IMG/VR virus record: IMGVR_UViG_3300009702_000021
Span: 19,008 to 83,007 of that record
Source: a virus
DNA length: 64,000 bases
Direction: 5' to 3' (one strand)
Made by a program: the position numbers and the translations under genes
The notes under the pieces: generated by a model
What the model saw: only the letters and a program-made list of their open reading frames with translations
The model's database searches: none
What the model was told of the DNA's origin: nothing
In this document: one piece after another, positions 1 through 64,000 of the stretch
Position numbering within the stretch: the stretch's first letter is position 1
How the letters are laid out: each line of letters starts with the position of its first letter

Positions 1-424
1 GCTAGCAGTAAACGTGACTGCTGGTGCGGCGATGACACTCACGGCTGGTGGGCTCTTGTCGATGATCGGCTCCGGGGTCTCGATGAACAGCGGAGGCGGA
101 CCGACTACGGTCGTCAGCGGAGGACTGGTGACCAAGCAGTTCCTAGGCGCGGTACAGGAGACGATCACCGGGATACTGACACAGACCCTGAACGGTGCTG
201 CAACCATCAACGCCGCCGGACTCTACGCAGTGATCGGGGCCTCTATCCAGCTCGGGATCACGGCAGCGCTCAAGAGCCTAGTTACCCAAGACGTTTTCGC
301 CCAGTGGGGAAACCTCCATACTCACGGAGGAGGATCCGTTCCTGACCAGAAGGTCGTTCCCTCTGCAACGGGCCCAGACGTCGACATCAACCTCGTGACT
401 ACACAGAACGTGACTGCGAGCTAG
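1..424 (+). CDS. Baseplate central spike (gpV/gp5-like) C-terminal part, 5'-truncated by the window edge
   Basis: Gly/Thr/Ala-rich beta-strand repeats ending in an HTH(G) motif (NLHTHGG), like the HxH metal-binding tip of spike proteins; frame is open to position 2; lies upstream of gp25 and baseplate J. Confidence 0.55.
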   Translation, partial: LAVNVTAGAAMTLTAGGLLSMIGSGVSMNSGGGPTTVVSGGLVTKQFLGAVQETITGILTQTLNGAATINAAGLYAVIGASIQLGITAALKSLVTQDVFAQWGNLHTHGGGSVPDQKVVPSATGPDVDINLVTTQNVTAS

Positions 425-461
425 GTGAGGATCAGATACTATGCCCACCAAGGAGGCCTAA

Positions 462-662
462 GTGGCCTACAAGATCACCTTCACGGACGGCGTCATCAGG
501 CAGTTCCCGCTCGGGACCCAGCCGTGCTGCATCGCGCTCGACGAGTCTAAGAACAAGTGGGCCATGAAGAAGGTCCAGGACCTCCAGGCCGGTGACCACT
601 TGGCCTTCTACTATGAAGCCAAGGGGCCGACGCAGGAGGTCCAGGTGGTCGAGGCAGTCTAG
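462..662 (+). CDS. Small hypothetical protein resembling a fragment of a Hint/intein fold
   Basis: AAGGAGG RBS upstream; sequence pattern YKITFTDG...W..KKVQDLQAGDHL...EVQVVEAV. Confidence 0.55.
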   Translation: MAYKITFTDGVIRQFPLGTQPCCIALDESKNKWAMKKVQDLQAGDHLAFYYEAKGPTQEVQVVEAV

Positions 663-686
663 CCATACACGCAGGAGTAACTCACC

Positions 687-2219
687 ATGGCTCGCAATAC
701 TCTCGCCGTTGAATACATGACGCCTGCTACGCAGGTCCAGGTCTACCGACTCAACAACGGTTCATTCATCGCCCTCGGAAACCCGTTCACTCCGTCGAAC
801 GGAATGGTCACGAACGCCAGCCCTCCCGCCCACACGAATCTGGCGGTCGAGTTCGGTGGAGACTTCTATGTCAACGTCGCCGGAGACGTGAGGAAGCTGG
901 ACCCTTCCACGGACAACTGGGTCGCTGAGACCCTCCCGGCCGTGACGCTCGATGCGAATGTGGACTTCACTGGGTTCTTTATCGGGTGGAGCAGCGCGGG
1001 GATCCCTCGCCTCTGTTGGGCACTCAGGACGAACACGAATCTCGCCAGGACGATGTACCTCGAACTAGGCGGGGCTTGGACCCTCGGTGCTCCGGGTCCC
1101 ATTGTGACCCAAACTGCAGGTCAGGGCCCTTCTGGGCGTGGCATGTTCCGCAACACATTCCACACGAGCCTAGGGGGCAATGAGAGTCACAACTACGACG
1201 TAGCGACTGACTCCTGGGGAGTCCAATTCTTGGGTCAGAATTCGAGGTCCCAGTTCGTTCGTGCGCGTGGCCGGTTCTTCATGTTGCGCACTACCAGTGA
1301 GAATCCGCTCGGTGGGTTCTTGGATATCCACGAGTTCATTGGTGGCGTCTGGGTCTTGATCATCGACGGGTCGATCGTCGGTCAGCCCATGCTTCAGGAT
1401 AACGGGATCGGCTATCCACTGAGCAGTGGAGGCAACTCCGCGGACGGCTTTGCTGCATTCTACGATCAGGCTGCTGACAAGATCATCATCGTCGCCTACG
1501 AGGACCTGGGCACAGTACAGACCCGTGGCATGAAGGTCCTCTCGGTCGACCCTGACACGCGCACCGTCGTGGATCTCACGACGCCAGTGGCGCCTGCGGC
1601 ACTCCGCTACAACACGACAGCCCCGAGCGCTGTGATTGACGCTCGCATTCGGATCCAGGTTGACAATGAGACGAACCCGCTCGCTCAGACCGTCTCGGTC
1701 TGGATCGAGATCGCTGACGGCCAGTACGAAGGCTTTGCCTACGCCAACACGACCACGACCATGACATCCCTCGGAACTGGTGGAGGACGCGAGATCGCCC
1801 TCGCGCACGACGTGATTGGTGGCGGCGAGTTCTTCTATGAGGGCTCCACGACGGCAGATCCATATCGGTCGGTGTTCGAGGTCCAGGCACGCGTCCCGAT
1901 CCCTGGCGGGACGCGCATGTTCTTTACCGCGTGGGTATTCGACGAGACCGGTGGAGCACCTGCGACGACTGACCTGACGCTCGCCATTTACTACAACAAG
2001 TCAGCCCAGGGCCTGTTTGGCAAGCCTGGCGCGCTCGCGTCAATCAGCGCTGTCGCAAAGGTTAGTGGGCCGGGATCGGCCCCGGTCCTGAGCGCCGGGA
2101 AGGTGAACAACGTCACGCCAGACGGGACAACGGTGTACTCCGTGGACTGGAATGCGGTCGGTGCGGCTCAGGTCGCAGACGGCGAGTTCCACCAGCTCAT
2201 GCCGCGCGTCGAGGTCTAG
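687..2219 (+). CDS. Putative virion structural/tail protein
   Basis: 510 aa beta-rich ORF with AGGAG RBS, within the baseplate cluster. Confidence 0.55.
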   Translation: MARNTLAVEYMTPATQVQVYRLNNGSFIALGNPFTPSNGMVTNASPPAHTNLAVEFGGDFYVNVAGDVRKLDPSTDNWVAETLPAVTLDANVDFTGFFIGWSSAGIPRLCWALRTNTNLARTMYLELGGAWTLGAPGPIVTQTAGQGPSGRGMFRNTFHTSLGGNESHNYDVATDSWGVQFLGQNSRSQFVRARGRFFMLRTTSENPLGGFLDIHEFIGGVWVLIIDGSIVGQPMLQDNGIGYPLSSGGNSADGFAAFYDQAADKIIIVAYEDLGTVQTRGMKVLSVDPDTRTVVDLTTPVAPAALRYNTTAPSAVIDARIRIQVDNETNPLAQTVSVWIEIADGQYEGFAYANTTTTMTSLGTGGGREIALAHDVIGGGEFFYEGSTTADPYRSVFEVQARVPIPGGTRMFFTAWVFDETGGAPATTDLTLAIYYNKSAQGLFGKPGALASISAVAKVSGPGSAPVLSAGKVNNVTPDGTTVYSVDWNAVGAAQVADGEFHQLMPRVEV

Positions 2220-2255
2220 GACTTGCGGTACCGCAAATCTCCTGAGGAGTAACCC

Positions 2256-4136
2256 ATGCCCCTGCCATCTGGCGGCGCATCACATGAACCAGCACTCGAT
2301 GCAGTTTCGGTTCCGCCAGCGGCTGGGCCGGCACAGGAGGTTGCACTCGATGCAGTTTCGGTTCCGCCAGCGGCTGGGCCCTCGCGTTCACTGTCCCTAT
2401 CTACAAGTGCAGGTGAGTCATCCGGTGCATCACAGGAGATGTCCGGTGACTTCCTTCCCCGCTCGTGGATAGGACCGGTCCAGGAGAAGCAGGGTAGCTT
2501 CCTCCCGGTACTGGCACCTACCAAGTTTTCGGGTCCAGCGCGTTCAGCCAAGATGGTCGCATCGCTGTTTCTCCCGCCAGGCGCAGGGCCGGCCCAGGAG
2601 TCACAGCTTGAAGCTGTAACTGGCCTCGCGCCCTTCGTAAACGATGTCGTAGTAGAGCAGCGTGATAGGGCCAATACTTTCCTGACCGACGTCTCCTTCC
2701 TTGCGGGTCAGGTGACGGGAGACAAGCTCTCGTTGGCAGTGGAGTGGCAGATCGGCGGTACGTCTGGGACATGGAATCCTGCGACTCCACAGACATTTGA
2801 TCGCAAGCATGATCCAGAGGACCCGGGTGGGATCATCCGTCGCGTGGATCGCCGTGGACTCGAGGGATACTGGCGCTTTGAGCAGGACTTCCTAGACACA
2901 GCGGAGTTCGCTCGCCCACTGACCGAGATCGGCACTGTTCCGTTCACTACAGGAGGCGTACAGGGAGACGCAGTCCAGTTCGCCAACAACTCAGCAAACT
3001 ACCTACAGCGCAACGTCGATGACCCCACCATGGCGTTCGCAGCTGATGATGACTTCACGCTGCGTGTCTGGGTCCGCTGGACCAGCATCGCGGGTTCCCA
3101 GACCATCATTGAGAAGTTCACTCCACCCTCTGGGCCGGGCTGGAGCCTGACCAAGCTCGTCGACTCTCGGATCCAGTTCCACTACGGTGGCCCACCGGGG
3201 CTTCTGATTGAGACCTCTGGCTCGCTCGCAGTCGCAGATGCAACTTGGCACCAGATCGTCGTGCGCCGCCGCACCAAGGTCCTCGAGGTGTTCTACGACG
3301 GGGCCAAGGCTGCGCTGGTCGTAGACCCTCCCGAGCCGATCACCCCGCTCGCTCCATCCACGAACTTCCTCACCCTGGGTCGTCGGTCGAACGGTACCCA
3401 GCCCCTGGATGCTGACGTGGATGAGGTTGCGATCTGGACGCGATCCCTCAGCAATGCAGAGGTAGTTCAGGACTATGCGGAGGGAGCCGGGCGAGTCCTC
3501 CCGGGCACCGAGACAGTTCCTCTCGGTCTTCCATTCAACTTCGTCTGGGACACGATCCGTGACCTACCGGAAGGAGAATTTGAGGACGTCTTCGTCAGGG
3601 TCAGCGTCTCCAACAACCCAACTACGTCGGTGATCGTTGGTCCGCTATCCATAGCTACGGTTGCTCTGACTTCCGAGGACGCCCTAGCACGGAACCTCCA
3701 GCGGCGCGCACTCGCTGATCGGGTCGATCAAGACTTCCTCGGATGTGGGCTCCTGATCCCGTTCTGCCGTGGCTCAAGGGATTTTGAGAATGCTTGTGGG
3801 GTTGAATTGGTCCGCTCATCTGTACGACAGATCCTCGGGACTCGTGCCGCGGTTGGTCAGTTCCCAGGTGACCTCCCGTGGCGCCCAGATTTCGGCAATA
3901 AGATATGGATCCTGAGGCACCGGAACAATGACAGGATCCTGCGTGAGGAGGCGGTAGCGTTCGTCCAGGAGGCCCTCCGGTTCGAGCCGCGGGTAGAGGT
4001 CACGGAGGTCGTCGCCTCCGTTAACCCTGAGGACCCGAACCGGCTTGACGTCACGGTCCGATACCGGATCATCAAGACGAACACCCTGGACAACAGGGTA
4101 TTCCTACCCGAGTTCGAGGAAGTGGTAACGATCTGA
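2256..4136 (+). CDS. Baseplate wedge gp25/GPW-like protein fused to a LamG (concanavalin A-like) domain
   Basis: LamG motifs (GYWRFE, FTLRVWV, TWHQIVV, VDEVAIWTRSLS); C-terminal gp25 motif (SVRQILGT..GDLPWRPDFG...ALRFEPRVEV). Confidence 0.8.
   Translation: MPLPSGGASHEPALDAVSVPPAAGPAQEVALDAVSVPPAAGPSRSLSLSTSAGESSGASQEMSGDFLPRSWIGPVQEKQGSFLPVLAPTKFSGPARSAKMVASLFLPPGAGPAQESQLEAVTGLAPFVNDVVVEQRDRANTFLTDVSFLAGQVTGDKLSLAVEWQIGGTSGTWNPATPQTFDRKHDPEDPGGIIRRVDRRGLEGYWRFEQDFLDTAEFARPLTEIGTVPFTTGGVQGDAVQFANNSANYLQRNVDDPTMAFAADDDFTLRVWVRWTSIAGSQTIIEKFTPPSGPGWSLTKLVDSRIQFHYGGPPGLLIETSGSLAVADATWHQIVVRRRTKVLEVFYDGAKAALVVDPPEPITPLAPSTNFLTLGRRSNGTQPLDADVDEVAIWTRSLSNAEVVQDYAEGAGRVLPGTETVPLGLPFNFVWDTIRDLPEGEFEDVFVRVSVSNNPTTSVIVGPLSIATVALTSEDALARNLQRRALADRVDQDFLGCGLLIPFCRGSRDFENACGVELVRSSVRQILGTRAAVGQFPGDLPWRPDFGNKIWILRHRNNDRILREEAVAFVQEALRFEPRVEVTEVVASVNPEDPNRLDVTVRYRIIKTNTLDNRVFLPEFEEVVTI
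2292..2380 (+). repeat. 38-bp direct repeat (period 51) in the N-terminus of the gp25 fusion
   Basis: gcactcgatgcagtttcggttccgccagcggctgggcc at 2292-2329 and 2343-2380 (ALDAVSVPPAAGP twice). Confidence 0.9.
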
Positions 4137-4336
4137 TGTCCAGCCAAGCAACGCCGCGAACTTCTAACTTCCTCGCCTGGCTCACGACTGAGCCGGATCA
4201 CCACGAGGTCCGGTCGGCGCCGGGGACCTACTGCCGAGACCATTCTCTGGGTGAAGTGCTCTACTGTGGAAAGTGCAAGAAGGCGTGGAGCCCGTGCTGT
4301 AGCGAGTCGCGCCCGTGTCCGCAGGAGGAACGCTAG
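4136..4336 (+). CDS. Small Cys-rich hypothetical protein
   Basis: Start overlaps the upstream stop; CxxH and CxxC motifs; fills the gap exactly between gp25 and baseplate J. Confidence 0.45.
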   Translation: MSSQATPRTSNFLAWLTTEPDHHEVRSAPGTYCRDHSLGEVLYCGKCKKAWSPCCSESRPCPQEER

Positions 4337-5878
4337 ATGGTCTCAACGATCACCAGCCAGGCGAGTGACTTCACGAGCCGGGACTTCGACTCATGGGTGA
4401 TCCAGCTACGCTCTAACGTCAACGCGGCATTTCCTGGCTGGACCGACTTCAATACATCTAACTTCGGCAACATCCTCCTCGAGATGTTCGCCCACACGCT
4501 TGATGTCCTGAGCTTCTACCAGGACCAGCAATACCTCGAGACCCGGATCATGTTTGCCCAACTGCGCCGGTCCATGATCGCCCTGGGTAAGAACGTGGGA
4601 TTCGAGCTGCCCGGAGCCGTCGCGGCCACCGCGGACCTCGAGTTCACCTTCGCTGACGGACTAACTCGGGCGACCGACCTGATCATTCCCCAGGGGACGG
4701 TCGTCAGGACCAACGACCTGACGGATAACGTCGAGTTCGACCTCCTGGCCCCAGCCACGATCACGGCTGGTCTGATCCAGGTCAGCAGCCAGAGCGCCGA
4801 ACAAGCCCGGGCCCAGGTCCAGGCGATCACTGCAGACGGTACGGCGGACCAGCGTGCTCAGTTGAACGCTACTCCCTACCTTGACCGGTCTGCCTCTGTC
4901 TTGTTCGGAATCACCGCCTGGACCGAGGTCGACGACTTCCTCTCGAGCGGTCCCGCCGATACCGTGTTCCGCGTGGCCGTGGACGAGAACGACCGTGCGG
5001 CCCTGATATTCGGTGACGGCATCAACGGGGCAATCCCGTCTGGCGGAGGCACGGTTGACTACAAGACCGGGGGAGGGAGCCAGGGAAACGTGGATGCCAA
5101 CACGATCGATACCTTCCGCGACGGTAGCGTCTTCACGACGATCGGTGGAGAGTCGGTCCAGCTGCTCGTGCGGAACCCTAGCGCGGCATCTGGCGGTGTA
5201 GACCGCATGTCCGTCGAGGAGGCCAGGGTGGCGATCCCTGCGAGCCTCAGGACTGTCGGGAACCGGTCCGTGACCCGCGACGACTTCGAGGACAACGCGA
5301 AGAAGGTCCGCGGCGTGGCCCGCGCGATGATGCTGACCTCGGACGACGACGCGACGATCCCGGAGAACACGGGGCGTCTCTACATCGTCCCGGTCGGCGG
5401 TGGTCTCCCGAGCGCAGCACTCAAGACTGAGGTCGCCGACTTCATCAACACCAGCTTCCCTCCAACGATCACGTTCACGTTCAGCGTCGAGGATCCTGTC
5501 CTTCTGATCATCTCGTTCGACGCCGTGACCCACCTCAACCCGGGCGTGACTGAGGTTGAGGCCCGGACGGCAGTAGAGGCATCCCTCGATGCCTTCTTCT
5601 CACTGCTGAACGCTGACGGGTCAGAGAACAGCCAGATTGACTTCGGATTCAAGATCCGCACCGAGCGGATGCCGGCTGGGTCCCTCACTGGTGAGATCCC
5701 GTTCTCGGACCTGTTCAACGCTGTCCGTGATGCTGCGTTGCCTGACGGCCGGCTCGCCTTCCGCAAGGTGGAAGAGGACACGTTCGTGCCAGCCAACGAC
5801 GTCGTCTTGCTTGATACCGAATTCCCCGTAGTTGGGAGCATATCACTCACCAATGGACAGACGAGCGCGCCTTACTAA
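4337..5878 (+). CDS. Baseplate wedge protein (baseplate J / gp6-like)
   Basis: DFTSRDFDS, WTDFN.SNFG..LLE, FGDGING, GG.DR.S.EE, R.VTRDDFE motifs typical of baseplate J. Confidence 0.9.
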   Translation: MVSTITSQASDFTSRDFDSWVIQLRSNVNAAFPGWTDFNTSNFGNILLEMFAHTLDVLSFYQDQQYLETRIMFAQLRRSMIALGKNVGFELPGAVAATADLEFTFADGLTRATDLIIPQGTVVRTNDLTDNVEFDLLAPATITAGLIQVSSQSAEQARAQVQAITADGTADQRAQLNATPYLDRSASVLFGITAWTEVDDFLSSGPADTVFRVAVDENDRAALIFGDGINGAIPSGGGTVDYKTGGGSQGNVDANTIDTFRDGSVFTTIGGESVQLLVRNPSAASGGVDRMSVEEARVAIPASLRTVGNRSVTRDDFEDNAKKVRGVARAMMLTSDDDATIPENTGRLYIVPVGGGLPSAALKTEVADFINTSFPPTITFTFSVEDPVLLIISFDAVTHLNPGVTEVEARTAVEASLDAFFSLLNADGSENSQIDFGFKIRTERMPAGSLTGEIPFSDLFNAVRDAALPDGRLAFRKVEEDTFVPANDVVLLDTEFPVVGSISLTNGQTSAPY

Positions 5879-6069
5879 TGAGTGAAGCTGAGAAGATCGC
5901 CAGAGCATTCCATGAGGCCTACGAGCGGCTTGCTCCTGCATACAGCTACAAGACCCGAAAGGCCAGTGCCGTAGACTGGCTTGATGTACCGGAGAACAAC
6001 AGGGCCCTCATGGTGGCTACCGTTCAGGACCTCATCGACCGTGGTGATGTTGCGGTACCGCAAACATGA
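5878..6069 (+). CDS. Small phage protein, RyR-repeat-like
   Basis: IARAFHEAY...W.DVPE.NR pattern; start overlaps the upstream stop. Confidence 0.5.
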   Translation: MSEAEKIARAFHEAYERLAPAYSYKTRKASAVDWLDVPENNRALMVATVQDLIDRGDVAVPQT

Positions 6070-6178
6070 CCAGGATGGCGGACAAGATGATTCGGTTTTC
6101 GACGCAGAGACGGGGTCTGGCCCGATCTGTAGGAAGCAGTCCTCACCTTGAGTTTCTCTCGGTATTTGAGGGTCGGTC

Positions 6179-6907
6179 GTGAGCTTTCTCCTCGAGGGTC
6201 TCATCCCGGACTTCAACCTCAGGATCGACGATCCCGTCATCGTCGTCCCCGGAGAGACCGTCACTCGAGGCTGGCTCGACGTCTTCCTGAACGAGATTCT
6301 CCAGCCGTCGCTCGATGATGCCTGTTCCGAGGCGCGGCGCTGGATTGACCAACAGGACATCGACACCGCAGACTCACAGACCATCGACGCTATCCTCCGG
6401 GACCTCGGAAACCCGTTCGAGATCGCATTCAGCCTGCCACTGAACCGTCGACGCCTACTCGCCCGCGTCCTGTTTGACGTCTACAAGAGCAAGGGCACCA
6501 CGACGGGCATGGAACAAGTGATCTTCGCCCTTACCCAGATCGCGGCAACGGTGGTGGCCCCGGGGACAGTATCTGCGTTCATCCTCAATGAGGACGAGCT
6601 GGCAGATACGCCTACCGTGCCCCCTCCGGTGCCAGACGAGAGCCTGACCAGCTTCGGGTTCTTGGGCGTCTCACCGGGGTTCAACTTCTACAGCTTCCAG
6701 GTCGACGTTCCTCAGGTGCTTACCTCAGAGGAACGCGCTATCATCACGGAGATCGTGCTGCTGATGAAGCCGGCACATACACACTTCGTAGGATTCATCG
6801 AGCCGGCGGCCGGGACGTCGATTGATCACTGGGAGTTAGGGCTGAGTCACCTGACGGATCCGAGCGAGCCACTCCTCGGGGACGAAGCCGACATCCACGG
6901 GCCGTAG
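6179..6907 (+). CDS. Baseplate/tail protein I-like
   Basis: YKSKGT..G and KPAHT motifs of P2 gpI-like proteins; position after baseplate J. Confidence 0.8.
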   Translation: MSFLLEGLIPDFNLRIDDPVIVVPGETVTRGWLDVFLNEILQPSLDDACSEARRWIDQQDIDTADSQTIDAILRDLGNPFEIAFSLPLNRRRLLARVLFDVYKSKGTTTGMEQVIFALTQIAATVVAPGTVSAFILNEDELADTPTVPPPVPDESLTSFGFLGVSPGFNFYSFQVDVPQVLTSEERAIITEIVLLMKPAHTHFVGFIEPAAGTSIDHWELGLSHLTDPSEPLLGDEADIHGP

Positions 6908-6928
6908 GTCAGCAGCAGAGGTTAGACA

Positions 6929-8641
6929 ATGGATCGTAAGGACTTCTACTTCAGGCAGCGCCTCGCGCAGAGCGAGATGGACGATGCCTTCCAGGCAGCC
7001 GAGCTAGCAGATCAGCGGATCATGTCTGACGTGCTCGGTGCTGGATTCTTCATCGACGTGAGCAACACGGCGGTGGTGGTCGAGTCTAGCCCCCCGGCGC
7101 TCACCGTCAGCGCCAGTCAGCTCCTCGGTTACGACCAGCTGGGGCAGCGGCTCTCGAACCTGAGTAGCGCATTCCAGGGAGGCATTGAGATCGGGACTGC
7201 ACCGCCCTACACGGTGGACCTCTCGGTCGATGAGAACGGCGCGGCAACAACCGTAGCAGCTCCGGGTAATGAACGCATCCTGACGATCTTCGTCAAGTTC
7301 GCGCGGAGACTGCTCGACCCGAGAGTGGACGGTAACGCCACCACGGTGTTCTTCGTTCGGGATGAGTCGATCCAGTTCAACGTAGCTCAGAGCGCGGAGG
7401 CGGCAGCCGGTACGGCGGTCCCGACGCCGGCTAGGACCGACGAGCTGATCCTCGCAGACGTTACTCGGATCTTCGGTCAGACGACCTTCCTCAACGCCGA
7501 CATCGACCAGTCACGACGCCAGGACTTTGCATTCTCCATCCTGCACGGTCCAAGCCATGCGGAGAATGGTGCAGACCCTGTCCCGAACGCCGTGGCGGTC
7601 GCGGGCCAGGGTGGGCTCCTGTCGGGTGCGGACAAGATCAAGCTCGACGACATCACCTTTACCCCCGCTGGAATCGGGACACGCCTGGGAAACACCCACT
7701 ATCGCGACTTCCAGCCTACGAACATCAGCGCTCCGGCCGGGACCTCACTCGATGTCACTGGTTCCCTGGTCGGCAAGAACGCAACGGGCTCCCCGACCGT
7801 TGAGGGGGTTCTGGTCACGCCCCCGGACAACACGGTGATCATCAAGGACAGCGACCGGGACGACTTCCTCGATGCGAACGGTAACAAGGTCTATGCCCGG
7901 CTGACCGAAACAGCTGGCGTCTGGACGCTGTCGTTCGTCAGCTTCGTCGAGGGCGCTCCTGGAACCGAGACCGCGTTCGACATGACCCCGTTCGCCGGCC
8001 AGGCCGTCCTGTGGTACATCCAGGAGGCCTTCTTCATCCACAACACCCCGCCGGCAAACGCACAACGGTCGATCCCCTCCGACCAGGTCGCCGCCGAGGT
8101 CCCGACCGCGTCGACGACTGTCCAGGGCAAGGGCCTCAAAGCCAACAACCCAGGCACTCAGCCGGCCGTACCGCAGATCGGCACCATCGCTGAGATCCAG
8201 AACAACACGGTTGAGCTGGCTGGAGGTCCGTGGCACACGATCAACCTCCCGTCCGGTGGAGCGTCCAGCTCGAGCCCCGGCGTGGTTGACATCCCGGCCA
8301 GCGCTGGCCCTTCAGGTCCAACCGGGCCCACTGGGCCTACGGGACCAACTGGCCCCGCTGGTCCTGGGTTCTCTAGCGCGAGTAGCTACTCCCTGAGCCC
8401 GAACATTCCTAGCTTCCCATCCGGTGGCTCGACCATCGCGTTCCCTGCTGGGTTCCCGGTCCGGGGATTCACGGTCACCAACGCAAAGTTAAACCTCCCG
8501 ATTGGCGGTCAGGCTGATACATTCGTGATCACCAATGCAGTGATTTCCGGCTCTCAGGTCAACGTTACAGAGTCCCATACGGACTCTGGTGGCGGGAGCG
8601 CAGATATCATCGCCCAGATCGGCGTGGTCAGCTTCGGGTAG
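6929..8641 (+). CDS. Tail fibre-like protein with a short collagen-like repeat
   Basis: N-terminal MDRKDFYFRQRL...E.D anchor-type sequence; GPSGPTGPTGPTGPTGPAGP near 8306-8368. Confidence 0.7.
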   Translation: MDRKDFYFRQRLAQSEMDDAFQAAELADQRIMSDVLGAGFFIDVSNTAVVVESSPPALTVSASQLLGYDQLGQRLSNLSSAFQGGIEIGTAPPYTVDLSVDENGAATTVAAPGNERILTIFVKFARRLLDPRVDGNATTVFFVRDESIQFNVAQSAEAAAGTAVPTPARTDELILADVTRIFGQTTFLNADIDQSRRQDFAFSILHGPSHAENGADPVPNAVAVAGQGGLLSGADKIKLDDITFTPAGIGTRLGNTHYRDFQPTNISAPAGTSLDVTGSLVGKNATGSPTVEGVLVTPPDNTVIIKDSDRDDFLDANGNKVYARLTETAGVWTLSFVSFVEGAPGTETAFDMTPFAGQAVLWYIQEAFFIHNTPPANAQRSIPSDQVAAEVPTASTTVQGKGLKANNPGTQPAVPQIGTIAEIQNNTVELAGGPWHTINLPSGGASSSSPGVVDIPASAGPSGPTGPTGPTGPTGPAGPGFSSASSYSLSPNIPSFPSGGSTIAFPAGFPVRGFTVTNAKLNLPIGGQADTFVITNAVISGSQVNVTESHTDSGGGSADIIAQIGVVSFG

Positions 8642-8706
8642 GATCGCAGAGTGGGGCCTGAGTTTGCGGTACCGCAAACCGTTAGAGCACAGCAAAGGAG
8701 CACCTG

Positions 8707-9300
8707 ATGAGGCATTACCTTGGCTATACGGTGACTGGCGTGATCCGCTACATCGCATTCGGCCCACTACCGGTGGCGTGTGATCCGAACACTCCTGGGT
8801 CCGACGATACCGCTGACCACTTGATCGCCGAGGCTGCCCGGGACTGGCCGGACGTGATCGGCTGGCTCGAGTACAACTGCGCCTGTGCCGATGACCAGTT
8901 CGGGACCTGCCAGTGCCCCCAGGCCCGGACTCAGGACTCGAACGTCGACATCAGCGGCGCCCCGGTCATGGCGACGCTTCCCACGGCGTCCTGGAAGCTC
9001 GACGGGGTCGCTAAGGCGGTCAACACCCGGGAGGCACCGGAGGTCCTCACGCCGGGCGCCACGGTCGCCGGCAAGCTCGTGGTAGCCCTCCCAGACACAA
9101 CCGAGCTGAGCCTCGAGGCAATCCCGGGTATGGGCGCCATCCTCGCGGACGGCCTCCCGGCGACCCTGACGATCACATCAGGGGAATCCGACGCCGTCAA
9201 CCTCACGGTCCCGCCGGCAGGCATCACTGGTGGCGTCCGGGTTCACACGGAGGGAGTCCACACGATCGCCGGCATGTTCATTCGCGGGAGCCTCTCGTGA
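8707..9300 (+). CDS. Hypothetical protein, possibly tail-fibre associated
   Basis: AAAGGAG RBS; CxC..CxC cluster; directly follows the fibre gene. Confidence 0.5.
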   Translation: MRHYLGYTVTGVIRYIAFGPLPVACDPNTPGSDDTADHLIAEAARDWPDVIGWLEYNCACADDQFGTCQCPQARTQDSNVDISGAPVMATLPTASWKLDGVAKAVNTREAPEVLTPGATVAGKLVVALPDTTELSLEAIPGMGAILADGLPATLTITSGESDAVNLTVPPAGITGGVRVHTEGVHTIAGMFIRGSLS

Positions 9301-10085
9301 GCCTGGACCTGATCGAGCGCCACAAGAAGGACCGCGCGAAGATCCTCACAGTCCTCGAGAGCGCGCCAAGCTTCCCCACCCCACAGGACATCCACTCGGT
9401 CAGCGTACCGGTTCCTCACGTCCAGTGGTGTGGACAGCAGAAGGGTGAGTATGAGGGGGAGGCCCTCAGCGAGTACGGCGATCGGACGCCGGTAAAGATG
9501 CCCTTCGAGTGGCTGACCAAGGACATCATGGTGATGAGGAACACCCTCGATCACTATCCCGGCGGACCCGGGGAGGCAATCAGGGTCGCAGAGTCGGTTA
9601 ACAACTGGCGCCGGACTGACGTGATGACGGCGGACGATAAGCCGCGGATCATCTATGACGATGAGTCTCGGAACAACGATGCTCTGTCAATCTGGCGGGG
9701 TAATGATGAGGCCCTAGTACTCCTCGAGCGTGCCTTGATGCTCGTATCGAGCGCCGCCGTGTTTTGCTACCAGACCAACAACACGTTCCTCGATGTCCGG
9801 CATGACATGGGCTACCTACTCAACCGCTATCGTGAAGGTCAGTACTTCCGGGCCCACATCGACACGGTTCGGAACGACGCCTACCTCGCCCTGCGGCGAC
9901 TGAGCCTGGTGATCTTCCTCAACTCAGTCGAGGAAGGCGGAGAGCTGCTGTTCATCCGCGACAACATCAAGATCAAGCCAGAGCCAGGCCTCGCCGTCGC
10001 CTTCCCAGCCGGGATCACGCACCCACACGAGGCGTGCGAGGTCACGAAGGGCGTCAAGTACGCGATCGTGACGTGGTACGTCTGA
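9297..10085 (+). CDS. 2OG-Fe(II) oxygenase (prolyl 4-hydroxylase-like)
   Basis: HID...LSLVIFLN..EGGEL...HEA..V.KG.KY.IVTW motifs. Confidence 0.85.
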   Translation: MSLDLIERHKKDRAKILTVLESAPSFPTPQDIHSVSVPVPHVQWCGQQKGEYEGEALSEYGDRTPVKMPFEWLTKDIMVMRNTLDHYPGGPGEAIRVAESVNNWRRTDVMTADDKPRIIYDDESRNNDALSIWRGNDEALVLLERALMLVSSAAVFCYQTNNTFLDVRHDMGYLLNRYREGQYFRAHIDTVRNDAYLALRRLSLVIFLNSVEEGGELLFIRDNIKIKPEPGLAVAFPAGITHPHEACEVTKGVKYAIVTWYV

Positions 10086-10894
10086 TGCGAGTCGTCACCA
10101 TCGCTCTGATCCTGGGCGTCCTGGTCCAGGGCTGCTGCAACCCCGATGTCAAGATGAACCTCAGCTACGGACCTATGTCGGAGAACACGTTCGATGTCTA
10201 CTCACCAGGCGAGTTCTGTCCTGGTCACGGCAAGTCGAACCGGCCGGCGATTATCGCAATCCATGGCGGGGCCTGGCGTAGCGGAGACAAGAGCTGGGGT
10301 GAGCGGGTCGCGGACCGGTTCACTCCGAACGGCTACGTGGTGTTCAGCATCAACTACCGGCTCGCGCCGGGATCACGCTGGCCCGCCCAGATCAACGACT
10401 GCGTGGCAGCCCTGCGCTACTTTCGCGGTACCGCAAACCTCTGGGGCATCGACCCGGACCGAATCGCCGCATTCGGGGTATCCGCCGGAGGCCACCTAGC
10501 CGCCATGCTGGCGCTCCGTGGGCCAGACCGGGTGAATGTAGCAGTGACTGCTGATGGGGAGGGAGACCTGGCGGTATTCGGGAGAGCCCCAATCATGGCC
10601 GACGAGACGTCGATCCTGGAGGACGTACTGGGGCCCCAGCCATTCACCCAGGCGGACCTCGTGTCACTGAGCCCAGTCCGCTACGTGCGGCCCGACGTGG
10701 CCCTCATGGTCATCCACTCAACAGGTGACCAGAACGTCTACTACGACCAGGGAGTACGCCTCCACGACGCCCTCCTGGAAGCCGGAGCAACGACGGCGTT
10801 CGAGACCGTTAACGACGACTGCCACGGAAGGTGTTGGCGAGAGCCGAAGCCACTCCGGGCGATCAAGCGATTCCTAGCTGACAACCTGAATTAG
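10085..10894 (+). CDS. Alpha/beta hydrolase (HSL-type esterase), predicted lipoprotein
   Basis: HGGAW oxyanion motif, GVSAG nucleophile elbow, catalytic D and H; N-terminal hydrophobic stretch ending LVQGC. Confidence 0.85.
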   Translation: MRVVTIALILGVLVQGCCNPDVKMNLSYGPMSENTFDVYSPGEFCPGHGKSNRPAIIAIHGGAWRSGDKSWGERVADRFTPNGYVVFSINYRLAPGSRWPAQINDCVAALRYFRGTANLWGIDPDRIAAFGVSAGGHLAAMLALRGPDRVNVAVTADGEGDLAVFGRAPIMADETSILEDVLGPQPFTQADLVSLSPVRYVRPDVALMVIHSTGDQNVYYDQGVRLHDALLEAGATTAFETVNDDCHGRCWREPKPLRAIKRFLADNLN

Positions 10895-10908
10895 AGACTG
10901 GAGACCAC

Positions 10909-11190
10909 ATGCCGTATTTCCCGAAGGCCCGTAAGGCCGGATTCACCCTCGCCATCCTCACGGCACTGATCCTGCCTGGGTGCTGTACCTGTCAGGAGCG
11001 CTACGACCCGTTCCTGGGGCAGCTCGAGGAGAACCTCCGGGACGACATCAGGCCCAAGTATGAGGCTGCCCTGAAGGCCTCGAACCGGCCGGCTGACCTG
11101 ATGAAGAACGACCTCGGGCTCGTCGACAACATGATCTCGGCGATCAAGCGCATCCGCACGAGCAGCCCCCAGACTGGAGGTGATGAGTGA
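10909..11190 (+). CDS. Putative lipoprotein
   Basis: Basic N-terminus, hydrophobic helix and LPGC lipobox-like motif. Confidence 0.55.
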   Translation: MPYFPKARKAGFTLAILTALILPGCCTCQERYDPFLGQLEENLRDDIRPKYEAALKASNRPADLMKNDLGLVDNMISAIKRIRTSSPQTGGDE

Positions 11191-11651
11191 CTGGGAAGCT
11201 GGTCAGGGATATCGGGTCCGTTGCGGTACCCGAGATCGAGAGGCTCAGCAAGCAGATCGCAGATGACTTCCTCGGTGGACTCAGTGACGTCCTCAAGGAT
11301 GCTGCTGAGTCCCAGCAGGAAGAGGTCAAGGCGATCCTCCAGGAGGGCGCGAAGTTCAAGTGGAAGGCCCTCACGGCAGACGACGCTGCTCAGGCACGCC
11401 AGTACGCCGAGGCCGTTGAGACGTCCGTTCGGCGCGTCAAGACGATCTTGTTGGCTGAGGAGATCGTGGCCGAGGAGAAGCTGGCGGCGGTGATCAGTCG
11501 CCTCTGGGGCAAGGCCCTCGATGGTCTGGCTGTCATCGCTCAGGGGCTCCTGACCACGGTAGTCAAGGGCATCGTGCAGGGAGCCGTGTCGGGATTCACC
11601 GGAGGGGAGGGAGGAGACTCAAACATCAACGGCATCTTTCACTTCTCCTGA
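11187..11651 (+). CDS. Hypothetical helical protein
   Basis: GGAGG RBS; overlapping start/stop; host-like codon usage. Confidence 0.55.
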   Translation: MTGKLVRDIGSVAVPEIERLSKQIADDFLGGLSDVLKDAAESQQEEVKAILQEGAKFKWKALTADDAAQARQYAEAVETSVRRVKTILLAEEIVAEEKLAAVISRLWGKALDGLAVIAQGLLTTVVKGIVQGAVSGFTGGEGGDSNINGIFHFS

Positions 11652-11685
11652 GCTACCCAAGCCACCTGGAATCAAGGAGCAGATC

Positions 11686-12048
11686 ATGGCTGAATTCACC
11701 GAGAAGCAGGTCCTCGACGCCATCAAGCGGATCAGGGACGCGTTCACCGACGGCAAGATCGAGCTAAAGGACATCTATCTGCTCATCAAGGAGGCGACCG
11801 AGTTCGCAGAACTGGCGAACCTCCCGGGTGAGGAGAAGCGCGCTTTGGCGATGCGCGTCGTCAAGAAGGTCCTCGAGCAGACCGACATCCCGTGGCTGCC
11901 CGACAAGCTGACCCTCCCGATCGTCGGTGACGTCGGCGCAGATGCACTGATCATGCGCTTCCTGCCGAGCATCCTGGACCTCGTGGTCGATGCAAGTCGC
12001 GGTAAGTTGGCCCTGAACAAAGCTGACGCTGACTCGACCGAGGCCTAG
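11686..12048 (+). CDS. Hypothetical protein (possible lysis-associated)
   Basis: AAGGAG RBS; GEEKRALA motif; last gene before the terminator. Confidence 0.5.
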   Translation: MAEFTEKQVLDAIKRIRDAFTDGKIELKDIYLLIKEATEFAELANLPGEEKRALAMRVVKKVLEQTDIPWLPDKLTLPIVGDVGADALIMRFLPSILDLVVDASRGKLALNKADADSTEA

Positions 12049-12072
12049 CGCCCAAGGACAACCTTTGCTGAT

Positions 12073-12117
12073 GGCAGCGCGCGGTCCATCCAACCGGGGG
12101 GCCGCGCGCTGCCTTTT
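12073..12117 (+). terminator. Rho-independent terminator ending the structural operon
   Basis: ggcagcgcgcggtcc...gggccgcgcgctgcc stem followed by TTTT. Confidence 0.7.
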
Positions 12118-12199
12118 GGGGGTCGTAGTCATCTCAAGCGTACTATGTAGTGCTGTTCAGCTGAGAACTGATAACTAATACAGCTAGGGGGTACAGTAC

Positions 12200-12808
12200 A
12201 TGGCACTGACGTTGGAGCACGCTGACTTCGACTCGCCAGTTGAGGGCGGACGGGCTGGCCTACTGGCATGGTGGGTCAAGGACGAGGAGCGCAAGCAGCC
12301 ATTCCTCTGCATCCGCTGGGCCGACCTCCTGGTGATACGCCCTAGGGTCTCCTGGCCCCGTGACCTAGACAGGAAGGCTATCGATGGCTGGGGACGGGAC
12401 AGCCAACACCTCGCCTACGTGCCATCGATGGGGATGTGGACGATACAGACCATTGTTCCGGTTCCGGCGCTCGGAGACCTCATGAGTTTGCGGCGCCGCA
12501 AGTACCAGCGAGCCAAGCTAGGGCGCCGGGTCTTCAGGTGGTCGAAGCGACTCAGGTTCCGTGAGCTGGACCTCTGCAACCCTGGGCTGGGCTGTAGCCT
12601 CTGGATCCCCAAGAGGTCCCTGAGGCGTCTCGAGGCAGCCCTGGAGGGCGCGGTAGGGCCCCTGAAGGGAGACCTCGACGCCAGGATAGTCCAGCCGCCC
12701 TGGGACGAAGGCACGGACCTCCTGGTTGTCTGGAAGGGAGGAGATGTCAGGGCCTCGGCGTCAATTGTCCCGACCGGAGTCCTCGAGCGCAGCATGGCGG
12801 ACAGGTGA
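12200..12808 (+). CDS. Hypothetical protein
   Basis: First ORF after an AT-richer intergenic region; coupled to the SNF2 gene. Confidence 0.5.
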   Translation: MALTLEHADFDSPVEGGRAGLLAWWVKDEERKQPFLCIRWADLLVIRPRVSWPRDLDRKAIDGWGRDSQHLAYVPSMGMWTIQTIVPVPALGDLMSLRRRKYQRAKLGRRVFRWSKRLRFRELDLCNPGLGCSLWIPKRSLRRLEAALEGAVGPLKGDLDARIVQPPWDEGTDLLVVWKGGDVRASASIVPTGVLERSMADR

Positions 12809-15543
12809 TCAAGGTCACGGTCTCGCCTGCCGGCACGGTCATCTTGGAGCCTACTTCCCAGGCCGACAAGAAGACCGTAAAGGACCTGCTATACGTCGTT
12901 CGCCGGAAAGGTAAATGGGTCACGTTCTGGACCTACCTCGTAGACCTCCGTCGTGACGTACCGGCGGGACTGCTCCAGTGGCACCCAGCGGCAACAGCCA
13001 GGATCCGAGCCTTGCTCCGTCAGGTCCGGGATCTAATCCGGGGAGACGATGAGAGGATTGCCGGGCAATTCAAGCCAGACCGGAGGCCCTACGACTTCCA
13101 GATGCAGGCGATCCACGCTGGCCTGAAGGCCAAGCAGATACTTATCGCTGACGATACGGGCCTCGGGAAATTATCCCCAGTCGACACCCCCGTCCTGACT
13201 CCTCTGGGCTGGCGGGAGATCGGGTCAATCCGCAAGGGAGACAGGGTCATTGGATCGGACGGGAAGCCTACAGAGGTGACGGGAGTGTTCCCACAGGGGG
13301 TCAAGCCAAGTTACCGGGTAACGTTCTCTGACGGGTCCAGCGCAGAGGCCGGACCAGAGCACCTCTGGGCGGTTGATTACTGGAGGGGAGGTCGTACCAA
13401 GTCTCGCATCGTTATAACTACTGATGATCTACGACTGCGTCCAATCAAGGATGGACTCGACCTCTCCAAGACCAGGCTCATGGTCCCCATGCTCTCTGGT
13501 CCGGTCGAGTTCGATAAGGGCCATCCCTTGCCTATCCCTCCATATGCAATGGGTGCGTTGATCGCTAATGGGGGGCTGACTTGTGGATCGGCTGTGCTTA
13601 CCTACGGGACCAAAGACTGGGACGAGATTAGGAACCTGATCTATGAGGGATACGGCTACGAACCTATGGGGAAGATTCAGAGGTCAGCCAACACAACACG
13701 AGCCAGCCTCCTCGGGGCGATAGTCGCCGTTCGCGATCTCAAACTGGATGTGAGAAGTCAGGAAAAGTACATTCCGACCTGCTACGCCACTGCATCTCCG
13801 GTTGACAGACTGAAACTCCTGCGCGGGCTCATGGATGCAGACGGGTCGATCACCAAGAAAAGGAATCGAGTCACCTACCATACGATCTCTTACGACCTAG
13901 CCCACGACGTGGCTGGGCTCGTGCAAGGACTTGGTGGGATTGGCAGTGTTCGACGCTATGACCGGACCCATGAGGGTAAGCCGGTCGAGTATCAGGTCAG
14001 GGTCAAGATGCCACATGGCATCAACCCGTTCTCACTTAGGCGAAAAGCAGACCGATATAACCCAGGACCCAAGGCTGGCCCCTGCCGAACGATCAGGACG
14101 GTCGAGTACGTTCGTGAGGCTGAGTCGGTCTGCATTTCTGTAGCTGCCAGTGACTCGCTCTACGTGGTCAAGGACCATATCTTGACTCACAACACCATCG
14201 AGTGCCTAGGAATCATGCTGACGGCCTTTCGGGAACGGTCGATCAAGCGCGCAGTCCTGGTCGTCCCAGCCGGGCTCAAGCACCAGTGGGCCGAGGAGAT
14301 CGAAGAGTTCGCGCTCGAGGCACCGGACCCGGTGATGATCGCCGTCTCGGGAAAGAACCCACGGCGCCGGAAGCAGCTATACAAGAAGCCATGGCGGGTC
14401 CTGATCATCAACCCAGAGCTAGTAAGGATCGATGAGGACAGCCTCAGGGAAGTGGCGAATGGTGTAGGCTTCGTAGCCCTCGACGAGGCATCCTGTATCC
14501 GCAACGAGGACTCGCAGATCGCTAGGGTCATGAAGCGCCTCTGGGCCTCGGCGATCTACAAGGTGGCCCTGACGGCTACTCCTGTCGAGAACCGGCTCGC
14601 GGACCTCTGGTCGATCATCCGCTGGGTAAGCCCGAAGGCGTTCCTGAGCCGGACCTACTTCGACCGCCACTACATCGTCTGGAGGAAGCTGAGGTTCAAG
14701 GTCAAGAAGCGTACGGGACGCACGGTCACGATTACCAAGGAGGAGCCCTTGCGGTACCGCAACCTCCGGGAGGTAGAGTCAAAGATCAGGCACTGCTACA
14801 TCAGGCGCCGCGTCAGCGAAGTCGGGAAGGAGCTACCCGAGCTTGTTGTCCAGTGGGACCAGCTGCTACTCCCGAAGCGTCAGCGCGCGATCTACGACGC
14901 CGTCAAGGACAAGCTCGAGAAGAAGATCAAGGGCCTACGCGGTGTCGCCCTCCACGCGCCACTCCAGGCCCTAAGGCAGGCGTGTAACAGCACCGCCCTA
15001 GTCGAGAAGGATCGCGGGCAGAAACACGCCTCAGTCAAGATCGATCGGCTCAGGGAGCTGTTGGAGACCGAGTTCACTGGCGAACAGGTGATCGTGTTCA
15101 CCGACTACGAGCGGTTCGGCCGGATCCTCAAGCACGAGCTGAGGGCCTACCGACCCGTGACCTACACCGGGAAGATGAACCGTCGGGACCGCCAGCAGGC
15201 GATCGATGCATTCAGGCTCGGTGATCGTAGGATCCTGATCGGGACCAAGGCACTCGAGCGGGGTCATAACCTCCAGAATGCCGCGATCGTGGTGAACATC
15301 GACCTCCCGTTCAACCCGGCCTCGGTCAAGCAGCGCCTCGGCCGAGTACGCCGCCTCGGCTCCAAGCACCAGACGGTCCGGCTCTGGAACATGGTAGTCA
15401 ACGACACCGTCGAGGAGCGACTGATCATGCGCTCGCTCTACGCGAAGCGGAAGCTGTTCGAAGGGATCTTCGAGTCGGACGAGCTGACCGACGCCGACCC
15501 CCTGGAGAGGATGGTCGGAGGTAAGCTGTGGGACCTCTTGTAG
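12805..15543 (+). CDS. SNF2-family helicase/ATPase containing an intein
   Basis: DDTGLGK|T Walker A, LDEA Walker B, LTATPVEN, motif VI QRLGRVRR. Confidence 0.9.
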   Translation: MIKVTVSPAGTVILEPTSQADKKTVKDLLYVVRRKGKWVTFWTYLVDLRRDVPAGLLQWHPAATARIRALLRQVRDLIRGDDERIAGQFKPDRRPYDFQMQAIHAGLKAKQILIADDTGLGKLSPVDTPVLTPLGWREIGSIRKGDRVIGSDGKPTEVTGVFPQGVKPSYRVTFSDGSSAEAGPEHLWAVDYWRGGRTKSRIVITTDDLRLRPIKDGLDLSKTRLMVPMLSGPVEFDKGHPLPIPPYAMGALIANGGLTCGSAVLTYGTKDWDEIRNLIYEGYGYEPMGKIQRSANTTRASLLGAIVAVRDLKLDVRSQEKYIPTCYATASPVDRLKLLRGLMDADGSITKKRNRVTYHTISYDLAHDVAGLVQGLGGIGSVRRYDRTHEGKPVEYQVRVKMPHGINPFSLRRKADRYNPGPKAGPCRTIRTVEYVREAESVCISVAASDSLYVVKDHILTHNTIECLGIMLTAFRERSIKRAVLVVPAGLKHQWAEEIEEFALEAPDPVMIAVSGKNPRRRKQLYKKPWRVLIINPELVRIDEDSLREVANGVGFVALDEASCIRNEDSQIARVMKRLWASAIYKVALTATPVENRLADLWSIIRWVSPKAFLSRTYFDRHYIVWRKLRFKVKKRTGRTVTITKEEPLRYRNLREVESKIRHCYIRRRVSEVGKELPELVVQWDQLLLPKRQRAIYDAVKDKLEKKIKGLRGVALHAPLQALRQACNSTALVEKDRGQKHASVKIDRLRELLETEFTGEQVIVFTDYERFGRILKHELRAYRPVTYTGKMNRRDRQQAIDAFRLGDRRILIGTKALERGHNLQNAAIVVNIDLPFNPASVKQRLGRVRRLGSKHQTVRLWNMVVNDTVEERLIMRSLYAKRKLFEGIFESDELTDADPLERMVGGKLWDLL
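13171..14193 (+). mobile_element. Class 3-type intein with in-frame LAGLIDADG endonuclease, in the SNF2 Walker A
   Basis: Begins with Leu; EHLW, VCISV, THN followed by T; GALIANGG and LRGLMDADGS motifs. Confidence 0.9.
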
Positions 15544-15586
15544 GGTCGCTCTCGGCCCGTGCGTTGAATGAGATAGGAGGTCCCGC

Positions 15587-15877
15587 ATGGCCGAAGAACG
15601 AGTATTAGCACATGCACCGAAGCTGCTACAGGACATCGTGGACGGGCTCAAGGACCTCGAGCAGGAGGAGCAGCGGAAACAAGCCGCCTGCGTCCCGTTC
15701 CACCCGATCCAGTTCGCCCACATCGGCGTCACGTTCTATGAGGGCGGCGGTGACACCGGAGACGTCGTCTGGGACGGTAGCCTGGCGACGGCGCTGGACT
15801 TCATCTCCAACGACACCTACTGGGACGAGGAGCGCAACTGGGCCGGCGCCGACACGGCGAGCGTGAGCTATGGATAG
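15587..15877 (+). CDS. Hypothetical protein
   Basis: AGGAGG RBS upstream. Confidence 0.5.
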   Translation: MAEERVLAHAPKLLQDIVDGLKDLEQEEQRKQAACVPFHPIQFAHIGVTFYEGGGDTGDVVWDGSLATALDFISNDTYWDEERNWAGADTASVSYG

Positions 15878-15996
15878 GCACCTCTGCTCCGACTGCGGTC
15901 GCAGCTATGAGACCGACGAGGACATCCCGGATAAATCTACCTAGTTAACTCGCCACCAACTCCCGAAGCACCAGACGCCAAGACGGAGGTCTGTTC

Positions 15997-18900
15997 ATGG
16001 GAAAGAAACGCACTTGGTTCCCACACTTCCACGTCCATGACGAGCACTCGATCAAGGACGGCTGCTCGACCGTCGAGACCTACGCCGACCTGGTAGTTGA
16101 GTCAGGCGGAGACTGCCTAGCGATCACGAATCACGGGCAGGCAGCCGGGTTCGCGCGCCAGTACTTCGCCTGCCGTGACCGAAAGATCAAGCCCGTCTTC
16201 GGCATGGAGGCCTACGTCAACGAGTGGAGGACTCGCCCGATCAAGAGGCTCCAGGAGGAGCTGAAGAAGGCCGAGAAGGCTGCCAAGAAGTCGCCAGCCA
16301 GGCTCTCACAGATCAAGGCCAAGCAGGAGTCCCTCAAGCGGTTCATTGCTGAGCGGTTCCGGCCAAGCCCACATGCGATCATCCTCGCTAAGAACCGGGT
16401 CGGCTACCAGAACCTCGTTCGCATGAGCACGGACAGCTACCAGCACGGCTTCTACTATGTGCCGCGGACCGACACCAAGTTCCTCTCCGAGCACCGCGAG
16501 GGGCTGATCTACAGCACAGCCTGCATCGGTGGCTACATCCCCAGGATGGCCCGGGTAGACTTCGCCGCTGCGTGCGAGGAGGCTCGTCGGCTCAAGGCGA
16601 TCTTCGAGGACGGCGGAGGTGGCTTCTACGTCGAGCTGATGATCACCGAGTACGAAGCACAGCGTGAGACCAACGAGGTCATGATCCGGCTCGCCACCGA
16701 GATCGGCGCCAAGTGCATCCTGACCTGCGACGTCCACTACGCGAAGCCCGACGACGGGCAGGCGCAGAACGTCCTCCTGCTGATGCGGGACAAGAAGACG
16801 ATAGCCGACCGGGAGGCCGGCGAGGGAGTCTGGCAGTTCGAGGCTAAGGACCTCTGGTGGAGGACGGTCCAGGACGTGGTCCAGTGCTGGAGGGAGAACC
16901 ACTCGGACTACATGGACCGGAGCTGTTTCCAGGCTGCCCTCAAGAACACCCTTGCCCTGGCAGACGAGATCGAGGACGTCGAGTTCGATACGAGCCTCAA
17001 GCTACCTGGGGTCTTCAAGGAGCCAGATCACGACCTCAAGGAGCTGGTCAAGTCGGGCTTGCGGTACCGCAAGGAGCACGGGCAGCTAGCGCCGGGAGTC
17101 AAGCTCTCGGAGTACACCGATCGGATCAAGCGTGAACTATCGGTCATCAGCCCCAAGGGGTTCAGCGAGTACTTCCTGATCCTGCACGACGTCTGCCGGG
17201 CAGCCCGGGAGATGGGAGCCCGCATGGGCCCGGGCCGCGGTAGTGCCGGCGGATCCCTGACGGCCTACCTCTGTCGGATAACCGAGATTGATCCGCTCAG
17301 GTTCGGACTCCTGTTCGAGCGGTTCCTCGATGCCGGCCGCGATGACCCACCGGACATTGACCTCGATTTCTCCCCGGAACACCGAGACGGCATCAAGGCC
17401 TATGTCGAGAAGGCCTACCCGGCAACTGCAACGATCGGGTCCAACGCTACATTCAAGCCGCGCGCCACGCTCCAGGACGTCGGCCGGGTCTTCGGGATCG
17501 ACTACCGGGAGATGCAGCAGATAACCAAGCCCCTGGGTACCGAAGCTGATGACATGACGTGGGATGAAATCTTCGAGGCCTGGCCGGCCGTTGAGAGGTT
17601 TGCTGACGACCACCCGGAGGCGTGGAGCGTCGTCCGGGTCCTCCGGGGGCTCATCAGCCACCGCGGCAAGAATGCTGCCGGGATGCTCATCGCTCCGGCC
17701 TCAGCCCTCAACGACGTCCCGATGATCATGGAGACGGACAGCAAGGGCAACAAGATGACCGTGACAGCATTTGCGGACAGCCAGGGAGACGGAGTCGAGC
17801 ACAAGGGGCGGGAGCTGACTCGACTCGGCTACCTAAAGGCCGACCTGCTCGGTGTCCGAAACCTGAACATCGCGCCGCAAGCAGTCGAGATCGTAGCGCG
17901 GGATACTGGGCAGGAGATCGACCTAGAGTCACTCTCCCTCGACGACGAGGAGACGCTCCAGACTGCGGCAACGGGAGACGTCCCAGGGGCCTTCCAGCTC
18001 GACACCAACACGACGCGACCGATCCTCCGTCACGTCGGGGTAGATAGCTTCGCTGACCTAGTCATGATTACTGCCCTCTGCCGACCAGGTCCCCTCAAGA
18101 ATCAGATTCATCGTGAGTTCGCCAAACTCAAGCGCAGCGATGCATGGGAGGACGATGTACTGCCAGAACTAAGGGAGCTGCTCCGGGACAGCCGCGGACT
18201 CATGGTCCTCCAGGAGGACGTCATGTGGGTCGTGCAGGTAGTCAGCGGCATGTCGATGCAGGAGGCCAACATGCTCCGAAAGATCATGTCGAAGAAGCAA
18301 CCTGAGGCGATGAAGCAGTGGAAGGAGAGGTTCGTTGAGGGAGGCAAGGAGGTAGGGCTCGCCACGGAAGAGGAGCTGGTCGAGCTGTGGGACAAGATCA
18401 AGACCTTTGCCGGCTACGGGTTCAATAAATGTGTATGTTATAATCAGCCCATCACCGTGAGGCGGACTTGCGGTACCGCAAAGGAGACTGATCGTGGGCA
18501 AGAGTACACCAACGAAGTGCGCGTGTGGGGCGGTGTTCCCGAAGAAGAAGTTGTGGGTGGACCACAAGAGGACGTGCAGTCCACACAAGGAGATAGTCAA
18601 ACAGGCCCGGCTGTCCAACCTCGCCAAGGCCAATGCACCGGATGCGAGGGAGAGGGCGCGAAAGACTTTCCTGATGAGGGATTACGAGGTAACCGAGGCC
18701 CAGAGAGATGCTCGAAGGAAGAATGCCCGCAAGCACCTCACGCCGTGGGCGCAGAGCGAGGATGGCAGGAGGGTGTCTTCCGAGACAGCCAAGAAAACGT
18801 CAGCGAGGAAGGATGTCAAGCAGGCGAGGGCGAAGCGCATGAAAGAGTGGGTGCGAAACAATCCAGGAGTGATCGCTCGGACAGGTCAGCGTGCAGCGGC

Positions 18901-20637
18901 ACTGGCCATCGACGGAGCAGGGGAGCTGGAGTTAGCAGAACTTCTTCACAATCTGAATGTAGTCAGACAGGAAGTGGTAGAGGTCGTACCGGGAAAGTTC
19001 GGCCTGTTCGATCTATCTCTTCCGAGCCGAAGCGTATTGATCGAGGTGGACGGCTCAGAGCACTTCAATCAGGGTGGACGGGAGATGATCGCCGACTACG
19101 CCAAGGAGGACTGGGTCAGGAGCAAGGAAAACGAGCAGGGGTGGGGATTGATCAGGGTACAACTCACCAACGACCGCAGGCTAGTCAGGGAAGTGAAGAT
19201 CGGACTCTTGCGAGCTATCAAGAAAATCAAACCGAGGGAGGTTCTATTCGTCGGGGATTGCTACGACAAGAGGAGGAGGCCCAAGAAGAGGAAACGATCC
19301 CGATCGGCGAAGTAGCCGTCGGTGACCTCGTCCTCGCACAGGATGGAGACTGGGTCCGAGTCCTCGACGTCCATGACCACGGTCTCCAAGAGTGCGTGGA
19401 GGTAGTGCTTCCGACCGGCTCCGTGGTCTGCACCTGGGATCACCGTTTTCCTACCCCACAGGGAACCCTGACGCTGCACAAAATCATCAATACCAAAACT
19501 CGGATCCTCACAAAGCAGCGCCTCGACACCATCTCAATTGACACCTGGCAGCTTCCGACCTCTGTCACTCCAGTTGGAGTTCGTCACACCGTTGATCTCG
19601 AGGTTGACCACCCGACTCACTGCTACTTCCTCGCCAACGGAGTCTGCACCCACAACAGCCACGCTACCGCCTACATGATCACTGCCTACCGTCAGCTCTA
19701 CATGCTGACCCACCACACGGTCGAGTACTTCGCTGCCCTGCTGACTCACACGCCGCGGGGTAAGAAGACTGCCGGCGGCGGGGAGCTGGTGGTCGACTAC
19801 ATGCGAGCCGCGATGTCCCGGCGGATCACCCTGCTGGGTCCATGTGTTGTAGACGGAGCTATCGGTTTCGACGTCGATAAGTACGGTCGGATTCGCTACG
19901 GCCTCGGGCACGTCAAGGGAGTCGGAGGCGCAGCCCAACTGGTAATGGCTGCGAGTCCGTTCGAGTCCCTCGAGGATATGTTCGACCGGATCGAACGACG
20001 CCGGGTCAACTCGCGCGTGTTCAAGCAGCTGATCTTCAGCGGCGCCCTGGACAAGCTCGACTTCAACCGACACGCCGGCAAGGGTGACCCGATCCCGGAG
20101 TGGATCGGAGTCGAGCGCAGAAATGGGATCCTAGCCCGCTATGAGCAGCTGAGGAAGGCGAAGGAGACACCAGATGTATTCTCGACATCGGTCCTCCGGG
20201 AGAAGGAACGTGAGGTGCTAGGACTCCCGCTGTCCTGGTGGTCCTCCGACACGGTCCAGGAACTGCGCGACCAGGAGGGGCTGGAGACGATCGACTATCA
20301 CCTCCGCAGTGACCTCAGCAAGCTAGAGATCATCGCCGAGGTCAGCAGAGCTAGGACGCACCGGACCAAGAAGGGGACGACGATGGCGTTCCTGACGCTG
20401 GCGGACGAGACCGGGACCCTGCCGAACGTCACGATCTGGCCCGAGCAGTGGTCAACATACAGGCGGATGCTCTCCCAGGGTCGGATGGCGATCATCCGCC
20501 TCCGGCGCAAGGAGAATCACAACCGCGAGTTCGGTGAGTGGTCCTACTACCTCGAGGACAAGTGGAGCGAGCCCGTCGAGAGCGTGGCCCGCGCACTACG
20601 GCGTGATACCGAAGGCGTGGAATCGGATGACGAATAG
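15997..20637 (+). CDS. dnaE: DNA polymerase III alpha subunit containing an intein
   Basis: PHP domain (HFHVH..SIKDG), GRGSAGGSL, PDIDLDF, GFNK|SHATAY, C-terminal OB fold. Confidence 0.95.
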   Translation: MGKKRTWFPHFHVHDEHSIKDGCSTVETYADLVVESGGDCLAITNHGQAAGFARQYFACRDRKIKPVFGMEAYVNEWRTRPIKRLQEELKKAEKAAKKSPARLSQIKAKQESLKRFIAERFRPSPHAIILAKNRVGYQNLVRMSTDSYQHGFYYVPRTDTKFLSEHREGLIYSTACIGGYIPRMARVDFAAACEEARRLKAIFEDGGGGFYVELMITEYEAQRETNEVMIRLATEIGAKCILTCDVHYAKPDDGQAQNVLLLMRDKKTIADREAGEGVWQFEAKDLWWRTVQDVVQCWRENHSDYMDRSCFQAALKNTLALADEIEDVEFDTSLKLPGVFKEPDHDLKELVKSGLRYRKEHGQLAPGVKLSEYTDRIKRELSVISPKGFSEYFLILHDVCRAAREMGARMGPGRGSAGGSLTAYLCRITEIDPLRFGLLFERFLDAGRDDPPDIDLDFSPEHRDGIKAYVEKAYPATATIGSNATFKPRATLQDVGRVFGIDYREMQQITKPLGTEADDMTWDEIFEAWPAVERFADDHPEAWSVVRVLRGLISHRGKNAAGMLIAPASALNDVPMIMETDSKGNKMTVTAFADSQGDGVEHKGRELTRLGYLKADLLGVRNLNIAPQAVEIVARDTGQEIDLESLSLDDEETLQTAATGDVPGAFQLDTNTTRPILRHVGVDSFADLVMITALCRPGPLKNQIHREFAKLKRSDAWEDDVLPELRELLRDSRGLMVLQEDVMWVVQVVSGMSMQEANMLRKIMSKKQPEAMKQWKERFVEGGKEVGLATEEELVELWDKIKTFAGYGFNKCVCYNQPITVRRTCGTAKETDRGQEYTNEVRVWGGVPEEEVVGGPQEDVQSTQGDSQTGPAVQPRQGQCTGCEGEGAKDFPDEGLRGNRGPERCSKEECPQAPHAVGAERGWQEGVFRDSQENVSEEGCQAGEGEAHERVGAKQSRSDRSDRSACSGTGHRRSRGAGVSRTSSQSECSQTGSGRGRTGKVRPVRSISSEPKRIDRGGRLRALQSGWTGDDRRLRQGGLGQEQGKRAGVGIDQGTTHQRPQASQGSEDRTLASYQENQTEGGSIRRGLLRQEEEAQEEETIPIGEVAVGDLVLAQDGDWVRVLDVHDHGLQECVEVVLPTGSVVCTWDHRFPTPQGTLTLHKIINTKTRILTKQRLDTISIDTWQLPTSVTPVGVRHTVDLEVDHPTHCYFLANGVCTHNSHATAYMITAYRQLYMLTHHTVEYFAALLTHTPRGKKTAGGGELVVDYMRAAMSRRITLLGPCVVDGAIGFDVDKYGRIRYGLGHVKGVGGAAQLVMAASPFESLEDMFDRIERRRVNSRVFKQLIFSGALDKLDFNRHAGKGDPIPEWIGVERRNGILARYEQLRKAKETPDVFSTSVLREKEREVLGLPLSWWSSDTVQELRDQEGLETIDYHLRSDLSKLEIIAEVSRARTHRTKKGTTMAFLTLADETGTLPNVTIWPEQWSTYRRMLSQGRMAIIRLRRKENHNREFGEWSYYLEDKWSEPVESVARALRRDTEGVESDDE
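18436..18444 (+). promoter_or_regulatory. Extended -10 promoter (TGnTATAAT) inside the DnaE intein
   Basis: TGTTATAAT, consensus extended -10 in a GC-rich genome, about 50 nt before the nested ORF start. Confidence 0.6.
18494..19315 (+). CDS. Nested +1-frame Vsr/DUF559-like homing endonuclease with N-terminal zinc finger
   Basis: AAGGAG RBS at 18481; CxC..HxxxC; FDL...LIEVDGSEH...D..K..W...GW..IRV. Confidence 0.8.
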   Translation: MGKSTPTKCACGAVFPKKKLWVDHKRTCSPHKEIVKQARLSNLAKANAPDARERARKTFLMRDYEVTEAQRDARRKNARKHLTPWAQSEDGRRVSSETAKKTSARKDVKQARAKRMKEWVRNNPGVIARTGQRAAALAIDGAGELELAELLHNLNVVRQEVVEVVPGKFGLFDLSLPSRSVLIEVDGSEHFNQGGREMIADYAKEDWVRSKENEQGWGLIRVQLTNDRRLVREVKIGLLRAIKKIKPREVLFVGDCYDKRRRPKKRKRSRSAK

Positions 20638-20926
20638 TCGACGGGACCTGGTAGCGACAGCCATAAGCGGGCTCTTGCCCATGATAGCCATCGAGGTCGG
20701 TGACTTCCCTACGGACGAGGAGAGGAGGAGGTGCGTCGACACCATCGTCATGGCCGATTCTCTGGTTACCGGAGGTCCGCCACGGAAGGGATCGTTAGTC
20801 GAGGCAGCTAAGGCTATTTACTGGCTCAGCAGGGTGCCACCGGGCCCAGTCGTATTCGGGCAGCACTGGGTAGACGGAGGGGGTCACACAGCTGGACCGG
20901 ATTGCCCATTCGGGTGCAGCAGATGA
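20627..20926 (+). CDS. Hypothetical protein
   Basis: ATG overlaps the end of dnaE. Confidence 0.45.
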   Translation: MTNSRRDLVATAISGLLPMIAIEVGDFPTDEERRRCVDTIVMADSLVTGGPPRKGSLVEAAKAIYWLSRVPPGPVVFGQHWVDGGGHTAGPDCPFGCSR

Positions 20927-21543
20927 CGTGCAGGCTCTGTGGTGGGTCACGGCACGTCTTCTCTGAGGAGCGCGGAGGCTACGTCGCCTGTGAGTGCCTC
21001 CAGCGGAAGCAGCGCACTGACTCATATCGGCGAGCCGGGGTCCCTGGGCGCTACGACAACGAGACGTGGAGGACCTTTGTCGAGGCATACACCGTAGAGC
21101 GTGTGCGGAGCCTCCTGGCGGTCGCAAAGTCGCTGAAGGCCGGAGACACCGACCCCCAGTGGATACTCGCACACGGGCGCCCTACGAGAGCCAGGATGCT
21201 CGTTGCGTCCCTGGTCCTGAGGTCCGCGTGTGACGGAGGCCTTGAGGGCCGGTTGCTAGACCTCCCGAAGCTGATCGACGCTGAGTTTCAGCCCGGCCGC
21301 GGTGAGGACCTCTACCGGATGCCAGTACTGGTCATAGAAGTGGGAAGCGAACCCGGCAACAAGTGGAACACGGTGGTGATGGAGAAGCTGGTGCATAAGC
21401 GGTGGGAGGCGAGTCTGTTCACCATGCTCGTCGTCGAGGGAGAGCCGACGCGGGTCCTGAACAGCTACAAGAGCAGCCGGGTTACCCTCGCTGCTTCCGA
21501 GAGGTTCCTACGGGTCCGGGTCGGGCCGAAGGAGGAGGATTGA
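20923..21543 (+). CDS. DnaC/IstB-like helicase loader, degenerate
   Basis: CxxCGG...CxC Zn motif followed by AGVP.RY...F; sits upstream of dnaB; Walker A not canonical. Confidence 0.55.
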   Translation: MTCRLCGGSRHVFSEERGGYVACECLQRKQRTDSYRRAGVPGRYDNETWRTFVEAYTVERVRSLLAVAKSLKAGDTDPQWILAHGRPTRARMLVASLVLRSACDGGLEGRLLDLPKLIDAEFQPGRGEDLYRMPVLVIEVGSEPGNKWNTVVMEKLVHKRWEASLFTMLVVEGEPTRVLNSYKSSRVTLAASERFLRVRVGPKEED

Positions 21544-21869
21544 GCAAGCCGATGTTTCAGAAAAGGGATCTCGACCTCATCCGAGCCGCGACCTGGGGCT
21601 GCTGGGACGCGGTGAAGACCAAAGACCACCTCGGGGACGCGGCTAGGAAGCGAGGTCTCGTAGCCAGGACCGCGACCGGTGATGCCCACGAGACAGCCTT
21701 CAAGTGGGCCCGGCAGGAGCAGAGGGCCCACGATCTGCTTGCGGTACCGCAACCCATCAACGGGACCCTGCGGGATTACATCGCCTGCACCTGCTCCTAC
21801 GACGAGAGTGAGGAGATGACGCGCCATGCTCCGCTATGCTCGATCACCAAGGCGGGGATCAACTGGTGA
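21540..21869 (+). CDS. Hypothetical protein
   Basis: TTG start after GGAGGAGG; overlaps the dnaB start. Confidence 0.45.
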   Translation: MSKPMFQKRDLDLIRAATWGCWDAVKTKDHLGDAARKRGLVARTATGDAHETAFKWARQEQRAHDLLAVPQPINGTLRDYIACTCSYDESEEMTRHAPLCSITKAGINW

Positions 21870-24295
21870 GCGACTACGAACACATCATCACCGCCGGGAT
21901 CCTCCAGCGCCCGTCCCGCATTTCAGACGTCTCGTCGATCAAGCACGAGTACTTCTCAGACAAGGAGGCCCGAGCCCTCTTTGCGATGGTCCAGACCTAC
22001 CACGAGAAGTGCGGCCGGCGGAACGCGATGGACATCGCCCTCGCCCGGTCGCGTCTCGAGGACAGCAAGAGTAAGCTCGCGCCACACCTGCTCTACCTCG
22101 TCGACGAGTACACGGAGCTGGACCCGGTCACCGACTCCGAATTCAGGGACGCGATCGAGAAGCTGGTCACCTCGCGCCGGGAGGGGCTGCTGCGTGAGCA
22201 TGGCGCCGCTGCCCTGGAAGCCATGGTCGAGGGAGAGTACTCCGAGGCGACCGCCCGGATGCGCGAGGCCCTTCTGGCGGCCGACGACACGGACCTCGAG
22301 GACGACCGACCCGTCGACATCCGCAGCTCCGTCGAGATCGACCGGGAGCGCCGGAGGACCGAGCGGCCACCCGAGGACGGGACGCTGGGGTTCGACATCG
22401 GGTTCCCTCGGCTGATGCGCGCCACCCGGTTCCGCCGCAAGGAGCTGACGATCCTGGGAGGCTACGCCTCAGATGGCAAAGCACTGAGCCATGGGACCCC
22501 GGTCTTGACCCCGAGCGGTTGGAGGGATGTCGAGGACGTCCGGGTCGGGGAGCTGGTAACCGGCCGGGACGGGAGTCCCACCCGGGTCGTCGGCGTGTTC
22601 CCCCAAGGACGACGAGACCTGCTCAGGGTCACCTTTGCTGACGGGTGCTGGGTGGACGTGGACCAGGACCACCTCTGGGCGGTCCAGGATGTCAATGACG
22701 CCAGGAGACCTGGGTTGGTGACGAGGACCAAGACGACAAGAGAGTTGGTCCCGGACCTGCGCCTCAAGAATGGCTCCGCCAAGTGGCGGGTTCCGCTCTG
22801 CGGCTCGGTGGAATTCGAGCCCGGTCCGCCGCTCCTGATCGACCCCTACCTGCTCGGGGTCCTCTTGGGTGACGGGTGCCTGAGTCAGACTTCCGTCACC
22901 TTCTGCACCGGTGACGAGGACGTCCCGTGCGAGGTAGAGAAGGTGCTGCCTCGGGGCGTGGTCATGCGCAAAAACGGGACCGACGAAGCCTCAGGCAGGG
23001 CCGTGCGCTACAGCCTCGTGACAGAGGGGAGGAGACAGAACCCCGCCAGAGATGCCCTCGAGGCCCTCGAGGTGATGGGCAAGAGGGCCTGGGAGAAGAC
23101 GGTTCCCGAGGTCTATCTCTTCGCCAGCCCCGAGGATCGACTCTCTCTCCTGCAGGGGCTCGTCGATACCGACTCAGACGTGGCCTCGAGAGGGAAGCCC
23201 AGTTTCGTGTTCACCTCTTCGTCCGAGAACCTGACCCGCTCAGTGGCCTTCCTGGTGCGCTCACTTGGTGGTGTCGCCCGGGAGCGAAGCCGAATTCCCA
23301 CCTACTGCCACCTCGGCGAGAAGAAGCAAGGTAGGAGGTCCTACGAAGTGTGCGCGAACCTCCCGGTTCACCTGATCCCGACTAGGGCCCACCGCACCAA
23401 GTGGCCGACGAGGCTGAGCAGGAACCTCGTCAGGAAGATCACGGCCATTGAGCCCGTCGGGGAGGCGGAGGCGACCTGTCTAGCGGTTGAGGCCGAGGAC
23501 CACCTATTCATCGTCAAGGACTTCGTAGTCACACACAACACTCAGTTCAGCAAGTCACTGGCCTACAACGTCAACCGAGCGGGTGCGACCGTGATCTTCG
23601 TTGCGCTTGAGATGACCCGTGAAGAGATACGCACGATGTTCGTAGCCCAACATGCGGCATCCCTAGATCCCCGCGGGGTGCCGTGGGTCGACGCCCTGGA
23701 CGGGATCCTGAACGCCGGCCAACGGAAGCTGTGGCACCGGGCCCTCGACGACTGGCAGATCGACTCGCACGAGGACACGGACGAGATGACCAGCGAGTCC
23801 GGCTCTCTGATCATCTGGGCGCCGACCCGGCGGATCACACAGGCAGACTGGAAGGCCAGGTTGCGGGCGTCGAAGCAGGAACACGGGATCGACGTCGCCT
23901 TCAAGGACTACACCGAGCTGGTCAAGCCCTAGGAGATCAAGCGATTCAAAAACTACCGGCTCGACCTCAAGGAGATGATCGAGGAAGACAAGGCACTCGC
24001 GCGGGAGCTAGACATCTGGCTCGTTGACAATCACCAGATCAGCCGGAAGGGACGCGACGAGGCTGAGAAGAGGAACCCACCGCACTACCTGATGCGCGAC
24101 CTCGGTGAGTCCTCCGGCCTCGAGCGCGCGGCTGACTCTGTGCTCTGGATCTACAGCGACATGGACCTCCGGGATGACCGCGGGGCCATTGCCGGGGTAG
24201 CCAAGGCCCGGAAGGGCAAGCCGATCATCCACGGCGTCCGGCTCTACGCCGACTTCGAGAAGGCCGTGGTCGCGCCGCGGGCCGACTACGACTAG
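21866..24295 (+). CDS. dnaB: Replicative DnaB-like helicase with an intein and an in-frame TAG at 23930-23932
   Basis: GGYASDGK|T, VALEM, KDY; same frame continues after the TAG with HQISR and DLGESSGLERAAD motifs. Confidence 0.85.
22481..23539 (+). mobile_element. Class 3-type intein with LAGLIDADG endonuclease, in the DnaB Walker A
   Basis: Begins with Ala; DHLW, TCLAV, THN followed by T; LLGVLLGDG and LQGLVDTD motifs. Confidence 0.9.
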
Positions 24296-24948
24296 TGGGC
24301 GAGCTGGGACGGAGGATCGCGCGGATCAAGCTGGATCCATACCTCGACACGATCATCCGTGTCTTCCCGGAGATCGAGCACCCGGACCGGCTACCCGCCA
24401 AGCTGCGCTGCCTGTTGCCGGACCACGATGACAGCACTCCCTCGTTCTGGCTCTATGAGGATCACTGGCACTGCTACGGCTGCTCACGAGGTGGAGACGC
24501 AATCGACTTCGTCCAGTCCTACCACGACCTCGGAGTCCGTAAGGCGGTGGAGCTGGTCGAAACCGCGCTCGGGATCGGACTCGGTCAGTGCCAGGACCTC
24601 CAGGCCCTTGTCCTGCTCGCCCGCCGCAAGAAGGACGAGAAGGGGCGCCGGGAGTGGGAAGCGACCGTGAGGGAGATCGAGGACGCCTACACGGAGGTCA
24701 TCCGTCCCTACCTGCTCTGTCGGGATACCCTGATCCAGGACCTCGCTTTCCATGACTCCGACTACGTGTTCGATGAGCTGAGATTGGCCTCCTGGGAGCC
24801 CCCTGCGAGGACAAAACGACGAGCACGGGAGAAGGCACGGCGTCTCATGGCATGGGCGCTCGAGTGGGCACAGGGGACGGTCAGGTTAGTAGAGAGCGCG
24901 ACCGGCAAGGACCGCGTGACCGTCCTCCGGCAGCACCGTAGGTCGTAG
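24295..24948 (+). CDS. Primase-type CHC2 zinc-finger protein (no TOPRIM domain evident)
   Basis: C..PDHDDSTPSF...WHCYGC..GGDAIDF. Confidence 0.8.
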   Translation: MGELGRRIARIKLDPYLDTIIRVFPEIEHPDRLPAKLRCLLPDHDDSTPSFWLYEDHWHCYGCSRGGDAIDFVQSYHDLGVRKAVELVETALGIGLGQCQDLQALVLLARRKKDEKGRREWEATVREIEDAYTEVIRPYLLCRDTLIQDLAFHDSDYVFDELRLASWEPPARTKRRAREKARRLMAWALEWAQGTVRLVESATGKDRVTVLRQHRRS

Positions 24949-25032
24949 CCGACTAGCGGTACCGCAAAAAGTTTTGCGACGGAACGACGGACTACCACGT
25001 TCGTTAGGTCGGGCTCGAGCTAGCGACATCGA

Positions 25033-25079
25033 ATAAAACTAGAATTCGACTAGACAGCGGCTAGGTGACAGGATAGTCT
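25033..25079 (+). promoter_or_regulatory. Sigma70-like promoter, copy 1 of a conserved element
   Basis: ATAAAACTAGAAT..GACTAGACAGCGGCTAGG; TAGACA-N17-TAGTCT. Confidence 0.65.
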
Positions 25080-25133
25080 TGTGGGTGTAGAGGCAAGGAC
25101 GCCACTACCCAGAACAAACACGAGGCAGGAAAC

Positions 25134-26450
25134 ATGACCAAGTCGACTAAGAACAAGCCAACTGAGACCTCACGCGCTTGGATGCACCGCGCGCACCAGT
25201 CCGGCCAGTTCAACCTCAACTCGTTGATCGAGTTCACCTCCAGTGTCGTGGCCTACTGGGAGGCCACCAACCGCTCGGGCAAGACGATGCCGCTCCTCCA
25301 GCGCCTCCGCGGCTATGAGACCCCCAAGGGCGGCCTTCTCCCGCGGACCATGAAGCACCCGGTCACCAAATCCAAGTTCATCTTCCCCCTGTTCAGCTTC
25401 GAGGTTGGCGACGACGGCCTCTACCAGGCGACTCCCCTCCTCCCCAAGTGCCCGGAGTGCGCCGGAGAGATGAAGCGGGTGGCCGCGACCGAGAAGCGCC
25501 CCGAGGCCTTCGCCTGTTACGCCTGCAAGAACATCACGGAGGCGTTCGCGGACGTGACCGGTGACGGCACGCAGAAGAACGAGGCCCCAAAGGCCAAGGT
25601 CGAGGATGAGAAGCCCCGCAAGCTCCGAGACTACCAGCAGCTGATCACACGCGTGATCGCCATCGTTACCCTGGCCCGAAAGGTCGTTGAGCAGGCCAAC
25701 ATGACGCTGCCCATCGGCGTCCGCACTAGTGAGCACCTGGCGAAGCTCGCCGTTGTCCTCGGTGATGCCGACGAGGCATGGCGCCTGTGGGTTGACGGCA
25801 GGATCCCCTCGCAGTGGCGCGAGAAGTTCGACGCTGCTGGCCTGCCCCGCGGCAAGTTCCGCCCCCTGCCGACCAAGGACGAGAACGACCCCAGTTGGTA
25901 CGGCACGGTCGCGGCCGTCCTCGACGCCGGCCTCCCGGTGATGATCGTCGGCCCCGCCGGCTCGGGTAAGACCTACTTCGCCAAGCACTACGCGAAGCGC
26001 GTCCAGAAGGACATCGAGATCGTCGTCGGATCCGGCGACCTGGCCGGTAGCCAGCTCTGGGTCGACCAGATCAGCGCCGATAACGGCTCGACCACGGTCC
26101 ACCGCGGTCCGGCCAGCCGCGCCTGCACGGACGGCTCGGTCCTCCTCCTTGACGAGGTCGACGGGTTCGACCCCAACAGCCTCCTCCCGATGAACGCCGT
26201 CCTGAATGGCGACCGCCAGCTGAGCGTGCCGGTCCTCGGCGCCCTCGACATCAACCCTGAGGTGCGGATCATCGCCTGCGCCAACACCACGGGGTTGACC
26301 CGGGACCGGACCTACACCGCCCGCAACAAGCTGGACGGCGCGTTCCTGAACCGCTTCGCCGTGGTGGTCGAGGCTACCTACGAGGAGAAGGTCGACCGGA
26401 AGGTGGCCGAGAATGCAGTCCTGGCCGCCCTCGAGGCCCTTGAGGACTAG
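25134..26450 (+). CDS. MoxR/CobS-like AAA+ ATPase
   Basis: GPAGSGKT, LLLDEVD, IACANT, LDGAFLNRF. Confidence 0.85.
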   Translation: MTKSTKNKPTETSRAWMHRAHQSGQFNLNSLIEFTSSVVAYWEATNRSGKTMPLLQRLRGYETPKGGLLPRTMKHPVTKSKFIFPLFSFEVGDDGLYQATPLLPKCPECAGEMKRVAATEKRPEAFACYACKNITEAFADVTGDGTQKNEAPKAKVEDEKPRKLRDYQQLITRVIAIVTLARKVVEQANMTLPIGVRTSEHLAKLAVVLGDADEAWRLWVDGRIPSQWREKFDAAGLPRGKFRPLPTKDENDPSWYGTVAAVLDAGLPVMIVGPAGSGKTYFAKHYAKRVQKDIEIVVGSGDLAGSQLWVDQISADNGSTTVHRGPASRACTDGSVLLLDEVDGFDPNSLLPMNAVLNGDRQLSVPVLGALDINPEVRIIACANTTGLTRDRTYTARNKLDGAFLNRFAVVVEATYEEKVDRKVAENAVLAALEALED

Positions 26451-26510
26451 GGGCGCATGGTCCCGGGTGGGGAGGCAGAGAACCTCACCCGGGGCTGACC
26501 CGACTACCTA

Positions 26511-26570
26511 GCCCGCACGGGGACACGCTACCTGCCTCAGCGTGACCTGGGTTCGACTCCCGGGGCGGGC
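26511..26570 (+). ncRNA. tRNA-like structure lacking a D-arm
   Basis: GCCCGC/GCGGGC outer stem; CACGCT/AGCGTG hairpin; T-arm CCTGGG-TTCGACT-CCCGGG. Confidence 0.4.
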
Positions 26571-26606
26571 GTCCCGAGCAGATGCGAACAAAGGAACACG
26601 GAGCAC

Positions 26607-27119
26607 GTGATGAGCAAGCAGAAGACCCGCTACAAGATCCTGACCACCATCCACAAGGCAGGGACGATCGGTGGCATGACCGCAGCGCGGATCGCCCACC
26701 TCGCCAAGGTCCACCCGGCTACGGCCCGACGGCACCTCGCGGAGATGCGCCGGGACCCGACGTCGCTCTACGCCGAGTACCTCATCTCGGCCGGGAGCGA
26801 GCGCGGCTACCGTTACCTGGTCGACGGCTGGCCGCCCAAGCCGGCCCGCAAGCAGAAGGCCCCGCGTCGCCGTCGTAGCTCGCCCGTGCGGGTCGCCAAG
26901 CCCATCGATGTCCTCCAGGTCCAGGTGACCGCTCCCGAGCCCGTGACGGTCCGCGTACGTGTCCTGACGGCCCTCCGGGGTAGGGACCTGGGCCTCCACG
27001 AGCTGGGCCAGGCCCTCCGGGTCAAGCGCAACGTCCTCCAGCGCGAGCTGGACGCCCTGGCGGGCCAGGTGACCCGGACGCGTGAGAACAACCGCTGGAT
27101 CTACACCCGGGCTAGCTAG
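26607..27119 (+). CDS. Putative HTH DNA-binding protein (two winged-HTH-like segments)
   Basis: MTAARIAHLAKVHPATARRHL and LGLHELGQALRVKRNVLQREL. Confidence 0.6.
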   Translation: MMSKQKTRYKILTTIHKAGTIGGMTAARIAHLAKVHPATARRHLAEMRRDPTSLYAEYLISAGSERGYRYLVDGWPPKPARKQKAPRRRRSSPVRVAKPIDVLQVQVTAPEPVTVRVRVLTALRGRDLGLHELGQALRVKRNVLQRELDALAGQVTRTRENNRWIYTRAS

Positions 27120-27159
27120 GCCTTGCGGTACCGCAAACCCCCCAACCCCTGAGGAGACG

Positions 27160-27738
27160 ATGATGAGCATGACCGTGAAACAGATCAATGCACGAGTGGA
27201 CCAGTTCTGCGACAGCATCGAGACCCGGCTCCGAGAGCTTCGCCGGGACCACCCGCGGGCGCAGTTCCGCTATCGGATCAGTCCCCGTTGGGGATGCGGG
27301 TCTCCGGCCGAGTTTGGTTCGCTCCTCCTGAGCGCGGTCCTCGACGAGGTCCGCAACTACTGCTACGCCCTCGAGGGAGCCTACGGCCCGGAGCAGCAGC
27401 GGGAGGCGGAGTCCGACCGGGCTCGATCCGGGATCGCCGTGGTGTTCTGGGATGCCCGCTGCCACTGGGAGTGCCACGACCTCCTGACCGGGGAGTCGTT
27501 CCGCCAGCCCTACTCGGGCAGGAAGCGGTGCAAGCACACGCGCCACCCAGATGGCTGGATCAACAAGGCTGTCCACGACATCGGGAGCAGCTACGACCTC
27601 GAGCTGCCGCGCGAGGAGCGGGCCAAGCTGATGCAGGTCCTCGAGCGGCTCCGGGACGAGCTGACCGGCAAGGGGCCGGTCGAGCTGACTCGGATCGGCC
27701 AGCCGGCCTTCACCTACGATGACCAGGTTATCTGGTAA
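27160..27738 (+). CDS. Hypothetical protein
   Basis: GAGGAG RBS directly after a palindrome copy. Confidence 0.55.
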   Translation: MMSMTVKQINARVDQFCDSIETRLRELRRDHPRAQFRYRISPRWGCGSPAEFGSLLLSAVLDEVRNYCYALEGAYGPEQQREAESDRARSGIAVVFWDARCHWECHDLLTGESFRQPYSGRKRCKHTRHPDGWINKAVHDIGSSYDLELPREERAKLMQVLERLRDELTGKGPVELTRIGQPAFTYDDQVIW

Positions 27739-27748
27739 GGAGCGAGCG

Positions 27749-28135
27749 ATGACACAGACCATGACTCTCGTGATGGACACGCAGAACGTCGAGGTCGTCG
27801 GCGTGTTCCAGACGCCCCTGGCGGCCCTGTCTTACCTGCGCCGCCGAGACCAGGTCGACTACGAGGTCGTCGCGCGTGAGGATGGAGCCCCGCACGCGAT
27901 CCGCGGCAAGGGGGTCTTCTACGACCTCATTGCGGTGGAGGTCCACCCGGAGACCGACGAGACCCTCCGGTTGTACGCCATCCACCTCCTGAAGCAGTTG
28001 CACAACATCAGGGCGATGAACGCCGTGAACCTCAGGGGCCTCCCGCGGGACGAGCTGCGCTCCCTGACATTCGTCCTACAGGGGATCGTCTCCAACTTCG
28101 CGGACGCCCAGCGACGGGCCAACCGCCCCTGGTAG
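27749..28135 (+). CDS. Hypothetical protein
   Basis: AAGGAG RBS. Confidence 0.55.
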   Translation: MTQTMTLVMDTQNVEVVGVFQTPLAALSYLRRRDQVDYEVVAREDGAPHAIRGKGVFYDLIAVEVHPETDETLRLYAIHLLKQLHNIRAMNAVNLRGLPRDELRSLTFVLQGIVSNFADAQRRANRPW

Positions 28136-28160
28136 GGCCCGGCCACACCTCGGATTAAGG

Positions 28161-28207
28161 ATAAAACTAGAATGGGACTAGACAGCGGCTAGGGGTGCCG
28201 GTAGTTT
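28161..28207 (+). promoter_or_regulatory. Sigma70-like promoter, copy 2 of the conserved element
   Basis: ATAAAACTAGAAT..GACTAGACAGCGGCTAGG; TAGACA-N17-TAGTTT. Confidence 0.65.
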
Positions 28208-28228
28208 GTAGGAAGAACGGAGACGCAG

Positions 28229-29179
28229 ATGAGCACGACACTCCCCAATACCGTCCGCATCCAGTCGACCAAGGGCGACGTCGATGCTCCGGTGACATCG
28301 CTCGGTAGCACGGACGTCCACCAGCACAAGGGCGGCAACTACGCCCATGACATCAGCGAGGCCAACAAGGACTGCTGGCATGGCTGGTATCGCGAGGCTG
28401 TCAAGCCTCACCTCCTGAGCTGGTCGTTCCCCCGGGAGGTCCAGGCCATCAAGGATCGGGCTGAGCAGGTCCTCGAGGAGGGGATCCCGAGTCAGAAGCG
28501 GACGATGCTCCGCAACCAGGTCTATGGACAGCTCGACCAGCGGTGGATCAGCCAGATCGCCATCGGCCAGGACATCGAGCGTCCCTTCCAGCGCTGGTCG
28601 AAGGCCAAGCGCGACACGATCAGCGTCGCCATCTGCCTCGACACCACGGTCGCCTCTGGGCTCAGTAACGAGATGCTCAAGGCCAGGATGTGCCTCGCGG
28701 CCGGCCTCGGCGGCGCGCTCGAATTCCTGGACTATGACGTGGCGATCATCGGCGCCCACCTTCAGGTCAGCATGGAGCGCGCTGGATTCATGACCCGACC
28801 GCGTCAGGCCCCGGATAAGGCGGAGGTCCAGGCGATCACCTGTAAGGACTGGAACGAGCCGTTCACTGACTCCGGCCTGGCCCACATGGCCGATACTGGC
28901 CTCCACCGCCTGTCCTGCGCATGGGGGCTCAAGTCGGACGGCTATACCACGCAGCTGACCGACCGTGAGTGGCGGGAGTTGACTGACGCAGACCTCCTGG
29001 TGGTCGTCGGTCCACACAAGGGTAGCCGGAACGTCCTCAACTATGAGGGGTTGCCTAAGGGCGCGACCCTGCTCCCGACCGGTGACGACACCATTTACCT
29101 GCCCTGCGACAAGATCACAGACCTCGACCCGGCGGTCGACGTCCTCGAGCAGTTCTTCAACGCCCATTTCGGGAAGTAG
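28229..29179 (+). CDS. VWA-like (CobT-type) partner of the MoxR ATPase
   Basis: G.LD.RWI..., VAICLDTTVAS degenerate MIDAS, ALEFLDYDVAI. Confidence 0.55.
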   Translation: MSTTLPNTVRIQSTKGDVDAPVTSLGSTDVHQHKGGNYAHDISEANKDCWHGWYREAVKPHLLSWSFPREVQAIKDRAEQVLEEGIPSQKRTMLRNQVYGQLDQRWISQIAIGQDIERPFQRWSKAKRDTISVAICLDTTVASGLSNEMLKARMCLAAGLGGALEFLDYDVAIIGAHLQVSMERAGFMTRPRQAPDKAEVQAITCKDWNEPFTDSGLAHMADTGLHRLSCAWGLKSDGYTTQLTDREWRELTDADLLVVVGPHKGSRNVLNYEGLPKGATLLPTGDDTIYLPCDKITDLDPAVDVLEQFFNAHFGK

Positions 29180-29183
29180 GACG

Positions 29184-29378
29184 ATGGCAAATACGAACAG
29201 TAAGAACGATGAGCTGAACGATGAGCTGACCCGGGGACGCCCACAGCAGATCGGCTTCCAGACCGCTGGCAAGATCGAGCAGCGGCTCATGGTCCCCATG
29301 ATAGACGAGATGGGGTCGTGGGTCTCGTGGGCCCTCCCGACTGAGCGCGAGCGCGCTGCGCATGAGGGCCGGCGATGA
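29184..29378 (+). CDS. Hypothetical protein
   Basis: Short ORF directly after the VWA-like gene. Confidence 0.4.
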   Translation: MANTNSKNDELNDELTRGRPQQIGFQTAGKIEQRLMVPMIDEMGSWVSWALPTERERAAHEGRR

Positions 29379-29510
29379 TCGTCCTCGCCTGCGGCGACGG
29401 AGGCCTGTTCTGTGGGCCTCTCCTGATCCTCGGGGGCGGAGCCCTCGCGGTCTGGTGCGCGACCAGCCATGAGCCCAGGACGAAGCCTGAGGGCGATCCC
29501 CGGGAGGAGC

Positions 29511-30152
29511 ATGGTGAAGCCCACTGAGCCCCGCCTGACCCTCGACGTCGTCCCGGCCACCTGCCACTACAGCAACCTCCGCACGGAGCTGCCCCGGCAG
29601 TCCTGGAACCGGCTCAGGGCGAAGGCTTACTTCCGTGCCCGTTACCGCTGCGAGGTCTGTGGAGGCCGTGGTCCGGAACACCCCGTTGAGGCCCACGAAC
29701 AGTGGGCCTACGAGATACCGGACGACCACAGCCAGATGCCTACACAGCGGCTCACTGGCATCATCGCGCTCTGCCCGGACTGCCACGAGGTCAAGCACTA
29801 CGGGCTCGCCCAGGTCCGCGGCCGGGAGGCCGAGGCCCTCGCTTACCTCTGCCGGGTCAACGGCTACACGGACATCCAGGCCGAGGAGGCGATCTATCTC
29901 GAGGCGATGGTCTACCGCGCCAGGTCGACCCTGCTCTGGCGGTTGGACGTCTCACTGATCCTTGAGATGGGGGAGAGCGAGCTGTATGTCCAGGAGGTCA
30001 TGGACCGGCGGGACGCCAAGAACGCAGTCGTCGCCGCTGAGCATGTCCAGGACCTCGACGCGTTCATCCAGATCGCCCGTGAGATCCTTGCGGTACCGCC
30101 AACCCCGGAACCTGAACCTGAGGATTCGACGGACGGATTTAAGTGGGTCTGA
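29511..30152 (+). CDS. HNH-family endonuclease-like protein
   Basis: CEVCG...AHE.W...LCPDCHEVKH. Confidence 0.75.
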   Translation: MVKPTEPRLTLDVVPATCHYSNLRTELPRQSWNRLRAKAYFRARYRCEVCGGRGPEHPVEAHEQWAYEIPDDHSQMPTQRLTGIIALCPDCHEVKHYGLAQVRGREAEALAYLCRVNGYTDIQAEEAIYLEAMVYRARSTLLWRLDVSLILEMGESELYVQEVMDRRDAKNAVVAAEHVQDLDAFIQIAREILAVPPTPEPEPEDSTDGFKWV

Positions 30153-30313
30153 CGCTCCCGACTCGTGCGTATCTAGAGGCGGCAGGGGAGCCCCAGCACG
30201 AGGCCGGAACCCAAGCTTGGAGACCAAGACCTAGGAGACAGATTCAGGTCCGTGGTGGGCCGGAGAATGAATGACAGAGGGATGTGCTGGCCGACCCCAG
30301 CGTGGAGACACCC

Positions 30314-33300
30314 ATGAGCAAGAGCAGGTTGACCCCGGTCCTGAAGGGCCTCAACCCCATAGAGAAGTCGAGAGTTGAGACCTGGGTGCCCACGGACCGG
30401 GAGGGCCTGGTCGTTCGGGTCAGGGATCCCGGACCCGGTGAGGGGATCCCGGTCACCCTGATCGAGGACCTGACTGAGGTAGAGGTCCACGACGAGACAT
30501 CCGGTGCGTGGATCCGGGGCCGCGCCGCAGCACAGACTACCCCTGGCTGGCCCGTCACGCTGATCAAGGCCGTCGAGAGGATCCGCGCCGAGGCCGAGCG
30601 AGCCATGGTCTGCCCGGAGTGCGACAGCTACCTGATCCTCCGGGACCGGGACCTAGAGTGCGCGGAGTGCGGACTGTGCATGAACCCCGACTGCCCGAAC
30701 TGCGGAGGCCGGACGGCCTTGCGGTACCGCAAGCTCAAGGGCCAGCCAGCCGACATCCCTCCGGCATTCTGGGCGTGCCGGGATGATGCCTGCGCCTCTG
30801 CGCTCCTGTGGGGCCAGCGAGACCCTCAACCACAGCAGGTCCCGGATAAGCCGTGGACGGAGCACGGGGAGAGGGAGGAGCAGATCGCGGAGGCGCGTGA
30901 GGTCCTAGATCACCCGCTGGTCTCGGAAGCCAATGCGGTCAAGAAGCTGCGAGTGATCCTCGACGAGAACCCCGACCGGGTCCTGCCACTGGTCCTCGGG
31001 GAGACCACGCCCTCAGGCAAGAAGACGGTCCAAGCCAGGCTCGAGGAAAAGCTGGCTGAGGAGCGCCGGCAGGGCAAGCCACGACGCCGGGTCAAGAGGC
31101 GTGCCCAGAAGGCACGCCGGGTCCAGCCCGGGGAGAAGCGTGAGGGTATCAAGTACTACGGCCCCGAGGACTCATTGCCTGGTCCGTCCGGGACGTCCCT
31201 GGTCGAGGTCCCTGAGGACGATGAGACCTCCGTGGCGTCGTCTGTCTACCCACACCACCGGCTAGCTCATGCAGCGCTGAACCCGATCCAGTCGCGCGTC
31301 CTCGATGTCTATGACCGGAACTGCAACGTGGTGATCGCCGCCAGCACCAGTGCTGGTAAGACCCTCAGCGCTGAGATGGTCATGGGTGACGCCCTCGACC
31401 GCGGCGCCAAAGCGATCTTCCTCGCGCCGCTCCGGGCCGTCAGCCAGGAGAAGTACGACGACTGGTGCGATGAGGACCACCCGTGGTCAGAACTAGGGGT
31501 CGAAATCTGCACGGGTGACTACACGATGAGCCAGGCGAAGCGGAAGGCCCTGCGCCGCGCCGACGTGATCGTGATGACATCTGAGATGCTCGACTCCAAG
31601 ACGCGTCGGATGGGGAGCGACGAGAACGGCTGGCTGATGGAGACACTCTGCGTGGTCGGCTCCTCCGGGATTGCACTTGCGGACGGGACTACGAAGACAA
31701 TCAAGGAGATCGTGGAGGAGCGTCTCGAGATTGAGGTCTTAGCTTTCAATCACTCGATTGGGAAAGTCGTCAAGCGCAGGGTGACGGGATGGCACAAGAA
31801 CCGGTTAGGAGACAGGAATCTCGTTGAGATCACTTGCGGTACCGCAAGTCTGACCTGCACCGAAGATCATGAGATATACCAGCGAGGCGTGGGGTATACT
31901 GCTGCCAGGAAGCTCACATCTTCGAGCACGCTGGAGGTGCTGGATGCCGGTCAAGAAGGGACACAGATTCGGCGCGAAGCGCACGGTCGAGCTGACGGAC
32001 ATAGAGCGATCGGTTGTCATAGGGACACTGCTCGGAGACAGCTCACTATCGTGGGGAACAGGGAACCGGGTAAGTGCCAGAATGCGTGTGAGGAACAGCC
32101 TCGCACAGCGGGAGTTCGTGTTGTGGAAGTACGAGATGCTTCGGCGTCTTGTGCGGACTCCTCCGAAGGAGGCGCCGAATCGTGGATACAAGCGCGACGG
32201 AATGGCATTCGGATTTTCCACGAGGTCCTTCGGAGAGGACCTACTCAAGATCAAACAATTGATCGAACCCGGGAAGACGGTGACGCGCGATCTGCTGGAC
32301 TTGTTGACGGAGCCAGAGGGACTGGCCGCGTGGTACATGGACGACGGATCGAGGTCGAGGGGGGCGAGTCTCGTACTACATACACAGTCAATGACTGCCG
32401 ACGAGGTGCGGTTGACGTCGCGTTGGCTCAGGGAGGAGTGGAATATCGAGACCAGGCCGATGTCGGTCAAGAACAGAGCCTACGAGGTGCTACGTATTCC
32501 GGCGGAATCAGGCGAGCGGTTTATGGATATCGTGAGACCATTCGTGACCGGGATAACATGCATGGAGCACAAGGTATTGCACAGGAGAGAGTCGCTGTTC
32601 TGCACGATGTGCGGCACAGGGTTCGAGGCAACGAGGCGTCAGATCCAGCGCGAGACGAGACTTGTCACCTGCCGGTCCGAGGACTGCATGAGGGCCCTAG
32701 CCCGTATGATTCAGAGACTGAACGACGCGAGGATCGGTTCGTCTACGACCTAACCGTCGAGGGTGAGCACAACTACTTCGCCGAGGGAGTCCTGGTCCAC
32801 AACTGCGTGGTCGTTGACGAGGCTCACCTGCTAACGATGAAGGACCGCGGCGACGCCTTGGAGTGCGGACTCGAGCGATTCACTCGGTTCAACCCCCACG
32901 CTAGGATCGTCCTCCTCAGCGCGACCATGCCGAACGTCCATGAGCTAGGGTCCTGGCTGACCCGCCTGAACGGGAAGCCGACCCGCCTTGTCCAGAGCGC
33001 GTGGCGTCCCACCAAGCTGACCGTTCACCCCGTGCCGTACGACCACCAGACGTCGGGTTACAGCTACCACAAGAACGAGGACTCCAAGCGGGCTAAGGCG
33101 ATCGAGCTGCTCCAGAAGTACAGCGAGGACAAGTGGATCGTCTTCGTCCACACGAAGAAGATGGGCCACGCCCTGCTGGCCCAGCTACGGGACCGGCACG
33201 AGCCAGCCGAATTCCATAGCGCTGACCTCACCCGAGACAACAGGCTCCGGCTCGAGGACCGGTTCAGGCACGGAGACCTCAGGGTCGTCGTAGCCACTTC

Positions 33301-34384
33301 GACCCTGGCCTACGGCATCAACATGCCGGCGCGACGGGTCATGGTCGTCGGAATCCACCGCGGCCTGGAGAAGGTCGCACCGCTAGACGTACTCCAGATG
33401 TTCGGGCGGGCCGGGCGAGTGGGCCTCGACCCTGAAGGCGATGCCTACCTACTGGTCCCGGAGACCCGTGATCCACGCGAGTTCGACCGGACCGTCGAGG
33501 CCTACTCGAAGCCAGGTCTGATCGAGAGCCAGCTGAACGAACTGCACACGCTGGCCTTCCACTTGACGGCGGAGGTAGCCGAGGGGTCAGTGAGGACGAC
33601 CGCGGATGCAGTTGCCTGGCACGCCCGTTCGCTCGCGGCACAGCAGGGCCGGGGTCTTGACCAGGAAGGGAAGGTGCTCAGCGCCTCCCGGGTAATGCAT
33701 GACCTCTGCCAGTGCGGCGTCCTCAAGGAGGAGGACGGGAGCTATGAGGCGACACAGCTCGGTCACGTCGCGAGCCGACTCTACTACAGTCCGTTCGACG
33801 TAGCTGACTGGGCGTCCAACTTCCGCTGGGCCGCGGAGCGGGATAAGCACCACAACGATGACGTGGTCGCGTGGGCGCTCGGGAACGTCCGGTCGGCCTA
33901 TTCCAAGAGCTACTTGCCGAAGGAACACGCTGGTGACATGGGAGACCTCGAGTGGCGCCTAGGACAGGTCGGAGTGGACCGGGCCTCCAACCTCCCGCCC
34001 GCTTGCCTGGCTTTCCGTGGGATGATCGAGGGGACCAAGTACAGGGCGATGTCGTCCTATCAGCGCCAGCTAGAGTACGACGCCGACAGGATCATGCAGG
34101 CGATCACCATGATCGACGCTCGGGTGCTCAAGTCGCTCGGGAAGACCTACTGTGACGGCCTGGGTATGCGACTTCGCTACGGGTGCTCCTGGGAGGAGGC
34201 CGACCTGTGTCACATCCCCGGGGTAGGCTCCCGCCGCGCACGGCAACTGGCTGCCGCGGGAGTCAGTGGGGTAATGGACGTCCTGGAGAATCGCAAGAAG
34301 GTGGTCGACGCACTCGGGAGCAAGATCGCGCAGAGCGTGATCCGCGGGGCTAAGGAGGTTGCCAGGAAGCGTGGAGCGCGTTGA
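30314..34384 (+). CDS. Ski2/Hel308-like DEAD/H helicase with N-terminal Zn ribbons and an intein
   Basis: STSAGKT, APLRA, DEAH, LSAT, ATSTLAYGINMPA, QMFGRAGR, C-terminal HhH (IPGVG). Confidence 0.9.
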   Translation: MSKSRLTPVLKGLNPIEKSRVETWVPTDREGLVVRVRDPGPGEGIPVTLIEDLTEVEVHDETSGAWIRGRAAAQTTPGWPVTLIKAVERIRAEAERAMVCPECDSYLILRDRDLECAECGLCMNPDCPNCGGRTALRYRKLKGQPADIPPAFWACRDDACASALLWGQRDPQPQQVPDKPWTEHGEREEQIAEAREVLDHPLVSEANAVKKLRVILDENPDRVLPLVLGETTPSGKKTVQARLEEKLAEERRQGKPRRRVKRRAQKARRVQPGEKREGIKYYGPEDSLPGPSGTSLVEVPEDDETSVASSVYPHHRLAHAALNPIQSRVLDVYDRNCNVVIAASTSAGKTLSAEMVMGDALDRGAKAIFLAPLRAVSQEKYDDWCDEDHPWSELGVEICTGDYTMSQAKRKALRRADVIVMTSEMLDSKTRRMGSDENGWLMETLCVVGSSGIALADGTTKTIKEIVEERLEIEVLAFNHSIGKVVKRRVTGWHKNRLGDRNLVEITCGTASLTCTEDHEIYQRGVGYTAARKLTSSSTLEVLDAGQEGTQIRREAHGRADGHRAIGCHRDTARRQLTIVGNREPGKCQNACEEQPRTAGVRVVEVRDASASCADSSEGGAESWIQARRNGIRIFHEVLRRGPTQDQTIDRTREDGDARSAGLVDGARGTGRVVHGRRIEVEGGESRTTYTVNDCRRGAVDVALAQGGVEYRDQADVGQEQSLRGATYSGGIRRAVYGYRETIRDRDNMHGAQGIAQERVAVLHDVRHRVRGNEASDPARDETCHLPVRGLHEGPSPYDSETERREDRFVYDLTVEGEHNYFAEGVLVHNCVVVDEAHLLTMKDRGDALECGLERFTRFNPHARIVLLSATMPNVHELGSWLTRLNGKPTRLVQSAWRPTKLTVHPVPYDHQTSGYSYHKNEDSKRAKAIELLQKYSEDKWIVFVHTKKMGHALLAQLRDRHEPAEFHSADLTRDNRLRLEDRFRHGDLRVVVATSTLAYGINMPARRVMVVGIHRGLEKVAPLDVLQMFGRAGRVGLDPEGDAYLLVPETRDPREFDRTVEAYSKPGLIESQLNELHTLAFHLTAEVAEGSVRTTADAVAWHARSLAAQQGRGLDQEGKVLSASRVMHDLCQCGVLKEEDGSYEATQLGHVASRLYYSPFDVADWASNFRWAAERDKHHNDDVVAWALGNVRSAYSKSYLPKEHAGDMGDLEWRLGQVGVDRASNLPPACLAFRGMIEGTKYRAMSSYQRQLEYDADRIMQAITMIDARVLKSLGKTYCDGLGMRLRYGCSWEEADLCHIPGVGSRRARQLAAAGVSGVMDVLENRKKVVDALGSKIAQSVIRGAKEVARKRGAR
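31649..32803 (+). mobile_element. Intein in the Ski2-like helicase (Cys1...His-Asn, +1 Cys) with a nested out-of-frame endonuclease gene
   Basis: CVVGSSGI.LADG, CTEDH, VYDLTVEGEHNYFAEGVLVHN; inserted just before Walker B. Confidence 0.9.
31944..32753 (+). CDS. Nested +1-frame LAGLIDADG homing endonuclease
   Basis: GGAGG RBS at 31933; VIGTLLGDSS and LAAWYMDDGS motifs; C-terminal CxxC..CxxxxC. Confidence 0.85.
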   Translation: MPVKKGHRFGAKRTVELTDIERSVVIGTLLGDSSLSWGTGNRVSARMRVRNSLAQREFVLWKYEMLRRLVRTPPKEAPNRGYKRDGMAFGFSTRSFGEDLLKIKQLIEPGKTVTRDLLDLLTEPEGLAAWYMDDGSRSRGASLVLHTQSMTADEVRLTSRWLREEWNIETRPMSVKNRAYEVLRIPAESGERFMDIVRPFVTGITCMEHKVLHRRESLFCTMCGTGFEATRRQIQRETRLVTCRSEDCMRALARMIQRLNDARIGSSTT

Positions 34385-34395
34385 GGATTTTAGGG

Positions 34396-34424
34396 TAGAC
34401 AGCCGGCTATATACCGGCTATACT
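34396..34424 (+). promoter_or_regulatory. Sigma70-like promoter
   Basis: TAGACA-N17-TATACT; shares the TAGACAGC start with the promoters at 25051 and 28179. Confidence 0.6.
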
Positions 34425-34452
34425 CTGACTAGATTAGAGTTAGAGGTGAGCT

Positions 34453-34710
34453 ATGGCAAAGAAGCGAATCAAGCGACCGAACAACCCCGCTGGGGATGCG
34501 GTACCGCAAACTCCGACCATCATAGTCAATGACCCTACGTCCTCGGTTGACTTTAGCCGTGACGCTAAGGGGCAGCCCCGTTGGACCATCAAGGTCTATG
34601 GGGATGCTGACCAGATGGACGAGGTCCTCGATGAGGTCCTCCGGCTCGACCGGGAGCTACTCCGCCGCACCACCATCGGGGAACAGAGAGAGGACCCCGA
34701 CGATGAGTAA
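34453..34710 (+). CDS. Hypothetical protein
   Basis: GAGGTG RBS; first gene after the promoter. Confidence 0.55.
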   Translation: MAKKRIKRPNNPAGDAVPQTPTIIVNDPTSSVDFSRDAKGQPRWTIKVYGDADQMDEVLDEVLRLDRELLRRTTIGEQREDPDDE

Positions 34711-35155
34711 GAACAGGATCAGACGGCGCAAGAAGGCTCGGAGAAAGCGCCCACAGGATCGCTCGAGTGGTAGTCCCGAGGGGTTGACCATGGATGAGAT
34801 GCTGAACCGGATCAACGAGGCCAAGGACCCGACGTGGATGACGACTGATGAGGTCAGGCACGTCTTCAACGACTGCCACGTCGTCACGGTCTACAAGATG
34901 AACGCCCGGAAGGAGTTGACTCCCTACAGGAGGAGGTCAACGGGACCGTCCAATTACTACAGGCGCGATCAGGTCGAGAGCGCCGTTAGGCGCCGGTTCC
35001 AGCTGGTCCAGGCAAGCAGCGACAGCACAGGGAGTGATGATGGGGCAGTCTACGAGACGGGCGTCCTTCGGGGAGCCAGGGGTCGTCCTCGCAAGAGCCA
35101 GAACGACGACACGAAGCCGCGCCGGAAGGCCAAGCGACGGAACAAGCCCAGGTGA
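34703..35155 (+). CDS. MerR/excisionase-like HTH DNA-binding protein
   Basis: WMTTDEV...TVYKM...YYRRDQV; AT-hook-like RGRPRK. Confidence 0.55.
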   Translation: MSKNRIRRRKKARRKRPQDRSSGSPEGLTMDEMLNRINEAKDPTWMTTDEVRHVFNDCHVVTVYKMNARKELTPYRRRSTGPSNYYRRDQVESAVRRRFQLVQASSDSTGSDDGAVYETGVLRGARGRPRKSQNDDTKPRRKAKRRNKPR

Positions 35156-35735
35156 CCTGCTCACGGTCGAGACTACGGTTAGGAATCTGGCCTATCAGAT
35201 GCGCCGAAACATCCCACTGCTCCGTGACCTCGACAACGAGGACCTGGTCCAGGAGTGCTACGTGAAGGCCCTCACGAGCCTAGACCACTATGACCCTAGG
35301 CTCTCATCGCTCAAGACGTGGACCGTAGGGATCGCTAGGAATCACCTGGTGAGCGTGGCCCGCAGGATTGGATCACGGCCCCAGGTAAACCGGGAGGACA
35401 TTGAGATAGTCTCCGGCGTGCCTGGCTCAGCGGATCCGTCCTATGAGCCAGATATTGGTCGCAGGGTCGTGCTACGTTCCCAGACCAAGGAGATGCTCGG
35501 GTGGCTCTCGCAGTGTCCCGACGGGATCGACCAGGGGTGGGCGGTCCTGAACCTCCTACTCAAGACGAACGCTAACTGGAGCTACACCGCCAACGCCCTC
35601 TGCATCCACACCGGGCAGGCATGGACCACTGAACGCGTGCGCAATGTGGTGCGCGCGATCAAGAAGACTCCTCGCGGACAAGCGCTGTGCGACTCCCTGG
35701 GAATCCGTATCGACAACGACAACGAAGGAGACTGA
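35034..35735 (+). CDS. RNA polymerase sigma factor (ECF-like); start uncertain
   Basis: Region-2 motif EDLVQE.YVKA...YDP...LKTW..GIARN. Confidence 0.7.
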   Translation: MMMGQSTRRASFGEPGVVLARARTTTRSRAGRPSDGTSPGDLLTVETTVRNLAYQMRRNIPLLRDLDNEDLVQECYVKALTSLDHYDPRLSSLKTWTVGIARNHLVSVARRIGSRPQVNREDIEIVSGVPGSADPSYEPDIGRRVVLRSQTKEMLGWLSQCPDGIDQGWAVLNLLLKTNANWSYTANALCIHTGQAWTTERVRNVVRAIKKTPRGQALCDSLGIRIDNDNEGD

Positions 35736-35736
35736 A

Positions 35737-37110
35737 ATGGCTCGGGTTGCTACCAAGAAGACCAACAAGAAGGCTGACCCTCTCGATGACCTCGAGCGCG
35801 AGATCGCGGAAGACCTCGAGAGCGAGTTCGACCCGGAGGACCTCGATGGGGACGAAGCGCCGGCCAACGAGGCCAGTAAGCCGGCGAAGGCCCTGTTGGG
35901 GCAGATCGTCAGCTTCACCAACGATGAGGGGGCGACGATCACCGGTAAGGTGATCGAGGCCGGCCTCACCGACGAGGACACCAACGAGTTTGACCCGGAC
36001 GGCGTGACCGTCGAGGACGAGGAGGCGTTCTGGGACACGACGCACGACCAGTGTACTGTTCACGGCGGCAAGAAGGACTCCGGTAAGAAGGCACCGGCAA
36101 AGACTTCCGGCCGTAAGCCTAAGGCCGCCAAGTCGTCGGCCAAGACGGAGGACAAGGACGGGACTGGGGCGCGTGAGCGCCGCATGATCGAGGTCGGCAA
36201 GGTCAAGGTGTCGCGCGACAAGCCACGCGACGTCGACAAGGAGTCGCCGCGCTACAAGCGGATCCTGGCGGACATCAAGAAGCGCGGTCAGCGCCATCCG
36301 ATCGACGTCGAGTCGTTCAGCAAGCCCACGCTGATCGACGGGCTCCGTCGGCTCTCCATCGCTGAGGACCTGGGCTGGACCCACATCGAGTGCCAGGAGG
36401 ACGAGAAGGTCGAGGACGCGGACGACCGGCTGTTCCACGGCCTGATGGACAACGAGGCCAGGGAGGAGATGAGCTGGGTCGACATCGGCCGCACGACGGC
36501 CAAGCTCGTCAACGGGGGTAAGTACTCCCAGCGGAAGATCGCCCGGAGCCTCGGGCTCAGCGAGTCGCAACTGTCCAAGATGGTCAGCGCCGTCTCCAAG
36601 AAGGGGCTGCCGAAGAAGCTGCTTTCCATCGCGGAGAACGGGTCGGTTGACCCCGGTGACGAGAAGCACTCCAACTACTCGATGTCGGTCTTCCTGGAGT
36701 TGCCGACGGCGTCGAAGAAGGTCCAGGACCAGGTCTACGAGCTGATGTCTGATGGCAAGCCCTGTTCGCTCCAGGACCTCCGCAACCTCAAGAAGGCCGA
36801 CAAGAAGGAGCGCCAGGCGGCTGGCGAGGACGTCGGTGAGGATCGCCCGAGCAGCAGCAGCGGTGCGTCCTCCTCGACCTACCAGGCGGTCAAGGTGGGC
36901 GACTGGATCGAGTTCAAGGTCGTCCAGGACGAGGTCGTGGTCAAGGTCACCCTCGACTGGCCGAAGAAGACGTTCCGGGGCTTCGACCCGGTCCAGGAGA
37001 TCAAGGAGGCCCTCGAGGTCGCCTACGGGGACGAGAACAAGGCCGACAGCATCGACTCCGACAAGGCGCTCGGGACGGCCCTCTCGCGGGCCAAGAAGGA
37101 GCTGGCCTAG
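35737..37110 (+). CDS. parB: ParB-family protein (ParB/Srx N-domain plus HTH) with a long acidic N-terminal extension
   Basis: IKKRGQRHPI.V...LIDGLRR (GxxR-type box), DNEARE, HTH SQRKIARSLGLSESQLSK; AAGGAG RBS. Confidence 0.75.
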   Translation: MARVATKKTNKKADPLDDLEREIAEDLESEFDPEDLDGDEAPANEASKPAKALLGQIVSFTNDEGATITGKVIEAGLTDEDTNEFDPDGVTVEDEEAFWDTTHDQCTVHGGKKDSGKKAPAKTSGRKPKAAKSSAKTEDKDGTGARERRMIEVGKVKVSRDKPRDVDKESPRYKRILADIKKRGQRHPIDVESFSKPTLIDGLRRLSIAEDLGWTHIECQEDEKVEDADDRLFHGLMDNEAREEMSWVDIGRTTAKLVNGGKYSQRKIARSLGLSESQLSKMVSAVSKKGLPKKLLSIAENGSVDPGDEKHSNYSMSVFLELPTASKKVQDQVYELMSDGKPCSLQDLRNLKKADKKERQAAGEDVGEDRPSSSSGASSSTYQAVKVGDWIEFKVVQDEVVVKVTLDWPKKTFRGFDPVQEIKEALEVAYGDENKADSIDSDKALGTALSRAKKELA

Positions 37111-37130
37111 CAGGGTCCAGGGGCCGAGAC

Positions 37131-37661
37131 GTGGCGGCGAAGCGCGCACGTAGGGTGGAGAGGAAGCCGGACGACGTCCGGCGGTCCACTCCGGTCGACC
37201 CGGACAGGGTCGCTGGCCTGCACCGCAGGCTCGCGGTCCTCCGGGTCCGGCACGAGGATCCAGATGAGATGGACGCCTCGTCCCTCCGCACGCAGTTCGT
37301 AGCGATCCGCCGGTCGCGAAACGTGATCCAGCGGATAGTCTCACGCCTCAGCCCACGGCTCGGACAGCTACGTGCCGACGCCTCTCGGATCGAGGCCGTC
37401 ATAGCGGCGGAAGCAGCAGAGTTGTCCCTGCCCACCAACGCTGCGCTCGACGGGTGCCGGAACGAGTCCCAGAGGAAGGCCCTGCTGCGGTCTTACCTCC
37501 AGGAGTGGTACGAGGCGAGGGAGGACGTGCGTGCGGACCTCCTGCTCATCGAGGAAGTGATGACGCACGCGAAATGGGTCCGCGAGGAGATGAAGTACGC
37601 GTTCGAGGAAACGAGTCGGAGCCTCGCGGCTATCGAGATGGACTACAAATACGAGCGGTGA
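37131..37661 (+). CDS. Coiled-coil protein, possibly a UvsY-like recombination mediator
   Basis: Helical ORF between parB and the SSB-like gene. Confidence 0.4.
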   Translation: MAAKRARRVERKPDDVRRSTPVDPDRVAGLHRRLAVLRVRHEDPDEMDASSLRTQFVAIRRSRNVIQRIVSRLSPRLGQLRADASRIEAVIAAEAAELSLPTNAALDGCRNESQRKALLRSYLQEWYEAREDVRADLLLIEEVMTHAKWVREEMKYAFEETSRSLAAIEMDYKYER

Positions 37662-37695
37662 CCTTGCGGTACCGCTAACAGCAAAGGAGCCAGAG

Positions 37696-38505
37696 ATGCC
37701 ACGCACAGTCGGATGGGAAGACAAGTCGATCACTGGAGGCCGGGGAGGGCCAGACAAGGAGCGCAGGTTCCGGGGCGTAAAGGGGACGACGTTCGTCGTC
37801 AGGGTCGTCACGGACTGTGAGGAGTACCGGAAGCACTTCGTCGATGACGTGTTGGAGCCGAGCAAGAGTGGCGAGGCCAGGGGGTTCAACATGAACTGCT
37901 CGAAGACCTGGAACGACGAGCTGGAGGACTACGACGGAGAGTGCATCGGCTGCGAACGGGAGTACGAGACCTCGACCAGCTACATCGCCGGCATCCTGGT
38001 GCTCGGGTTCTACAAGGGCCGGTCGACGCGCGTGCAGCGGCAGGACCCCGAGAACGCGGTCCACTACTGGGACTTCGGTCCGGACAAGTACCGCCAGATC
38101 AGCGACATCGTTCTGGACCTCCAGCGGAGCAAGAAGCCGAAGAAGTTGGCCCAGGTGGAGCTGACGGTGAAGTGCGAGGACGAGCACTACCAGAAGTTGA
38201 ACATCGCGATCGGAACTGGAGACCCGATCATGGACAAGGAGAACGCCCGCGACTACCTCGACTGCTGGAAGGAGGAGGGCCCCGCGCTGATCAAGGCCGC
38301 CTCGGAGGCTCCCAGCATCGCGGAGCAGAAGCGTCGGCTCAAGCCCAAGCGGAAGCGCGATGATGACCGTGGTGATGGCAGTGAGGACGAGAAGCGGACG
38401 AACAAGAGGACTCCCAAGCGCCGGAGCAAGAAGCCAGACCCGGAGCCGGACGATGACCAGGACGGAGGTGACGAGGACCTCGACTCCCTGCTGGATGACA
38501 TCTAG
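37696..38505 (+). CDS. Putative single-stranded DNA-binding protein (gp32-like)
   Basis: H..C..CxxC Zn ligands; acidic tail ending DLDSLLDDI. Confidence 0.6.
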   Translation: MPRTVGWEDKSITGGRGGPDKERRFRGVKGTTFVVRVVTDCEEYRKHFVDDVLEPSKSGEARGFNMNCSKTWNDELEDYDGECIGCEREYETSTSYIAGILVLGFYKGRSTRVQRQDPENAVHYWDFGPDKYRQISDIVLDLQRSKKPKKLAQVELTVKCEDEHYQKLNIAIGTGDPIMDKENARDYLDCWKEEGPALIKAASEAPSIAEQKRRLKPKRKRDDDRGDGSEDEKRTNKRTPKRRSKKPDPEPDDDQDGGDEDLDSLLDDI

Positions 38506-38508
38506 GGA

Positions 38509-38544
38509 TCTTGGTGGGGCCTGCTCAGTCAGGCCCCACCAAGA
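38509..38544 (+). terminator. Strong hairpin after the SSB-like gene
   Basis: tcttggtggggcctg-N6-caggccccaccaaga 15-bp stem; no U-tract. Confidence 0.5.
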
Positions 38545-38581
38545 CCTGACCTTGCGGTACCGCAAAGTGAAGGAGGTTGAA

Positions 38582-39022
38582 GTGTTCAAGACGACGCTAA
38601 AGCTGGCCGGGGTCACGTTCCCTAACCCGGACGGGACTGCGCGTCAGGACATCCTAGGGGTGCTCTATGACGAGTACTGGACTGAGGACCTGGAGCAGGA
38701 GATCAAGCTGGAGCTACGGCCGGAGCCGGACAACAAGTACGACAGCAACGCCGTCGCTGTGTTCTGCACTGCCCCTGAGGATGCCGTGGGCCAGATCGGC
38801 TACGTCCCGGCGGAGCAGGCCGCGATGGTCGGTACTGCTATCACGGAGGGACGCCTGAGGTCAGCCGAGTTCGATGAGATGGGCTGTGCCCGTGGTAACC
38901 GAATCTGGGCACGTCTCCACATTGAGATGAGGTCAGAGCATGACTCCCCAGAGGACCCGTTCGGGGACGACGCCGAGTTCCTGACGGACGAGGACGGGAC
39001 GACCTACAGGGTTATCGGATAA
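38582..39022 (+). CDS. HIRAN domain protein
   Basis: LAGVTF...L.PEPDNKYDSNAVAV...IGYVP. Confidence 0.8.
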   Translation: MFKTTLKLAGVTFPNPDGTARQDILGVLYDEYWTEDLEQEIKLELRPEPDNKYDSNAVAVFCTAPEDAVGQIGYVPAEQAAMVGTAITEGRLRSAEFDEMGCARGNRIWARLHIEMRSEHDSPEDPFGDDAEFLTDEDGTTYRVIG

Positions 39023-39160
39023 GGACTCATGTAGATCGACTGGGACACGGTGAAGCAACTCCACATGAGGCTCGACAACGCGCGGGACGATTATAGGCTC
39101 AAGGAGGAGCGCGGATAGAGGCCCATGATGAGGAGACGAAGGCTAGGAACAACAAGACAA

Positions 39161-39232
39161 AGCGGTGTAGCTCAGTGGTAGAGCGGCGGTCTTATGAGCC
39201 GTTAGCCGGGGGTTCGATCCCCTCCATCGCCA
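39161..39232 (+). tRNA. tRNA-Ile with TAT anticodon
   Basis: D-arm GCTC/GAGC; anticodon loop CT-TAT-GA; T-arm GGGGG-TTCGATC-CCCTC; A1-C72 mismatch. Confidence 0.7.
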
Positions 39233-39234
39233 AT

Positions 39235-39318
39235 GGTCCTGGTAGCTCAGTTGGTAGAGCGTATCCAGTGAAATATCTGGGTAAGGTGTCACGGGTTCGA
39301 TCCCCGTCCAGGGCCACC
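39235..39318 (+). tRNA. Atypical tRNA with an extended anticodon arm (identity unclear, His or Phe)
   Basis: Canonical acceptor, D and T arms; 7-bp stem TATCCAG/CTGGGTA with 8-nt loop; possible G-1:C73 pair. Confidence 0.55.
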
Positions 39319-39442
39319 TCATACAAACGTCCTGTGGGTCCCGTAGCGGGTTCCGTGGCGGGTCGCAGGATAGATTCGGGACCCGGTCTCCCCGCCGGGT
39401 CCCGAATCGCTTACACAGTCAGAGACGCATCCTGGAGGCTAC

Positions 39443-40099
39443 GTGGCAGGACGAGTCAGGAAGCGTAAGCAGCAGAAACTATATGTCGGAGTCGACCCGG
39501 GAAAAGAGGGGTTTATCTGCGCCGTTGACCACCGCTGTCACATCAGAGTCATGTGGTCGATTCCCTACGCCGGGAAGCAGATCGATGAGGTCCTGTTGGC
39601 GAAGATGATCATCGCGCTGGTCAAGTCCGGGGCCCAGGTGTTCTTCTTGGAGCACCAGCAGCCGCACGCGAAGGAAGGCGCGGTCGGGGCCCACAGCGGT
39701 GGGACTGCCTACGGCGCCCTGAGGATGGCCTGTGCCATGGCCGGGATCCTGGGCAAGGTGCCCTACGAGATCCTCCGGCCGGAGGACTGGAAGCGCAGGG
39801 CGAAGATCCCGGTGCCATCCGTCCCGAAGGCTAAGCTGCCGCCGGAGCCGGAGAAGACTAAGAAGGCCGACCACCGACGCTGGAAGAAGGAGGTTGAGAA
39901 GATCAAGGCCAAGCGGAGCCGGGAGGTTAAGAAAAGGCGGAAGGCCCACAGTATCGCGATGGCCGAGCGCCTCCAGCCGCACTATGACTTCTACAAGACC
40001 GCGAGGTCGAAGGGACCACACGACGGCAAGTGCGAATCGTTCTTGCTGGCGAGAGAGGCCTGGAAGCAGGCCCGAGGGATTAGAGACGATGCCACCTAA
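39443..40099 (+). CDS. ruvC: RuvC-like Holliday junction resolvase
   Basis: VGVDPGK.G, FLE, P..WK, HDG..ES.LLA. Confidence 0.75.
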   Translation: MAGRVRKRKQQKLYVGVDPGKEGFICAVDHRCHIRVMWSIPYAGKQIDEVLLAKMIIALVKSGAQVFFLEHQQPHAKEGAVGAHSGGTAYGALRMACAMAGILGKVPYEILRPEDWKRRAKIPVPSVPKAKLPPEPEKTKKADHRRWKKEVEKIKAKRSREVKKRRKAHSIAMAERLQPHYDFYKTARSKGPHDGKCESFLLAREAWKQARGIRDDAT

Positions 40100-42332
40100 G
40101 ACAAAGAAGAAGGCCAAGCGGAAGGCCAAGCCGACCGCGAAGAAGCAGCAGCGCGCCGCGGTCAAGAAGGCCGCCAAGCAGGACTCCGGCGGGACCCTCG
40201 CAGAGCGCCGCGCGAAGATCCGGGAGCGCTATGACCGACAAGTAGTGGTCTACGCCGATGACCCGCCAGCAGAGTTTGCACCGATTGACTTCGTCATGCT
40301 TGCCCGGCTGCTCGGTGGAGGGATCAAGCAGGGTGCAGTGGTCGAGATCGCGGGCTGGGAGGACTCAGGGAAGATGCAGCACGTTGACGAGCCTGTCTTG
40401 ACTCCGACTGGCTGGAAGAGGATCGGCGACCTCGTGATCGGCGACCTCGTGATCGGAGCGGACGGGAAGCCCACCCCCGTTGATGGCGTGTTCCCACAGG
40501 GGGTCCTCGAGTCCTACGAAGTGACGTTCTCAGACGGAGCGAAGACTGAGTGTGGAGACGAGCACCTGTGGCTCACCAGGACCATGCTGGACCGTGAGAG
40601 GGGCACTCCTGGCTCGGTGAAGACCCTCTCGGACATTCGTAGGACCATCAGGCGCGGCCGGAATCCCAACCACTCGATCCCCCTGGTGTCCCCGGTCGAG
40701 TTTGCGGTACCTCAAGACCTCCCGATTGACCCGTATACCCTGGGCCTCCTGATCGGGGACGGGAGCATCATCGGGTCCAGTGTCGTCCTCCATAACCCAG
40801 AGAGGGATGTCGTCGATCGGTTTGAGTCAGGTCTCCCCTACGGTGACCTGACCAGCCCCTACGAGTCTCCAGGTAAGTGCCTGGCTACGAGAGTCAGGAG
40901 CCCAGTGATGTCTGCCTCGTCAGCTACGGCAGAGGCCCTGCGGGACCTGGGGCTAGCTGGGTGTCGCTCCTACGAGAAGTTCATTCCCGAACCCTATCGG
41001 TTCGCCTCGATTGAGGACCGTCGCAACCTGCTCCTTGGGCTCATGGACACGGACGGGACGGTCGACAAGCCGGGTCAGCCGTCGGTGTCCTACTCGACAT
41101 CATCGGAGCGTCTCGCGGACGACGTCGCCTTCCTGGTGCGTTCACTGGGTGGTATCGCCCGGACGACGAGCAGGATTCCGCGCTACAAGTACAGGGGCCT
41201 GCTCAAGAATGGCCGGAGGACCTATCGGATTTCGATTCAATTCCCCTGTGGGTGGTGCCCGGTGTCGAGCGAGAAGCACGTCTCTCGCTGGAGCCCACCG
41301 AGGCTGATCAAGCACCGGAGCATCGTCGGGGTCCGTGCTGTCGGGGCTAAGGAGAGTGTCTGCATCAGCGTTGCTGCACCTGACGGGCTCTACGTGACTC
41401 GCGACTTTATCGTCACCCACAACACGTCTCTAGTGGTTGCTATCGCGGGGATGATCCAGCGCGCTGCACCGGAGGGTAAGAAGCACGTTGTCATGGTCAA
41501 CTTCGAGATCGTCGAGGACCGCGTCTGGTGGGCCACGCTCGGGCTCCAGACCGATGACGACCACTTCACCATGATCGCCAACGTCCCTCTCGAGGAGGGG
41601 ATCGGGGCCCTCGCTGACCTGATCCGGTCCGGGGAGGTCTGCTGTGCCATCGTGGACTCGGTCTACGCCGCGTCATCACGGGCGAATGACGAGCTTCTCA
41701 ACAACTGGGCGGACCCGAAGGGCAAGCAGGGTGGCGGAGGAGGGATCGGTGTCGAGGCCCGCCAGTGGGGCGTAGCCTGGACTGCCATGAAGGGCCTGTT
41801 CACCGAGTTCGGCGTGATCTGCCTGGCGGTCAATCAGGTCAGGATCAAGATCGAGATGGGAGGTGGGGGTAAGAAGTCGTATGGGCCTCCGCCGACCACG
41901 ACGCCGCGGGGCAGCGCGCTCAAGTTCTACGCCTGGATTCGGCTCGAGCTGACCGGACGGCTCCTGGTCGACGACAAGAACAAGAAGCGCACCGACGTCG
42001 ACGGCCGGCAGATCAGGATCCGGGTCATCAAGAACAAGACCTCGGGCGACCAGCGCGGGCTCTGCCACTACGACCTCATCCGCGGTCAGGGATTCGACCT
42101 CACGAACGAGCTGATTGAGCTTGCCAAGGAGGCAGGTGCGATCCGTCAGAAGGGCGGCTGGTACTACATCGGGAAGGCCACCAAGGTCCAGGGCGCGGCG
42201 AAGCTGCGCGCGTGGGTCGAGGCCGAGCCCCGGCGCCGGGATGTCCTCCGGCAGGTCGTCAAGAGGTATCTGAGTAAGGTCGATGACGACGAGCTGTTTG
42301 AGGAGGTCAACCTCGATGCCGATGACGAGTAG
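40089..42332 (+). CDS. recA: RecA-like recombinase containing an intein
   Basis: VEIAGWEDSGK|T, IVDSV, NQVR.KI, TPRGSALKFYA, KNK, GGWY. Confidence 0.9.
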   Translation: MPPKTKKKAKRKAKPTAKKQQRAAVKKAAKQDSGGTLAERRAKIRERYDRQVVVYADDPPAEFAPIDFVMLARLLGGGIKQGAVVEIAGWEDSGKMQHVDEPVLTPTGWKRIGDLVIGDLVIGADGKPTPVDGVFPQGVLESYEVTFSDGAKTECGDEHLWLTRTMLDRERGTPGSVKTLSDIRRTIRRGRNPNHSIPLVSPVEFAVPQDLPIDPYTLGLLIGDGSIIGSSVVLHNPERDVVDRFESGLPYGDLTSPYESPGKCLATRVRSPVMSASSATAEALRDLGLAGCRSYEKFIPEPYRFASIEDRRNLLLGLMDTDGTVDKPGQPSVSYSTSSERLADDVAFLVRSLGGIARTTSRIPRYKYRGLLKNGRRTYRISIQFPCGWCPVSSEKHVSRWSPPRLIKHRSIVGVRAVGAKESVCISVAAPDGLYVTRDFIVTHNTSLVVAIAGMIQRAAPEGKKHVVMVNFEIVEDRVWWATLGLQTDDDHFTMIANVPLEEGIGALADLIRSGEVCCAIVDSVYAASSRANDELLNNWADPKGKQGGGGGIGVEARQWGVAWTAMKGLFTEFGVICLAVNQVRIKIEMGGGGKKSYGPPPTTTPRGSALKFYAWIRLELTGRLLVDDKNKKRTDVDGRQIRIRVIKNKTSGDQRGLCHYDLIRGQGFDLTNELIELAKEAGAIRQKGGWYYIGKATKVQGAAKLRAWVEAEPRRRDVLRQVVKRYLSKVDDDELFEEVNLDADDE
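40374..41423 (+). mobile_element. Class 3-type intein with LAGLIDADG endonuclease, in the RecA Walker A
   Basis: Begins with Met; EHLW, VCISV, THN followed by T; LGLLIGDG and LGLMDTDG motifs. Confidence 0.9.
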
Positions 42333-42381
42333 GGCGCCGTCCTAGGCATTGAGGTTATAGGAACGGCAGTGGTAACCTCTA

Positions 42382-42672
42382 GTGGTGATTAGTCCGCACA
42401 TCAGATTCGACGTCAGGATCAGCGCTCGCCTGTGGCGAAAGTGGCTGAAGGCCAACCCGCAATTTATCCAGGTCGGGAGGGCCCATGACCCGGACCAGAC
42501 TGAGGCGGCTGCGATCCTCGAATCGTTGTTGGCAACGATCCTGACGAGTGACCTACTGAAGGTACATCGCACTCCTCTAACCGATACGAGCACGGCCCTC
42601 ATGCTGGCGGTCGGTCACGTCGAGGTAACCGAGGAAGGCCTAGTCAAGGATCAGGATCCTGAGGAGAGCTAG
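42382..42672 (+). CDS. Hypothetical protein
   Basis: ORF track only. Confidence 0.35.
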   Translation: MVISPHIRFDVRISARLWRKWLKANPQFIQVGRAHDPDQTEAAAILESLLATILTSDLLKVHRTPLTDTSTALMLAVGHVEVTEEGLVKDQDPEES

Positions 42673-42709
42673 GTCGGGCTTGCGGTACCGCAAGCCCGAC
42701 CTAGCTCTC
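42664..42709. repeat. Perfect 46-bp palindrome centred on the 14-bp motif
   Basis: gagagctaggtcgggcttgcggt|accgcaagcccgacctagctctc. Confidence 0.9.
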
Positions 42710-42871
42710 AGGCGTGAAGTCATCACGATGGTCAGGATTCAGCAGTGACCCTCCGCTCGGAGACCCACCGACATGGATGTTCTGGCTGGGAGTCACCATC
42801 GTCGTCGCCTACCTACTCATGGAGGCGCTGACCTAGCTGACCTGGCGGTATAGTCCCAGCAGGAGGAAGCA

Positions 42872-43341
42872 GTGACCGAACCGGCGTTTAGGTACCCGCT
42901 GAAGGACAACACCTACCGGGTCATCGACGGAGACACAGTGTCCGTGCTGATAGACCGAGGGTGGGGAGACTGGCGGAAGGTCTCAGTCAGGATCCTCGGT
43001 GTTGATGCCCCGGAGTCCAGGACCCGCAAGAACCTGCTCGAGCGCGAGGCCGGCGGGATGGTCACGACGTCGTCAAGGCCTGGCTCACAGAGAAGGTCGC
43101 GGCCTCCACGGCATCTCAGCTGTTCGCCTCGTCCGAGGAACGGCCCAAGTACTTCGGTCGGGTGATCGGTCGGCTCTGGGTCGATGACCTCACGCTCGAC
43201 GGCAGCGAGCTGTCTAGGTTCCTGATCGATGGCGCATTCGTCCGGCCATACAGCGGAGGAAGGCGGGGGGAGTGGTCGGCGGATACCCTGAGGTCGATCA
43301 TCGAGAGTGCCAGGGATTATCTAGGTGAGTCAGATGGCTAA
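42872..43341 (+). pseudogene. Thermonuclease (SNase-like), frameshifted near 43066
   Basis: VIDGDT..VRILGVDAPE in the first frame; KYFGRVIG...L..G...PY.GG continues in the -1 frame to TAA at 43339-43341. Confidence 0.7.
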
Positions 43342-43405
43342 AAACCCCCACCACCACTAGCTCTCGCTCCCATCTCCTGCGTTTAATAGAGAGCAGGAGA
43401 CGAAG

Positions 43406-43738
43406 ATGAGAATGACTACCGTCATCCTCTGGGTTAACAACGCAGAGCAGCCGTACGATCACGGAGGCGTCGTCGAATACATCGATGGATACCTCGAGGC
43501 GACCTACGGTGAGGGGATGTTGACCCGCGTGGACCACCGCGGAGGAGGAGATGCTCGCGGCGAAGGCTACGTCTACCTGTTTACCGCCAGGGACCTCGAC
43601 GTTACGGAGTTCGTTGACGTGGTCCACAACGCGCCATGGAAGCACCAGGGCACGAGCACCCTGATGATCCACTGTCCCGGCTGGGACGCGCCTCACGTCT
43701 ACGCCACCGGAGACCCGATCCCGCTGAGGCAGGCATGA
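43406..43738 (+). CDS. Hypothetical protein
   Basis: AGGAG RBS. Confidence 0.55.
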   Translation: MRMTTVILWVNNAEQPYDHGGVVEYIDGYLEATYGEGMLTRVDHRGGGDARGEGYVYLFTARDLDVTEFVDVVHNAPWKHQGTSTLMIHCPGWDAPHVYATGDPIPLRQA

Positions 43739-43799
43739 GCTACCTGAGGCTAGACGCCGCGGGCTACGACCTGAACATAGCCATGATCATGGTGTCCTG

Positions 43800-44846
43800 A
43801 TGTCTCACCTCCGAAAGGTCGGGATCAGGGCCTACCGGAGCATCACCAAGGCGAACCTCAGGCTCGGGGAGGTCACGGTGATCATCGGGCATTCAGATTG
43901 CGGAAAGTCGAATGTGGTCCGTGCGCTCCGGGACTGGGCGTTCAACGTCGCCGGGACCAGCTTCATCACCCTAGGACAGCAGCAGGCCAGGATCGCCGTT
44001 GCAGTCGGAGAATCCTGCCGGGTCATGTTCGAGAAGTCGGTCAATAACAAGAAGGGCGCGAGCCGCTACGCAGTACAGGACGCCAGGACCGGCGAGAGCC
44101 ACTCGTTTGAGAAGGTAGGACTCAACGTGCCCCCGGAGGTCCAGGACGTCACCGGGATCGGTGAGATGGACATCGACAAGGACACCCGGATCAGGATCCA
44201 GTTCGCGGAACAGGATGACCCTTGGTTCCTGCTGAGCAAGTCCTGGAGCCCCGGACGGGTAGCGAAGGTGGTAGGCAAGATCAGCGGTGTTGACGCCCTG
44301 ATCCTTGGACAGCGAGACGTCATGCTGGAGCGGAACAGCCAGCGCAAGGTCCTCAAGGACGCGACCGCCGTTGAGGAGTCGGCCCAGCAGGCGCTGGAGG
44401 GCCTCTCCTGGGCCCGAGAGGCCAGGGAGCGGTTAGACTCCGCCCTGGTAGTCGAACGACGCCTGACGGGCCGGAAACGAAGCCTGGCGACATCCCAGCG
44501 CCACGTCGTCCACCTGAGGGGGCTCCGACTGCGCCAGGCAGCGGTCCAGGGGGTCTACGGGGCCCTGAAGCAGGTTTGCCTCGAGGTCGACGAGTCCGGT
44601 TACCTGGCCGACCTGGGCCGGCTCCGGGAGGCCACGGCGCGGCACCGGGAGGTCGAGCGGACCACGGAGCGCCTGGAGCGCGTCCGGGCCGAGCACGTTG
44701 CGGCGAAGGAGCAGCTTACCTACGCGGCGAAAGAGCTGAAGAAGGCAGCGCGGGCTGGAGGGACGGAGTGCCCGCTGTGCGGTCAGGGCTCCCACCCGGG
44801 GTGCCTCGAGGGGCTCGCCCGCGAAGCCGAGGAGGCAGCACGGTGA
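43800..44846 (+). CDS. sbcC: SbcC/Rad50-like ATPase, N-terminal half
   Basis: GHSDCGKS Walker A, Q-loop, coiled coil, CPLCG zinc hook at the C-terminus. Confidence 0.8.
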   Translation: MSHLRKVGIRAYRSITKANLRLGEVTVIIGHSDCGKSNVVRALRDWAFNVAGTSFITLGQQQARIAVAVGESCRVMFEKSVNNKKGASRYAVQDARTGESHSFEKVGLNVPPEVQDVTGIGEMDIDKDTRIRIQFAEQDDPWFLLSKSWSPGRVAKVVGKISGVDALILGQRDVMLERNSQRKVLKDATAVEESAQQALEGLSWAREARERLDSALVVERRLTGRKRSLATSQRHVVHLRGLRLRQAAVQGVYGALKQVCLEVDESGYLADLGRLREATARHREVERTTERLERVRAEHVAAKEQLTYAAKELKKAARAGGTECPLCGQGSHPGCLEGLAREAEEAAR

Positions 44847-47189
44847 ACGACGCTCGACTGGCTGAGGTGATGAAGAATCTCACGGGGCGCGCAGAGCTAC
44901 CAGGTGACCTGGTGCGGGTCGAGGACGGGGTGACACGGGACGAGCTTCGCCGGGCCCTAACGGACCTCGCGAATCTTCGCCGGGCCGACCGGAACCTCAG
45001 GATCATGGGCAAGGCAGTCAGGATCACAGTAGTCAGCGACCTCTGCACGGCCCTCCGGGAGAGCATCGCCCTGCAAGCACACTACGCCGCGCTGCTGAAC
45101 ATGCACGACGGCGGCGAGCGAGTGATCTTCCACACCGTCGATGAGTGGGAGACCCGGCTGAGGGAGATCGGCAAGCTATGAGCAACTGGCCCGGGGACAG
45201 CATTGACTGGCGTGGTATCCGGCCCGGAGACTTGGTCACCATGGTTCCGGCTTCGTCCTCTCCGACCGCCCAGCGAGGCTATGTCGTCACCAAGCCTGAC
45301 GGCCGGCTGGCTCTCGCATACTGGGACTCCAAGAGTGCCGTGATGGCCCAGCACATGCTCGACCTCTGGGCAGCGGCCGGCCAATGCACCCGGACGAAGA
45401 GGGAGGCCAGGAAGCTGGCCTCAGGACGGCAGCCGTGAGTGACGACATCGACGACCTGATGGACGAGATCAAGTCCCTGCCCCCCATCGAGCGCGCGTGC
45501 TGCCACAAGGCTAATCCGTGCTGGGACTGCCCACTTGCGGTACCGCAAACCGAGGCGTGAGGAGACGACATGAGCAGCAACATCGTGAGGCTCTGTGGGC
45601 GACGTGGGCTCATGGCCTGGTGTCATAGCTGTGTGGACTGGGAGCCGTTCACCACAGGACCCAGCGGGTGTAGTCACTGTAGGGTCTGCCGGAAGCCTAT
45701 GCCCGAGGTATACAGCTACGCGGATAGCGCTCCTCCGACTAGGACGTGGAAGCAACAGGCGGAGGTCCAGCCCGAGGCACCGGAGCGAGAGCCGACGTGG
45801 TGGCTCTACACCGAGTATGACGAGGCCGGAGTGGTCCGGTCAGCAGCGACGCCGGAGGATACCCTTAGGGACGCCCTAGCGGCCGGATGGTGCCCGACCG
45901 GAGAGGTCTTCGCCTACCGGCTGGTCGACATGGAGATCCTCGGATGCTACCGAGACGGGGAGCTGTTCCTGGATGGAGCAGTCGGTCCAGAGACGCCAAG
46001 TAAGGAGTGGTGTTGCACGGTCTGTGGGTCCCTGATCCCAGATGACATGGTCTCGGTAGCGAACGCAGACGGTAGTGGACGTCGTCACGTTATCGGGTCA
46101 CCGAACTGCCACCCCGGGAGCCCCCAGTGACCCTGACCGAACTCGAGGACCGCCTGACCGAGATCCGCAGGATCGCCTCGGCGTCAGGCCAGAAGCCGGG
46201 TAGTTACCTGGTCGAGATCCTTTCCAGCGACCCGGAGGGACTCATCAGCATCGCTTTGAAGAGCGTGAAGGTTGACCACAGGAGGAACACCATCACCCTA
46301 CGGACGTGGAGCTAACATGGTGCATGCCTCTTACGGTCTCGGTGGTGCTGGTCTTCGCAGAGTCGCCCGAGGTCGCCCGGAAGTGGATCGCCGCTCACCA
46401 GCGACCAGGGGTGATCTTCGCCTACGCCTACCGCTGGTCGTCGATCGTCGGCCGGAACCGCGAGAGCACATTCTGGGCCCGCGTCGGGGAGTGGTGGCGA
46501 ATCGAGTCCAACGAGGAAGCGATCTGGTGGGCCAAGGACAACGGTTACCAGGAGTGGTCCTGTGAGCTACTGGATCGTGACCTATGAGTACGACTCGTTA
46601 AACCCGCACGCCTCGAAGCGCTACGAGACCGAGGTCTGTGAGGGTGACCTAGGGGTGTGGTGGGCCGACAAGCTCGAGTGGTATCGGCGCTATGCCGATG
46701 AGGGCCGCGAGTCCGAGAGGATCGCCGAGGAAGATGGCCGCAAGGTTCCGCTCGCTGATCGACGCTACTCGGTCAAGCTCTCCATCATCAACGCGACACC
46801 GATCCTCAGGAGGGGCTACGAGCGCCTCAAGGAACTTACTGGATGAAGTGGAAGCTGATGCACCTGGTGACGTCGCATGACCTCGAGATGAACCGCCGCT
46901 GGTGGAGCGCCGACGGGGAGTGGGTACGCGCCTGGAGTGAGGGTCGGATCTACGACTCAAGGATGTCCGCCCGGATGGGGCGCAAGGTCGCGGTCAAGCG
47001 CAGCGGGCTCCAGGACACCAAGCGGGTCCGGCTCGTCCCGGTCTGTGACGACGGGGGCCGGTGCCACCACGACTGTATGCCCGAGGACTACGCCGAGGGG
47101 CAGGGGTGCTTCCGGCGCCAGCACGCCTCGCCACTCTCCGCGACGGGGCACGAGACCTGGGAAGCGTTCGACAACGCAGCGGAGACCGA

Positions 47190-48224
47190 ATGACACGCCT
47201 GGTGTTCATGAATGACCCCCACTACAGCAGGCACGCCCCGGAGTGCCGGGCGGAGTCCTACGCGCACGAGATCCTCGACAAGCTCCACCAGTGCGCCCGG
47301 ATCGCCGCCAGGCTGAAGGCGGAGGTGATCGGCTGTTCAGGTGATTGGTTCCACCGCAAGGGCAAGGTCACCTTCAGCGAGGCTAACGACATCCTGACCC
47401 TCCTGCATCAGTGGCGCGCCGGGTCCAGGAATCGGGACCCACTCGACGTGATCGGGATCCTGGGCAATCACGACATCGCCGGACACTCCCTGGATAGCCT
47501 GACCGGGAGGGCGGTCGGAGCGCTGGTCCACAGTGCGCTCCTGCACCTTCTGGACCATTCGCCATGGGTCAGCCGGAACAACAAGGTCGTCGTCACGGGC
47601 TCAAGCTACCGGCACGGCGAAGACGCCAACGACGAAGCGCGGCTCGAGACATACAGCGTCGGGAAGGAGTCCGAGTTCGATCATGAGGGTCGGTTCTGGA
47701 TCCACGTAGCCCACGGGACGCTGGTCAAGCGCGAATTCTTCGGGGACTACACCCGCATGGGGGACCTGGTCAAGTTACTTGATCAGTACGGTATCTGCCC
47801 GGACGCGATCGTCTGCGGTCACCTCCACTACTCCGAGGGGATCGTCAAGTTCGCCCGCCCCAGCGACGGGAAGCCGGTCAAGATATGCCGCGTCGGGTCC
47901 CTGGGCCGGGTAAGCATCGACGACCTCGAGAGGACACCTCAGGCCCTCGTCCTCGTGGTCCAGGACGGGCGCTGCGTGGCGAAGGCCGTCCCGATTGGGG
48001 AGGAGCCGAATCGTCGCTCTGCTGAACCGGCAACCTCGGGTAACGATGAGGACGCTGGGGCCTACGAGGCCAGGATCAAGGACTTCGTCAGGATACTCCG
48101 GGAGGAGGCCGACGACTGGTCTATGGCAGACCACCAAGACCTACTTCACAGATTAGCTGAGGAGATGGGTCACAACGAAGACGTCGTCGCAGCGGCTATG
48201 AGAGCCGTTGAGCGCCGGCAGTGA
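47190..48224 (+). CDS. sbcD: SbcD/Mre11-like metallophosphoesterase nuclease
   Basis: DPH, GDWFH, GNHD, GHLH motifs. Confidence 0.85.
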   Translation: MTRLVFMNDPHYSRHAPECRAESYAHEILDKLHQCARIAARLKAEVIGCSGDWFHRKGKVTFSEANDILTLLHQWRAGSRNRDPLDVIGILGNHDIAGHSLDSLTGRAVGALVHSALLHLLDHSPWVSRNNKVVVTGSSYRHGEDANDEARLETYSVGKESEFDHEGRFWIHVAHGTLVKREFFGDYTRMGDLVKLLDQYGICPDAIVCGHLHYSEGIVKFARPSDGKPVKICRVGSLGRVSIDDLERTPQALVLVVQDGRCVAKAVPIGEEPNRRSAEPATSGNDEDAGAYEARIKDFVRILREEADDWSMADHQDLLHRLAEEMGHNEDVVAAAMRAVERRQ

Positions 48225-48237
48225 TTAGGAGATTGAG

Positions 48238-48519
48238 ATGACGAGGAATGAAATCGCTGATGCGATCTATGAGCATTCGGACGACTTGGCGAGCAAGGCC
48301 AGCGCGAAGCGCGTGGTCGCCGCGGTGTTCCAGGAGATGTTCCACGAGCTGGGCCGCAAGGGCGAGGTCAGCATCGGTGGATTCGGAAAGTTCACTACCA
48401 AGTACCGTAAGGAGAGGGAGGGACGCAACCCGATCAACGGTGAACAGATCACGATCAAGGCGAGGTACGTCCCACACTTCAAGCCGGCCTCGGTGCTGAA
48501 GGATGCCGTTAACAGCTAG
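48238..48519 (+). CDS. hup: HU-family DNA-binding protein
   Basis: V.IGGFGKF...R.GRNP.NGE.I.I.A..VP.FKP. Confidence 0.95.
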   Translation: MTRNEIADAIYEHSDDLASKASAKRVVAAVFQEMFHELGRKGEVSIGGFGKFTTKYRKEREGRNPINGEQITIKARYVPHFKPASVLKDAVNS

Positions 48520-48526
48520 GGACGAA

Positions 48527-48587
48527 CAAGCCGGGGAGGCCGGTACCTCCCCGGCTTGCGATACCGCAAAGCTTGCGATACCGCAAA
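48527..48587 (+). promoter_or_regulatory. Hairpin overlapping a tandem pair of variant palindromes
   Basis: caagccggggagg/cctccccggcttg stem, then (gcttgcgataccgcaaa)x2 running into an AGGAGG RBS. Confidence 0.7.
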
Positions 48588-48596
48588 GGAGGTCAG

Positions 48597-48854
48597 GTGG
48601 CTGAGGACGTAGGCAAGCTGAGGAAGCGGATCGAGAAGGCGAAGGCCGACCTCGCACGTACTGAGGGAGAACAGGGGGCCCTGCTGAAGCAGATCGAGGC
48701 AGAGAAGGAGGCGCTGCGGGAGACGCTTGACTGCGAGCCAGGTGAGGAGAAGGAAGCGATCACGGCCCTCCGGAAGAAGATCAAGGCTGATGAGGTTGAC
48801 CTCGAGGAGTTGCTCGATGAGGCCGAGAAGCTAGCCCAGGGGGATCCTGAGTGA
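48597..48854 (+). CDS. Small coiled-coil protein
   Basis: GTG start after AGGAGG; heptad pattern; coupled to the SbcC C-half. Confidence 0.55.
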   Translation: MAEDVGKLRKRIEKAKADLARTEGEQGALLKQIEAEKEALRETLDCEPGEEKEAITALRKKIKADEVDLEELLDEAEKLAQGDPE

Positions 48855-49681
48855 CGGGCAGGCTCCAGAAGCTATCACGCCTGGTATCTCAGGCTGAGGG
48901 TGAGGTCAAGGTTACCGAGCGTAGCCTAGTGTCTGCCCGGCAGCGGAAGGCAACGGCGACCCAGAAGATCGAGACCCTTGAGGTCGCGAGTGAGCTGCTG
49001 ACCGCCGCTACCGAGGCCCGCCGGGAGGAGCTGCGCGACCGCGTCGAGGTCCTGGTGACTAGGGGACTGCGGGCGGTGTTCAACAGGCCTGACTATGAGT
49101 TCGCCTTCCGGGTCAACCTCCAGCGCGGCTACATGGGGATCGTCCCCGTGCTCCGGTCTGATTTCATGGGGAAGCGCCTCGAAGACGAGATCAGGGATAG
49201 CCGCGGCGGAGGAGTCCAGGACGTGGTCAGCTTCATCCTCCGGGTCGTAGTGCTCAGCCTCGCCCGCCCGGCTCTGGCGAAGGTCCTCGTGCTCGACGAG
49301 GCGTTCAGAAACGTCGCCGACGCCCACCTCCGTGGTGTCGCTACGCTACTGATGGAGCTAAATCGGAGCGCTGGCGTCCAGTTCATCCTGGTGACCCACA
49401 AGGCCTCCCTGCTAGATGCCGCTGACGTGATCTACAGGGCCTGGCTCGAGGACGGTGAGACCAAGTTCACGCTCGAGCACGACCTAATCGACGAGGACTA
49501 TCACCAGGCTCCGTCTCGCGAGAGGCTGAGGGAGGAGGAACACAGGTCGGCATTCCAGGACACGGACCTCACTCGCCCCGTCAGCGGTGAGCCAGCAGAA
49601 GCATCAGGCCAGGCTGGGATCGAGCAGCGCCGCCACGTCACGCGAAAGAAGGTCCAGAGGAAGAAACGAAAGCGTGGCTGA
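48851..49681 (+). CDS. sbcC: SbcC/Rad50-like ATPase, C-terminal half
   Basis: Coiled coil, SRGGG signature, VLVLDEAF Walker B, ILVTH H-loop. Confidence 0.8.
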   Translation: MTGRLQKLSRLVSQAEGEVKVTERSLVSARQRKATATQKIETLEVASELLTAATEARREELRDRVEVLVTRGLRAVFNRPDYEFAFRVNLQRGYMGIVPVLRSDFMGKRLEDEIRDSRGGGVQDVVSFILRVVVLSLARPALAKVLVLDEAFRNVADAHLRGVATLLMELNRSAGVQFILVTHKASLLDAADVIYRAWLEDGETKFTLEHDLIDEDYHQAPSRERLREEEHRSAFQDTDLTRPVSGEPAEASGQAGIEQRRHVTRKKVQRKKRKRG

Positions 49682-50138
49682 CCCAAAATCACTGCTCTAC
49701 GAGTTGGTCGATGAACACGGCGAGTTCGTGCGAAAGACCAAGCATGGTGGCGGGCTCTACATCATCAACGGTCAACGCGTCGTTATCCCCGGGACAGCTG
49801 GAGACTACCGCGCATGGAACAACAGCCTCGCCGACGTCAAGCGAGCTATCCAGGAATCCGATACTGGCCAGGTGCTAGGCACCAATGAGTTGGAGGACGA
49901 AGTGAGTGGATTCTCGAAAGAACAGATGCAGGCGATGGGGATCCACGTCGGGGAGAAGCGGGTCATCGAGGTCCGACAGGTGGCTACGCTGACCCTCAAG
50001 GCTCTCTCTGGCCTACTCGGACTCTCAGGCGGACAAGATGATGGGGATGCCATGCTGGCTCTCCGGGACGTCAACGGAAACGAAGTTGAGGGACCGATCC
50101 AGTTGATCAGAACTATGAAGGAGGAGGAGGAAGAGTGA
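49674..50138 (+). CDS. Hypothetical protein with a HicA-like N-terminus
   Basis: RKTKHG...VVIPGT.GD.RA..N...DVKR. Confidence 0.4.
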   Translation: MADPKSLLYELVDEHGEFVRKTKHGGGLYIINGQRVVIPGTAGDYRAWNNSLADVKRAIQESDTGQVLGTNELEDEVSGFSKEQMQAMGIHVGEKRVIEVRQVATLTLKALSGLLGLSGGQDDGDAMLALRDVNGNEVEGPIQLIRTMKEEEEE

Positions 50139-50452
50139 TTGTGTCAGCAGAGCAGGCCACGGCAGAGAAGGGCTATCCCCACCCGGGGAATCAGATCACG
50201 TTGCCGGACGGCGGAGGGGTGATCACCCTCCAGTACGGCCACCCCGGAGAGGTCGGCCGAAACGGCTGCTTCCCGACGGACGTGATCCAGGGGCTGATCG
50301 ACAACATCAGCGTCTACCAGGACCGCGGCCACCCGATGGCTACGAGAGAGACCGCCCTGGCGATCACCAGGCTCCAGGAGGCCAAGCACTGGATCGAACA
50401 CCGCAAGAACGAACGTAGGGATCGTGGCGTTCACCAGACGGATAAGCCGTGA
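50135..50452 (+). CDS. Tad1-like anti-defence nucleotide-sponge candidate
   Basis: Q.G.....NG....DV...LID....YQ......RE.A.AIT.L.EA..W...R...R..RGV. Confidence 0.6.
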   Translation: MIVSAEQATAEKGYPHPGNQITLPDGGGVITLQYGHPGEVGRNGCFPTDVIQGLIDNISVYQDRGHPMATRETALAITRLQEAKHWIEHRKNERRDRGVHQTDKP

Positions 50453-50679
50453 AGATCCTACTGAGCGAGGCCAAGCCGGGGCACTGGGAGATCGAGGTAG
50501 CGCCGACCCGGGATGATGAGGAGACGCCGTCGATCGCTCAGATCGTGCAGGTACTCAACACCGTCCAAGGGGAGCTGATCAGCCAGCTCGTGAGGAAGAA
50601 GAAGGAGAAGGCTGGGTCGCTGATCCAGATGCCTACCCTGGGACAGATTGACTCAGCCCAGCGCGGTAAGACCGAGTGA
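50449..50679 (+). CDS. Hypothetical protein
   Basis: Start overlaps the upstream stop. Confidence 0.45.
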   Translation: MKILLSEAKPGHWEIEVAPTRDDEETPSIAQIVQVLNTVQGELISQLVRKKKEKAGSLIQMPTLGQIDSAQRGKTE

Positions 50680-50709
50680 GGAAGGCGCTGGTGACAAGGT
50701 GAGTGACAC

Positions 50710-51150
50710 ATGAGCGGACTTCATGCAGACCCTCCGGACTGCCGCGCCTGTGGACTCTGCTGCATCGCCTCGTCGGAGCAGGATGCATGGGCTGACGTGG
50801 AGCCCGAGGACATTCGCCGGCTCAATCAGCGCTGGGTCTCCAAGAACGTATTGTTCAGCCGGCCCATTGACTTCTTGTCTGCGTTGATCGACGGAGGGGA
50901 GCCGGTGTTCGGCGCGATCCGCACTCAGGCTCGCAAGGTCAAGCGCGGGCCACTGAAGGGCTACTCGATCTGTGGGTGCGTGGCGTTGCGCGGGTCACCG
51001 CTCGGGCAGGTTAGCTGCACGATCTACACCCGACGTCCCAGCGTCTGCAAGGACGCGCTGAGCCCCGGTGACCGGGAGTGTCTCAGCCTGCGCGAGCTGA
51101 CCCGGGCCAAGATAGAGGCCGAGGCCGATCTGAAGGTCCTGGAGAGATGA
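50710..51150 (+). CDS. YkgJ/UPF0153-like Fe-S or Zn cluster protein
   Basis: CRACGLCC...C..L...CTIY..RP.VC. Confidence 0.75.
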   Translation: MSGLHADPPDCRACGLCCIASSEQDAWADVEPEDIRRLNQRWVSKNVLFSRPIDFLSALIDGGEPVFGAIRTQARKVKRGPLKGYSICGCVALRGSPLGQVSCTIYTRRPSVCKDALSPGDRECLSLRELTRAKIEAEADLKVLER

Positions 51151-51827
51151 GATTCATCACGGATCAGGATTTCAGGGAGTACCTCGTCGACGGCATGGCC
51201 CGGACCTACCGGGACTGCCAGGCCTGTCCCCTGTCCCGTCACAGGACCAACGTCGTGCTCGGTGACGGTCCGCTCGAGCCGCTCCTGGCGATCATCGGGG
51301 AGGCACCACGGGACGGGGCCGATGACTACGGCGTACCGTTCCATGAGTCTGATGAGCCGAGCCGACTACTCCGCCGGGCCCTGGAGAAGGTCGAGATCGA
51401 CGTTGAGCGGGACGCCTGGATGACCTACGTGGTGTCCTGCCAGCCACGCGATGACCGGAAGGCGCGGCCTGAAGAACGACGCGCCTGTACGGAGCGCCTA
51501 CACGCTGAGATGCGGATCGTGAAGCCCTACGTGATCCTCTGCCTAGGCAAGGCAGCGCTGCACCACGTCTGCCTCAACATCCACCGGTCTGACTCTCTCG
51601 GAAAGCACCGCGGCCTGGTCAAGAAGCAGCACTGGCCCTACGCGTCGTTCGGAGGTTGCGGTACCGCAAACCTCAAATCCGTCTTCGCCACCTACGACCC
51701 GGCCTACCTGATCAGGATGCAGGGCAGCGCAGATCAGCGAAGGATATCTCACCGGTTCGGACAGGACCTTCGCAACGTGAAGCGCGTCTTGGACAAGGTC
51801 GCCAAGAAGGTCAGAAAGACAGGATGA
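51147..51827 (+). CDS. Uracil-DNA glycosylase, family 4-like
   Basis: CxxCxL...V.G.G...IIGEAP...C.P...C...CLGK.A...TY.PAYL. Confidence 0.8.
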   Translation: MRFITDQDFREYLVDGMARTYRDCQACPLSRHRTNVVLGDGPLEPLLAIIGEAPRDGADDYGVPFHESDEPSRLLRRALEKVEIDVERDAWMTYVVSCQPRDDRKARPEERRACTERLHAEMRIVKPYVILCLGKAALHHVCLNIHRSDSLGKHRGLVKKQHWPYASFGGCGTANLKSVFATYDPAYLIRMQGSADQRRISHRFGQDLRNVKRVLDKVAKKVRKTG

Positions 51828-52213
51828 GCCAGCACACAACGCAACATGAACTTGATGTCGAGGGGTCGAAGTTCGCCGTCCTCCGCCGGAAGACAGTTTA
51901 CGAGGACGGTCAGTTCATCATCGACTACAGCATGGACAACGGCACCTCGTGGGTGAGCACGATGGCCGACGCCTACAACGTAGCCAAGAGAACAGGGAGC
52001 CTGACGGAGATCAGCAGGCCGATCACCGAGGGAGGTGAGTTCGAGGCCTTCCTGCTTGCCCTGGTCGAACAGCTCGGTGAGCTGAAGCCTGGTGAGCGCC
52101 TGATCCTCGCCCGCACAGATACACAGGTCGTGACCCTAAAGGAAAGTGCCGTGTTGGCTGTCCGGGCCTCGGCTATCGCAGATGTTGATTTGAAGATGAC
52201 GGAGGGCATGTGA
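51824..52213 (+). CDS. Hypothetical protein
   Basis: ATGA overlap with the UDG stop. Confidence 0.5.
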   Translation: MSQHTTQHELDVEGSKFAVLRRKTVYEDGQFIIDYSMDNGTSWVSTMADAYNVAKRTGSLTEISRPITEGGEFEAFLLALVEQLGELKPGERLILARTDTQVVTLKESAVLAVRASAIADVDLKMTEGM

Positions 52214-52536
52214 GCCAGGAGAGGTTGGTCGAGGTCTACTGCCAGACCGAGGACCGGGTAGCCGGGACGTTTCGCACAGTAGGCAAGTTGAACGCTGCCT
52301 CGATGAGGAACGTCGAGACCCGGGACGCAGCCAGGTGGCCGGTCCAGATCCAGGACGGTGTTCAGCTGCTCTGCCTGGGGTGTAGCTCACCGTTGTACTT
52401 CCGTGACGGTGAGGGTGGCATGATCGCCGCCGTGCCCGGCATGGCTGAGGTCTGTGAGGACACGGCTGAGGTCAAGGCCAGAGAGGCCCGCGCTGACGAG
52501 GCGTTGAGGGCCGAAGCGAAGAAGAAGGAAGGTTAA
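52210..52536 (+). CDS. Hypothetical protein with Zn-ribbon-like cysteines
   Basis: Coupled ORF; CLGC motif. Confidence 0.45.
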   Translation: MSQERLVEVYCQTEDRVAGTFRTVGKLNAASMRNVETRDAARWPVQIQDGVQLLCLGCSSPLYFRDGEGGMIAAVPGMAEVCEDTAEVKAREARADEALRAEAKKKEG

Positions 52537-53238
52537 ATGGCCCACAAGAAGGGCTGGGGAGACGAGAAGGTGGGACGGAAGCCCAAGGTCGATGACGAGA
52601 TTGAGCTGGACCTCGACGACGCGGATGACGACGAGATGTCGGCGCTGCTGGACGAGATCGAGATGGACCTCGGCAACAGTGAGGAGGACGGTGACGATAC
52701 GCCTCAGAAGCCGAAGAAGGCGGCCAAGGCCACCAAGAAGTCGAAGCGCCGGTCCAAGAAACCAGCGCCCGAAGATGAGGACAGCGGAGGCACGAAGGTC
52801 GCCAAGAAGAAGGCCAAGAAGGCGACTAAGAAGCGCGCAGTAAAGAAGGCCGCTAAGAAGGCGACATCAGAGGCCGACATTGAGGACCTCCTGGACGAAC
52901 TGCCTGACGGCGACGAGCCCAAGAAACCAGGGGCTAAGAGGGGTGATGTCGCCGCCGTAAGTGAGTGCCCTGTCTGCCGGTCCATCGATGACTGTGCCTG
53001 CAATGAGGACGACCGCGCGTTCACCCGCCGGACCCGGTTCGAGTCGGACGTCGAGACCGTCTCGCGCTGCCCGCGCTGCGGCCTCCCACTGTCAGTGCTC
53101 TACGTCCCTCGGGCCGGGACGTCAGCGCCCTATGACCTGAGCCACGCGGCAGCTATCTATGCGTGCGTCGTTCACGGTGGAGCCGGGATCGCCACCGTAG
53201 CCGCTATCCAGTCTTCCGGCATCGAGCAGGAGGACTAG
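52537..53238 (+). CDS. Hypothetical protein with acidic, histone H1-like Lys/Ala-rich and Zn-finger segments
   Basis: KKAAKKA repeats; CPVC and CPRC motifs. Confidence 0.55.
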   Translation: MAHKKGWGDEKVGRKPKVDDEIELDLDDADDDEMSALLDEIEMDLGNSEEDGDDTPQKPKKAAKATKKSKRRSKKPAPEDEDSGGTKVAKKKAKKATKKRAVKKAAKKATSEADIEDLLDELPDGDEPKKPGAKRGDVAAVSECPVCRSIDDCACNEDDRAFTRRTRFESDVETVSRCPRCGLPLSVLYVPRAGTSAPYDLSHAAAIYACVVHGGAGIATVAAIQSSGIEQED

Positions 53239-53879
53239 ACGTGCTTGGGCGGCCGTGCCCCCATCCGGTGGACCCGATCCCCGGCAGGCGGGCACTGGCC
53301 GCCCATGCTCTAGGACTATCACTAGTCACCGACAATGTCACAGCAAAGGAGAGCAGATGCCACAAGCCGAGCAGCAGGTAACCGTTACGGTCATCGTCCT
53401 GGTCGAGGGACAGGAAGCCATGAGGGGGCAGGCGACGATCCCGCCCTACAAGCGTGCGTCTATCGAGGACCATATCGTGCAGGGCACGGTCCGCAGCGCC
53501 GCCTTGAGGGCGCTGTCGACGACACCGCTGTTGAACACCCACCAGGTCTGGGACAGGCTCCACTCAGTCTGGCAGGTCGGCGAGGAGCGCCGGCAGATCG
53601 CTGAGCTGGAGGCCTCCGGCGCGGACATCGAGGACTAGCCATGATCGACGTCAAGACCGAGACCAAGCCAGAGACTAGCCACGGATCCGGGTCACCGATC
53701 GTGTCCCCGCGCCATATCGTGGAGAACGTGGGATTCGGTCGGGACCCTGACGACCCACAGGCTCCGTTCAGGGCGGCAGACACGACGCTCTGCGGGGAGC
53801 CCTGGGACCGGTTGAACGTCAAGCACAATGGTGCGATCTGCCAGAAGTGCGTGGACGAACAACGACGGAGAGCAAGCCG

Positions 53880-54569
53880 ATGAGCGATGACTACAAGCAA
53901 CAGGTCGAGCTGATCAAGAAGCAGTGCAAGGTGGCGGGTCGGAAGCGCAAGAGCAAGCCGAACGTCCTGGTCTTCCGATCCTCCGGGACCGGCAGGGTCG
54001 GAGACCTGGTGACATTCGGTCCGCCCTGCGCACACGACCTGCGCTGGTCCTGTCTGCTCCTCGGGGAGGCACCGAATCGTTGGCAGGGGGAGGATCCGAT
54101 CCAGCGCGGCCGGCACACGCTCTATCGCGAGGACCTGGCCGAGCTATGCGGGCTCACGATGCCAGCGTTCTACCGCTGTTTCGTCCGAGCGAATCTCCTG
54201 AGCCGCTGGCCCGGTCGCTCCGGCCGGGGCTCAGCCTTCCCGCCCGCAGAGGCTCGTAGACGAGCCGAGAGCGTCGCACAGCACCTCGGGTCCTTCCGCA
54301 GCGTGGTCCTGGTCGGGAGACGAGTGGCGCGAGCCTTTGGGCGCTACAAGCAGGACTGGTACGCCTGGTACGACGACGGACCCCGGGTAGCGGTCGTCCC
54401 GCACCCGAGCCGGGTCAACCGCTACTGGAACGACCCGGCCAACGTCCGCGCCGCCGAGGCGTTCTTCCGACTCCTGGCCGAGGGTATCCTCGAGCCGCTC
54501 CGGGCTGAGAGTTTGCGGCGCCGCAATTTGATCGCCGCGGGGCGTGACCCCGACAAGGAGACGCGGTGA
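53880..54569 (+). CDS. Second UDG-superfamily protein
   Basis: LLGEAP...NLL...VVLVGRRVA...VPHPS..NR.WN. Confidence 0.65.
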   Translation: MSDDYKQQVELIKKQCKVAGRKRKSKPNVLVFRSSGTGRVGDLVTFGPPCAHDLRWSCLLLGEAPNRWQGEDPIQRGRHTLYREDLAELCGLTMPAFYRCFVRANLLSRWPGRSGRGSAFPPAEARRRAESVAQHLGSFRSVVLVGRRVARAFGRYKQDWYAWYDDGPRVAVVPHPSRVNRYWNDPANVRAAEAFFRLLAEGILEPLRAESLRRRNLIAAGRDPDKETR

Positions 54570-55084
54570 AGGCCGTTCTCATGGTCGCAGCCAAGGACCT
54601 GCGTGCCGGCGACTGGATCTGGCAAGCCGCACTCTCGCACCAGTCGATGAGTGGATACCGCCGGGTCACGTCGCTGCGGGTCATCGGCGACAACATCCAC
54701 GTAGACCTAGCGACCGGGTGGAGTACTGCCTACCACCCCAGAGAGAGCGTGGCCATTGAACGAGACATAAGGGGAGACACCGTGAAGGTTGAGCACCGTG
54801 AGACCAAGTGGGGGCGGATGTTCCGCCTCGGTGAGGCCGAGGTCATGCACTTCGACAAGCCCGGAAAGTTCCACGCCCACCAGGACCAGACTGAGATCGT
54901 GTATTGCGTCGCCGGGATGGGAGACGTGGTCGAGCAAGACGGGCCCGACGATGAGGTCAGAAAGCCCTGCACCCCAGGGTGCGTGATCGAGGTCGGGTAT
55001 GCCGTTCCTCACCGGATGGAGCCTGACCCGCTCGGGCCTGGGCTGACGTGCCTAATCACCTATCAACCGAAGGAGACGACATGA
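54566..55084 (+). CDS. Cupin-domain protein
   Basis: H.H...E..Y...G.G...PH motif in the C-terminal half. Confidence 0.55.
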   Translation: MKAVLMVAAKDLRAGDWIWQAALSHQSMSGYRRVTSLRVIGDNIHVDLATGWSTAYHPRESVAIERDIRGDTVKVEHRETKWGRMFRLGEAEVMHFDKPGKFHAHQDQTEIVYCVAGMGDVVEQDGPDDEVRKPCTPGCVIEVGYAVPHRMEPDPLGPGLTCLITYQPKETT

Positions 55085-55740
55085 GGCTACTGTGTTGATG
55101 AGGCTACTGTGTTGGATGATCGCCCTCTTCACGGGTGGATTCCGGGGCCACCGCTGGCGGATGGTGCGGATCAATCCGGCTAAGCACGTCTCCATCATGC
55201 ACCTCCACACCATGGCCGGCCTCGACGCTGACTGCGTCCGCTGCGGAGCAGAATGGCGGGACGCCCAGCCGGCCGTTTCCCCGTGGTCCAGGGTCGAGGA
55301 CGTCGAGGGCGTGTTCTACGTCTATCCCTGGGACAGGCCGACGCACGAAACAGTCAACAAGGAGACGACGTGAGCAAGGACAACGAGATCAAGGTCAGCG
55401 GGGTCACGAAGCTGCCGGACGGGAGCGGGTTCGCCACTGCGAGCACTCCTCTCTCGAAGGACCACTGGCTGTATGCCGAACCCTCGAGCGGCTATGAAGC
55501 TCCACCGATGCCACTGCGGATGGGGAAGGGCTCACCCAAGCGGCGCGAGATGACTGAGATGCTCAGGGCCGCCGGTCGATACGCGATCCGGGCCGCGACG
55601 ATGAACGGACAGGACGAGGACTTCGACCCAGACGCGATGATCCAGAACCTCGTCGTCGGGATGTTCGGCTACCACACCGACGACGGACTCTCAGGCGACG
55701 ACTGGGCCAACCCCGACCCGATCCCGCAGCGCGCCGACGC

Positions 55741-56601
55741 ATGAGGTCCCGCCGCGGAGGGCGCACGCTCGATTTGGTCCAGGCCGACATCCTGTCCTAC
55801 CGACCGGAGCCGGAGTCGGTCGACGTGATCATGACCTCGCCGCCCTACAAGGACGAGGACGGCTGGACGCGCGAGCTGATGTACGCCCTGGGGAAGGTGG
55901 CCCGGGAGGCCCTCCGGCCCGGAGGCCGCCTATTCGTCAACCTGGGGCAGCTGCGCGGCAACTATGACCGCCCGATGAGGTCCTGGGGTGCGATCAGGAC
56001 CTCGGGGCTCAAGCCCGGCCAGACGATCGCATGGGTCAAGAGCGCCGTCGTGCCGTCCTGGCGAGAGGCCGTCCTGGAGGCCCTCCGGGACCCGGACTGC
56101 ACGCCAGAGATGGTGAGGAAGATCCTCGAGGCGCCGGGACGGCCGACGCAGCGCGGGCACTACACGCCGATCACGCTCAAGAGCCCGACGCTCAACTACG
56201 GCTGGGAGTTCGTGTTCACGTTCTGGAAGCCACCGGAACGCGCGATGGACCGGCTCTCGATCGGCGTCCCTCACACCGACCCGAGCAACCGGGACCGCGG
56301 GACGCGGGGTAAGCACGGAGGGCTGCACTGCGCCGGAGACGTCTGGGTAATTCCCTATCGGACTACTGGCGCGAAGACCAAGAAGACGACCGCTGGGCTC
56401 CAGGGCGCCTACTCGTTCCCGGACGAGTTAGCCCGCCGGGCGATCAAGCTATGTGGCCTCGAGCCGGGCAGTACGGTGATGGACCCGTTCTGCGGAGGAG
56501 GCACGGTGCTCCGGGTAGCCCGAGAGCTAGGACACGACGCGGTAGGGATCGACCTGAACCGCGAGGCGCTGAAGGTCGCCTGGAAGACGTGGGCCGGTTA
56601 G
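55741..56601 (+). CDS. DNA methyltransferase (N4-C/N6-A, beta class)
   Basis: TSPPY catalytic motif and DPFCGGGT SAM-binding motif. Confidence 0.9.
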   Translation: MRSRRGGRTLDLVQADILSYRPEPESVDVIMTSPPYKDEDGWTRELMYALGKVAREALRPGGRLFVNLGQLRGNYDRPMRSWGAIRTSGLKPGQTIAWVKSAVVPSWREAVLEALRDPDCTPEMVRKILEAPGRPTQRGHYTPITLKSPTLNYGWEFVFTFWKPPERAMDRLSIGVPHTDPSNRDRGTRGKHGGLHCAGDVWVIPYRTTGAKTKKTTAGLQGAYSFPDELARRAIKLCGLEPGSTVMDPFCGGGTVLRVARELGHDAVGIDLNREALKVAWKTWAG

Positions 56602-56882
56602 CCGATCAGGTCTGGTGCGTAGGCCTCGAGGTGCTGGCGGTGGACGCCGGTCCGGCCGTCGACGGCATTTTCGACCGTGACCCCGAGGTCGGTCAGCCAG
56701 CGCCGGTCGGTGAGCGGGAGGTCCTCCCAGATTGGTGCCAGGTCCCCGCGGTAGAAGGAGCGGACGATAGCCCCAGCGCGGTAGTCGTCGACCTGGACGA
56801 CACGCTCGTGATCCTCGATCGAACTACCGGGACCGGGAGTGAAGGCGAACAGGGTCAGGGGGACGGTGGTCGTTGTGGTCAT
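56598..56882 (-). CDS. Hypothetical protein, the only plausible minus-strand gene
   Basis: Convergent with the methyltransferase; GC3-rich codons on the minus strand; AT-richer upstream region. Confidence 0.5.
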   Translation of the reverse strand: MTTTTTVPLTLFAFTPGPGSSIEDHERVVQVDDYRAGAIVRSFYRGDLAPIWEDLPLTDRRWLTDLGVTVENAVDGRTGVHRQHLEAYAPDLIG

Positions 56883-56969
56883 GTTAGGAACCTACTAGAT
56901 ACTGCGCTCTCAGTTCAACCGTTTAATGGATTAGGCGGAAGATGCCTAGGATACGAGAGTCTCGGTCAG

Positions 56970-57515
56970 ATGCAGAAGAAGCGAGTGAAGAAGCGGGTGA
57001 AGTCGAAGAAGGTACGGAAGGCCCTCGGAGCCGGGTTGTCAGCAATTGCTGGTCTGGATGATGACCCGGATCCGCCTGAGACCCAGAAGGCCACGCCGAA
57101 GCGTCATGAGACTCAGAAGGCTACACCGAAGCGTCGCGTAAAGCGCCGGTCGAAGGCTCCTCCCAAGCCGTTCTTCGCTACCTGCGGAGTTTGCGGTACC
57201 GCAAACGTCGAGATCGCCTACACCGAGGCTGACGTCAACTGGGAGATCGCAGGACACCAGGACCACTACGAACGGCAGGTTGGCTCCTGCTGCTCCGGCT
57301 ACGTGATCGGTCGTGACCTACTCACTGCCGCCGTCCTCCGGGAGGTCTCGAGCCGCCTCAGGGGAGTCGACAGGACACATCACAAGCTTGAGAAGCTGCG
57401 CGAGGCTGTAGGTCCCGAGCTGGGTTTAACCCCCGGGGACCCCGGGGAGGCCCAGCTGATCCGATGGGCCGAGAAGGTCGGCGTTGAGTCGGAGTGGCTG
57501 GAAGCCTATACATGA
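56970..57515 (+). CDS. Hypothetical basic protein with a Zn ribbon
   Basis: Lys-rich N-terminus, duplicated ETQKATPKR, CGVC motif. Confidence 0.5.
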   Translation: MQKKRVKKRVKSKKVRKALGAGLSAIAGLDDDPDPPETQKATPKRHETQKATPKRRVKRRSKAPPKPFFATCGVCGTANVEIAYTEADVNWEIAGHQDHYERQVGSCCSGYVIGRDLLTAAVLREVSSRLRGVDRTHHKLEKLREAVGPELGLTPGDPGEAQLIRWAEKVGVESEWLEAYT

Positions 57516-57975
57516 GGAACGACGGTATCAGGAGATGTAGGCACGGGTTCCCTGTCACGACTATCCAGGACCGGGGCTGGATAGTCCCACAGGCTCCGTC
57601 GGAGTGTTCCGTCTGCATCCAGGAAGGGTGGTCTGGACCAGCATACCGACCCGGGAAGCCAGGTGAGGCGCCTAACCCGAAGATACCGCCTCCCGTGGTC
57701 ATGGACACCTGCCGGGTGACTAAGGGCTGCATCATCGTCATAGAGCAGGGCAAGCCCCATAGCGCTCCGTGCCTGGTCGATGATGACCCGGGCACGGAGC
57801 CCGATCACGGGTTCTATTCCCTATGCTTCACGGCGACTGGAAAGATGCACGCTATCGGGTCCTACAGCCCGAACTGGTCGGTAGCACTATGTGGGCAGAA
57901 GGGAACCCACTGGGGGATCTCGAAGGAACCCGGACACATCAACTGTAAGACCTGTAAGAAGCTGAGTGGACTCCA

Positions 57976-58722
57976 ATGACTAACGAAGCACCGTGGGAGG
58001 TCCTGACCCGGCGCACTGACGTCCCAAAGCTGACGTGGCTGATGAGGTCCCTGTCCAGGCTAGCAGTCCCACACAGGCTGAACGGGAGCAGCTTCCATGC
58101 ACCGATACTCGAGACGCGGGATGCCGAGCGTGCGAACCGTGTATTGACCCCGGTCGACAACCTCCCAGACGATGACGCGGCGTTCACCTCCGAGTCCAGC
58201 GCGTGGTGGATGCAGCACCTCCACGACGAGGAGATCGGGACCACCATCGGAGCTATCGGTGTCACCGCCCACGCAATCCGAGAGGTGATCGCCCAGGAGG
58301 TCTCCTGCCGTCTAGAGGGGGCACCGGTGGACGACTGCCCGTTTGCCTGTGGCGCGGTCCCGGAGTGCCCGGCCCAGCTCTGGACGGCCTGCCATCCGAT
58401 GGTCCGGCTTGAGACGTTCTGCCTATCCCTGGCTGAGGTCCTGCCGGTCCGGGACGACATTGCACGGCACGTCCAGGAGATGGTAGACGCACTGACGAAG
58501 GAGCACGGCCAGGAGGCACTGCTGCCTTCGATGCACGTCCTGGCGACGTGGTTCACCAACGACATGCTCGAGCTAGCCGCGGGACGGCGCTGTGACTACG
58601 AGGCCATTGCTGGCCTGGTCTCCGCTGAGCTAGTCCCGACCCAGGACGGTCTGGCCCCACTGAGGTCAGAGGTCAACTTTGACGAGGCTGTCCGGCATGG
58701 GTTCGAGCCGGACCAGAACTGA
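57976..58722 (+). CDS. Hypothetical protein
   Basis: 248 aa ORF with coupled start. Confidence 0.5.
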   Translation: MTNEAPWEVLTRRTDVPKLTWLMRSLSRLAVPHRLNGSSFHAPILETRDAERANRVLTPVDNLPDDDAAFTSESSAWWMQHLHDEEIGTTIGAIGVTAHAIREVIAQEVSCRLEGAPVDDCPFACGAVPECPAQLWTACHPMVRLETFCLSLAEVLPVRDDIARHVQEMVDALTKEHGQEALLPSMHVLATWFTNDMLELAAGRRCDYEAIAGLVSAELVPTQDGLAPLRSEVNFDEAVRHGFEPDQN

Positions 58723-60319
58723 TGGTGCGTGGTGACCTGGGGCTGGTCGAATGAATGAGGGGGTGCAGGATGTCTGCCAAGCGAGTACTACGGAAACGGG
58801 TAAGGATTCTCGAGCAGGAAGTGAAGTCGTTGAAGATCCTCGCGGTATCACAGGGGGCAGTGAACCTAGTCCTGTGCCAACTACTGGTCCAGCGCGGCGC
58901 GATCCGGCCCGAGGACGCCTCGCTCGTCTCCGCAGCCTACCGGGATCCAGGACCAGACCTCACGCCGGAACAGATCATGGAGTGGGCACGGACCCAGTTC
59001 TCCAGTGCCACGCGGCCCGGATGCGACGCCGAAAGGGAGGAGTGAGGGCCGTCACCCATGAGTGCCGGCAGGACGGGTGTCTGAAGCGCACCCGTGAGGG
59101 GAAGCCGTACTGCCCGGACCACGTCTACCTGAATCCGTACGTAGCCTCGTTGTTGGCTGACATGGAACGGATCGAGGTAGAGAAGCAGGCCCGGAAGGCA
59201 GTAGCAACTGGGCACGTTGCCCACGAGATCATGGTCGTCCTCTGGTCCAACAACGGGGTTGCGAGCGTCGAGTTGATAGCGCGGACAGCGGGGCTCGAGC
59301 GTGGCCTGGTAGTCAGGACGCTCCGGGCGATGGTGTCCGAGAAGCGAGTCATCCTCAAGCGGACTAACCGCGGGAGGACGATGGCGAAGTCGAAGGAACA
59401 GGACCCGATGAGGAGGCGACGTGGCTGAGACGAGGAGGCATTGATGGCTTGGATCGGTAGGACAGGTGACGTGCTGTATGCACTCGAGCTGGCTGGCGCT
59501 GAGAAGGACGAACAGGGACGCTTCCTGACCTCGGTCCAGGAGCCCGTTGGACCCGGTGACCCTCCGGCGTTCACCTACTCGGCGTTCATGGGCCGGGGAA
59601 GACGAGACAACGACATCTTGATCGGAGACAGCTTGCGGTACCGCAAGTCCGGTCACTGGCACCACGTCGTTGACCTGCTCAGCGGGACCGGGATGTCTGG
59701 AGTAAATGTTCTCTGATGGACTATCGGTGCGAGGCACTCACCAGGCTGGTGATCGATGCCGCAACTGGGTTCGAGTTCCACGGGGTGGACCGGGACGACT
59801 GCGGGTTCTGGGTCAGGGTCAGCCGAGATACCGACGAGTCCGAGGAGTGTCGCTGGGTGATCCACCGATTCCATGAGAGGCCCTGGTATCGGATCGCCGG
59901 TAGGGAATTCCCGTTCCAGAAACCGGCCGTGCTGTGTGAGCACAGCAGCCCCGAGATCAAGGGCCTGTTCTGGGCCCCGTGGCATCCTGAGGCGGCTCTG
60001 CCAGGTGATGACTCCTGGCTCCCGATCGGATACGAGAACCTCTACGAGGCCGTAGCCCACGCACTGCGGATCTGCCAAGGAGACGTGTTGGTGCCGGATC
60101 CCCCAGACTCGGAGGAGAACGAGTAGTGGTTGACGGCGAGGGCTGCTACCGATATTCCTGTACCGCTGAACGCGACCACGTCTGTCAGGTCTGCTCATGG
60201 TGGATCTGCATCAACGTGCACCACGTCGTCACCGATCACCGCCGATGTACCGTCCGGTGGACAGACGCCGTCCTGGGCCGAGGACCGGCCTGGCTCGTAG
60301 AAGCGGCTAGGGCCTCCCG

Positions 60320-61147
60320 ATGACCGACGCGACGACCTACGAGTGCCCACGCTGTGGCGCCGGACGGGCGAAGAACACGCCCTGCCTGTGTGGCCGAAAA
60401 GTGCTGCCGGTCAACAGCTTCTGCTGTTGTTCGTGTCCCTTCGCCGTCCCGGACGTCCGCGAGCTACGTTGTCAGCTCTGTGGCGGCTACCTGAAGATGG
60501 TCAACCTCCTCCGGGGCCCAGTCCAGACTACGCAGGTCAAGACCGCAACGGCCCGGCAATATTCGGGACACGTCAGGCTGAGGCGTAGCCGGGCAGTATC
60601 CCGGGACCACGACCGCGCCTGGGTATTCACCGACGGGGCTACCCGGGGCAGCTACGCTGCAGTCGTCCTCAGTCCAGGCCAGGAGCCCCTGCACCTCTCG
60701 CGGTTCGTGGGCCCGATGAACCTCCCACAGCGGAACGTGACGGCCGAGATGATGGGCGTCGCGCTCGGCTTGAACGCGGTCCCGGAGGGGTCGCGGGTTA
60801 TGGTAGTCAGCGACTACATGGGGACTGGATGCTGGCTCGCCGGCCAGTGGAAGATCAAGAACCCGGACGCCCTGCTGCGCCTCCGGCTGATCGCCCGCCT
60901 GATCCGTACGCGTGGCCTCGAGGTCTCGTTCATCCACCACAAGGGTCACCAGGTCGACGATACCGACTTCACTCGCTGGAACAACGCAGCTGACAAGCTC
61001 TGTGAGGAGGCTGCCGAGGAACGCTGCTGGTGTTCGTCCTGTGGGTCCCTCGAGGTTGAAGAGTGGGGTGAGTCCGGCCGGTACTGGATTCACTGCTACG
61101 CCTGCGGGCAGGACGGCCCAGACATGGAGGACACCGATGGCACGTAG
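60320..61147 (+). CDS. Ribonuclease H-like protein with flanking Zn fingers
   Basis: FTDGA, N..AE, SD, KGH, N..AD catalytic pattern. Confidence 0.8.
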   Translation: MTDATTYECPRCGAGRAKNTPCLCGRKVLPVNSFCCCSCPFAVPDVRELRCQLCGGYLKMVNLLRGPVQTTQVKTATARQYSGHVRLRRSRAVSRDHDRAWVFTDGATRGSYAAVVLSPGQEPLHLSRFVGPMNLPQRNVTAEMMGVALGLNAVPEGSRVMVVSDYMGTGCWLAGQWKIKNPDALLRLRLIARLIRTRGLEVSFIHHKGHQVDDTDFTRWNNAADKLCEEAAEERCWCSSCGSLEVEEWGESGRYWIHCYACGQDGPDMEDTDGT

Positions 61148-61694
61148 AATCACCGATACACCGATGCCCAGGAGGAGGACCCGGAAGACGATCTGCCTCG
61201 ACTTCGACGGCGTCGTCCACCTCTACCGGTCGGGCTGGCAGGGGTCAGTGACCGCGATCACCGACCCACCGACCCTGGGAGTCCGGGATGCGGTCGACAA
61301 GCTGCTCGGGAAGGGGTTTGACGTGAAGGTCTACTCGACCCGCTGTGCGGAGCCCCAGGGCTACCTGGCTGTCCAGAACTGGCTCAGGCGACACGAGATC
61401 CGTGCCGACGTAGCGCGCTCGAAGCCCCCCGCGGTGCTCTATGTCGATGACCGGGGGTACCGGTTCGACGGCGACTGGGACGCCCTGTTGGCGTTCGTAG
61501 ACCGACCTGAGAACCTCGATCCGTGGCAGGTAAGGGACCTAACACCAGAGGTCCCGACACTGAACGTCCTCCAGCGTCCTGGACTGATCGACCGCCTGAC
61601 CCGGGCCGGACTCCTGGACGACGAGACCGACCCGGAGCTGATCTCGATGCTCCAGCACATCGACCGCGAACTTGATGAGACTAGGAGGCAGTGA
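61137..61694 (+). CDS. HAD-family phosphatase
   Basis: LDFDGVV, STR, KP, YVDDR. Confidence 0.8.
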   Translation: MARRITDTPMPRRRTRKTICLDFDGVVHLYRSGWQGSVTAITDPPTLGVRDAVDKLLGKGFDVKVYSTRCAEPQGYLAVQNWLRRHEIRADVARSKPPAVLYVDDRGYRFDGDWDALLAFVDRPENLDPWQVRDLTPEVPTLNVLQRPGLIDRLTRAGLLDDETDPELISMLQHIDRELDETRRQ

Positions 61695-61913
61695 CGTGCC
61701 GGAGGGTGGGGAGGGAGCAGGACCGAGCCACTCGCTACCTCCCCACCCCGAGGCGCCCCAGAGACAGATGAGTGATCCGAACGAGGGAATATGGTCGGCG
61801 ATCCTACTATCAATCACCCTCCTGTTCTTGATAGCTACCGTGGGAGGAGCAGCCCTGGCCTGGGGGGTCTACGTCTACGACCTCACCAATCACCTGCTCC
61901 GGTAGGAAATCGG

Positions 61914-62927
61914 ATGACCGCCGGAAACTGCCGTCACTGTGGGACCGCGCTCGAACAGGCGAAGTACAGGAAACCGAGGACGTTCTGCGACCTACACTGC
62001 TTCATCCTGTTCGCGAAGGCTAACCCAGAGACCAAGCTCTGTAGTTGGTGCGGGAACGAGTTTGAGGATCCGCGGCGGCTGAGTCAGAATCGGTTCTGTT
62101 CTTCCCATTGTGCCCGGGATGACTACGCGTTCAGAGCTGACCCGGACCGGTCCTGTCGCTGGTGCCCACGCGAGCCGGGTGAGAACCGGATGCTGTCCCG
62201 GACGCAGTGCAGGACGTGCCACGCGAAGCGCGAACACTACGGGACGTGCCGTCACGGACACTGCGGCAGGATCCTACGCCCCCGGGGATTCGGCCGGCAG
62301 GGTCCAGGTCTGTACTGCCCCCGTCATGAAGGCCCGGACCTCTGGCACAGGATCACCGATTCGGTCCGGGTCCTGCTGGTGGACCGTCAGTCCGGGCTAC
62401 TCAGGATCTGTTATCGACTCAATTCTGGGAAGACTTCAACCCCCGAGTGGGACGGTCGGATCGGGCGGGCAGCCCAAGATCGCAGCGTGATCATGCTAGT
62501 AGACCGGGATGCATTCGTATCGCGCGAGACCCGCTGGGCCCTGGCGATAAAGGGGATATCGGACCCACGTCACCGACTAGACCGATATCCGTGGTCGATC
62601 TTCACCGTTGACGAGGTAGGGGGCAGAAATGGCGATCAGATACGCCGTTCCATCCGGGACGCGATGACTGCCTGTATCGCCGCCGGGTCGCCAGTATCAG
62701 CGGTGGGGTTTGGGGACCAGTTCAAGGATGCGACTACCATGACTACGAATCGTCGCTGGGAGCGGTTCAAGCACAGGATCGCCGATCTAGGTATCGAACA
62801 CCGACGTCTAGAGACACAGCAGGATAATAGCGTGCCAATTGCATTCGACGAGACCCAGTGGGAGTCGTGGATTGCATTCACCGACCAGCGAGTTCTCCAG
62901 CGCCAGGATAAATCACTATGGATATAG
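61914..62927 (+). CDS. Multi-Zn-finger hypothetical protein
   Basis: Repeated CxxC..FC..C motifs. Confidence 0.5.
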   Translation: MTAGNCRHCGTALEQAKYRKPRTFCDLHCFILFAKANPETKLCSWCGNEFEDPRRLSQNRFCSSHCARDDYAFRADPDRSCRWCPREPGENRMLSRTQCRTCHAKREHYGTCRHGHCGRILRPRGFGRQGPGLYCPRHEGPDLWHRITDSVRVLLVDRQSGLLRICYRLNSGKTSTPEWDGRIGRAAQDRSVIMLVDRDAFVSRETRWALAIKGISDPRHRLDRYPWSIFTVDEVGGRNGDQIRRSIRDAMTACIAAGSPVSAVGFGDQFKDATTMTTNRRWERFKHRIADLGIEHRRLETQQDNSVPIAFDETQWESWIAFTDQRVLQRQDKSLWI

Positions 62928-62992
62928 GACCGGAGTTCGTCCCCAGACACCGACGCAAGCTTGCGGTACCGCAAGCCGAGGAGACACCGATT

Positions 62993-63472
62993 ATGAAGAA
63001 GCAGCAGCTACGCCCGAGCTACTACAGGGTGACCGTCCCGGCCCGGAAGGTCGGCACGGAGGCCGGGGCACCGGATGAGTGGCTGGGCCCGGTCGAGGTC
63101 GAGTGCTTCGACTTGATCGACGCCCTCGGCCTTGGGTTCTACTCCGGGAACGTCCTGAAGTACCTGTTCCGCCTGGGACGGAAGACTAAGTCGATGCTGG
63201 ACGATGCGCGAAAGATCGCGACGTATGGGCAGCAGACGCTCGAGCGCGAGGTCCAGGACACCGATCAGGACACCGGTCAGCAGACGCTCGAGCCCGAGGT
63301 CCAGGACACCTTGCCCGTGGAACTGCAATGCGGAAAGCCATCCCAGTCAGGGCTGAATGTCGGCGGATGCGTCCGCTGGAATGGCCACAGCGGGGCGTGC
63401 AACTACGATCAGAACACCGATCCAGACCGGGACGCGTACACCTATGAGCGACGCCTCGATCCGCGCCACTAG
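62993..63472 (+). CDS. DUF3310-like protein
   Basis: PSYY...VEC.D.I...GF..GNVLKY..R.G.K...D..K; internal duplication GQQTLE.EVQDT. Confidence 0.7.
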   Translation: MKKQQLRPSYYRVTVPARKVGTEAGAPDEWLGPVEVECFDLIDALGLGFYSGNVLKYLFRLGRKTKSMLDDARKIATYGQQTLEREVQDTDQDTGQQTLEPEVQDTLPVELQCGKPSQSGLNVGGCVRWNGHSGACNYDQNTDPDRDAYTYERRLDPRH

Positions 63473-64000
63473 CCGTCTGTTGGCGGCGGACTGCACCGAC
63501 CCACACACCCGGGCCGCGGTGCTCGCGGGGATGGTTCGCGCCGGGCGCCTGGATCGCCGACGTGTCGCGCTCGCCAGTTACCTCGGCGACGAGGCCGCGC
63601 TGATGGTAGAGCCGGCGGCCCGGCTGGAGGTGCCGGACTATGCGACGGACTGGAGTCCTGCACAGCAGGTGTTACGGTTGGGTGGGCTACCCCAGGTCGA
63701 GCTCGTCCGCCTCGCGGCAGACTGCACCGAGCACGCGATTTTGTCAGTAAATTGCGGCCACGCGCAAGACGATATCGATGCAGCTATCGAGGCTGCCCGC
63801 GCGTGGGCGAGTTGCCCGTGCGAGGAACACCGGGCGGAGGCTGAGGCTGCTTCGTGGTCGGCTCGAGCGGTGTCTGCGGCGGCGTCTGCGGCGGCGTCTG
63901 CGGCGGTGTCTGCGGCTGAGGAAGCGGCGGCGTGGGCGGCGTGGGCGGCGTGGGCGGCTGCGGAGGCGGCGGCGTGGGCGGCGGCGTGGGCGGCAGAGTC
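63444..64000 (+). CDS. Ala-rich AAW-repeat protein (Imm5-like), 3'-truncated by the window edge
   Basis: LAADC.EH...AIEAARAW followed by AAWAA repeats; not in the ORF track because it runs off the edge. Confidence 0.6.
   Translation, partial: MSDASIRATSRLLAADCTDPHTRAAVLAGMVRAGRLDRRRVALASYLGDEAALMVEPAARLEVPDYATDWSPAQQVLRLGGLPQVELVRLAADCTEHAILSVNCGHAQDDIDAAIEAARAWASCPCEEHRAEAEAASWSARAVSAAASAAASAAVSAAEEAAAWAAWAAWAAAEAAAWAAAWAAE

Follow-up and report, generated by a model that had tools for sequence, protein, structure and literature searches.

The window (the whole stretch of DNA analysed, 64 kb from an uncultivated phage) carries on its + strand a gene for a Ski2/Hel308-like helicase at 30284..34384, an ORF of 1366 aa with a predicted start codon. 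Its product matched the Pfam families DEAD (E 7e-22), Helicase_C (3.9e-14) and Intein_splicing (1.2e-09, covering helicase aa 463-840), and also PHROG 6819, 'Holliday junction branch migration helicase' (1.5e-52). A class-1 intein of 385 aa (31649..32803, + strand) lies directly before the VVVDEAH (Walker B/DEAH) motif of the helicase, with junctions that read ...METL / intein / CVVVDEAHLL.... The intein begins with Cys (CVVGSS...), has the block B motif TEDH (T71-E-D-H74) at 31859-31870 and ends in ...VLVHN (H384-N385), followed by the +1 Cys of the C-extein (CVVVDEAH; 32804..32806, + strand). All four sequence features of a class-1 intein (C1, block B TxxH, C-terminal His-Asn and +1 Cys) are present, and T71 and N385 were invariant among 16 aligned inteins.

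In an AF2 model of the helicase frame the confident parts of the intein, aa 1-100 (31649..31948, + strand; pLDDT 81-97) and aa 361-385 (blocks F/G, DRFVYDLTVEGEHNYFAEGVLVHN; 32729..32803, + strand; pLDDT 87-94), together form a HINT fold, and these N- and C-terminal splicing parts matched related-intein HMMs with E values of 1.8e-27 and 3.5e-16, respectively. The HMMs were built from 14 nested inteins, leaving out locus L036, whose N-terminal junction is ambiguous; matches to the 14 seed loci are by construction, and the in-frame, split and cyanobacterial loci provide independent ones. Across 21 aa the C-terminal part is 86% identical to that of loci L010/L011. The ordered part of the intein was aligned by VIA-align to the Mtu RecA splicing domain (Z 19.5, rmsd 2.2, 136 residues aligned) and to the NpuDnaB and NrdJ-1 inteins (Z 18.9). 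Intein-less helicase homologues (L002-L005) run contiguously across the site (...DVGTVVFDESHLL...), thus empty alleles exist. The insertion in the window (ETL^CVVVDEAH) is five residues upstream of the site used by the closest relatives (VVDE^C/SH), so the homing target cannot be read from those relatives, and a search of GenBank phages for near-identical helicase DNA gave no match.

Between the two splicing parts, on the same strand, the +1 frame contains a gene (31944..32753, + strand) that encodes an I-SceI-like LAGLIDADG homing endonuclease of 269 aa, with two motifs and a zinc ribbon at the C-terminus. The TAA stop of the gene (32751-53) falls within the C-terminal splicing part while the host ORF continues uninterrupted. 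The nuclease matched Pfam LAGLIDADG_2 (PF03161) over profile positions 1-168 of 168 (E 3.2e-27, 96 bits with a cut-off of 25) and scored 97.5 bits when its own genome was searched for this family. Both LAGLIDADG motifs are readable in the +1 frame only. The first, GTLLGD (G27-D32; 32022..32039, + strand), has G27, G31 and D32 invariant in 24 aligned homologues; in the second, WYMDDG (W130-G135; 32331..32348, + strand), D133 and G135 are invariant in the same set and W130, M132 and D134 are found in at least 90%. A single chain thus holds acidic residues in both motifs, D32 and D133/D134, with D32 and D133 invariant. Over the bases of WYMDDG the helicase frame reads VHGRR, and VHGRR or VHGRW recurs in the host frames of relatives. 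The cysteines of the zinc ribbon (CxxC...CxxxxC; C220, C223, C243 and C248; 32601..32687, + strand, located by alignment) follow a pattern common to most of the nested nucleases aligned, as well as to P0006 and L008.

I-SceI and I-WcaI, whose genes lie in group I introns of organellar rRNA genes, were detected in the PDB from the nuclease sequence (E about 7e-7), and by Foldseek of an AF2 model of the nuclease (pLDDT 91.2, pTM 0.84), which matched I-WcaI with an E value of 2.3e-13 and I-SceI with 7.5e-13 at a TM(target) of 0.75-0.76 and an rmsd of 2.6-2.7 over 206-212 columns. The model and the Foldseek matches show a predicted monomeric, two-domain alpha-beta-beta-alpha-beta-beta-alpha fold. 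The window nuclease shares this fold and the two-motif architecture with I-SceI and I-WcaI, and differs from them in its added C-terminal zinc ribbon and its location in an intein. A search of IMG/VR with the single nuclease protein returned no close relatives; its relatives there were then found by an alignment-based scan.

The nested gene has a GGAGG ribosome-binding site (31933..31937, + strand) six bases ahead of ATG 31944, and several relatives, e.g. L021, L031, L036, L075 and L079, also have a GGAG-type motif ahead of the ATG. A second possible start, the in-frame ATG at 31869 further upstream, makes the assignment ambiguous; no GGAG-type motif is found within 18 bases upstream of it. 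ATG 31944 is the better-supported candidate, the exact start being uncertain. An antisense ORF at 31805-32470 gave no Pfam family at E up to 1 and was taken as a by-product of GC-rich coding DNA.

The helicase ORF passes through the whole intein without a stop codon. In the intein's +1 frame stops occur only at 31740, 31782, 31806, 31851 and 32751, and the +2 frame contains 21. When the nuclease codons were shuffled synonymously the helicase frame remained open in just 6 of 20000 shuffles, with a mean of 6.9 stops, and none of 676 control windows of 265 codons, taken in the same relative frame from the 27 long ORFs of the window, was open. Shuffles of the window and of 14 distinct related loci (GC 34-62%) left the host frame open in 0 of 3000 at each locus, with 8.2-27.5 stops expected; L019, L029, L051 and L080 were omitted from this test as copies of L018, L028, L048 and L079. 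These figures show that the open helicase frame is maintained by selection, beyond chance. What that frame encodes across the nuclease gene (31949..32728, + strand) is a linker of about 260 aa in which R, G, A, E and D are abundant and no fold is recognisable, and for which pLDDT was below 50 at intein aa 101-109 and 111-360, disorder was predicted and a Pfam search found no family at E up to 1. A non-folding linker of this length might slow or impair splicing.

Over the same DNA, amino-acid identity was higher in the nuclease frame than in the host frame, at 70% versus 37% between L018 and L020 (L018-L020) and 42% versus 27% between the window and L018. The closest nuclease relatives are 41-45% identical to the window's, and the conservation of frame is seen at the level of the family; at that level these protein comparisons show the nuclease frame as the probable conserved one of the two readings.

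A copy of a 16-bp palindrome that occurs genome-wide (CTTGCGGTACCGCAAG; 31833..31848) lies inside the N-terminal splicing part, where it encodes TCGTAS. With up to 2 mismatches the palindrome is present in 23 copies in the 64 kb, with 0 expected from shuffles, and 10 of the 23 are followed within 30 nt by a start codon with a ribosome-binding site, compared to 10% of random positions, an enrichment that links the element to gene starts. The copy in the helicase intein is 96 nt from ATG 31944 and 21 nt from ATG 31869. The genome has a second intein, in DnaE, where the corresponding distance is 12 nt and the nested +1 ORF encodes an unrelated, DUF559/Vsr-like nuclease (pairwise E 3e-4) with no similarity to the LAGLIDADG protein. 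A TATACT hexamer at 31895-31900 is one of two copies on the + strand of the window, and a TAGACA partner accompanies only the other copy, at 34419. A promoter scan of the + strand over 31400-33000 found no sigma-70-like site, and an internal promoter for the nuclease was dropped from consideration on both counts. The first-pass annotation had described an intein frame open throughout, LAGLIDADG motifs in the +1 frame at 31944-32753, a GGAGG, a TATACT and a palindrome copy ahead of them, and two unrelated nuclease families in the same dual-coding arrangement downstream of the palindrome in one genome, and our results agree with each of these observations. Its suggestion that the arrangement is regulated is unsupported for this gene, given the genome-wide occurrence of the palindrome and its distance from ATG 31944, the unpartnered TATACT and the outcome of the promoter scan.

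The layout is not rare among phage inteins carrying this nuclease family. Relatives of the nuclease were compared at the 80 best viral loci, and at 18 of these (14 of them distinct), in inteins of helicases and terminases from 17 IMG/VR datasets, the nuclease gene is nested in this way and always at an offset of +1; the start and stop of the nested nuclease fall at equivalent positions across relatives. Locus L166, in which the second frame is open for 179 codons only and which has no intein match, was not counted as nested. Homologous inteins with the nuclease in frame, a comparison that the first-pass annotation had proposed, were also found, in 11 of the 80 best viral loci, and in-frame inteins with this nuclease family are present in RecA, RecD-like and Rad3-like hosts. 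In the cultured Xanthomonas phage FoX3 the helicase gp40, annotated as a plain helicase, likewise contains an intein that had gone unannotated and has a LAGLIDADG ORF nested in it.

The window nuclease grouped with nucleases nested in homologous helicases and was closest to L018-L021. In a quick nuclease tree (72 of 81 rows kept, 9 duplicates collapsed) the in-frame and nested forms were interleaved. Because the offset is +1 at every one of the 18 nested viral loci and the window nuclease groups with helicase-nested ones, the layout of this gene is, on sequence comparison, inherited within a lineage, and the label 'convergent' given to it in the first pass misfits a layout that has moreover been published already. 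A single origin of the nested state was considered and dropped as a claim: the quick nuclease tree needs at least 4 label changes and its starred branches force only 2, and the nested state may have arisen once or several times. Exchange of nuclease genes between inteins was considered, since the nuclease is nearest to L018-L021 and the splicing domain has better BLAST matches to L031, L006 and L010, and was likewise dropped, the splicing-domain tree giving no resolution. An AU test did not reject the grouping of the window splicing domain with L018/L020/L021 (p 0.716), the constrained tree scoring higher. The mini-intein L006 grouped with the nested inteins L022-L024 (98).

The helicase intein is a further example of a rare layout that has been described before. 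The cyanobacterial dnaX intein contains an out-of-frame LAGLIDADG homing endonuclease (Phillips, DeSimone, Gogarten, bioRxiv 10.64898/2026.09.14.751524), a case first noted by Gorbalenya 1998, as cited in that preprint. As the preprint outlines it, the dnaX intein resembles the window's in having an intein-frame stretch that is predicted to be disordered, a Shine-Dalgarno motif ahead of the nested start and selection on the nuclease frame (for the window probable, and at family level). Its nuclease gene is offset from the host frame by two bases, compared to one in the window, and its host is a cellular clamp-loader subunit rather than a phage helicase. We recovered two cyanobacterial loci of the dnaX type, L163 (host DnaX by Pfam) and L170, the nucleases of which are relatives of the window nuclease with 27-29% identity. 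Most of the phage nested forms that we aligned have the zinc-ribbon tail.

A nuclease outside the intein frame is also a feature of non-canonical actinobacteriophage inteins, for which it was proposed that a free-standing nuclease gene invaded a mini-intein (Gosselin, Arsenault, Gogarten, bioRxiv 10.1101/2025.01.02.630785). These too are phage inteins in which, as described there, the intein-frame middle lacks a recognisable fold. In contrast to the same-strand LAGLIDADG gene of the window, the nucleases that we noted there are endonuclease VII-like in 'frame 3', antisense LAGLIDADG or antisense VSR-like; a same-strand out-of-frame LAGLIDADG gene is not among these cases, although the supplements of that preprint may list more. 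For their hosts it gives DNA polymerase, minor capsid, terminase and thymidylate synthase, as opposed to a Ski2-like helicase. Our literature search found no paper on phage helicase inteins with a same-strand LAGLIDADG gene in the +1 frame, although the supplements of the two 2025-2026 preprints may list such genes.

Fractured genes, in which a free-standing homing endonuclease gene lies between the halves of a split intein (Dassa et al. 2009, PMC2677866), share with the window a separate nuclease gene between N and C splicing halves in a phage-type gene, and loci of similar appearance in our set were L008/L014/L041, L043 and L087. As reported for fractured genes, the host is split into two ORFs, whereas in the window it is one uninterrupted ORF of 1366 codons. 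Canonical LAGLIDADG_2 inteins (RecA, RecD-like, Rad3-like) have a nuclease of the same family, PF03161, at the same position between the splicing halves, but both activities reside on one polypeptide, compared to two polypeptides from two frames in the window, where the middle of the host frame has no Pfam family and a pLDDT below 50 and the LAGLIDADG motifs are confined to the +1 frame.

We consider it probable that the locus is a mobile 'non-canonical' intein, for which we predict both splicing and homing and whose splicing domain and homing endonuclease come from separate genes that overlap. The helicase frame encodes intein aa 1-100 and 361-385, which make up a complete HINT splicing domain in two parts, and the linker of about 260 residues between them would only have to lack stop codons. 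Shifted by one base, this DNA also encodes an I-SceI-like LAGLIDADG nuclease with a zinc-ribbon tail, which would be made as a free-standing protein from the gene's own GGAGG and ATG within the helicase mRNA. After translation the intein, linker included, would excise itself and so restore the DEAH helicase, and the nuclease may cut intein-less helicase alleles of co-infecting relatives, repair of which would copy the whole element in (homing).

It is improbable that the nuclease gene is instead a relic, left when an ancestral in-frame endonuclease was knocked out of frame and surviving as a dead ORF in a mini-intein that still splices and is inherited vertically with no homing. The interleaved in-frame and nested forms of the nuclease tree and the grouping of mini-intein L006 with L022-L024 are consistent with such a history, as is the failure of our searches to find a close relative of this copy, and so any sign of recent homing. 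However, the ORF is complete, its catalytic residues are invariant and its fold is confidently predicted; across relatives it is the nuclease frame and not the host frame that is conserved, with start and stop at equivalent places, and a dead ORF of 269 codons would not remain open alongside an open host frame. We give a smaller chance still to a functional nuclease that has been repurposed, e.g. for cutting competing phage genomes or as a DNA-binding regulator, with its expression tied to the palindrome. The palindrome copies upstream of the nested ORF in both inteins of the genome, the position of 10 of 23 copies close to starts and the 21 nt that separate this copy from ATG 31869 would all suit this explanation, but the well-supported ATG 31944 is 96 nt away, ATG 31869 lacks a GGAG-type motif within 18 bases upstream, the + strand offers neither a sigma-70-like promoter nor a TAGACA partner for TATACT, and relatives keep the layout with no such palindrome at their nuclease starts.

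Paired frameshift errors in the assembly, by which two compensating indels near 31940 and 32750 would have put a truly in-frame domain out of frame, are highly implausible. In-frame inteins with this nuclease family do exist, in the hosts and viral loci given above, and the window is a metagenome assembly, found in only one sequencing run, which is possibly its source sample; no RNA run was listed as containing it. A second, independent assembly of that run (a comparison at contig level, of what may be the source sample) was nevertheless identical over 31400-33000 at a word depth of 15, with no indel, and the sole homopolymer of at least 5 bases in the intein, at 32359, is away from the junctions. 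A non-coding helicase frame should hold about 7 stops where 0 were found (6 of 20000 shuffles and 0 of 676 controls were open), the same +1 layout is present in 14 other distinct loci, and the nuclease ORF has its own ribosome-binding site and ATG and stops exactly at block F. The dual coding, which the first-pass annotation had held to be genuine and not an error, stands on this evidence. Programmed ribosomal frameshifting, +1 near 31940 and back near 32750 to give a canonical one-chain intein, accords with a nuclease ORF that fills the exact canonical endonuclease-domain position between the splicing halves, but can be given almost no weight, as it requires two efficient shifts in opposite directions, finds no XXXYYYZ heptamer in 31850-32000 and in 32650-32810 only GGGCCCT at 32692, in the wrong phase for the nuclease frame, and leaves unexplained both the selection for about 265 open host codons and the nuclease gene's own ribosome-binding site and ATG.

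As overlapping genes for a splicing domain and a homing endonuclease, the locus is a clean and statistically secured case of a class that gene callers and annotators miss, e.g. in FoX3 gp40. The nested loci are relevant to the origin of intein endonucleases, which may have entered a mini-intein as invaders or have been fused domains that a frameshift set apart, and, with splicing predicted, they would show in nature that a splicing domain can tolerate a non-folding linker of about 260 residues. More speculatively, and possible rather than probable in our judgement, the +1 pairing of mini-intein and zinc-ribbon nuclease may be a single, old and stable composite mobile element, not a short-lived intermediate, that has moved among at least three kinds of phage gene. 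Its hosts would then be Ski2-like helicases (at two sites separated by five residues), a DinG/Rad3-like helicase and several terminase large subunits, and the offset would have outlasted a divergence of the nuclease to about 25-30% identity. In that case dual coding would be the preferred state, in which the level and timing of the nuclease are independent of the host protein, and both nested nuclease genes of this phage might use palindrome-linked start signals.

An intein of 385 aa (31649-32803, + strand) interrupts a 1366 aa Ski2/Hel308-like helicase ORF (30284-34384, + strand; Pfam DEAD 7e-22, Helicase_C 3.9e-14; PHROG 6819 'Holliday junction branch migration helicase' 1.5e-52) on an 83 kb IMG/VR virus record with an estimated completeness of 45% and a GC content of ~62%. 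It lies between ...NGWLMETL and CVVVDEAHLL..., starts with Cys1, carries the block B motif TEDH and terminates in VLVHN followed by Cys, and Pfam Intein_splicing spans helicase residues 463-840. Across the intein there are no stop codons in the helicase frame and 21 in the +2 frame, and the +1 frame has no stop between 31869 and a TAA at 32751. This frame contains a nested 269 aa ORF (ATG 31944 to TAA 32751, + strand) that is preceded by GGAGG (31933-37, + strand) with a 6 nt spacer. Its product covers the whole Pfam LAGLIDADG_2 profile (E 3.2e-27), also matches a PHROG 'homing endonuclease with LAGLIDADG motif' and is similar in sequence to I-SceI and I-WcaI (E ~7e-7), and its predicted fold (pLDDT 91.2, pTM 0.84; 24-sequence alignment) superposes on I-WcaI and I-SceI with a TM-score normalised to target of 0.75-0.76.

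The first-pass annotation had argued that this dual coding was not an error, and our results bear this out. When synonymous codons of the nuclease ORF were permuted, leaving protein and codon usage unchanged, the helicase frame stayed open in only 6 of 20,000 shuffles (mean 6.9 stops), and none of 676 control windows of 265 codons, taken in the same relative frame from 27 long ORFs of the window, was open (approximately 4-15 stops per 265 codons). Selection is therefore keeping the helicase frame open, which does not fit a nuclease that is truly in frame and was displaced by two artefactual indels. For the only public run that contains the stretch, which may be the source sample, a contig from a different assembler (Logan) was identical over 1601 bases with no indel and a word depth of 15; this is a comparison of contigs and not of independent DNA. 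The only homopolymer of at least 5 bases in the intein, at 32359, is away from both nuclease/intein junctions, and neither junction carries a slippery heptamer.

In the helicase frame, the intein model (16-sequence alignment) was confident only at residues 1-100 and 361-385, with pLDDT below 50 for residues 101-109 and 111-360. The ordered part matched the Mtu RecA splicing domain (Z 19.5, rmsd 2.2, 136 residues) and NpuDnaB (Z 18.9), a likeness to mini-inteins. The middle has a high content of R, G, A, E and D and matched no family in a Pfam search. In the model, the two ordered parts make up a complete HINT domain, with a stretch predicted not to fold between them.

An alignment-based scan of IMG/VR for relatives of the nuclease yielded 482 confirmed loci, the best 80 of which were sorted by open frames and by HMMs for the N- and C-terminal splicing parts. 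The nuclease was nested within an ORF of 926-1250 codons, with both intein halves in one frame, at 18 of these 80 loci (14 distinct sequences from 17 datasets). In-frame versions among the homologous inteins, a check raised by the first-pass annotation, were found at 11, where the nuclease shares the frame of both halves; 3 resembled split inteins, the halves and the nuclease being spread over different frames or ORFs (L041, equivalent to L008/L014; L043; L087), and 48 had no intein signature. At all 18 nested loci the nuclease frame leads the host frame by one base, like that of the window. Their hosts include homologues of the window helicase (L018-L021; C-extein identity 36-37%), a Helicase_C_2 helicase (L031) and terminase large subunits, assigned by Pfam for L022 and L075 and by sequence appearance only for the others.

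For each of the 14 distinct nested loci, whose GC content is as low as 34%, the host frame was open in none of 3000 synonymous shuffles (8.8-27.5 stops expected). Over the same nucleotides, identity was far higher in the nuclease frame than in the host frame in the pairs compared: 70% versus 37% for L018-L020, 69% versus 45% for L023-L024, 50% versus 22% for L075-L079 and 42% versus 27% for the window and L018. These are two intact overlapping genes, with an open host frame under selection and a conserved nuclease frame. Several loci have GGAG-type motifs ahead of the nested ATG, in many the nested stop is located within intein block F, and a CxxC...C...C tail is common to most nested nucleases. 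A quick tree of 72 nucleases placed that of the window with those nested in homologous helicases (SH-aLRT 90; 95 when L027 is included), and nested and in-frame forms were intermixed with weak resolution. The window intein and its nuclease are a real, selected, dual-coding pair that belongs to a sizeable phage clade.

Several relatives differ in organisation. Among the nuclease relatives that lack an intein signature, L027 (1628-3160) is the closest; it has an N-terminal extension of ~290 aa with no Pfam hit. In the L008/L014/L041 terminase (~2527-5186 in L008), a first ORF encodes the N-extein and N-intein, and its stop and the start of the next ORF overlap as ATGA. This next ORF carries a LAGLIDADG_2 nuclease fused in frame with the C-intein and C-extein. 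The locus represents either a split intein or one frameshift. The N-intein part, nuclease and C-intein part of L043 and L087 are each in different frames or ORFs, and these loci could be fractured genes or elements in decay. L006 (3001-3507) is a 169 aa mini-intein in a terminase, lacks a nuclease and groups with the nested terminase inteins L022-L024 (support 98), representing either a loss product or a mini-intein of the type that was invaded.

Empty alleles are present in relatives: the homologous helicases L002-L005 (38-44% identical) have no intein. The window insertion point, ETL^CVVVDEAH, is five residues upstream of that in L018, L020 and L021 (VVDE^(C/S)H). In homologous helicases, related nested-nuclease inteins occupy two sites of the same DEAH-box region, separated by five residues (G^T/C-VV-DE and DE^C/S-H; 31649 in the window, ~2212 in L018/L020/L021). 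By analogy with established intein behaviour, the precursor helicase would splice out the intein, linker included, and the nuclease would be translated separately by internal initiation. As is established for LAGLIDADG enzymes, it would then cut intein-less alleles, and recombinational repair would copy the element in.

A cellular scan using one genome per species gave 572 confirmed loci; the best 80 (L098-L177) were mostly from Patescibacteria/CPR genomes, and 78 were not intein-nested. The only two nested loci among them, L163 (host DnaX by Pfam) and L170, are both cyanobacterial, with a nuclease frame that leads that of the host by two bases. Among GenBank phages, the same two-base offset was found for a LAGLIDADG ORF nested in an intein (WDE^C...VHN^CHH) of helicase gp40 of the cultured Xanthomonas phage FoX3 (L178, MT161383; 26902-29268), where the record annotates a 'putative DNA helicase' and neither the intein nor the nested ORF. 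The nested layout in this nuclease family thus occurs at both offsets, with +1 used by the window's phage clade. The layout itself has already been published (Gosselin, Arsenault and Gogarten, bioRxiv 10.1101/2025.01.02.630785, in its available text). In the available text of Phillips, DeSimone and Gogarten (bioRxiv 10.64898/2026.09.14.751524), the dnaX intein of cyanobacteria overlaps a LAGLIDADG gene carried on a '+2ORF'; its in-frame middle is described as disordered, Shine-Dalgarno motifs are noted and selection is frame-specific. Relative to these cases, as presented there, the host gene and insertion point of the window intein are new, and its offset is +1.

The first-pass annotation had also inferred a possibly regulated homing strategy, noting a palindrome copy at 31834 and a TATACT hexamer at 31895. 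Both coordinates are correct. The 16 bp palindrome, CTTGCGGTACCGCAAG, occurs 23 times in the window with up to two mismatches (0 expected), for example at 2222, 8663, 18467, 27122, 37663, 38551, 45534, 48555/48572 and 62960. It is linked to gene starts, since 10 of the 23 copies are followed within 30 nt by a start codon that has a Shine-Dalgarno motif (ORFs of at least 60 aa), compared with 10% of random positions; the other copies are inside long genes. It looks like an operator, processing hairpin or promoter element. Regulation of the LAGLIDADG gene by these elements was not supported: the palindrome is 96 nt from ATG 31944, an alternative ATG at 31869 (21 nt away) has no ribosome-binding site, the TATACT lacks the TAGACA partner that accompanies the 34419 copy, and a search of the + strand around the helicase intein gave no promoter-like site.

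As the first-pass annotation also stated, the other intein of this genome has the same layout with an unrelated nuclease. The DnaE intein (18430-19656) contains a nested +1 ORF (18494-19315) with an IEVDG...GW..R nuclease core like that of DUF559/Vsr and no similarity to the LAGLIDADG protein. Its GTG start follows a palindrome copy by 12 nt and has an AAGGAG motif, which fits the start-linked class. L010/L011 (2953-4275) likewise combine this layout with a different nuclease family: an intein follows DEAH in a giant methylase-helicase ORF, its block F/G is 86% identical to that of the window helicase intein, and a 360 aa ORF in the +1 frame encodes zinc fingers and DUF559 (E 1.1e-13). The DnaE nested ORF resembles the DUF559/Vsr-like ORF nested in L010, with a pairwise E of 3e-4.

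What the first reader, a model, noticed from the sequence alone, without database searches (positions are those of the whole stretch)
35737..37110. ParB-family protein without a visible ParA as the candidate reader of the palindrome
Seen: ParB N-domain box (LIDGLRR), an HTH, and an unusual acidic N-terminal extension of about 150 aa; no ParA is evident in the window. Established: ParB, KorB and Noc proteins are CTP-dependent clamps loaded at 13-16 bp palindromes, and KorB and Noc use dispersed sites. Inference: the 14-mer is its parS-like site. Alternative binders are the HTH proteins at 26607 and 34703 and the methyltransferase at 55741.
Basis: inference. Interest (0 to 1): 0.78.

Follow-up and report, generated by a model that had tools for sequence, protein, structure and literature searches.

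The report
Orphan phage ParB and palindrome lattice
An uncultured subsurface phage encodes a partner-less ParB-type DNA-clamp protein that is the most plausible, but still unproven, reader of a 14-base palindrome spaced every 2-3 kb along its genome.

Summary
The gene is real: window 35737-37110 (+), 457 aa. It belongs to the ParB/Noc/KorB superfamily. A 23-cluster family profile hits Noc 7nfu at E 4e-18 and KorB 8qa8 at 2.5e-12 over the N-domain plus HTH. 13 of 23 members hit Pfam HTH_ParB. It is divergent: no Pfam ParB_N hit, and TIGR00180 scores below its cut-off.

A conserved ~145-aa N-terminal extension precedes the ParB core. No ParA, ParA-binding motif or integrase was found in the 83-kb record or in five related fragments.

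The palindrome TTGCGGTACCGCAA is strongly non-random. There are 34 sites with up to 2 mismatches in 83 kb, against 0.25 in shuffles. Spacing is regular (CV 0.43 against 0.97) and no gap exceeds 3.8 kb.

All 3 contigs that cover this gene row carry both the gene and the motif. The neighbouring sigma factor and two small genes co-occur equally, and a relative has four tandem sites beside a different HTH gene. That ParB reads the motif is therefore the best-supported inference (about 0.5), not a result.

Earlier AI notes of this scan describe the same ParB-plus-sigma-plus-lattice arrangement on other phage genomes.

The parts
35737..37110 (+). Orphan ParB-like gene (P0001, 457 aa)
   Evidence: phrog_3264 E 2e-14. 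TIGR00180 E 1.7e-11, below its cut-off. Family profile against PDB: Noc 4e-18, KorB 2.5e-12.
35737..36171 (+). N-terminal extension (res 1-145): Lys-rich tail, acidic helix, small beta-rich domain (res ~45-112), Lys/Ala-rich linker
   Evidence: It lies outside all ParB alignments. It is conserved in 23 family clusters: L19, L27, G55, V58 and G70 are kept in at least 90%. The only structural neighbours are small beta-barrel proteins at TM 0.5-0.6, which is weak. No (L|F|I)G[KR]G(L|F|I) ParA-binding motif in 0 of 23 members.
36172..36486 (+). ParB N-domain (res ~146-250) with box I (..KPR164), box II (G202-L-R-R205; LIDGLRR = 36331-36351) and box III (D238-N239-x-x-R242)
   Evidence: Aligned to Noc 7nfu. 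R164, G202, R205 and N239 are kept in 23 of 23 members and R242 in 22 of 23.
36511..36612 (+). Helix-turn-helix (res ~259-292) followed by the 'LP' motif
   Evidence: PF17762 HTH_ParB in 13 of 23 members. S280 is kept in 22 of 23, R/K281 in 22 of 23 and M282 in 19 of 23.
36874..37107 (+). C-terminal conserved domain (res ~380-457), presumed dimerisation domain
   Evidence: Conserved block. No Pfam ParB_C or KorB_C hit, so the role is inferred.
35034..35735 (+). Sigma-70 family gene. ORF as listed; homology starts near residue 41, so the real start is about 35160.
   Evidence: PF04542 Sigma70_r2 E 2e-10 and phrog_1740. Its stop lies 1 nt before the ParB ATG. The adjacency is kept in L092.
34703..35155 (+).
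   Evidence: No Pfam or PHROG hit. Conserved in L092: 41% identity over 66 aa, E 1e-9.
34453..34710 (+). 85-aa gene that opens the row and carries a palindrome at codon ~15
   Evidence: Conserved in L092 with the site at the same place.
2223..2236 (.). palindrome, exact
6050..6063 (.). palindrome, exact
8664..8677 (.). palindrome, exact
10423..10436 (.). palindrome, 1 mismatch
12488..12501 (.). symmetric variant TTGCGGCGCCGCAA
14749..14762 (.). palindrome, exact, intragenic
17059..17072 (.). palindrome, exact, intragenic
18468..18481 (.). palindrome, exact, intragenic
21739..21752 (.). palindrome, exact
24954..24967 (.). palindrome, 1 mismatch
27123..27136 (.). palindrome, exact, at the stop of the HTH_20 gene 26607-27119
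30088..30101 (.). palindrome, 1 mismatch
30719..30732 (.). palindrome, exact, intragenic
31834..31847 (.). palindrome, exact, intragenic
34496..34509 (.). palindrome, 1 mismatch. Nearest site upstream of the ParB gene (1.2 kb); syntenic site in L092.
37664..37677 (.). palindrome, 1 mismatch. Nearest site downstream of the ParB gene (0.55 kb); syntenic exact site in L091.
38552..38565 (.). palindrome, exact, directly upstream of an SD
40702..40715 (.). palindrome, 1 mismatch, intragenic
42680..42693 (.). palindrome, exact, inside a longer perfect palindrome
45535..45548 (.). palindrome, exact
48556..48569 (.). variant TTGCGATACCGCAA, first of a tandem pair
48573..48586 (.). variant TTGCGATACCGCAA, second of the pair, touching an SD
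51656..51669 (.). palindrome, exact, intragenic
54513..54526 (.). symmetric variant TTGCGGCGCCGCAA
57191..57204 (.). palindrome, exact, intragenic
59633..59646 (.). palindrome, exact
62961..62974 (.). palindrome, exact, upstream of SD and start

Best explanation
P0001 is a divergent, partner-less member of the ParB/Noc/KorB superfamily. Its domains run in this order: a family-specific N-terminal extension, an NTP-binding ParB N-domain, a ParB-type HTH, a flexible linker and a C-terminal domain.

The most likely mechanism is as follows. A dimer recognises the 14-16 bp palindrome YTTGCGGTACCGCAAR through its two HTHs. It binds a nucleotide (CTP by analogy), closes into a clamp and slides onto flanking DNA.

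The sites are kept less than 3.8 kb apart over the whole chromosome, and are written into coding sequence where genes are long. The clamps would therefore cover the entire phage genome rather than one centromere.

No ParA is involved. The gene is translationally coupled to a phage sigma-factor gene, so the output is more likely genome-wide control of transcription or DNA organisation (KorB-like or Noc-like) than partition.

Shown: family membership at sequence level, conserved nucleotide-contact residues, absence of ParA in the sampled DNA, and the motif statistics. Inferred: that this protein binds the motif, that it binds CTP, that it slides, and what that achieves.
For: Family membership.
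- phrog_3264 E 2e-14 and TIGR00180 E 1.7e-11.
- The 23-member profile against PDB gives Noc 7nfu 4e-18, M. xanthus ParB 1e-15, Spo0J 4e-13 and KorB 2.5e-12, over the N-domain plus HTH.
- ESM Atlas: all ten best feature hits are ParB/KorB families (score 0.92-0.94), and structural hits to ParB_N+HTH_ParB proteins reach TM 0.57-0.70 by row.
- HTH_ParB is found in 13 of 23 members.
- R164, G202, R205 and N239 are invariant and R242 is kept in 22 of 23.

The motif looks like a dimer-binding site.
- It is 14 bp of fixed sequence, with Y/R at position +-8 and a G/C preference at +-9 and +-10, and no asymmetric flank (68 sites).
- 11 one-mismatch sites are uncompensated. The only two-mismatch sites are the 2 symmetric central variants.
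- As RNA the hairpin is weak: -4.3 kcal/mol for the 14-mer and -6.8 for the 16-mer.
- Deep intragenic copies occur in all three frames, 6/3/5.

The sites form a lattice.
- Spacing CV is 0.43 against 0.97 for random placement, and the largest gap is 3.8 kb against 9.7 kb. None of 5000 simulations reached either value.
- All 5 ORFs of at least 2.4 kb carry internal sites. 0 of 6 ORFs of 1.5-2.4 kb do.

Co-occurrence and synteny.
- All 3 contigs that cover the gene row carry the gene and the exact motif, with syntenic sites on both sides of the gene. ParB identity is 63% and 43%.
- The recognition-helix residues stay conserved down to 28% overall identity.

No partner or lysogeny genes. No ParA, no ParA-binding motif in 0 of 23 members, and no integrase or resolvase.

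Precedents read in print. KorB is a CTP clamp with 16-bp OB operators acting over more than 1 kb (PMC11790492, passages). Noc nucleates on 16-bp NBS sites (PMC8429893, abstract start in a search listing). Orphan ParBs are common on phages and other mobile elements (PMC12704722, passages).
Against:
- Co-occurrence cannot separate ParB from the co-inherited 85-aa, 150-aa and sigma genes.
- No site lies inside or directly at the ParB gene. The nearest are 1.2 kb upstream and 0.55 kb downstream.
- In the relative G001 the densest site cluster (four at 60-69 bp, plus two more within 1.2 kb) flanks a different, ArsR-type HTH gene.
- G000 also has an HTH_20 protein whose stop abuts a site.
- Sites are enriched about five-fold at gene boundaries and next to SD sequences (13 and 12 of 34, against 2.7 and 5.0 for random positions). 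An ordinary operator or an RNA-level element would show the same pattern.
- P0001 misses Pfam ParB_N and scores below the TIGR00180 cut-off.
- The residues proposed as catalytic in C. crescentus ParB are absent: the Q58 equivalent in 0 of 23 members and the E102 equivalent in 1 of 23. The cycle may therefore differ from canonical ParB.
- The survey paper shows that ParB folds can bind ATP or GTP instead of CTP (PMC12704722).
- The record is 45% complete. With G001 the sampled share is roughly 86% of a composite, so a ParA could still be missing from view.
Confidence: 0.5

Rival explanations
1. The ParB-like protein is real, but another dimeric HTH protein of the phage reads the palindrome. Candidates are the ArsR-type HTH protein encoded beside the four-site cluster in the G001-type half of the genome, the HTH_20 protein at window 26607-27119, and the 150-aa protein at 34703. 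The sites would then be operators of a global repressor, as with mycobacteriophage stoperators (recalled), and ParB would have some other target.
For: Six sites lie within 1.2 kb around the G001 HTH gene (HTH_5, E 9e-5). A site abuts the stop of the HTH_20 gene. Sites are enriched at gene boundaries and next to SD sequences. The 150-aa gene is co-inherited with the motif.
Against: The two HTH proteins are unrelated to each other, and neither could be traced across the lineage here. The 150-aa protein has no detectable HTH family. An operator model does not explain the even spacing or the copies deep inside long genes in all three frames. The four-site cluster lies at the 3' end of the HTH gene at a convergent junction, not at its promoter.
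Confidence: 0.22
2. It is an ordinary partition ParB of a plasmid-like prophage. The ParA lies in the unsampled part of the genome and the palindromes are dispersed centromere sites, as in N15 (recalled).
For: The record is 45% complete. A tandem four-site cluster exists in G001 and resembles a repeat-type centromere. The N-terminus is Lys-rich, as in some ParA-stimulating peptides (recalled).
Against: No ParA was found in 83 kb plus 95 kb of related fragments. The ParA-binding motif is in 0 of 23 family members. There is no integrase or resolvase. The gene sits in a sigma, helicase and RecA replication/expression block. 34 sites is far more than any described centromere set (recalled).
Confidence: 0.07
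3. The palindrome works as RNA. It would be a short hairpin in intercistronic regions that is recognised by a processing or translation factor, and the ParB-like protein would be unrelated to it.
For: 12 of 34 sites have an SD plus start codon within 45 nt downstream, several touching the SD. 13 of 34 lie within 60 nt after a stop codon.
Against: The loop and stem sequences are invariant rather than covarying, single mismatches are not compensated, and the hairpin is weak. 14 of 34 sites lie deep inside ORFs. In G001 the sites flank genes of both orientations. The even spacing is unexplained.
Confidence: 0.08
4. The protein is an adaptor or activator for a DNA-modifying enzyme, like the ParB partners of phage thymine dioxygenases. 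The palindromes would mark where a modification (methylation or hypermodification) is placed.
For: The related half-genome G001 carries two TET-associated glycosyltransferases, a radical-SAM protein and two ParB-like proteins. G000 has an N6/N4 methyltransferase. The palindrome core holds 29 of the 39 GGTACC sites in the record. ParB-dependent 5mYOX enzymes are described in PMC13229309 (abstract and sections 8 and 12 read).
Against: By that paper's abstract, the 5mYOX-associated ParBs lack a DNA-binding domain, whereas P0001 has a ParB HTH. No Tet_JBP gene was found. The modification cluster is absent from the relative G005, which still has the motif. Short-motif enzymes do not explain 14 conserved bases.
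Confidence: 0.08

Closest known systems
Noc (nucleoid occlusion protein of Bacillota)
   Same: It is the best sequence match among solved structures (7nfu, E 4e-18, over the N-domain plus HTH). It is an orphan ParB paralogue without ParA. It nucleates on many dispersed 16-bp palindromes (PMC8429893, abstract start in a search listing).
   Different: Noc is chromosomal and about 280 aa, with a short membrane-targeting N-terminal helix (recalled). P0001 is phage-encoded and has a 145-aa extension with a beta-rich domain. It lacks the GERR Glu and the box I Gln, scores far below the Noc model cut-off (28.7 against 315 bits), and its sites are evenly spaced over a whole viral genome.
KorB of IncP-1 plasmid RK2
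   Same: It is a ParB-family CTP clamp with dispersed palindromic operators. It acts on transcription over more than 1 kb and has 12 sites on a ~60-kb replicon (PMC11790492, passages and reference title). KorB-family clusters are the top ESM feature neighbours, and PDB 8qa8 scores E 2.5e-12.
   Different: KorB has a ParA partner (IncC) and clamp-locking partners KorA and TrbA. None is identifiable here. There is no Pfam KorB or KorB_C hit. Site density is about five-fold higher here and the spacing is regular. The neighbouring gene is a sigma factor.
Canonical chromosomal ParB (Spo0J)
   Same: The domain order is the same, boxes I-III can be recognised, the HTH_ParB and the following 'LP' motif are present, and there is a linker plus a C-terminal domain.
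   Different: There is no ParA, no LG(K/R)GL motif, no Pfam ParB_N hit, and TIGR00180 scores below its cut-off. The sites are not clustered near an origin.
VirB (Shigella) and BisD (ICEclc): ParB-like CTP clamps that regulate transcription
   Same: They are partner-less ParB-like proteins on mobile elements that load at specific sites and act on promoters at a distance (titles and abstracts in the listings).
   Different: They use few sites and are not phage proteins. No sequence comparison was made here.
5mYOX-associated phage ParBs (PMC13229309)
   Same: They are phage-encoded orphan ParB-fold proteins. ParB-like genes of this sort (phrog_620) lie in the related contig G001 next to glycosyltransferases.
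   Different: By the paper's abstract those proteins lack an obvious DNA-binding domain. P0001 has a ParB HTH and sits in a different gene neighbourhood.

Membership tests
ParB/Noc/KorB superfamily (ParB-CTPase fold plus HTH) | N-terminal ParB domain with boxes I, II and III | tested here: met
   The profile aligns to Noc, ParB, Spo0J and KorB structures across the domain. R164, G202, R205 and N239 are kept in 23 of 23 members and R242 in 22 of 23. Caveat: Pfam PF02195 misses P0001 and hits only 2 of 23 members.
ParB/Noc/KorB superfamily (ParB-CTPase fold plus HTH) | Central ParB-type helix-turn-helix | tested here: met
   PF17762 is found in 13 of 23 members, best E 2.7e-7. The alignment to the Noc HTH continues through the 'LKLP' motif.
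ParB/Noc/KorB superfamily (ParB-CTPase fold plus HTH) | C-terminal dimerisation domain | tested here: inconclusive
   A conserved ~80-aa C-terminal block follows a low-complexity linker.
ParB/Noc/KorB superfamily (ParB-CTPase fold plus HTH) | CTP binding, N-domain engagement and sliding | not testable with these tools
   Only residue conservation could be examined. The Gln and Glu proposed as catalytic in PMC8367383 are absent in 23 of 23 and 22 of 23 members.
Canonical ParABS partition ParB (TIGR00180) | Score over the curated TIGR00180 cut-off | tested here: not met
   44.2 bits against a cut-off of 58.45.
Canonical ParABS partition ParB (TIGR00180) | ParA partner gene nearby | tested here: not met
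   PF13614 and PF01656 find nothing in G000 or G001-G005, and the controls ring in 14 of 14 genomes. All these records are fragments.
Canonical ParABS partition ParB (TIGR00180) | ParA-binding motif (L|F|I)G[KR]G(L|F|I), as defined in PMC12704722 | tested here: not met
   0 of 23 family members.
Noc (TIGR04285) | Score over the curated cut-off | tested here: not met
   28.7 bits against a cut-off of 315.
KorB (PF08535, PF06613) | KorB DNA-binding and KorB_C domains | tested here: not met
   No hit in P0001 at E up to 1 or in any of the 23 members at E up to 0.01. There is only feature-level likeness in the ESM Atlas.
parS/NBS/OB-type site | A 14-16 bp palindrome specifically bound by the protein | not testable with these tools
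   The palindrome exists, is over-represented and co-occurs with the gene in 3 of 3 contigs. Binding is not tested.

The most novel reading that the evidence does not exclude
A virulent phage coats its whole chromosome with a ParA-independent ParB clamp. The clamp is loaded from an evenly spaced lattice of about one site per 2.3 kb. Because the family lacks the residues proposed as catalytic in C. crescentus ParB, the clamp is naturally slow to hydrolyse or 'locked'. This would give a phage 'chromatin' that works with the co-transcribed phage sigma factor to programme transcription, or that shields or organises the DNA. The conserved N-terminal beta-barrel extension would be the docking module for the partner.
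Probability: 0.3. Interest if true: 0.85.

Novelty: new variant of a known kind. Interest (0 to 1): 0.66.

Why it matters
ParB-CTP clamps are known from chromosome and plasmid partition and from a few regulators: KorB, Noc, VirB and BisD. Orphan ParBs are known to be frequent in phages, but their roles are mostly unknown (PMC12704722, passages read).

This case would pair such an orphan with a complete, evenly spaced set of candidate loading sites on a lytic-looking phage genome, next to a phage sigma factor. If binding is confirmed, it gives a defined system (one protein, one 16-bp site) for two questions. The first is what a genome-wide clamp lattice does for a virus. The second is whether a ParB fold lacking the proposed catalytic Gln and Glu still cycles.

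My searches found no paper describing a phage with such a lattice. These searches cover open-access text only.

Tried and rejected
The ESM Atlas's own low-confidence model (pTM 0.40) was used only as a lead.

More loci through the search for related loci.
- Nothing in viral contigs with P0001, A1, A3, P0005, A4 or the RecA-like C-terminus.
- Nothing in genome contigs with A1.
- Two loci in metagenome contigs.

Cultured phages. No tblastn match at 1e-5. At E up to 0.1 there were only 7 weak hits, 6 of them under genes annotated as (DNA) methyltransferase and one under a hypothetical protein. There was no megablast match for 20 kb of the window.

Fused forms. None among proteins of 801-2285 aa, which is weak evidence.

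Promoter reading of the motif. Rejected, because there is no conserved asymmetric flank and the site lies 0-20 nt from the SD in many cases.

Intrinsic terminator reading. Rejected, because no T-run follows the site.

Methyltransferase as sole reader. Rejected as unlikely, because 14 conserved bases exceed the usual target sizes (recalled).

Sister lineage using the symmetric variant. None found: 107 stretches, and the 80 listed are all single copies. This also serves as a control.

Expression. No RNA holder was listed. The only run is one DNA run from a subsurface metagenome, probably the source.

Supplementary files of PMC12704722 and PMC13229309 (datasets of ParB families and contigs) were not opened. 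They may list this family.
Full report
WHAT IS THERE

The window is bases 19008-83007 of an 83,007-base IMG/VR virus record that CheckV rates 45% complete. The only public run that holds it is a subsurface metagenome, probably its source. All well-supported genes of the record lie on the + strand.

The finding's ORF is real. ATG 35737 to TGA 37110 gives 457 aa, kept as P0001. AAGGAG lies 7 nt upstream. The stop of the preceding gene ends one base before the ATG. Homologues start with the same MAR/MAK N-terminus.

FAMILY

Pfam gives P0001 no ParB_N hit, only weak generic HTH hits. A Pfam ParB_N search of the whole record is also empty.

Other libraries see a ParB.
- PHROGs gives phrog_3264 'ParB-like partition protein' at E 2e-14 over residues 142-290.
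- NCBIfam gives TIGR00180 at E 1.7e-11, but with 44 bits against a cut-off of 58. Noc and RepB models score far below their cut-offs.

An exhaustive phmmer search of 1.84 billion representatives found 22 proteins at E up to 1e-10. These are full-length relatives of 430-530 aa. Below them come ordinary ParB-sized proteins that match only residues ~140-310.

A profile of 23 family members (A2) hits solved structures clearly across the N-domain and the HTH:
- Noc 7nfu, 4e-18
- M. xanthus ParB, 1e-15
- Spo0J 1vz0, 4e-13
- KorB 8qa8, 2.5e-12
- C. crescentus ParB 6t1f, 1.5e-10

13 of the 23 members hit Pfam HTH_ParB, and 2 hit ParB_N. In the ESM Atlas all ten best feature neighbours are ParB/KorB families. 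The Atlas's own (poor) model aligns to ParB_N+HTH_ParB proteins at TM 0.57-0.70 by row.

The protein therefore belongs to the ParB/Noc/KorB superfamily. It forms a distinct, so far unnamed family known only from metagenomes (ENA, Logan and JGI; the one name given is 'hypothetical protein'). It has no relative among 50,697 deposited phage records at E 1e-5.

ANATOMY

Residues 1-145 lie outside every ParB alignment. They consist of a Lys-rich tail, an acidic helix (DLExEIxxDL), a beta-rich domain of about 60 aa and a Lys/Ala-rich linker. All of these are conserved in the family. The only structural neighbours of residues 45-112 are small beta-barrel proteins at TM 0.5-0.6. That is a lead and no more.

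The ParB core keeps these residues:
- the box I Arg, R164, in 23 of 23 members
- box II G202 and R205, each in 23 of 23; R204 is R, H or T
- box III N239 in 23 of 23 and R242 in 22 of 23

Two other positions are not kept. The position of the box I Gln is never Gln (0 of 23). The Glu of 'GERR' is Leu in 17 members and Glu in only 1 of 23.

In C. crescentus ParB these two residues (Q58 and E102) are the ones the authors speculate are catalytic. E102A binds CTP and closes, but does not hydrolyse and leaves DNA about 15 times more slowly (PMC8367383, passages read). By inference, this family may bind a nucleotide but cycle slowly.

The recognition-helix residues (S-E-S-x-V-S-R-M) are conserved even at 28% overall identity. 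The canonical ParA-binding motif, as defined in PMC12704722, is absent from all 23 members.

THE PALINDROME

TTGCGGTACCGCAA occurs 17 times in the window and 21 times in the record. The same letters read backwards give 0. Allowing mismatches, there are 21 exact, 11 one-mismatch and 2 two-mismatch sites, against 0, 0.05 and 0.25 in 20 shuffles.

Over 68 sites from eight related sequences, the conserved width is 14 bp. Position +-8 is Y/R, positions +-9 and +-10 show a symmetric G/C preference, and there is no asymmetric flank.

Single mismatches are not compensated. The only double changes are the symmetric central variant GGCGCC. As RNA the hairpin is weak. Fourteen sites lie deep inside ORFs, in all three frames.

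These features fit a site read as double-stranded DNA by a symmetric dimer. They do not fit a hairpin, a promoter or a terminator.

Placement.
- Spacing is much more even than chance. The CV is 0.43 against 0.97 and the largest gap is 3.8 kb against 9.7 kb. None of 5000 simulations reached either value.
- Sites prefer gene boundaries. 13 of 34 lie within 60 nt after a stop codon (random 2.7), and 12 of 34 have an SD plus start within 45 nt downstream (random 5.0).
- All 5 ORFs of at least 2.4 kb carry internal sites, whereas 0 of 6 ORFs of 1.5-2.4 kb do.

The simplest reading is selection for a maximum distance between sites. Sites would sit in non-coding DNA where possible and be written into genes where not.

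RELATIVES

A pattern scan of IMG/VR found 83 stretches with the motif. Only six contigs hold more than one copy. A control scan with the symmetric variant gave 107 stretches, and all 80 listed are single copies.

G003, G004, L067 and L077 are syntenic with the structural part of G000 at 35-80% protein identity. G002 and G005 are kin of G001.

G001 is 46 kb with 15 exact sites and 23 core sites. It shares one gene with the right end of G000 (67% identity). Otherwise it carries what G000 lacks: terminase, portal and protease. It is therefore the other half of a related genome.

None of these fragments covers the ParB region, and none encodes a P0001 relative. Two metagenome contigs do cover it.
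- L091 (ParB 63% identical) has two exact sites and one symmetric variant in 7.9 kb.
- L092 (43% identical) has one exact site in 3 kb.

The sites on either side of the gene are syntenic with those of G000.

So gene and motif co-occur in 3 of 3 contigs that cover the place, and no motif-bearing relative is seen to lack the gene. This does not single out ParB. The gene row of 85-aa gene, 150-aa gene, sigma factor and ParB is inherited as a block.

CONTEXT

The gene directly upstream is a sigma-70 family factor (Sigma70_r2 E 2e-10), and the two genes are translationally coupled. Downstream lie two conserved genes without family hits and a HIRAN-domain gene.

No ParA (PF13614, PF01656) was found in G000 or in G001-G005, while the controls ring in 14 of 14 genomes. 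No integrase or resolvase was found in G000-G004. All these records are fragments. G000 plus G001 amounts to roughly 86% of a composite by CheckV's figures.

MECHANISM

I commit to this reading. A ParA-independent ParB-type clamp is loaded at the palindromes and spreads over the whole phage chromosome. Its likely output is global control of transcription or DNA organisation, together with or alongside the neighbouring sigma factor.

Shown: family membership, conserved nucleotide-contact residues, absence of ParA in the sampled DNA, and the site statistics and synteny. Inferred: binding, nucleotide use, sliding and function.

The strongest rival (0.22) is another dimeric HTH protein. In G001, four sites at 60-69 bp spacing plus two more lie around an ArsR-type HTH gene at a convergent junction. 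In G000 an HTH_20 gene ends at a site. The two proteins are unrelated to each other.

Weaker rivals are a true partition system with an unseen ParA, an RNA-level role, and an adaptor role in DNA modification. The last is suggested by the glycosyltransferase, radical-SAM and ParB-like cluster in G001 and by PMC13229309 (abstract and sections 8 and 12 read). However, that paper's abstract says its ParBs lack a DNA-binding domain. No Tet_JBP gene was found here.

COMPARISON AND NOVELTY

The closest known systems are:
- Noc, an orphan with many dispersed 16-bp sites and the best sequence match
- KorB, with dispersed operators, long-range silencing by a sliding clamp and 12 sites on RK2 (PMC11790492, passages)

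P0001 fails the curated thresholds of TIGR00180, Noc and the KorB domains. I therefore file it only in the superfamily, as a new family.

Orphan ParBs on phages are described in general terms (PMC12704722, passages). Four full-text searches found no description of a phage with an evenly spaced, genome-wide ParB-type site lattice.

Earlier AI notes of this scan (e1-5884756, e1-5750360, e1-5945964) report the same arrangement on other phage genomes, one of them also beside a sigma factor. I saw these notes after finding the sigma gene here. I treat them as leads, not as support.

VERDICT

This is a new variant of a known kind. Interest is 0.66.

Noticed in passing
L084-L086 (G001 = IMGVR_UViG_3300009702_000035), G001 14387-19944: Between the terminase (20046-21974) and the portal gene lie two TET-associated glycosyltransferases (PF20691), a radical-SAM/SPASM protein and two short ParB-like proteins (phrog_620) without an HTH. 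This looks like a DNA-hypermodification cluster. PF12851 finds no Tet_JBP gene. The relative G005 has only one ParB-like gene at this place.
   Followed up: partly
L085 10349-10551 (G001 30349-30551): Four copies of the palindrome lie at 69/60/60-bp spacing at a convergent gene junction. They sit next to an ArsR-type HTH gene that lies downstream of an HNH endonuclease gene. Two more sites lie within and upstream of that gene.
   Followed up: partly
G000 82451-82747 (window 63444-63740) and G001 43684-44091: The only gene shared by the two records (67% identity) lies at the right end of both. G001 in reverse therefore continues a G000-type genome, giving a composite of about 127 kb.
   Followed up: partly
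window 48556-48586: Two copies of the asymmetric variant TTGCGATACCGCAA start 17 bp apart. The second touches an AGGAGG Shine-Dalgarno sequence.
   Followed up: no
whole record G000 and G001: Outside the palindrome core GGTACC is rare: 10 copies against about 27 expected from base composition in G000, and 7 against 15 in G001. GTAC is at about 0.6 of expectation. This could reflect restriction avoidance or codon usage.
   Followed up: no
window 39161-39318: ARAGORN calls a tRNA-Ile(TAT) and, 3 nt later, a tRNA with a four-base anticodon (aaat). The second may be an artefact or a frameshift-suppressor-like tRNA.
   Followed up: no
window 34396-34424: This is the only sigma-70-type promoter match in 33500-39500 (TAGACA-17-TATACT). 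It lies just upstream of the row of 85-aa gene, 150-aa gene, sigma and ParB, and about 70 bp before the palindrome at 34496. It is a consensus match only.
   Followed up: no
window 38360-39022: A HIRAN-domain protein (PF08797, E 2e-9) is encoded two genes downstream of the ParB gene, directly after an exact palindrome.
   Followed up: no
window 18468, 31834, 40702: Three of the seven sites inside the five longest ORFs lie in the stretches that earlier notes of this scan call inteins (DnaE, Ski2-like helicase, RecA-like). Inserted DNA would thus also carry lattice sites.
   Followed up: no
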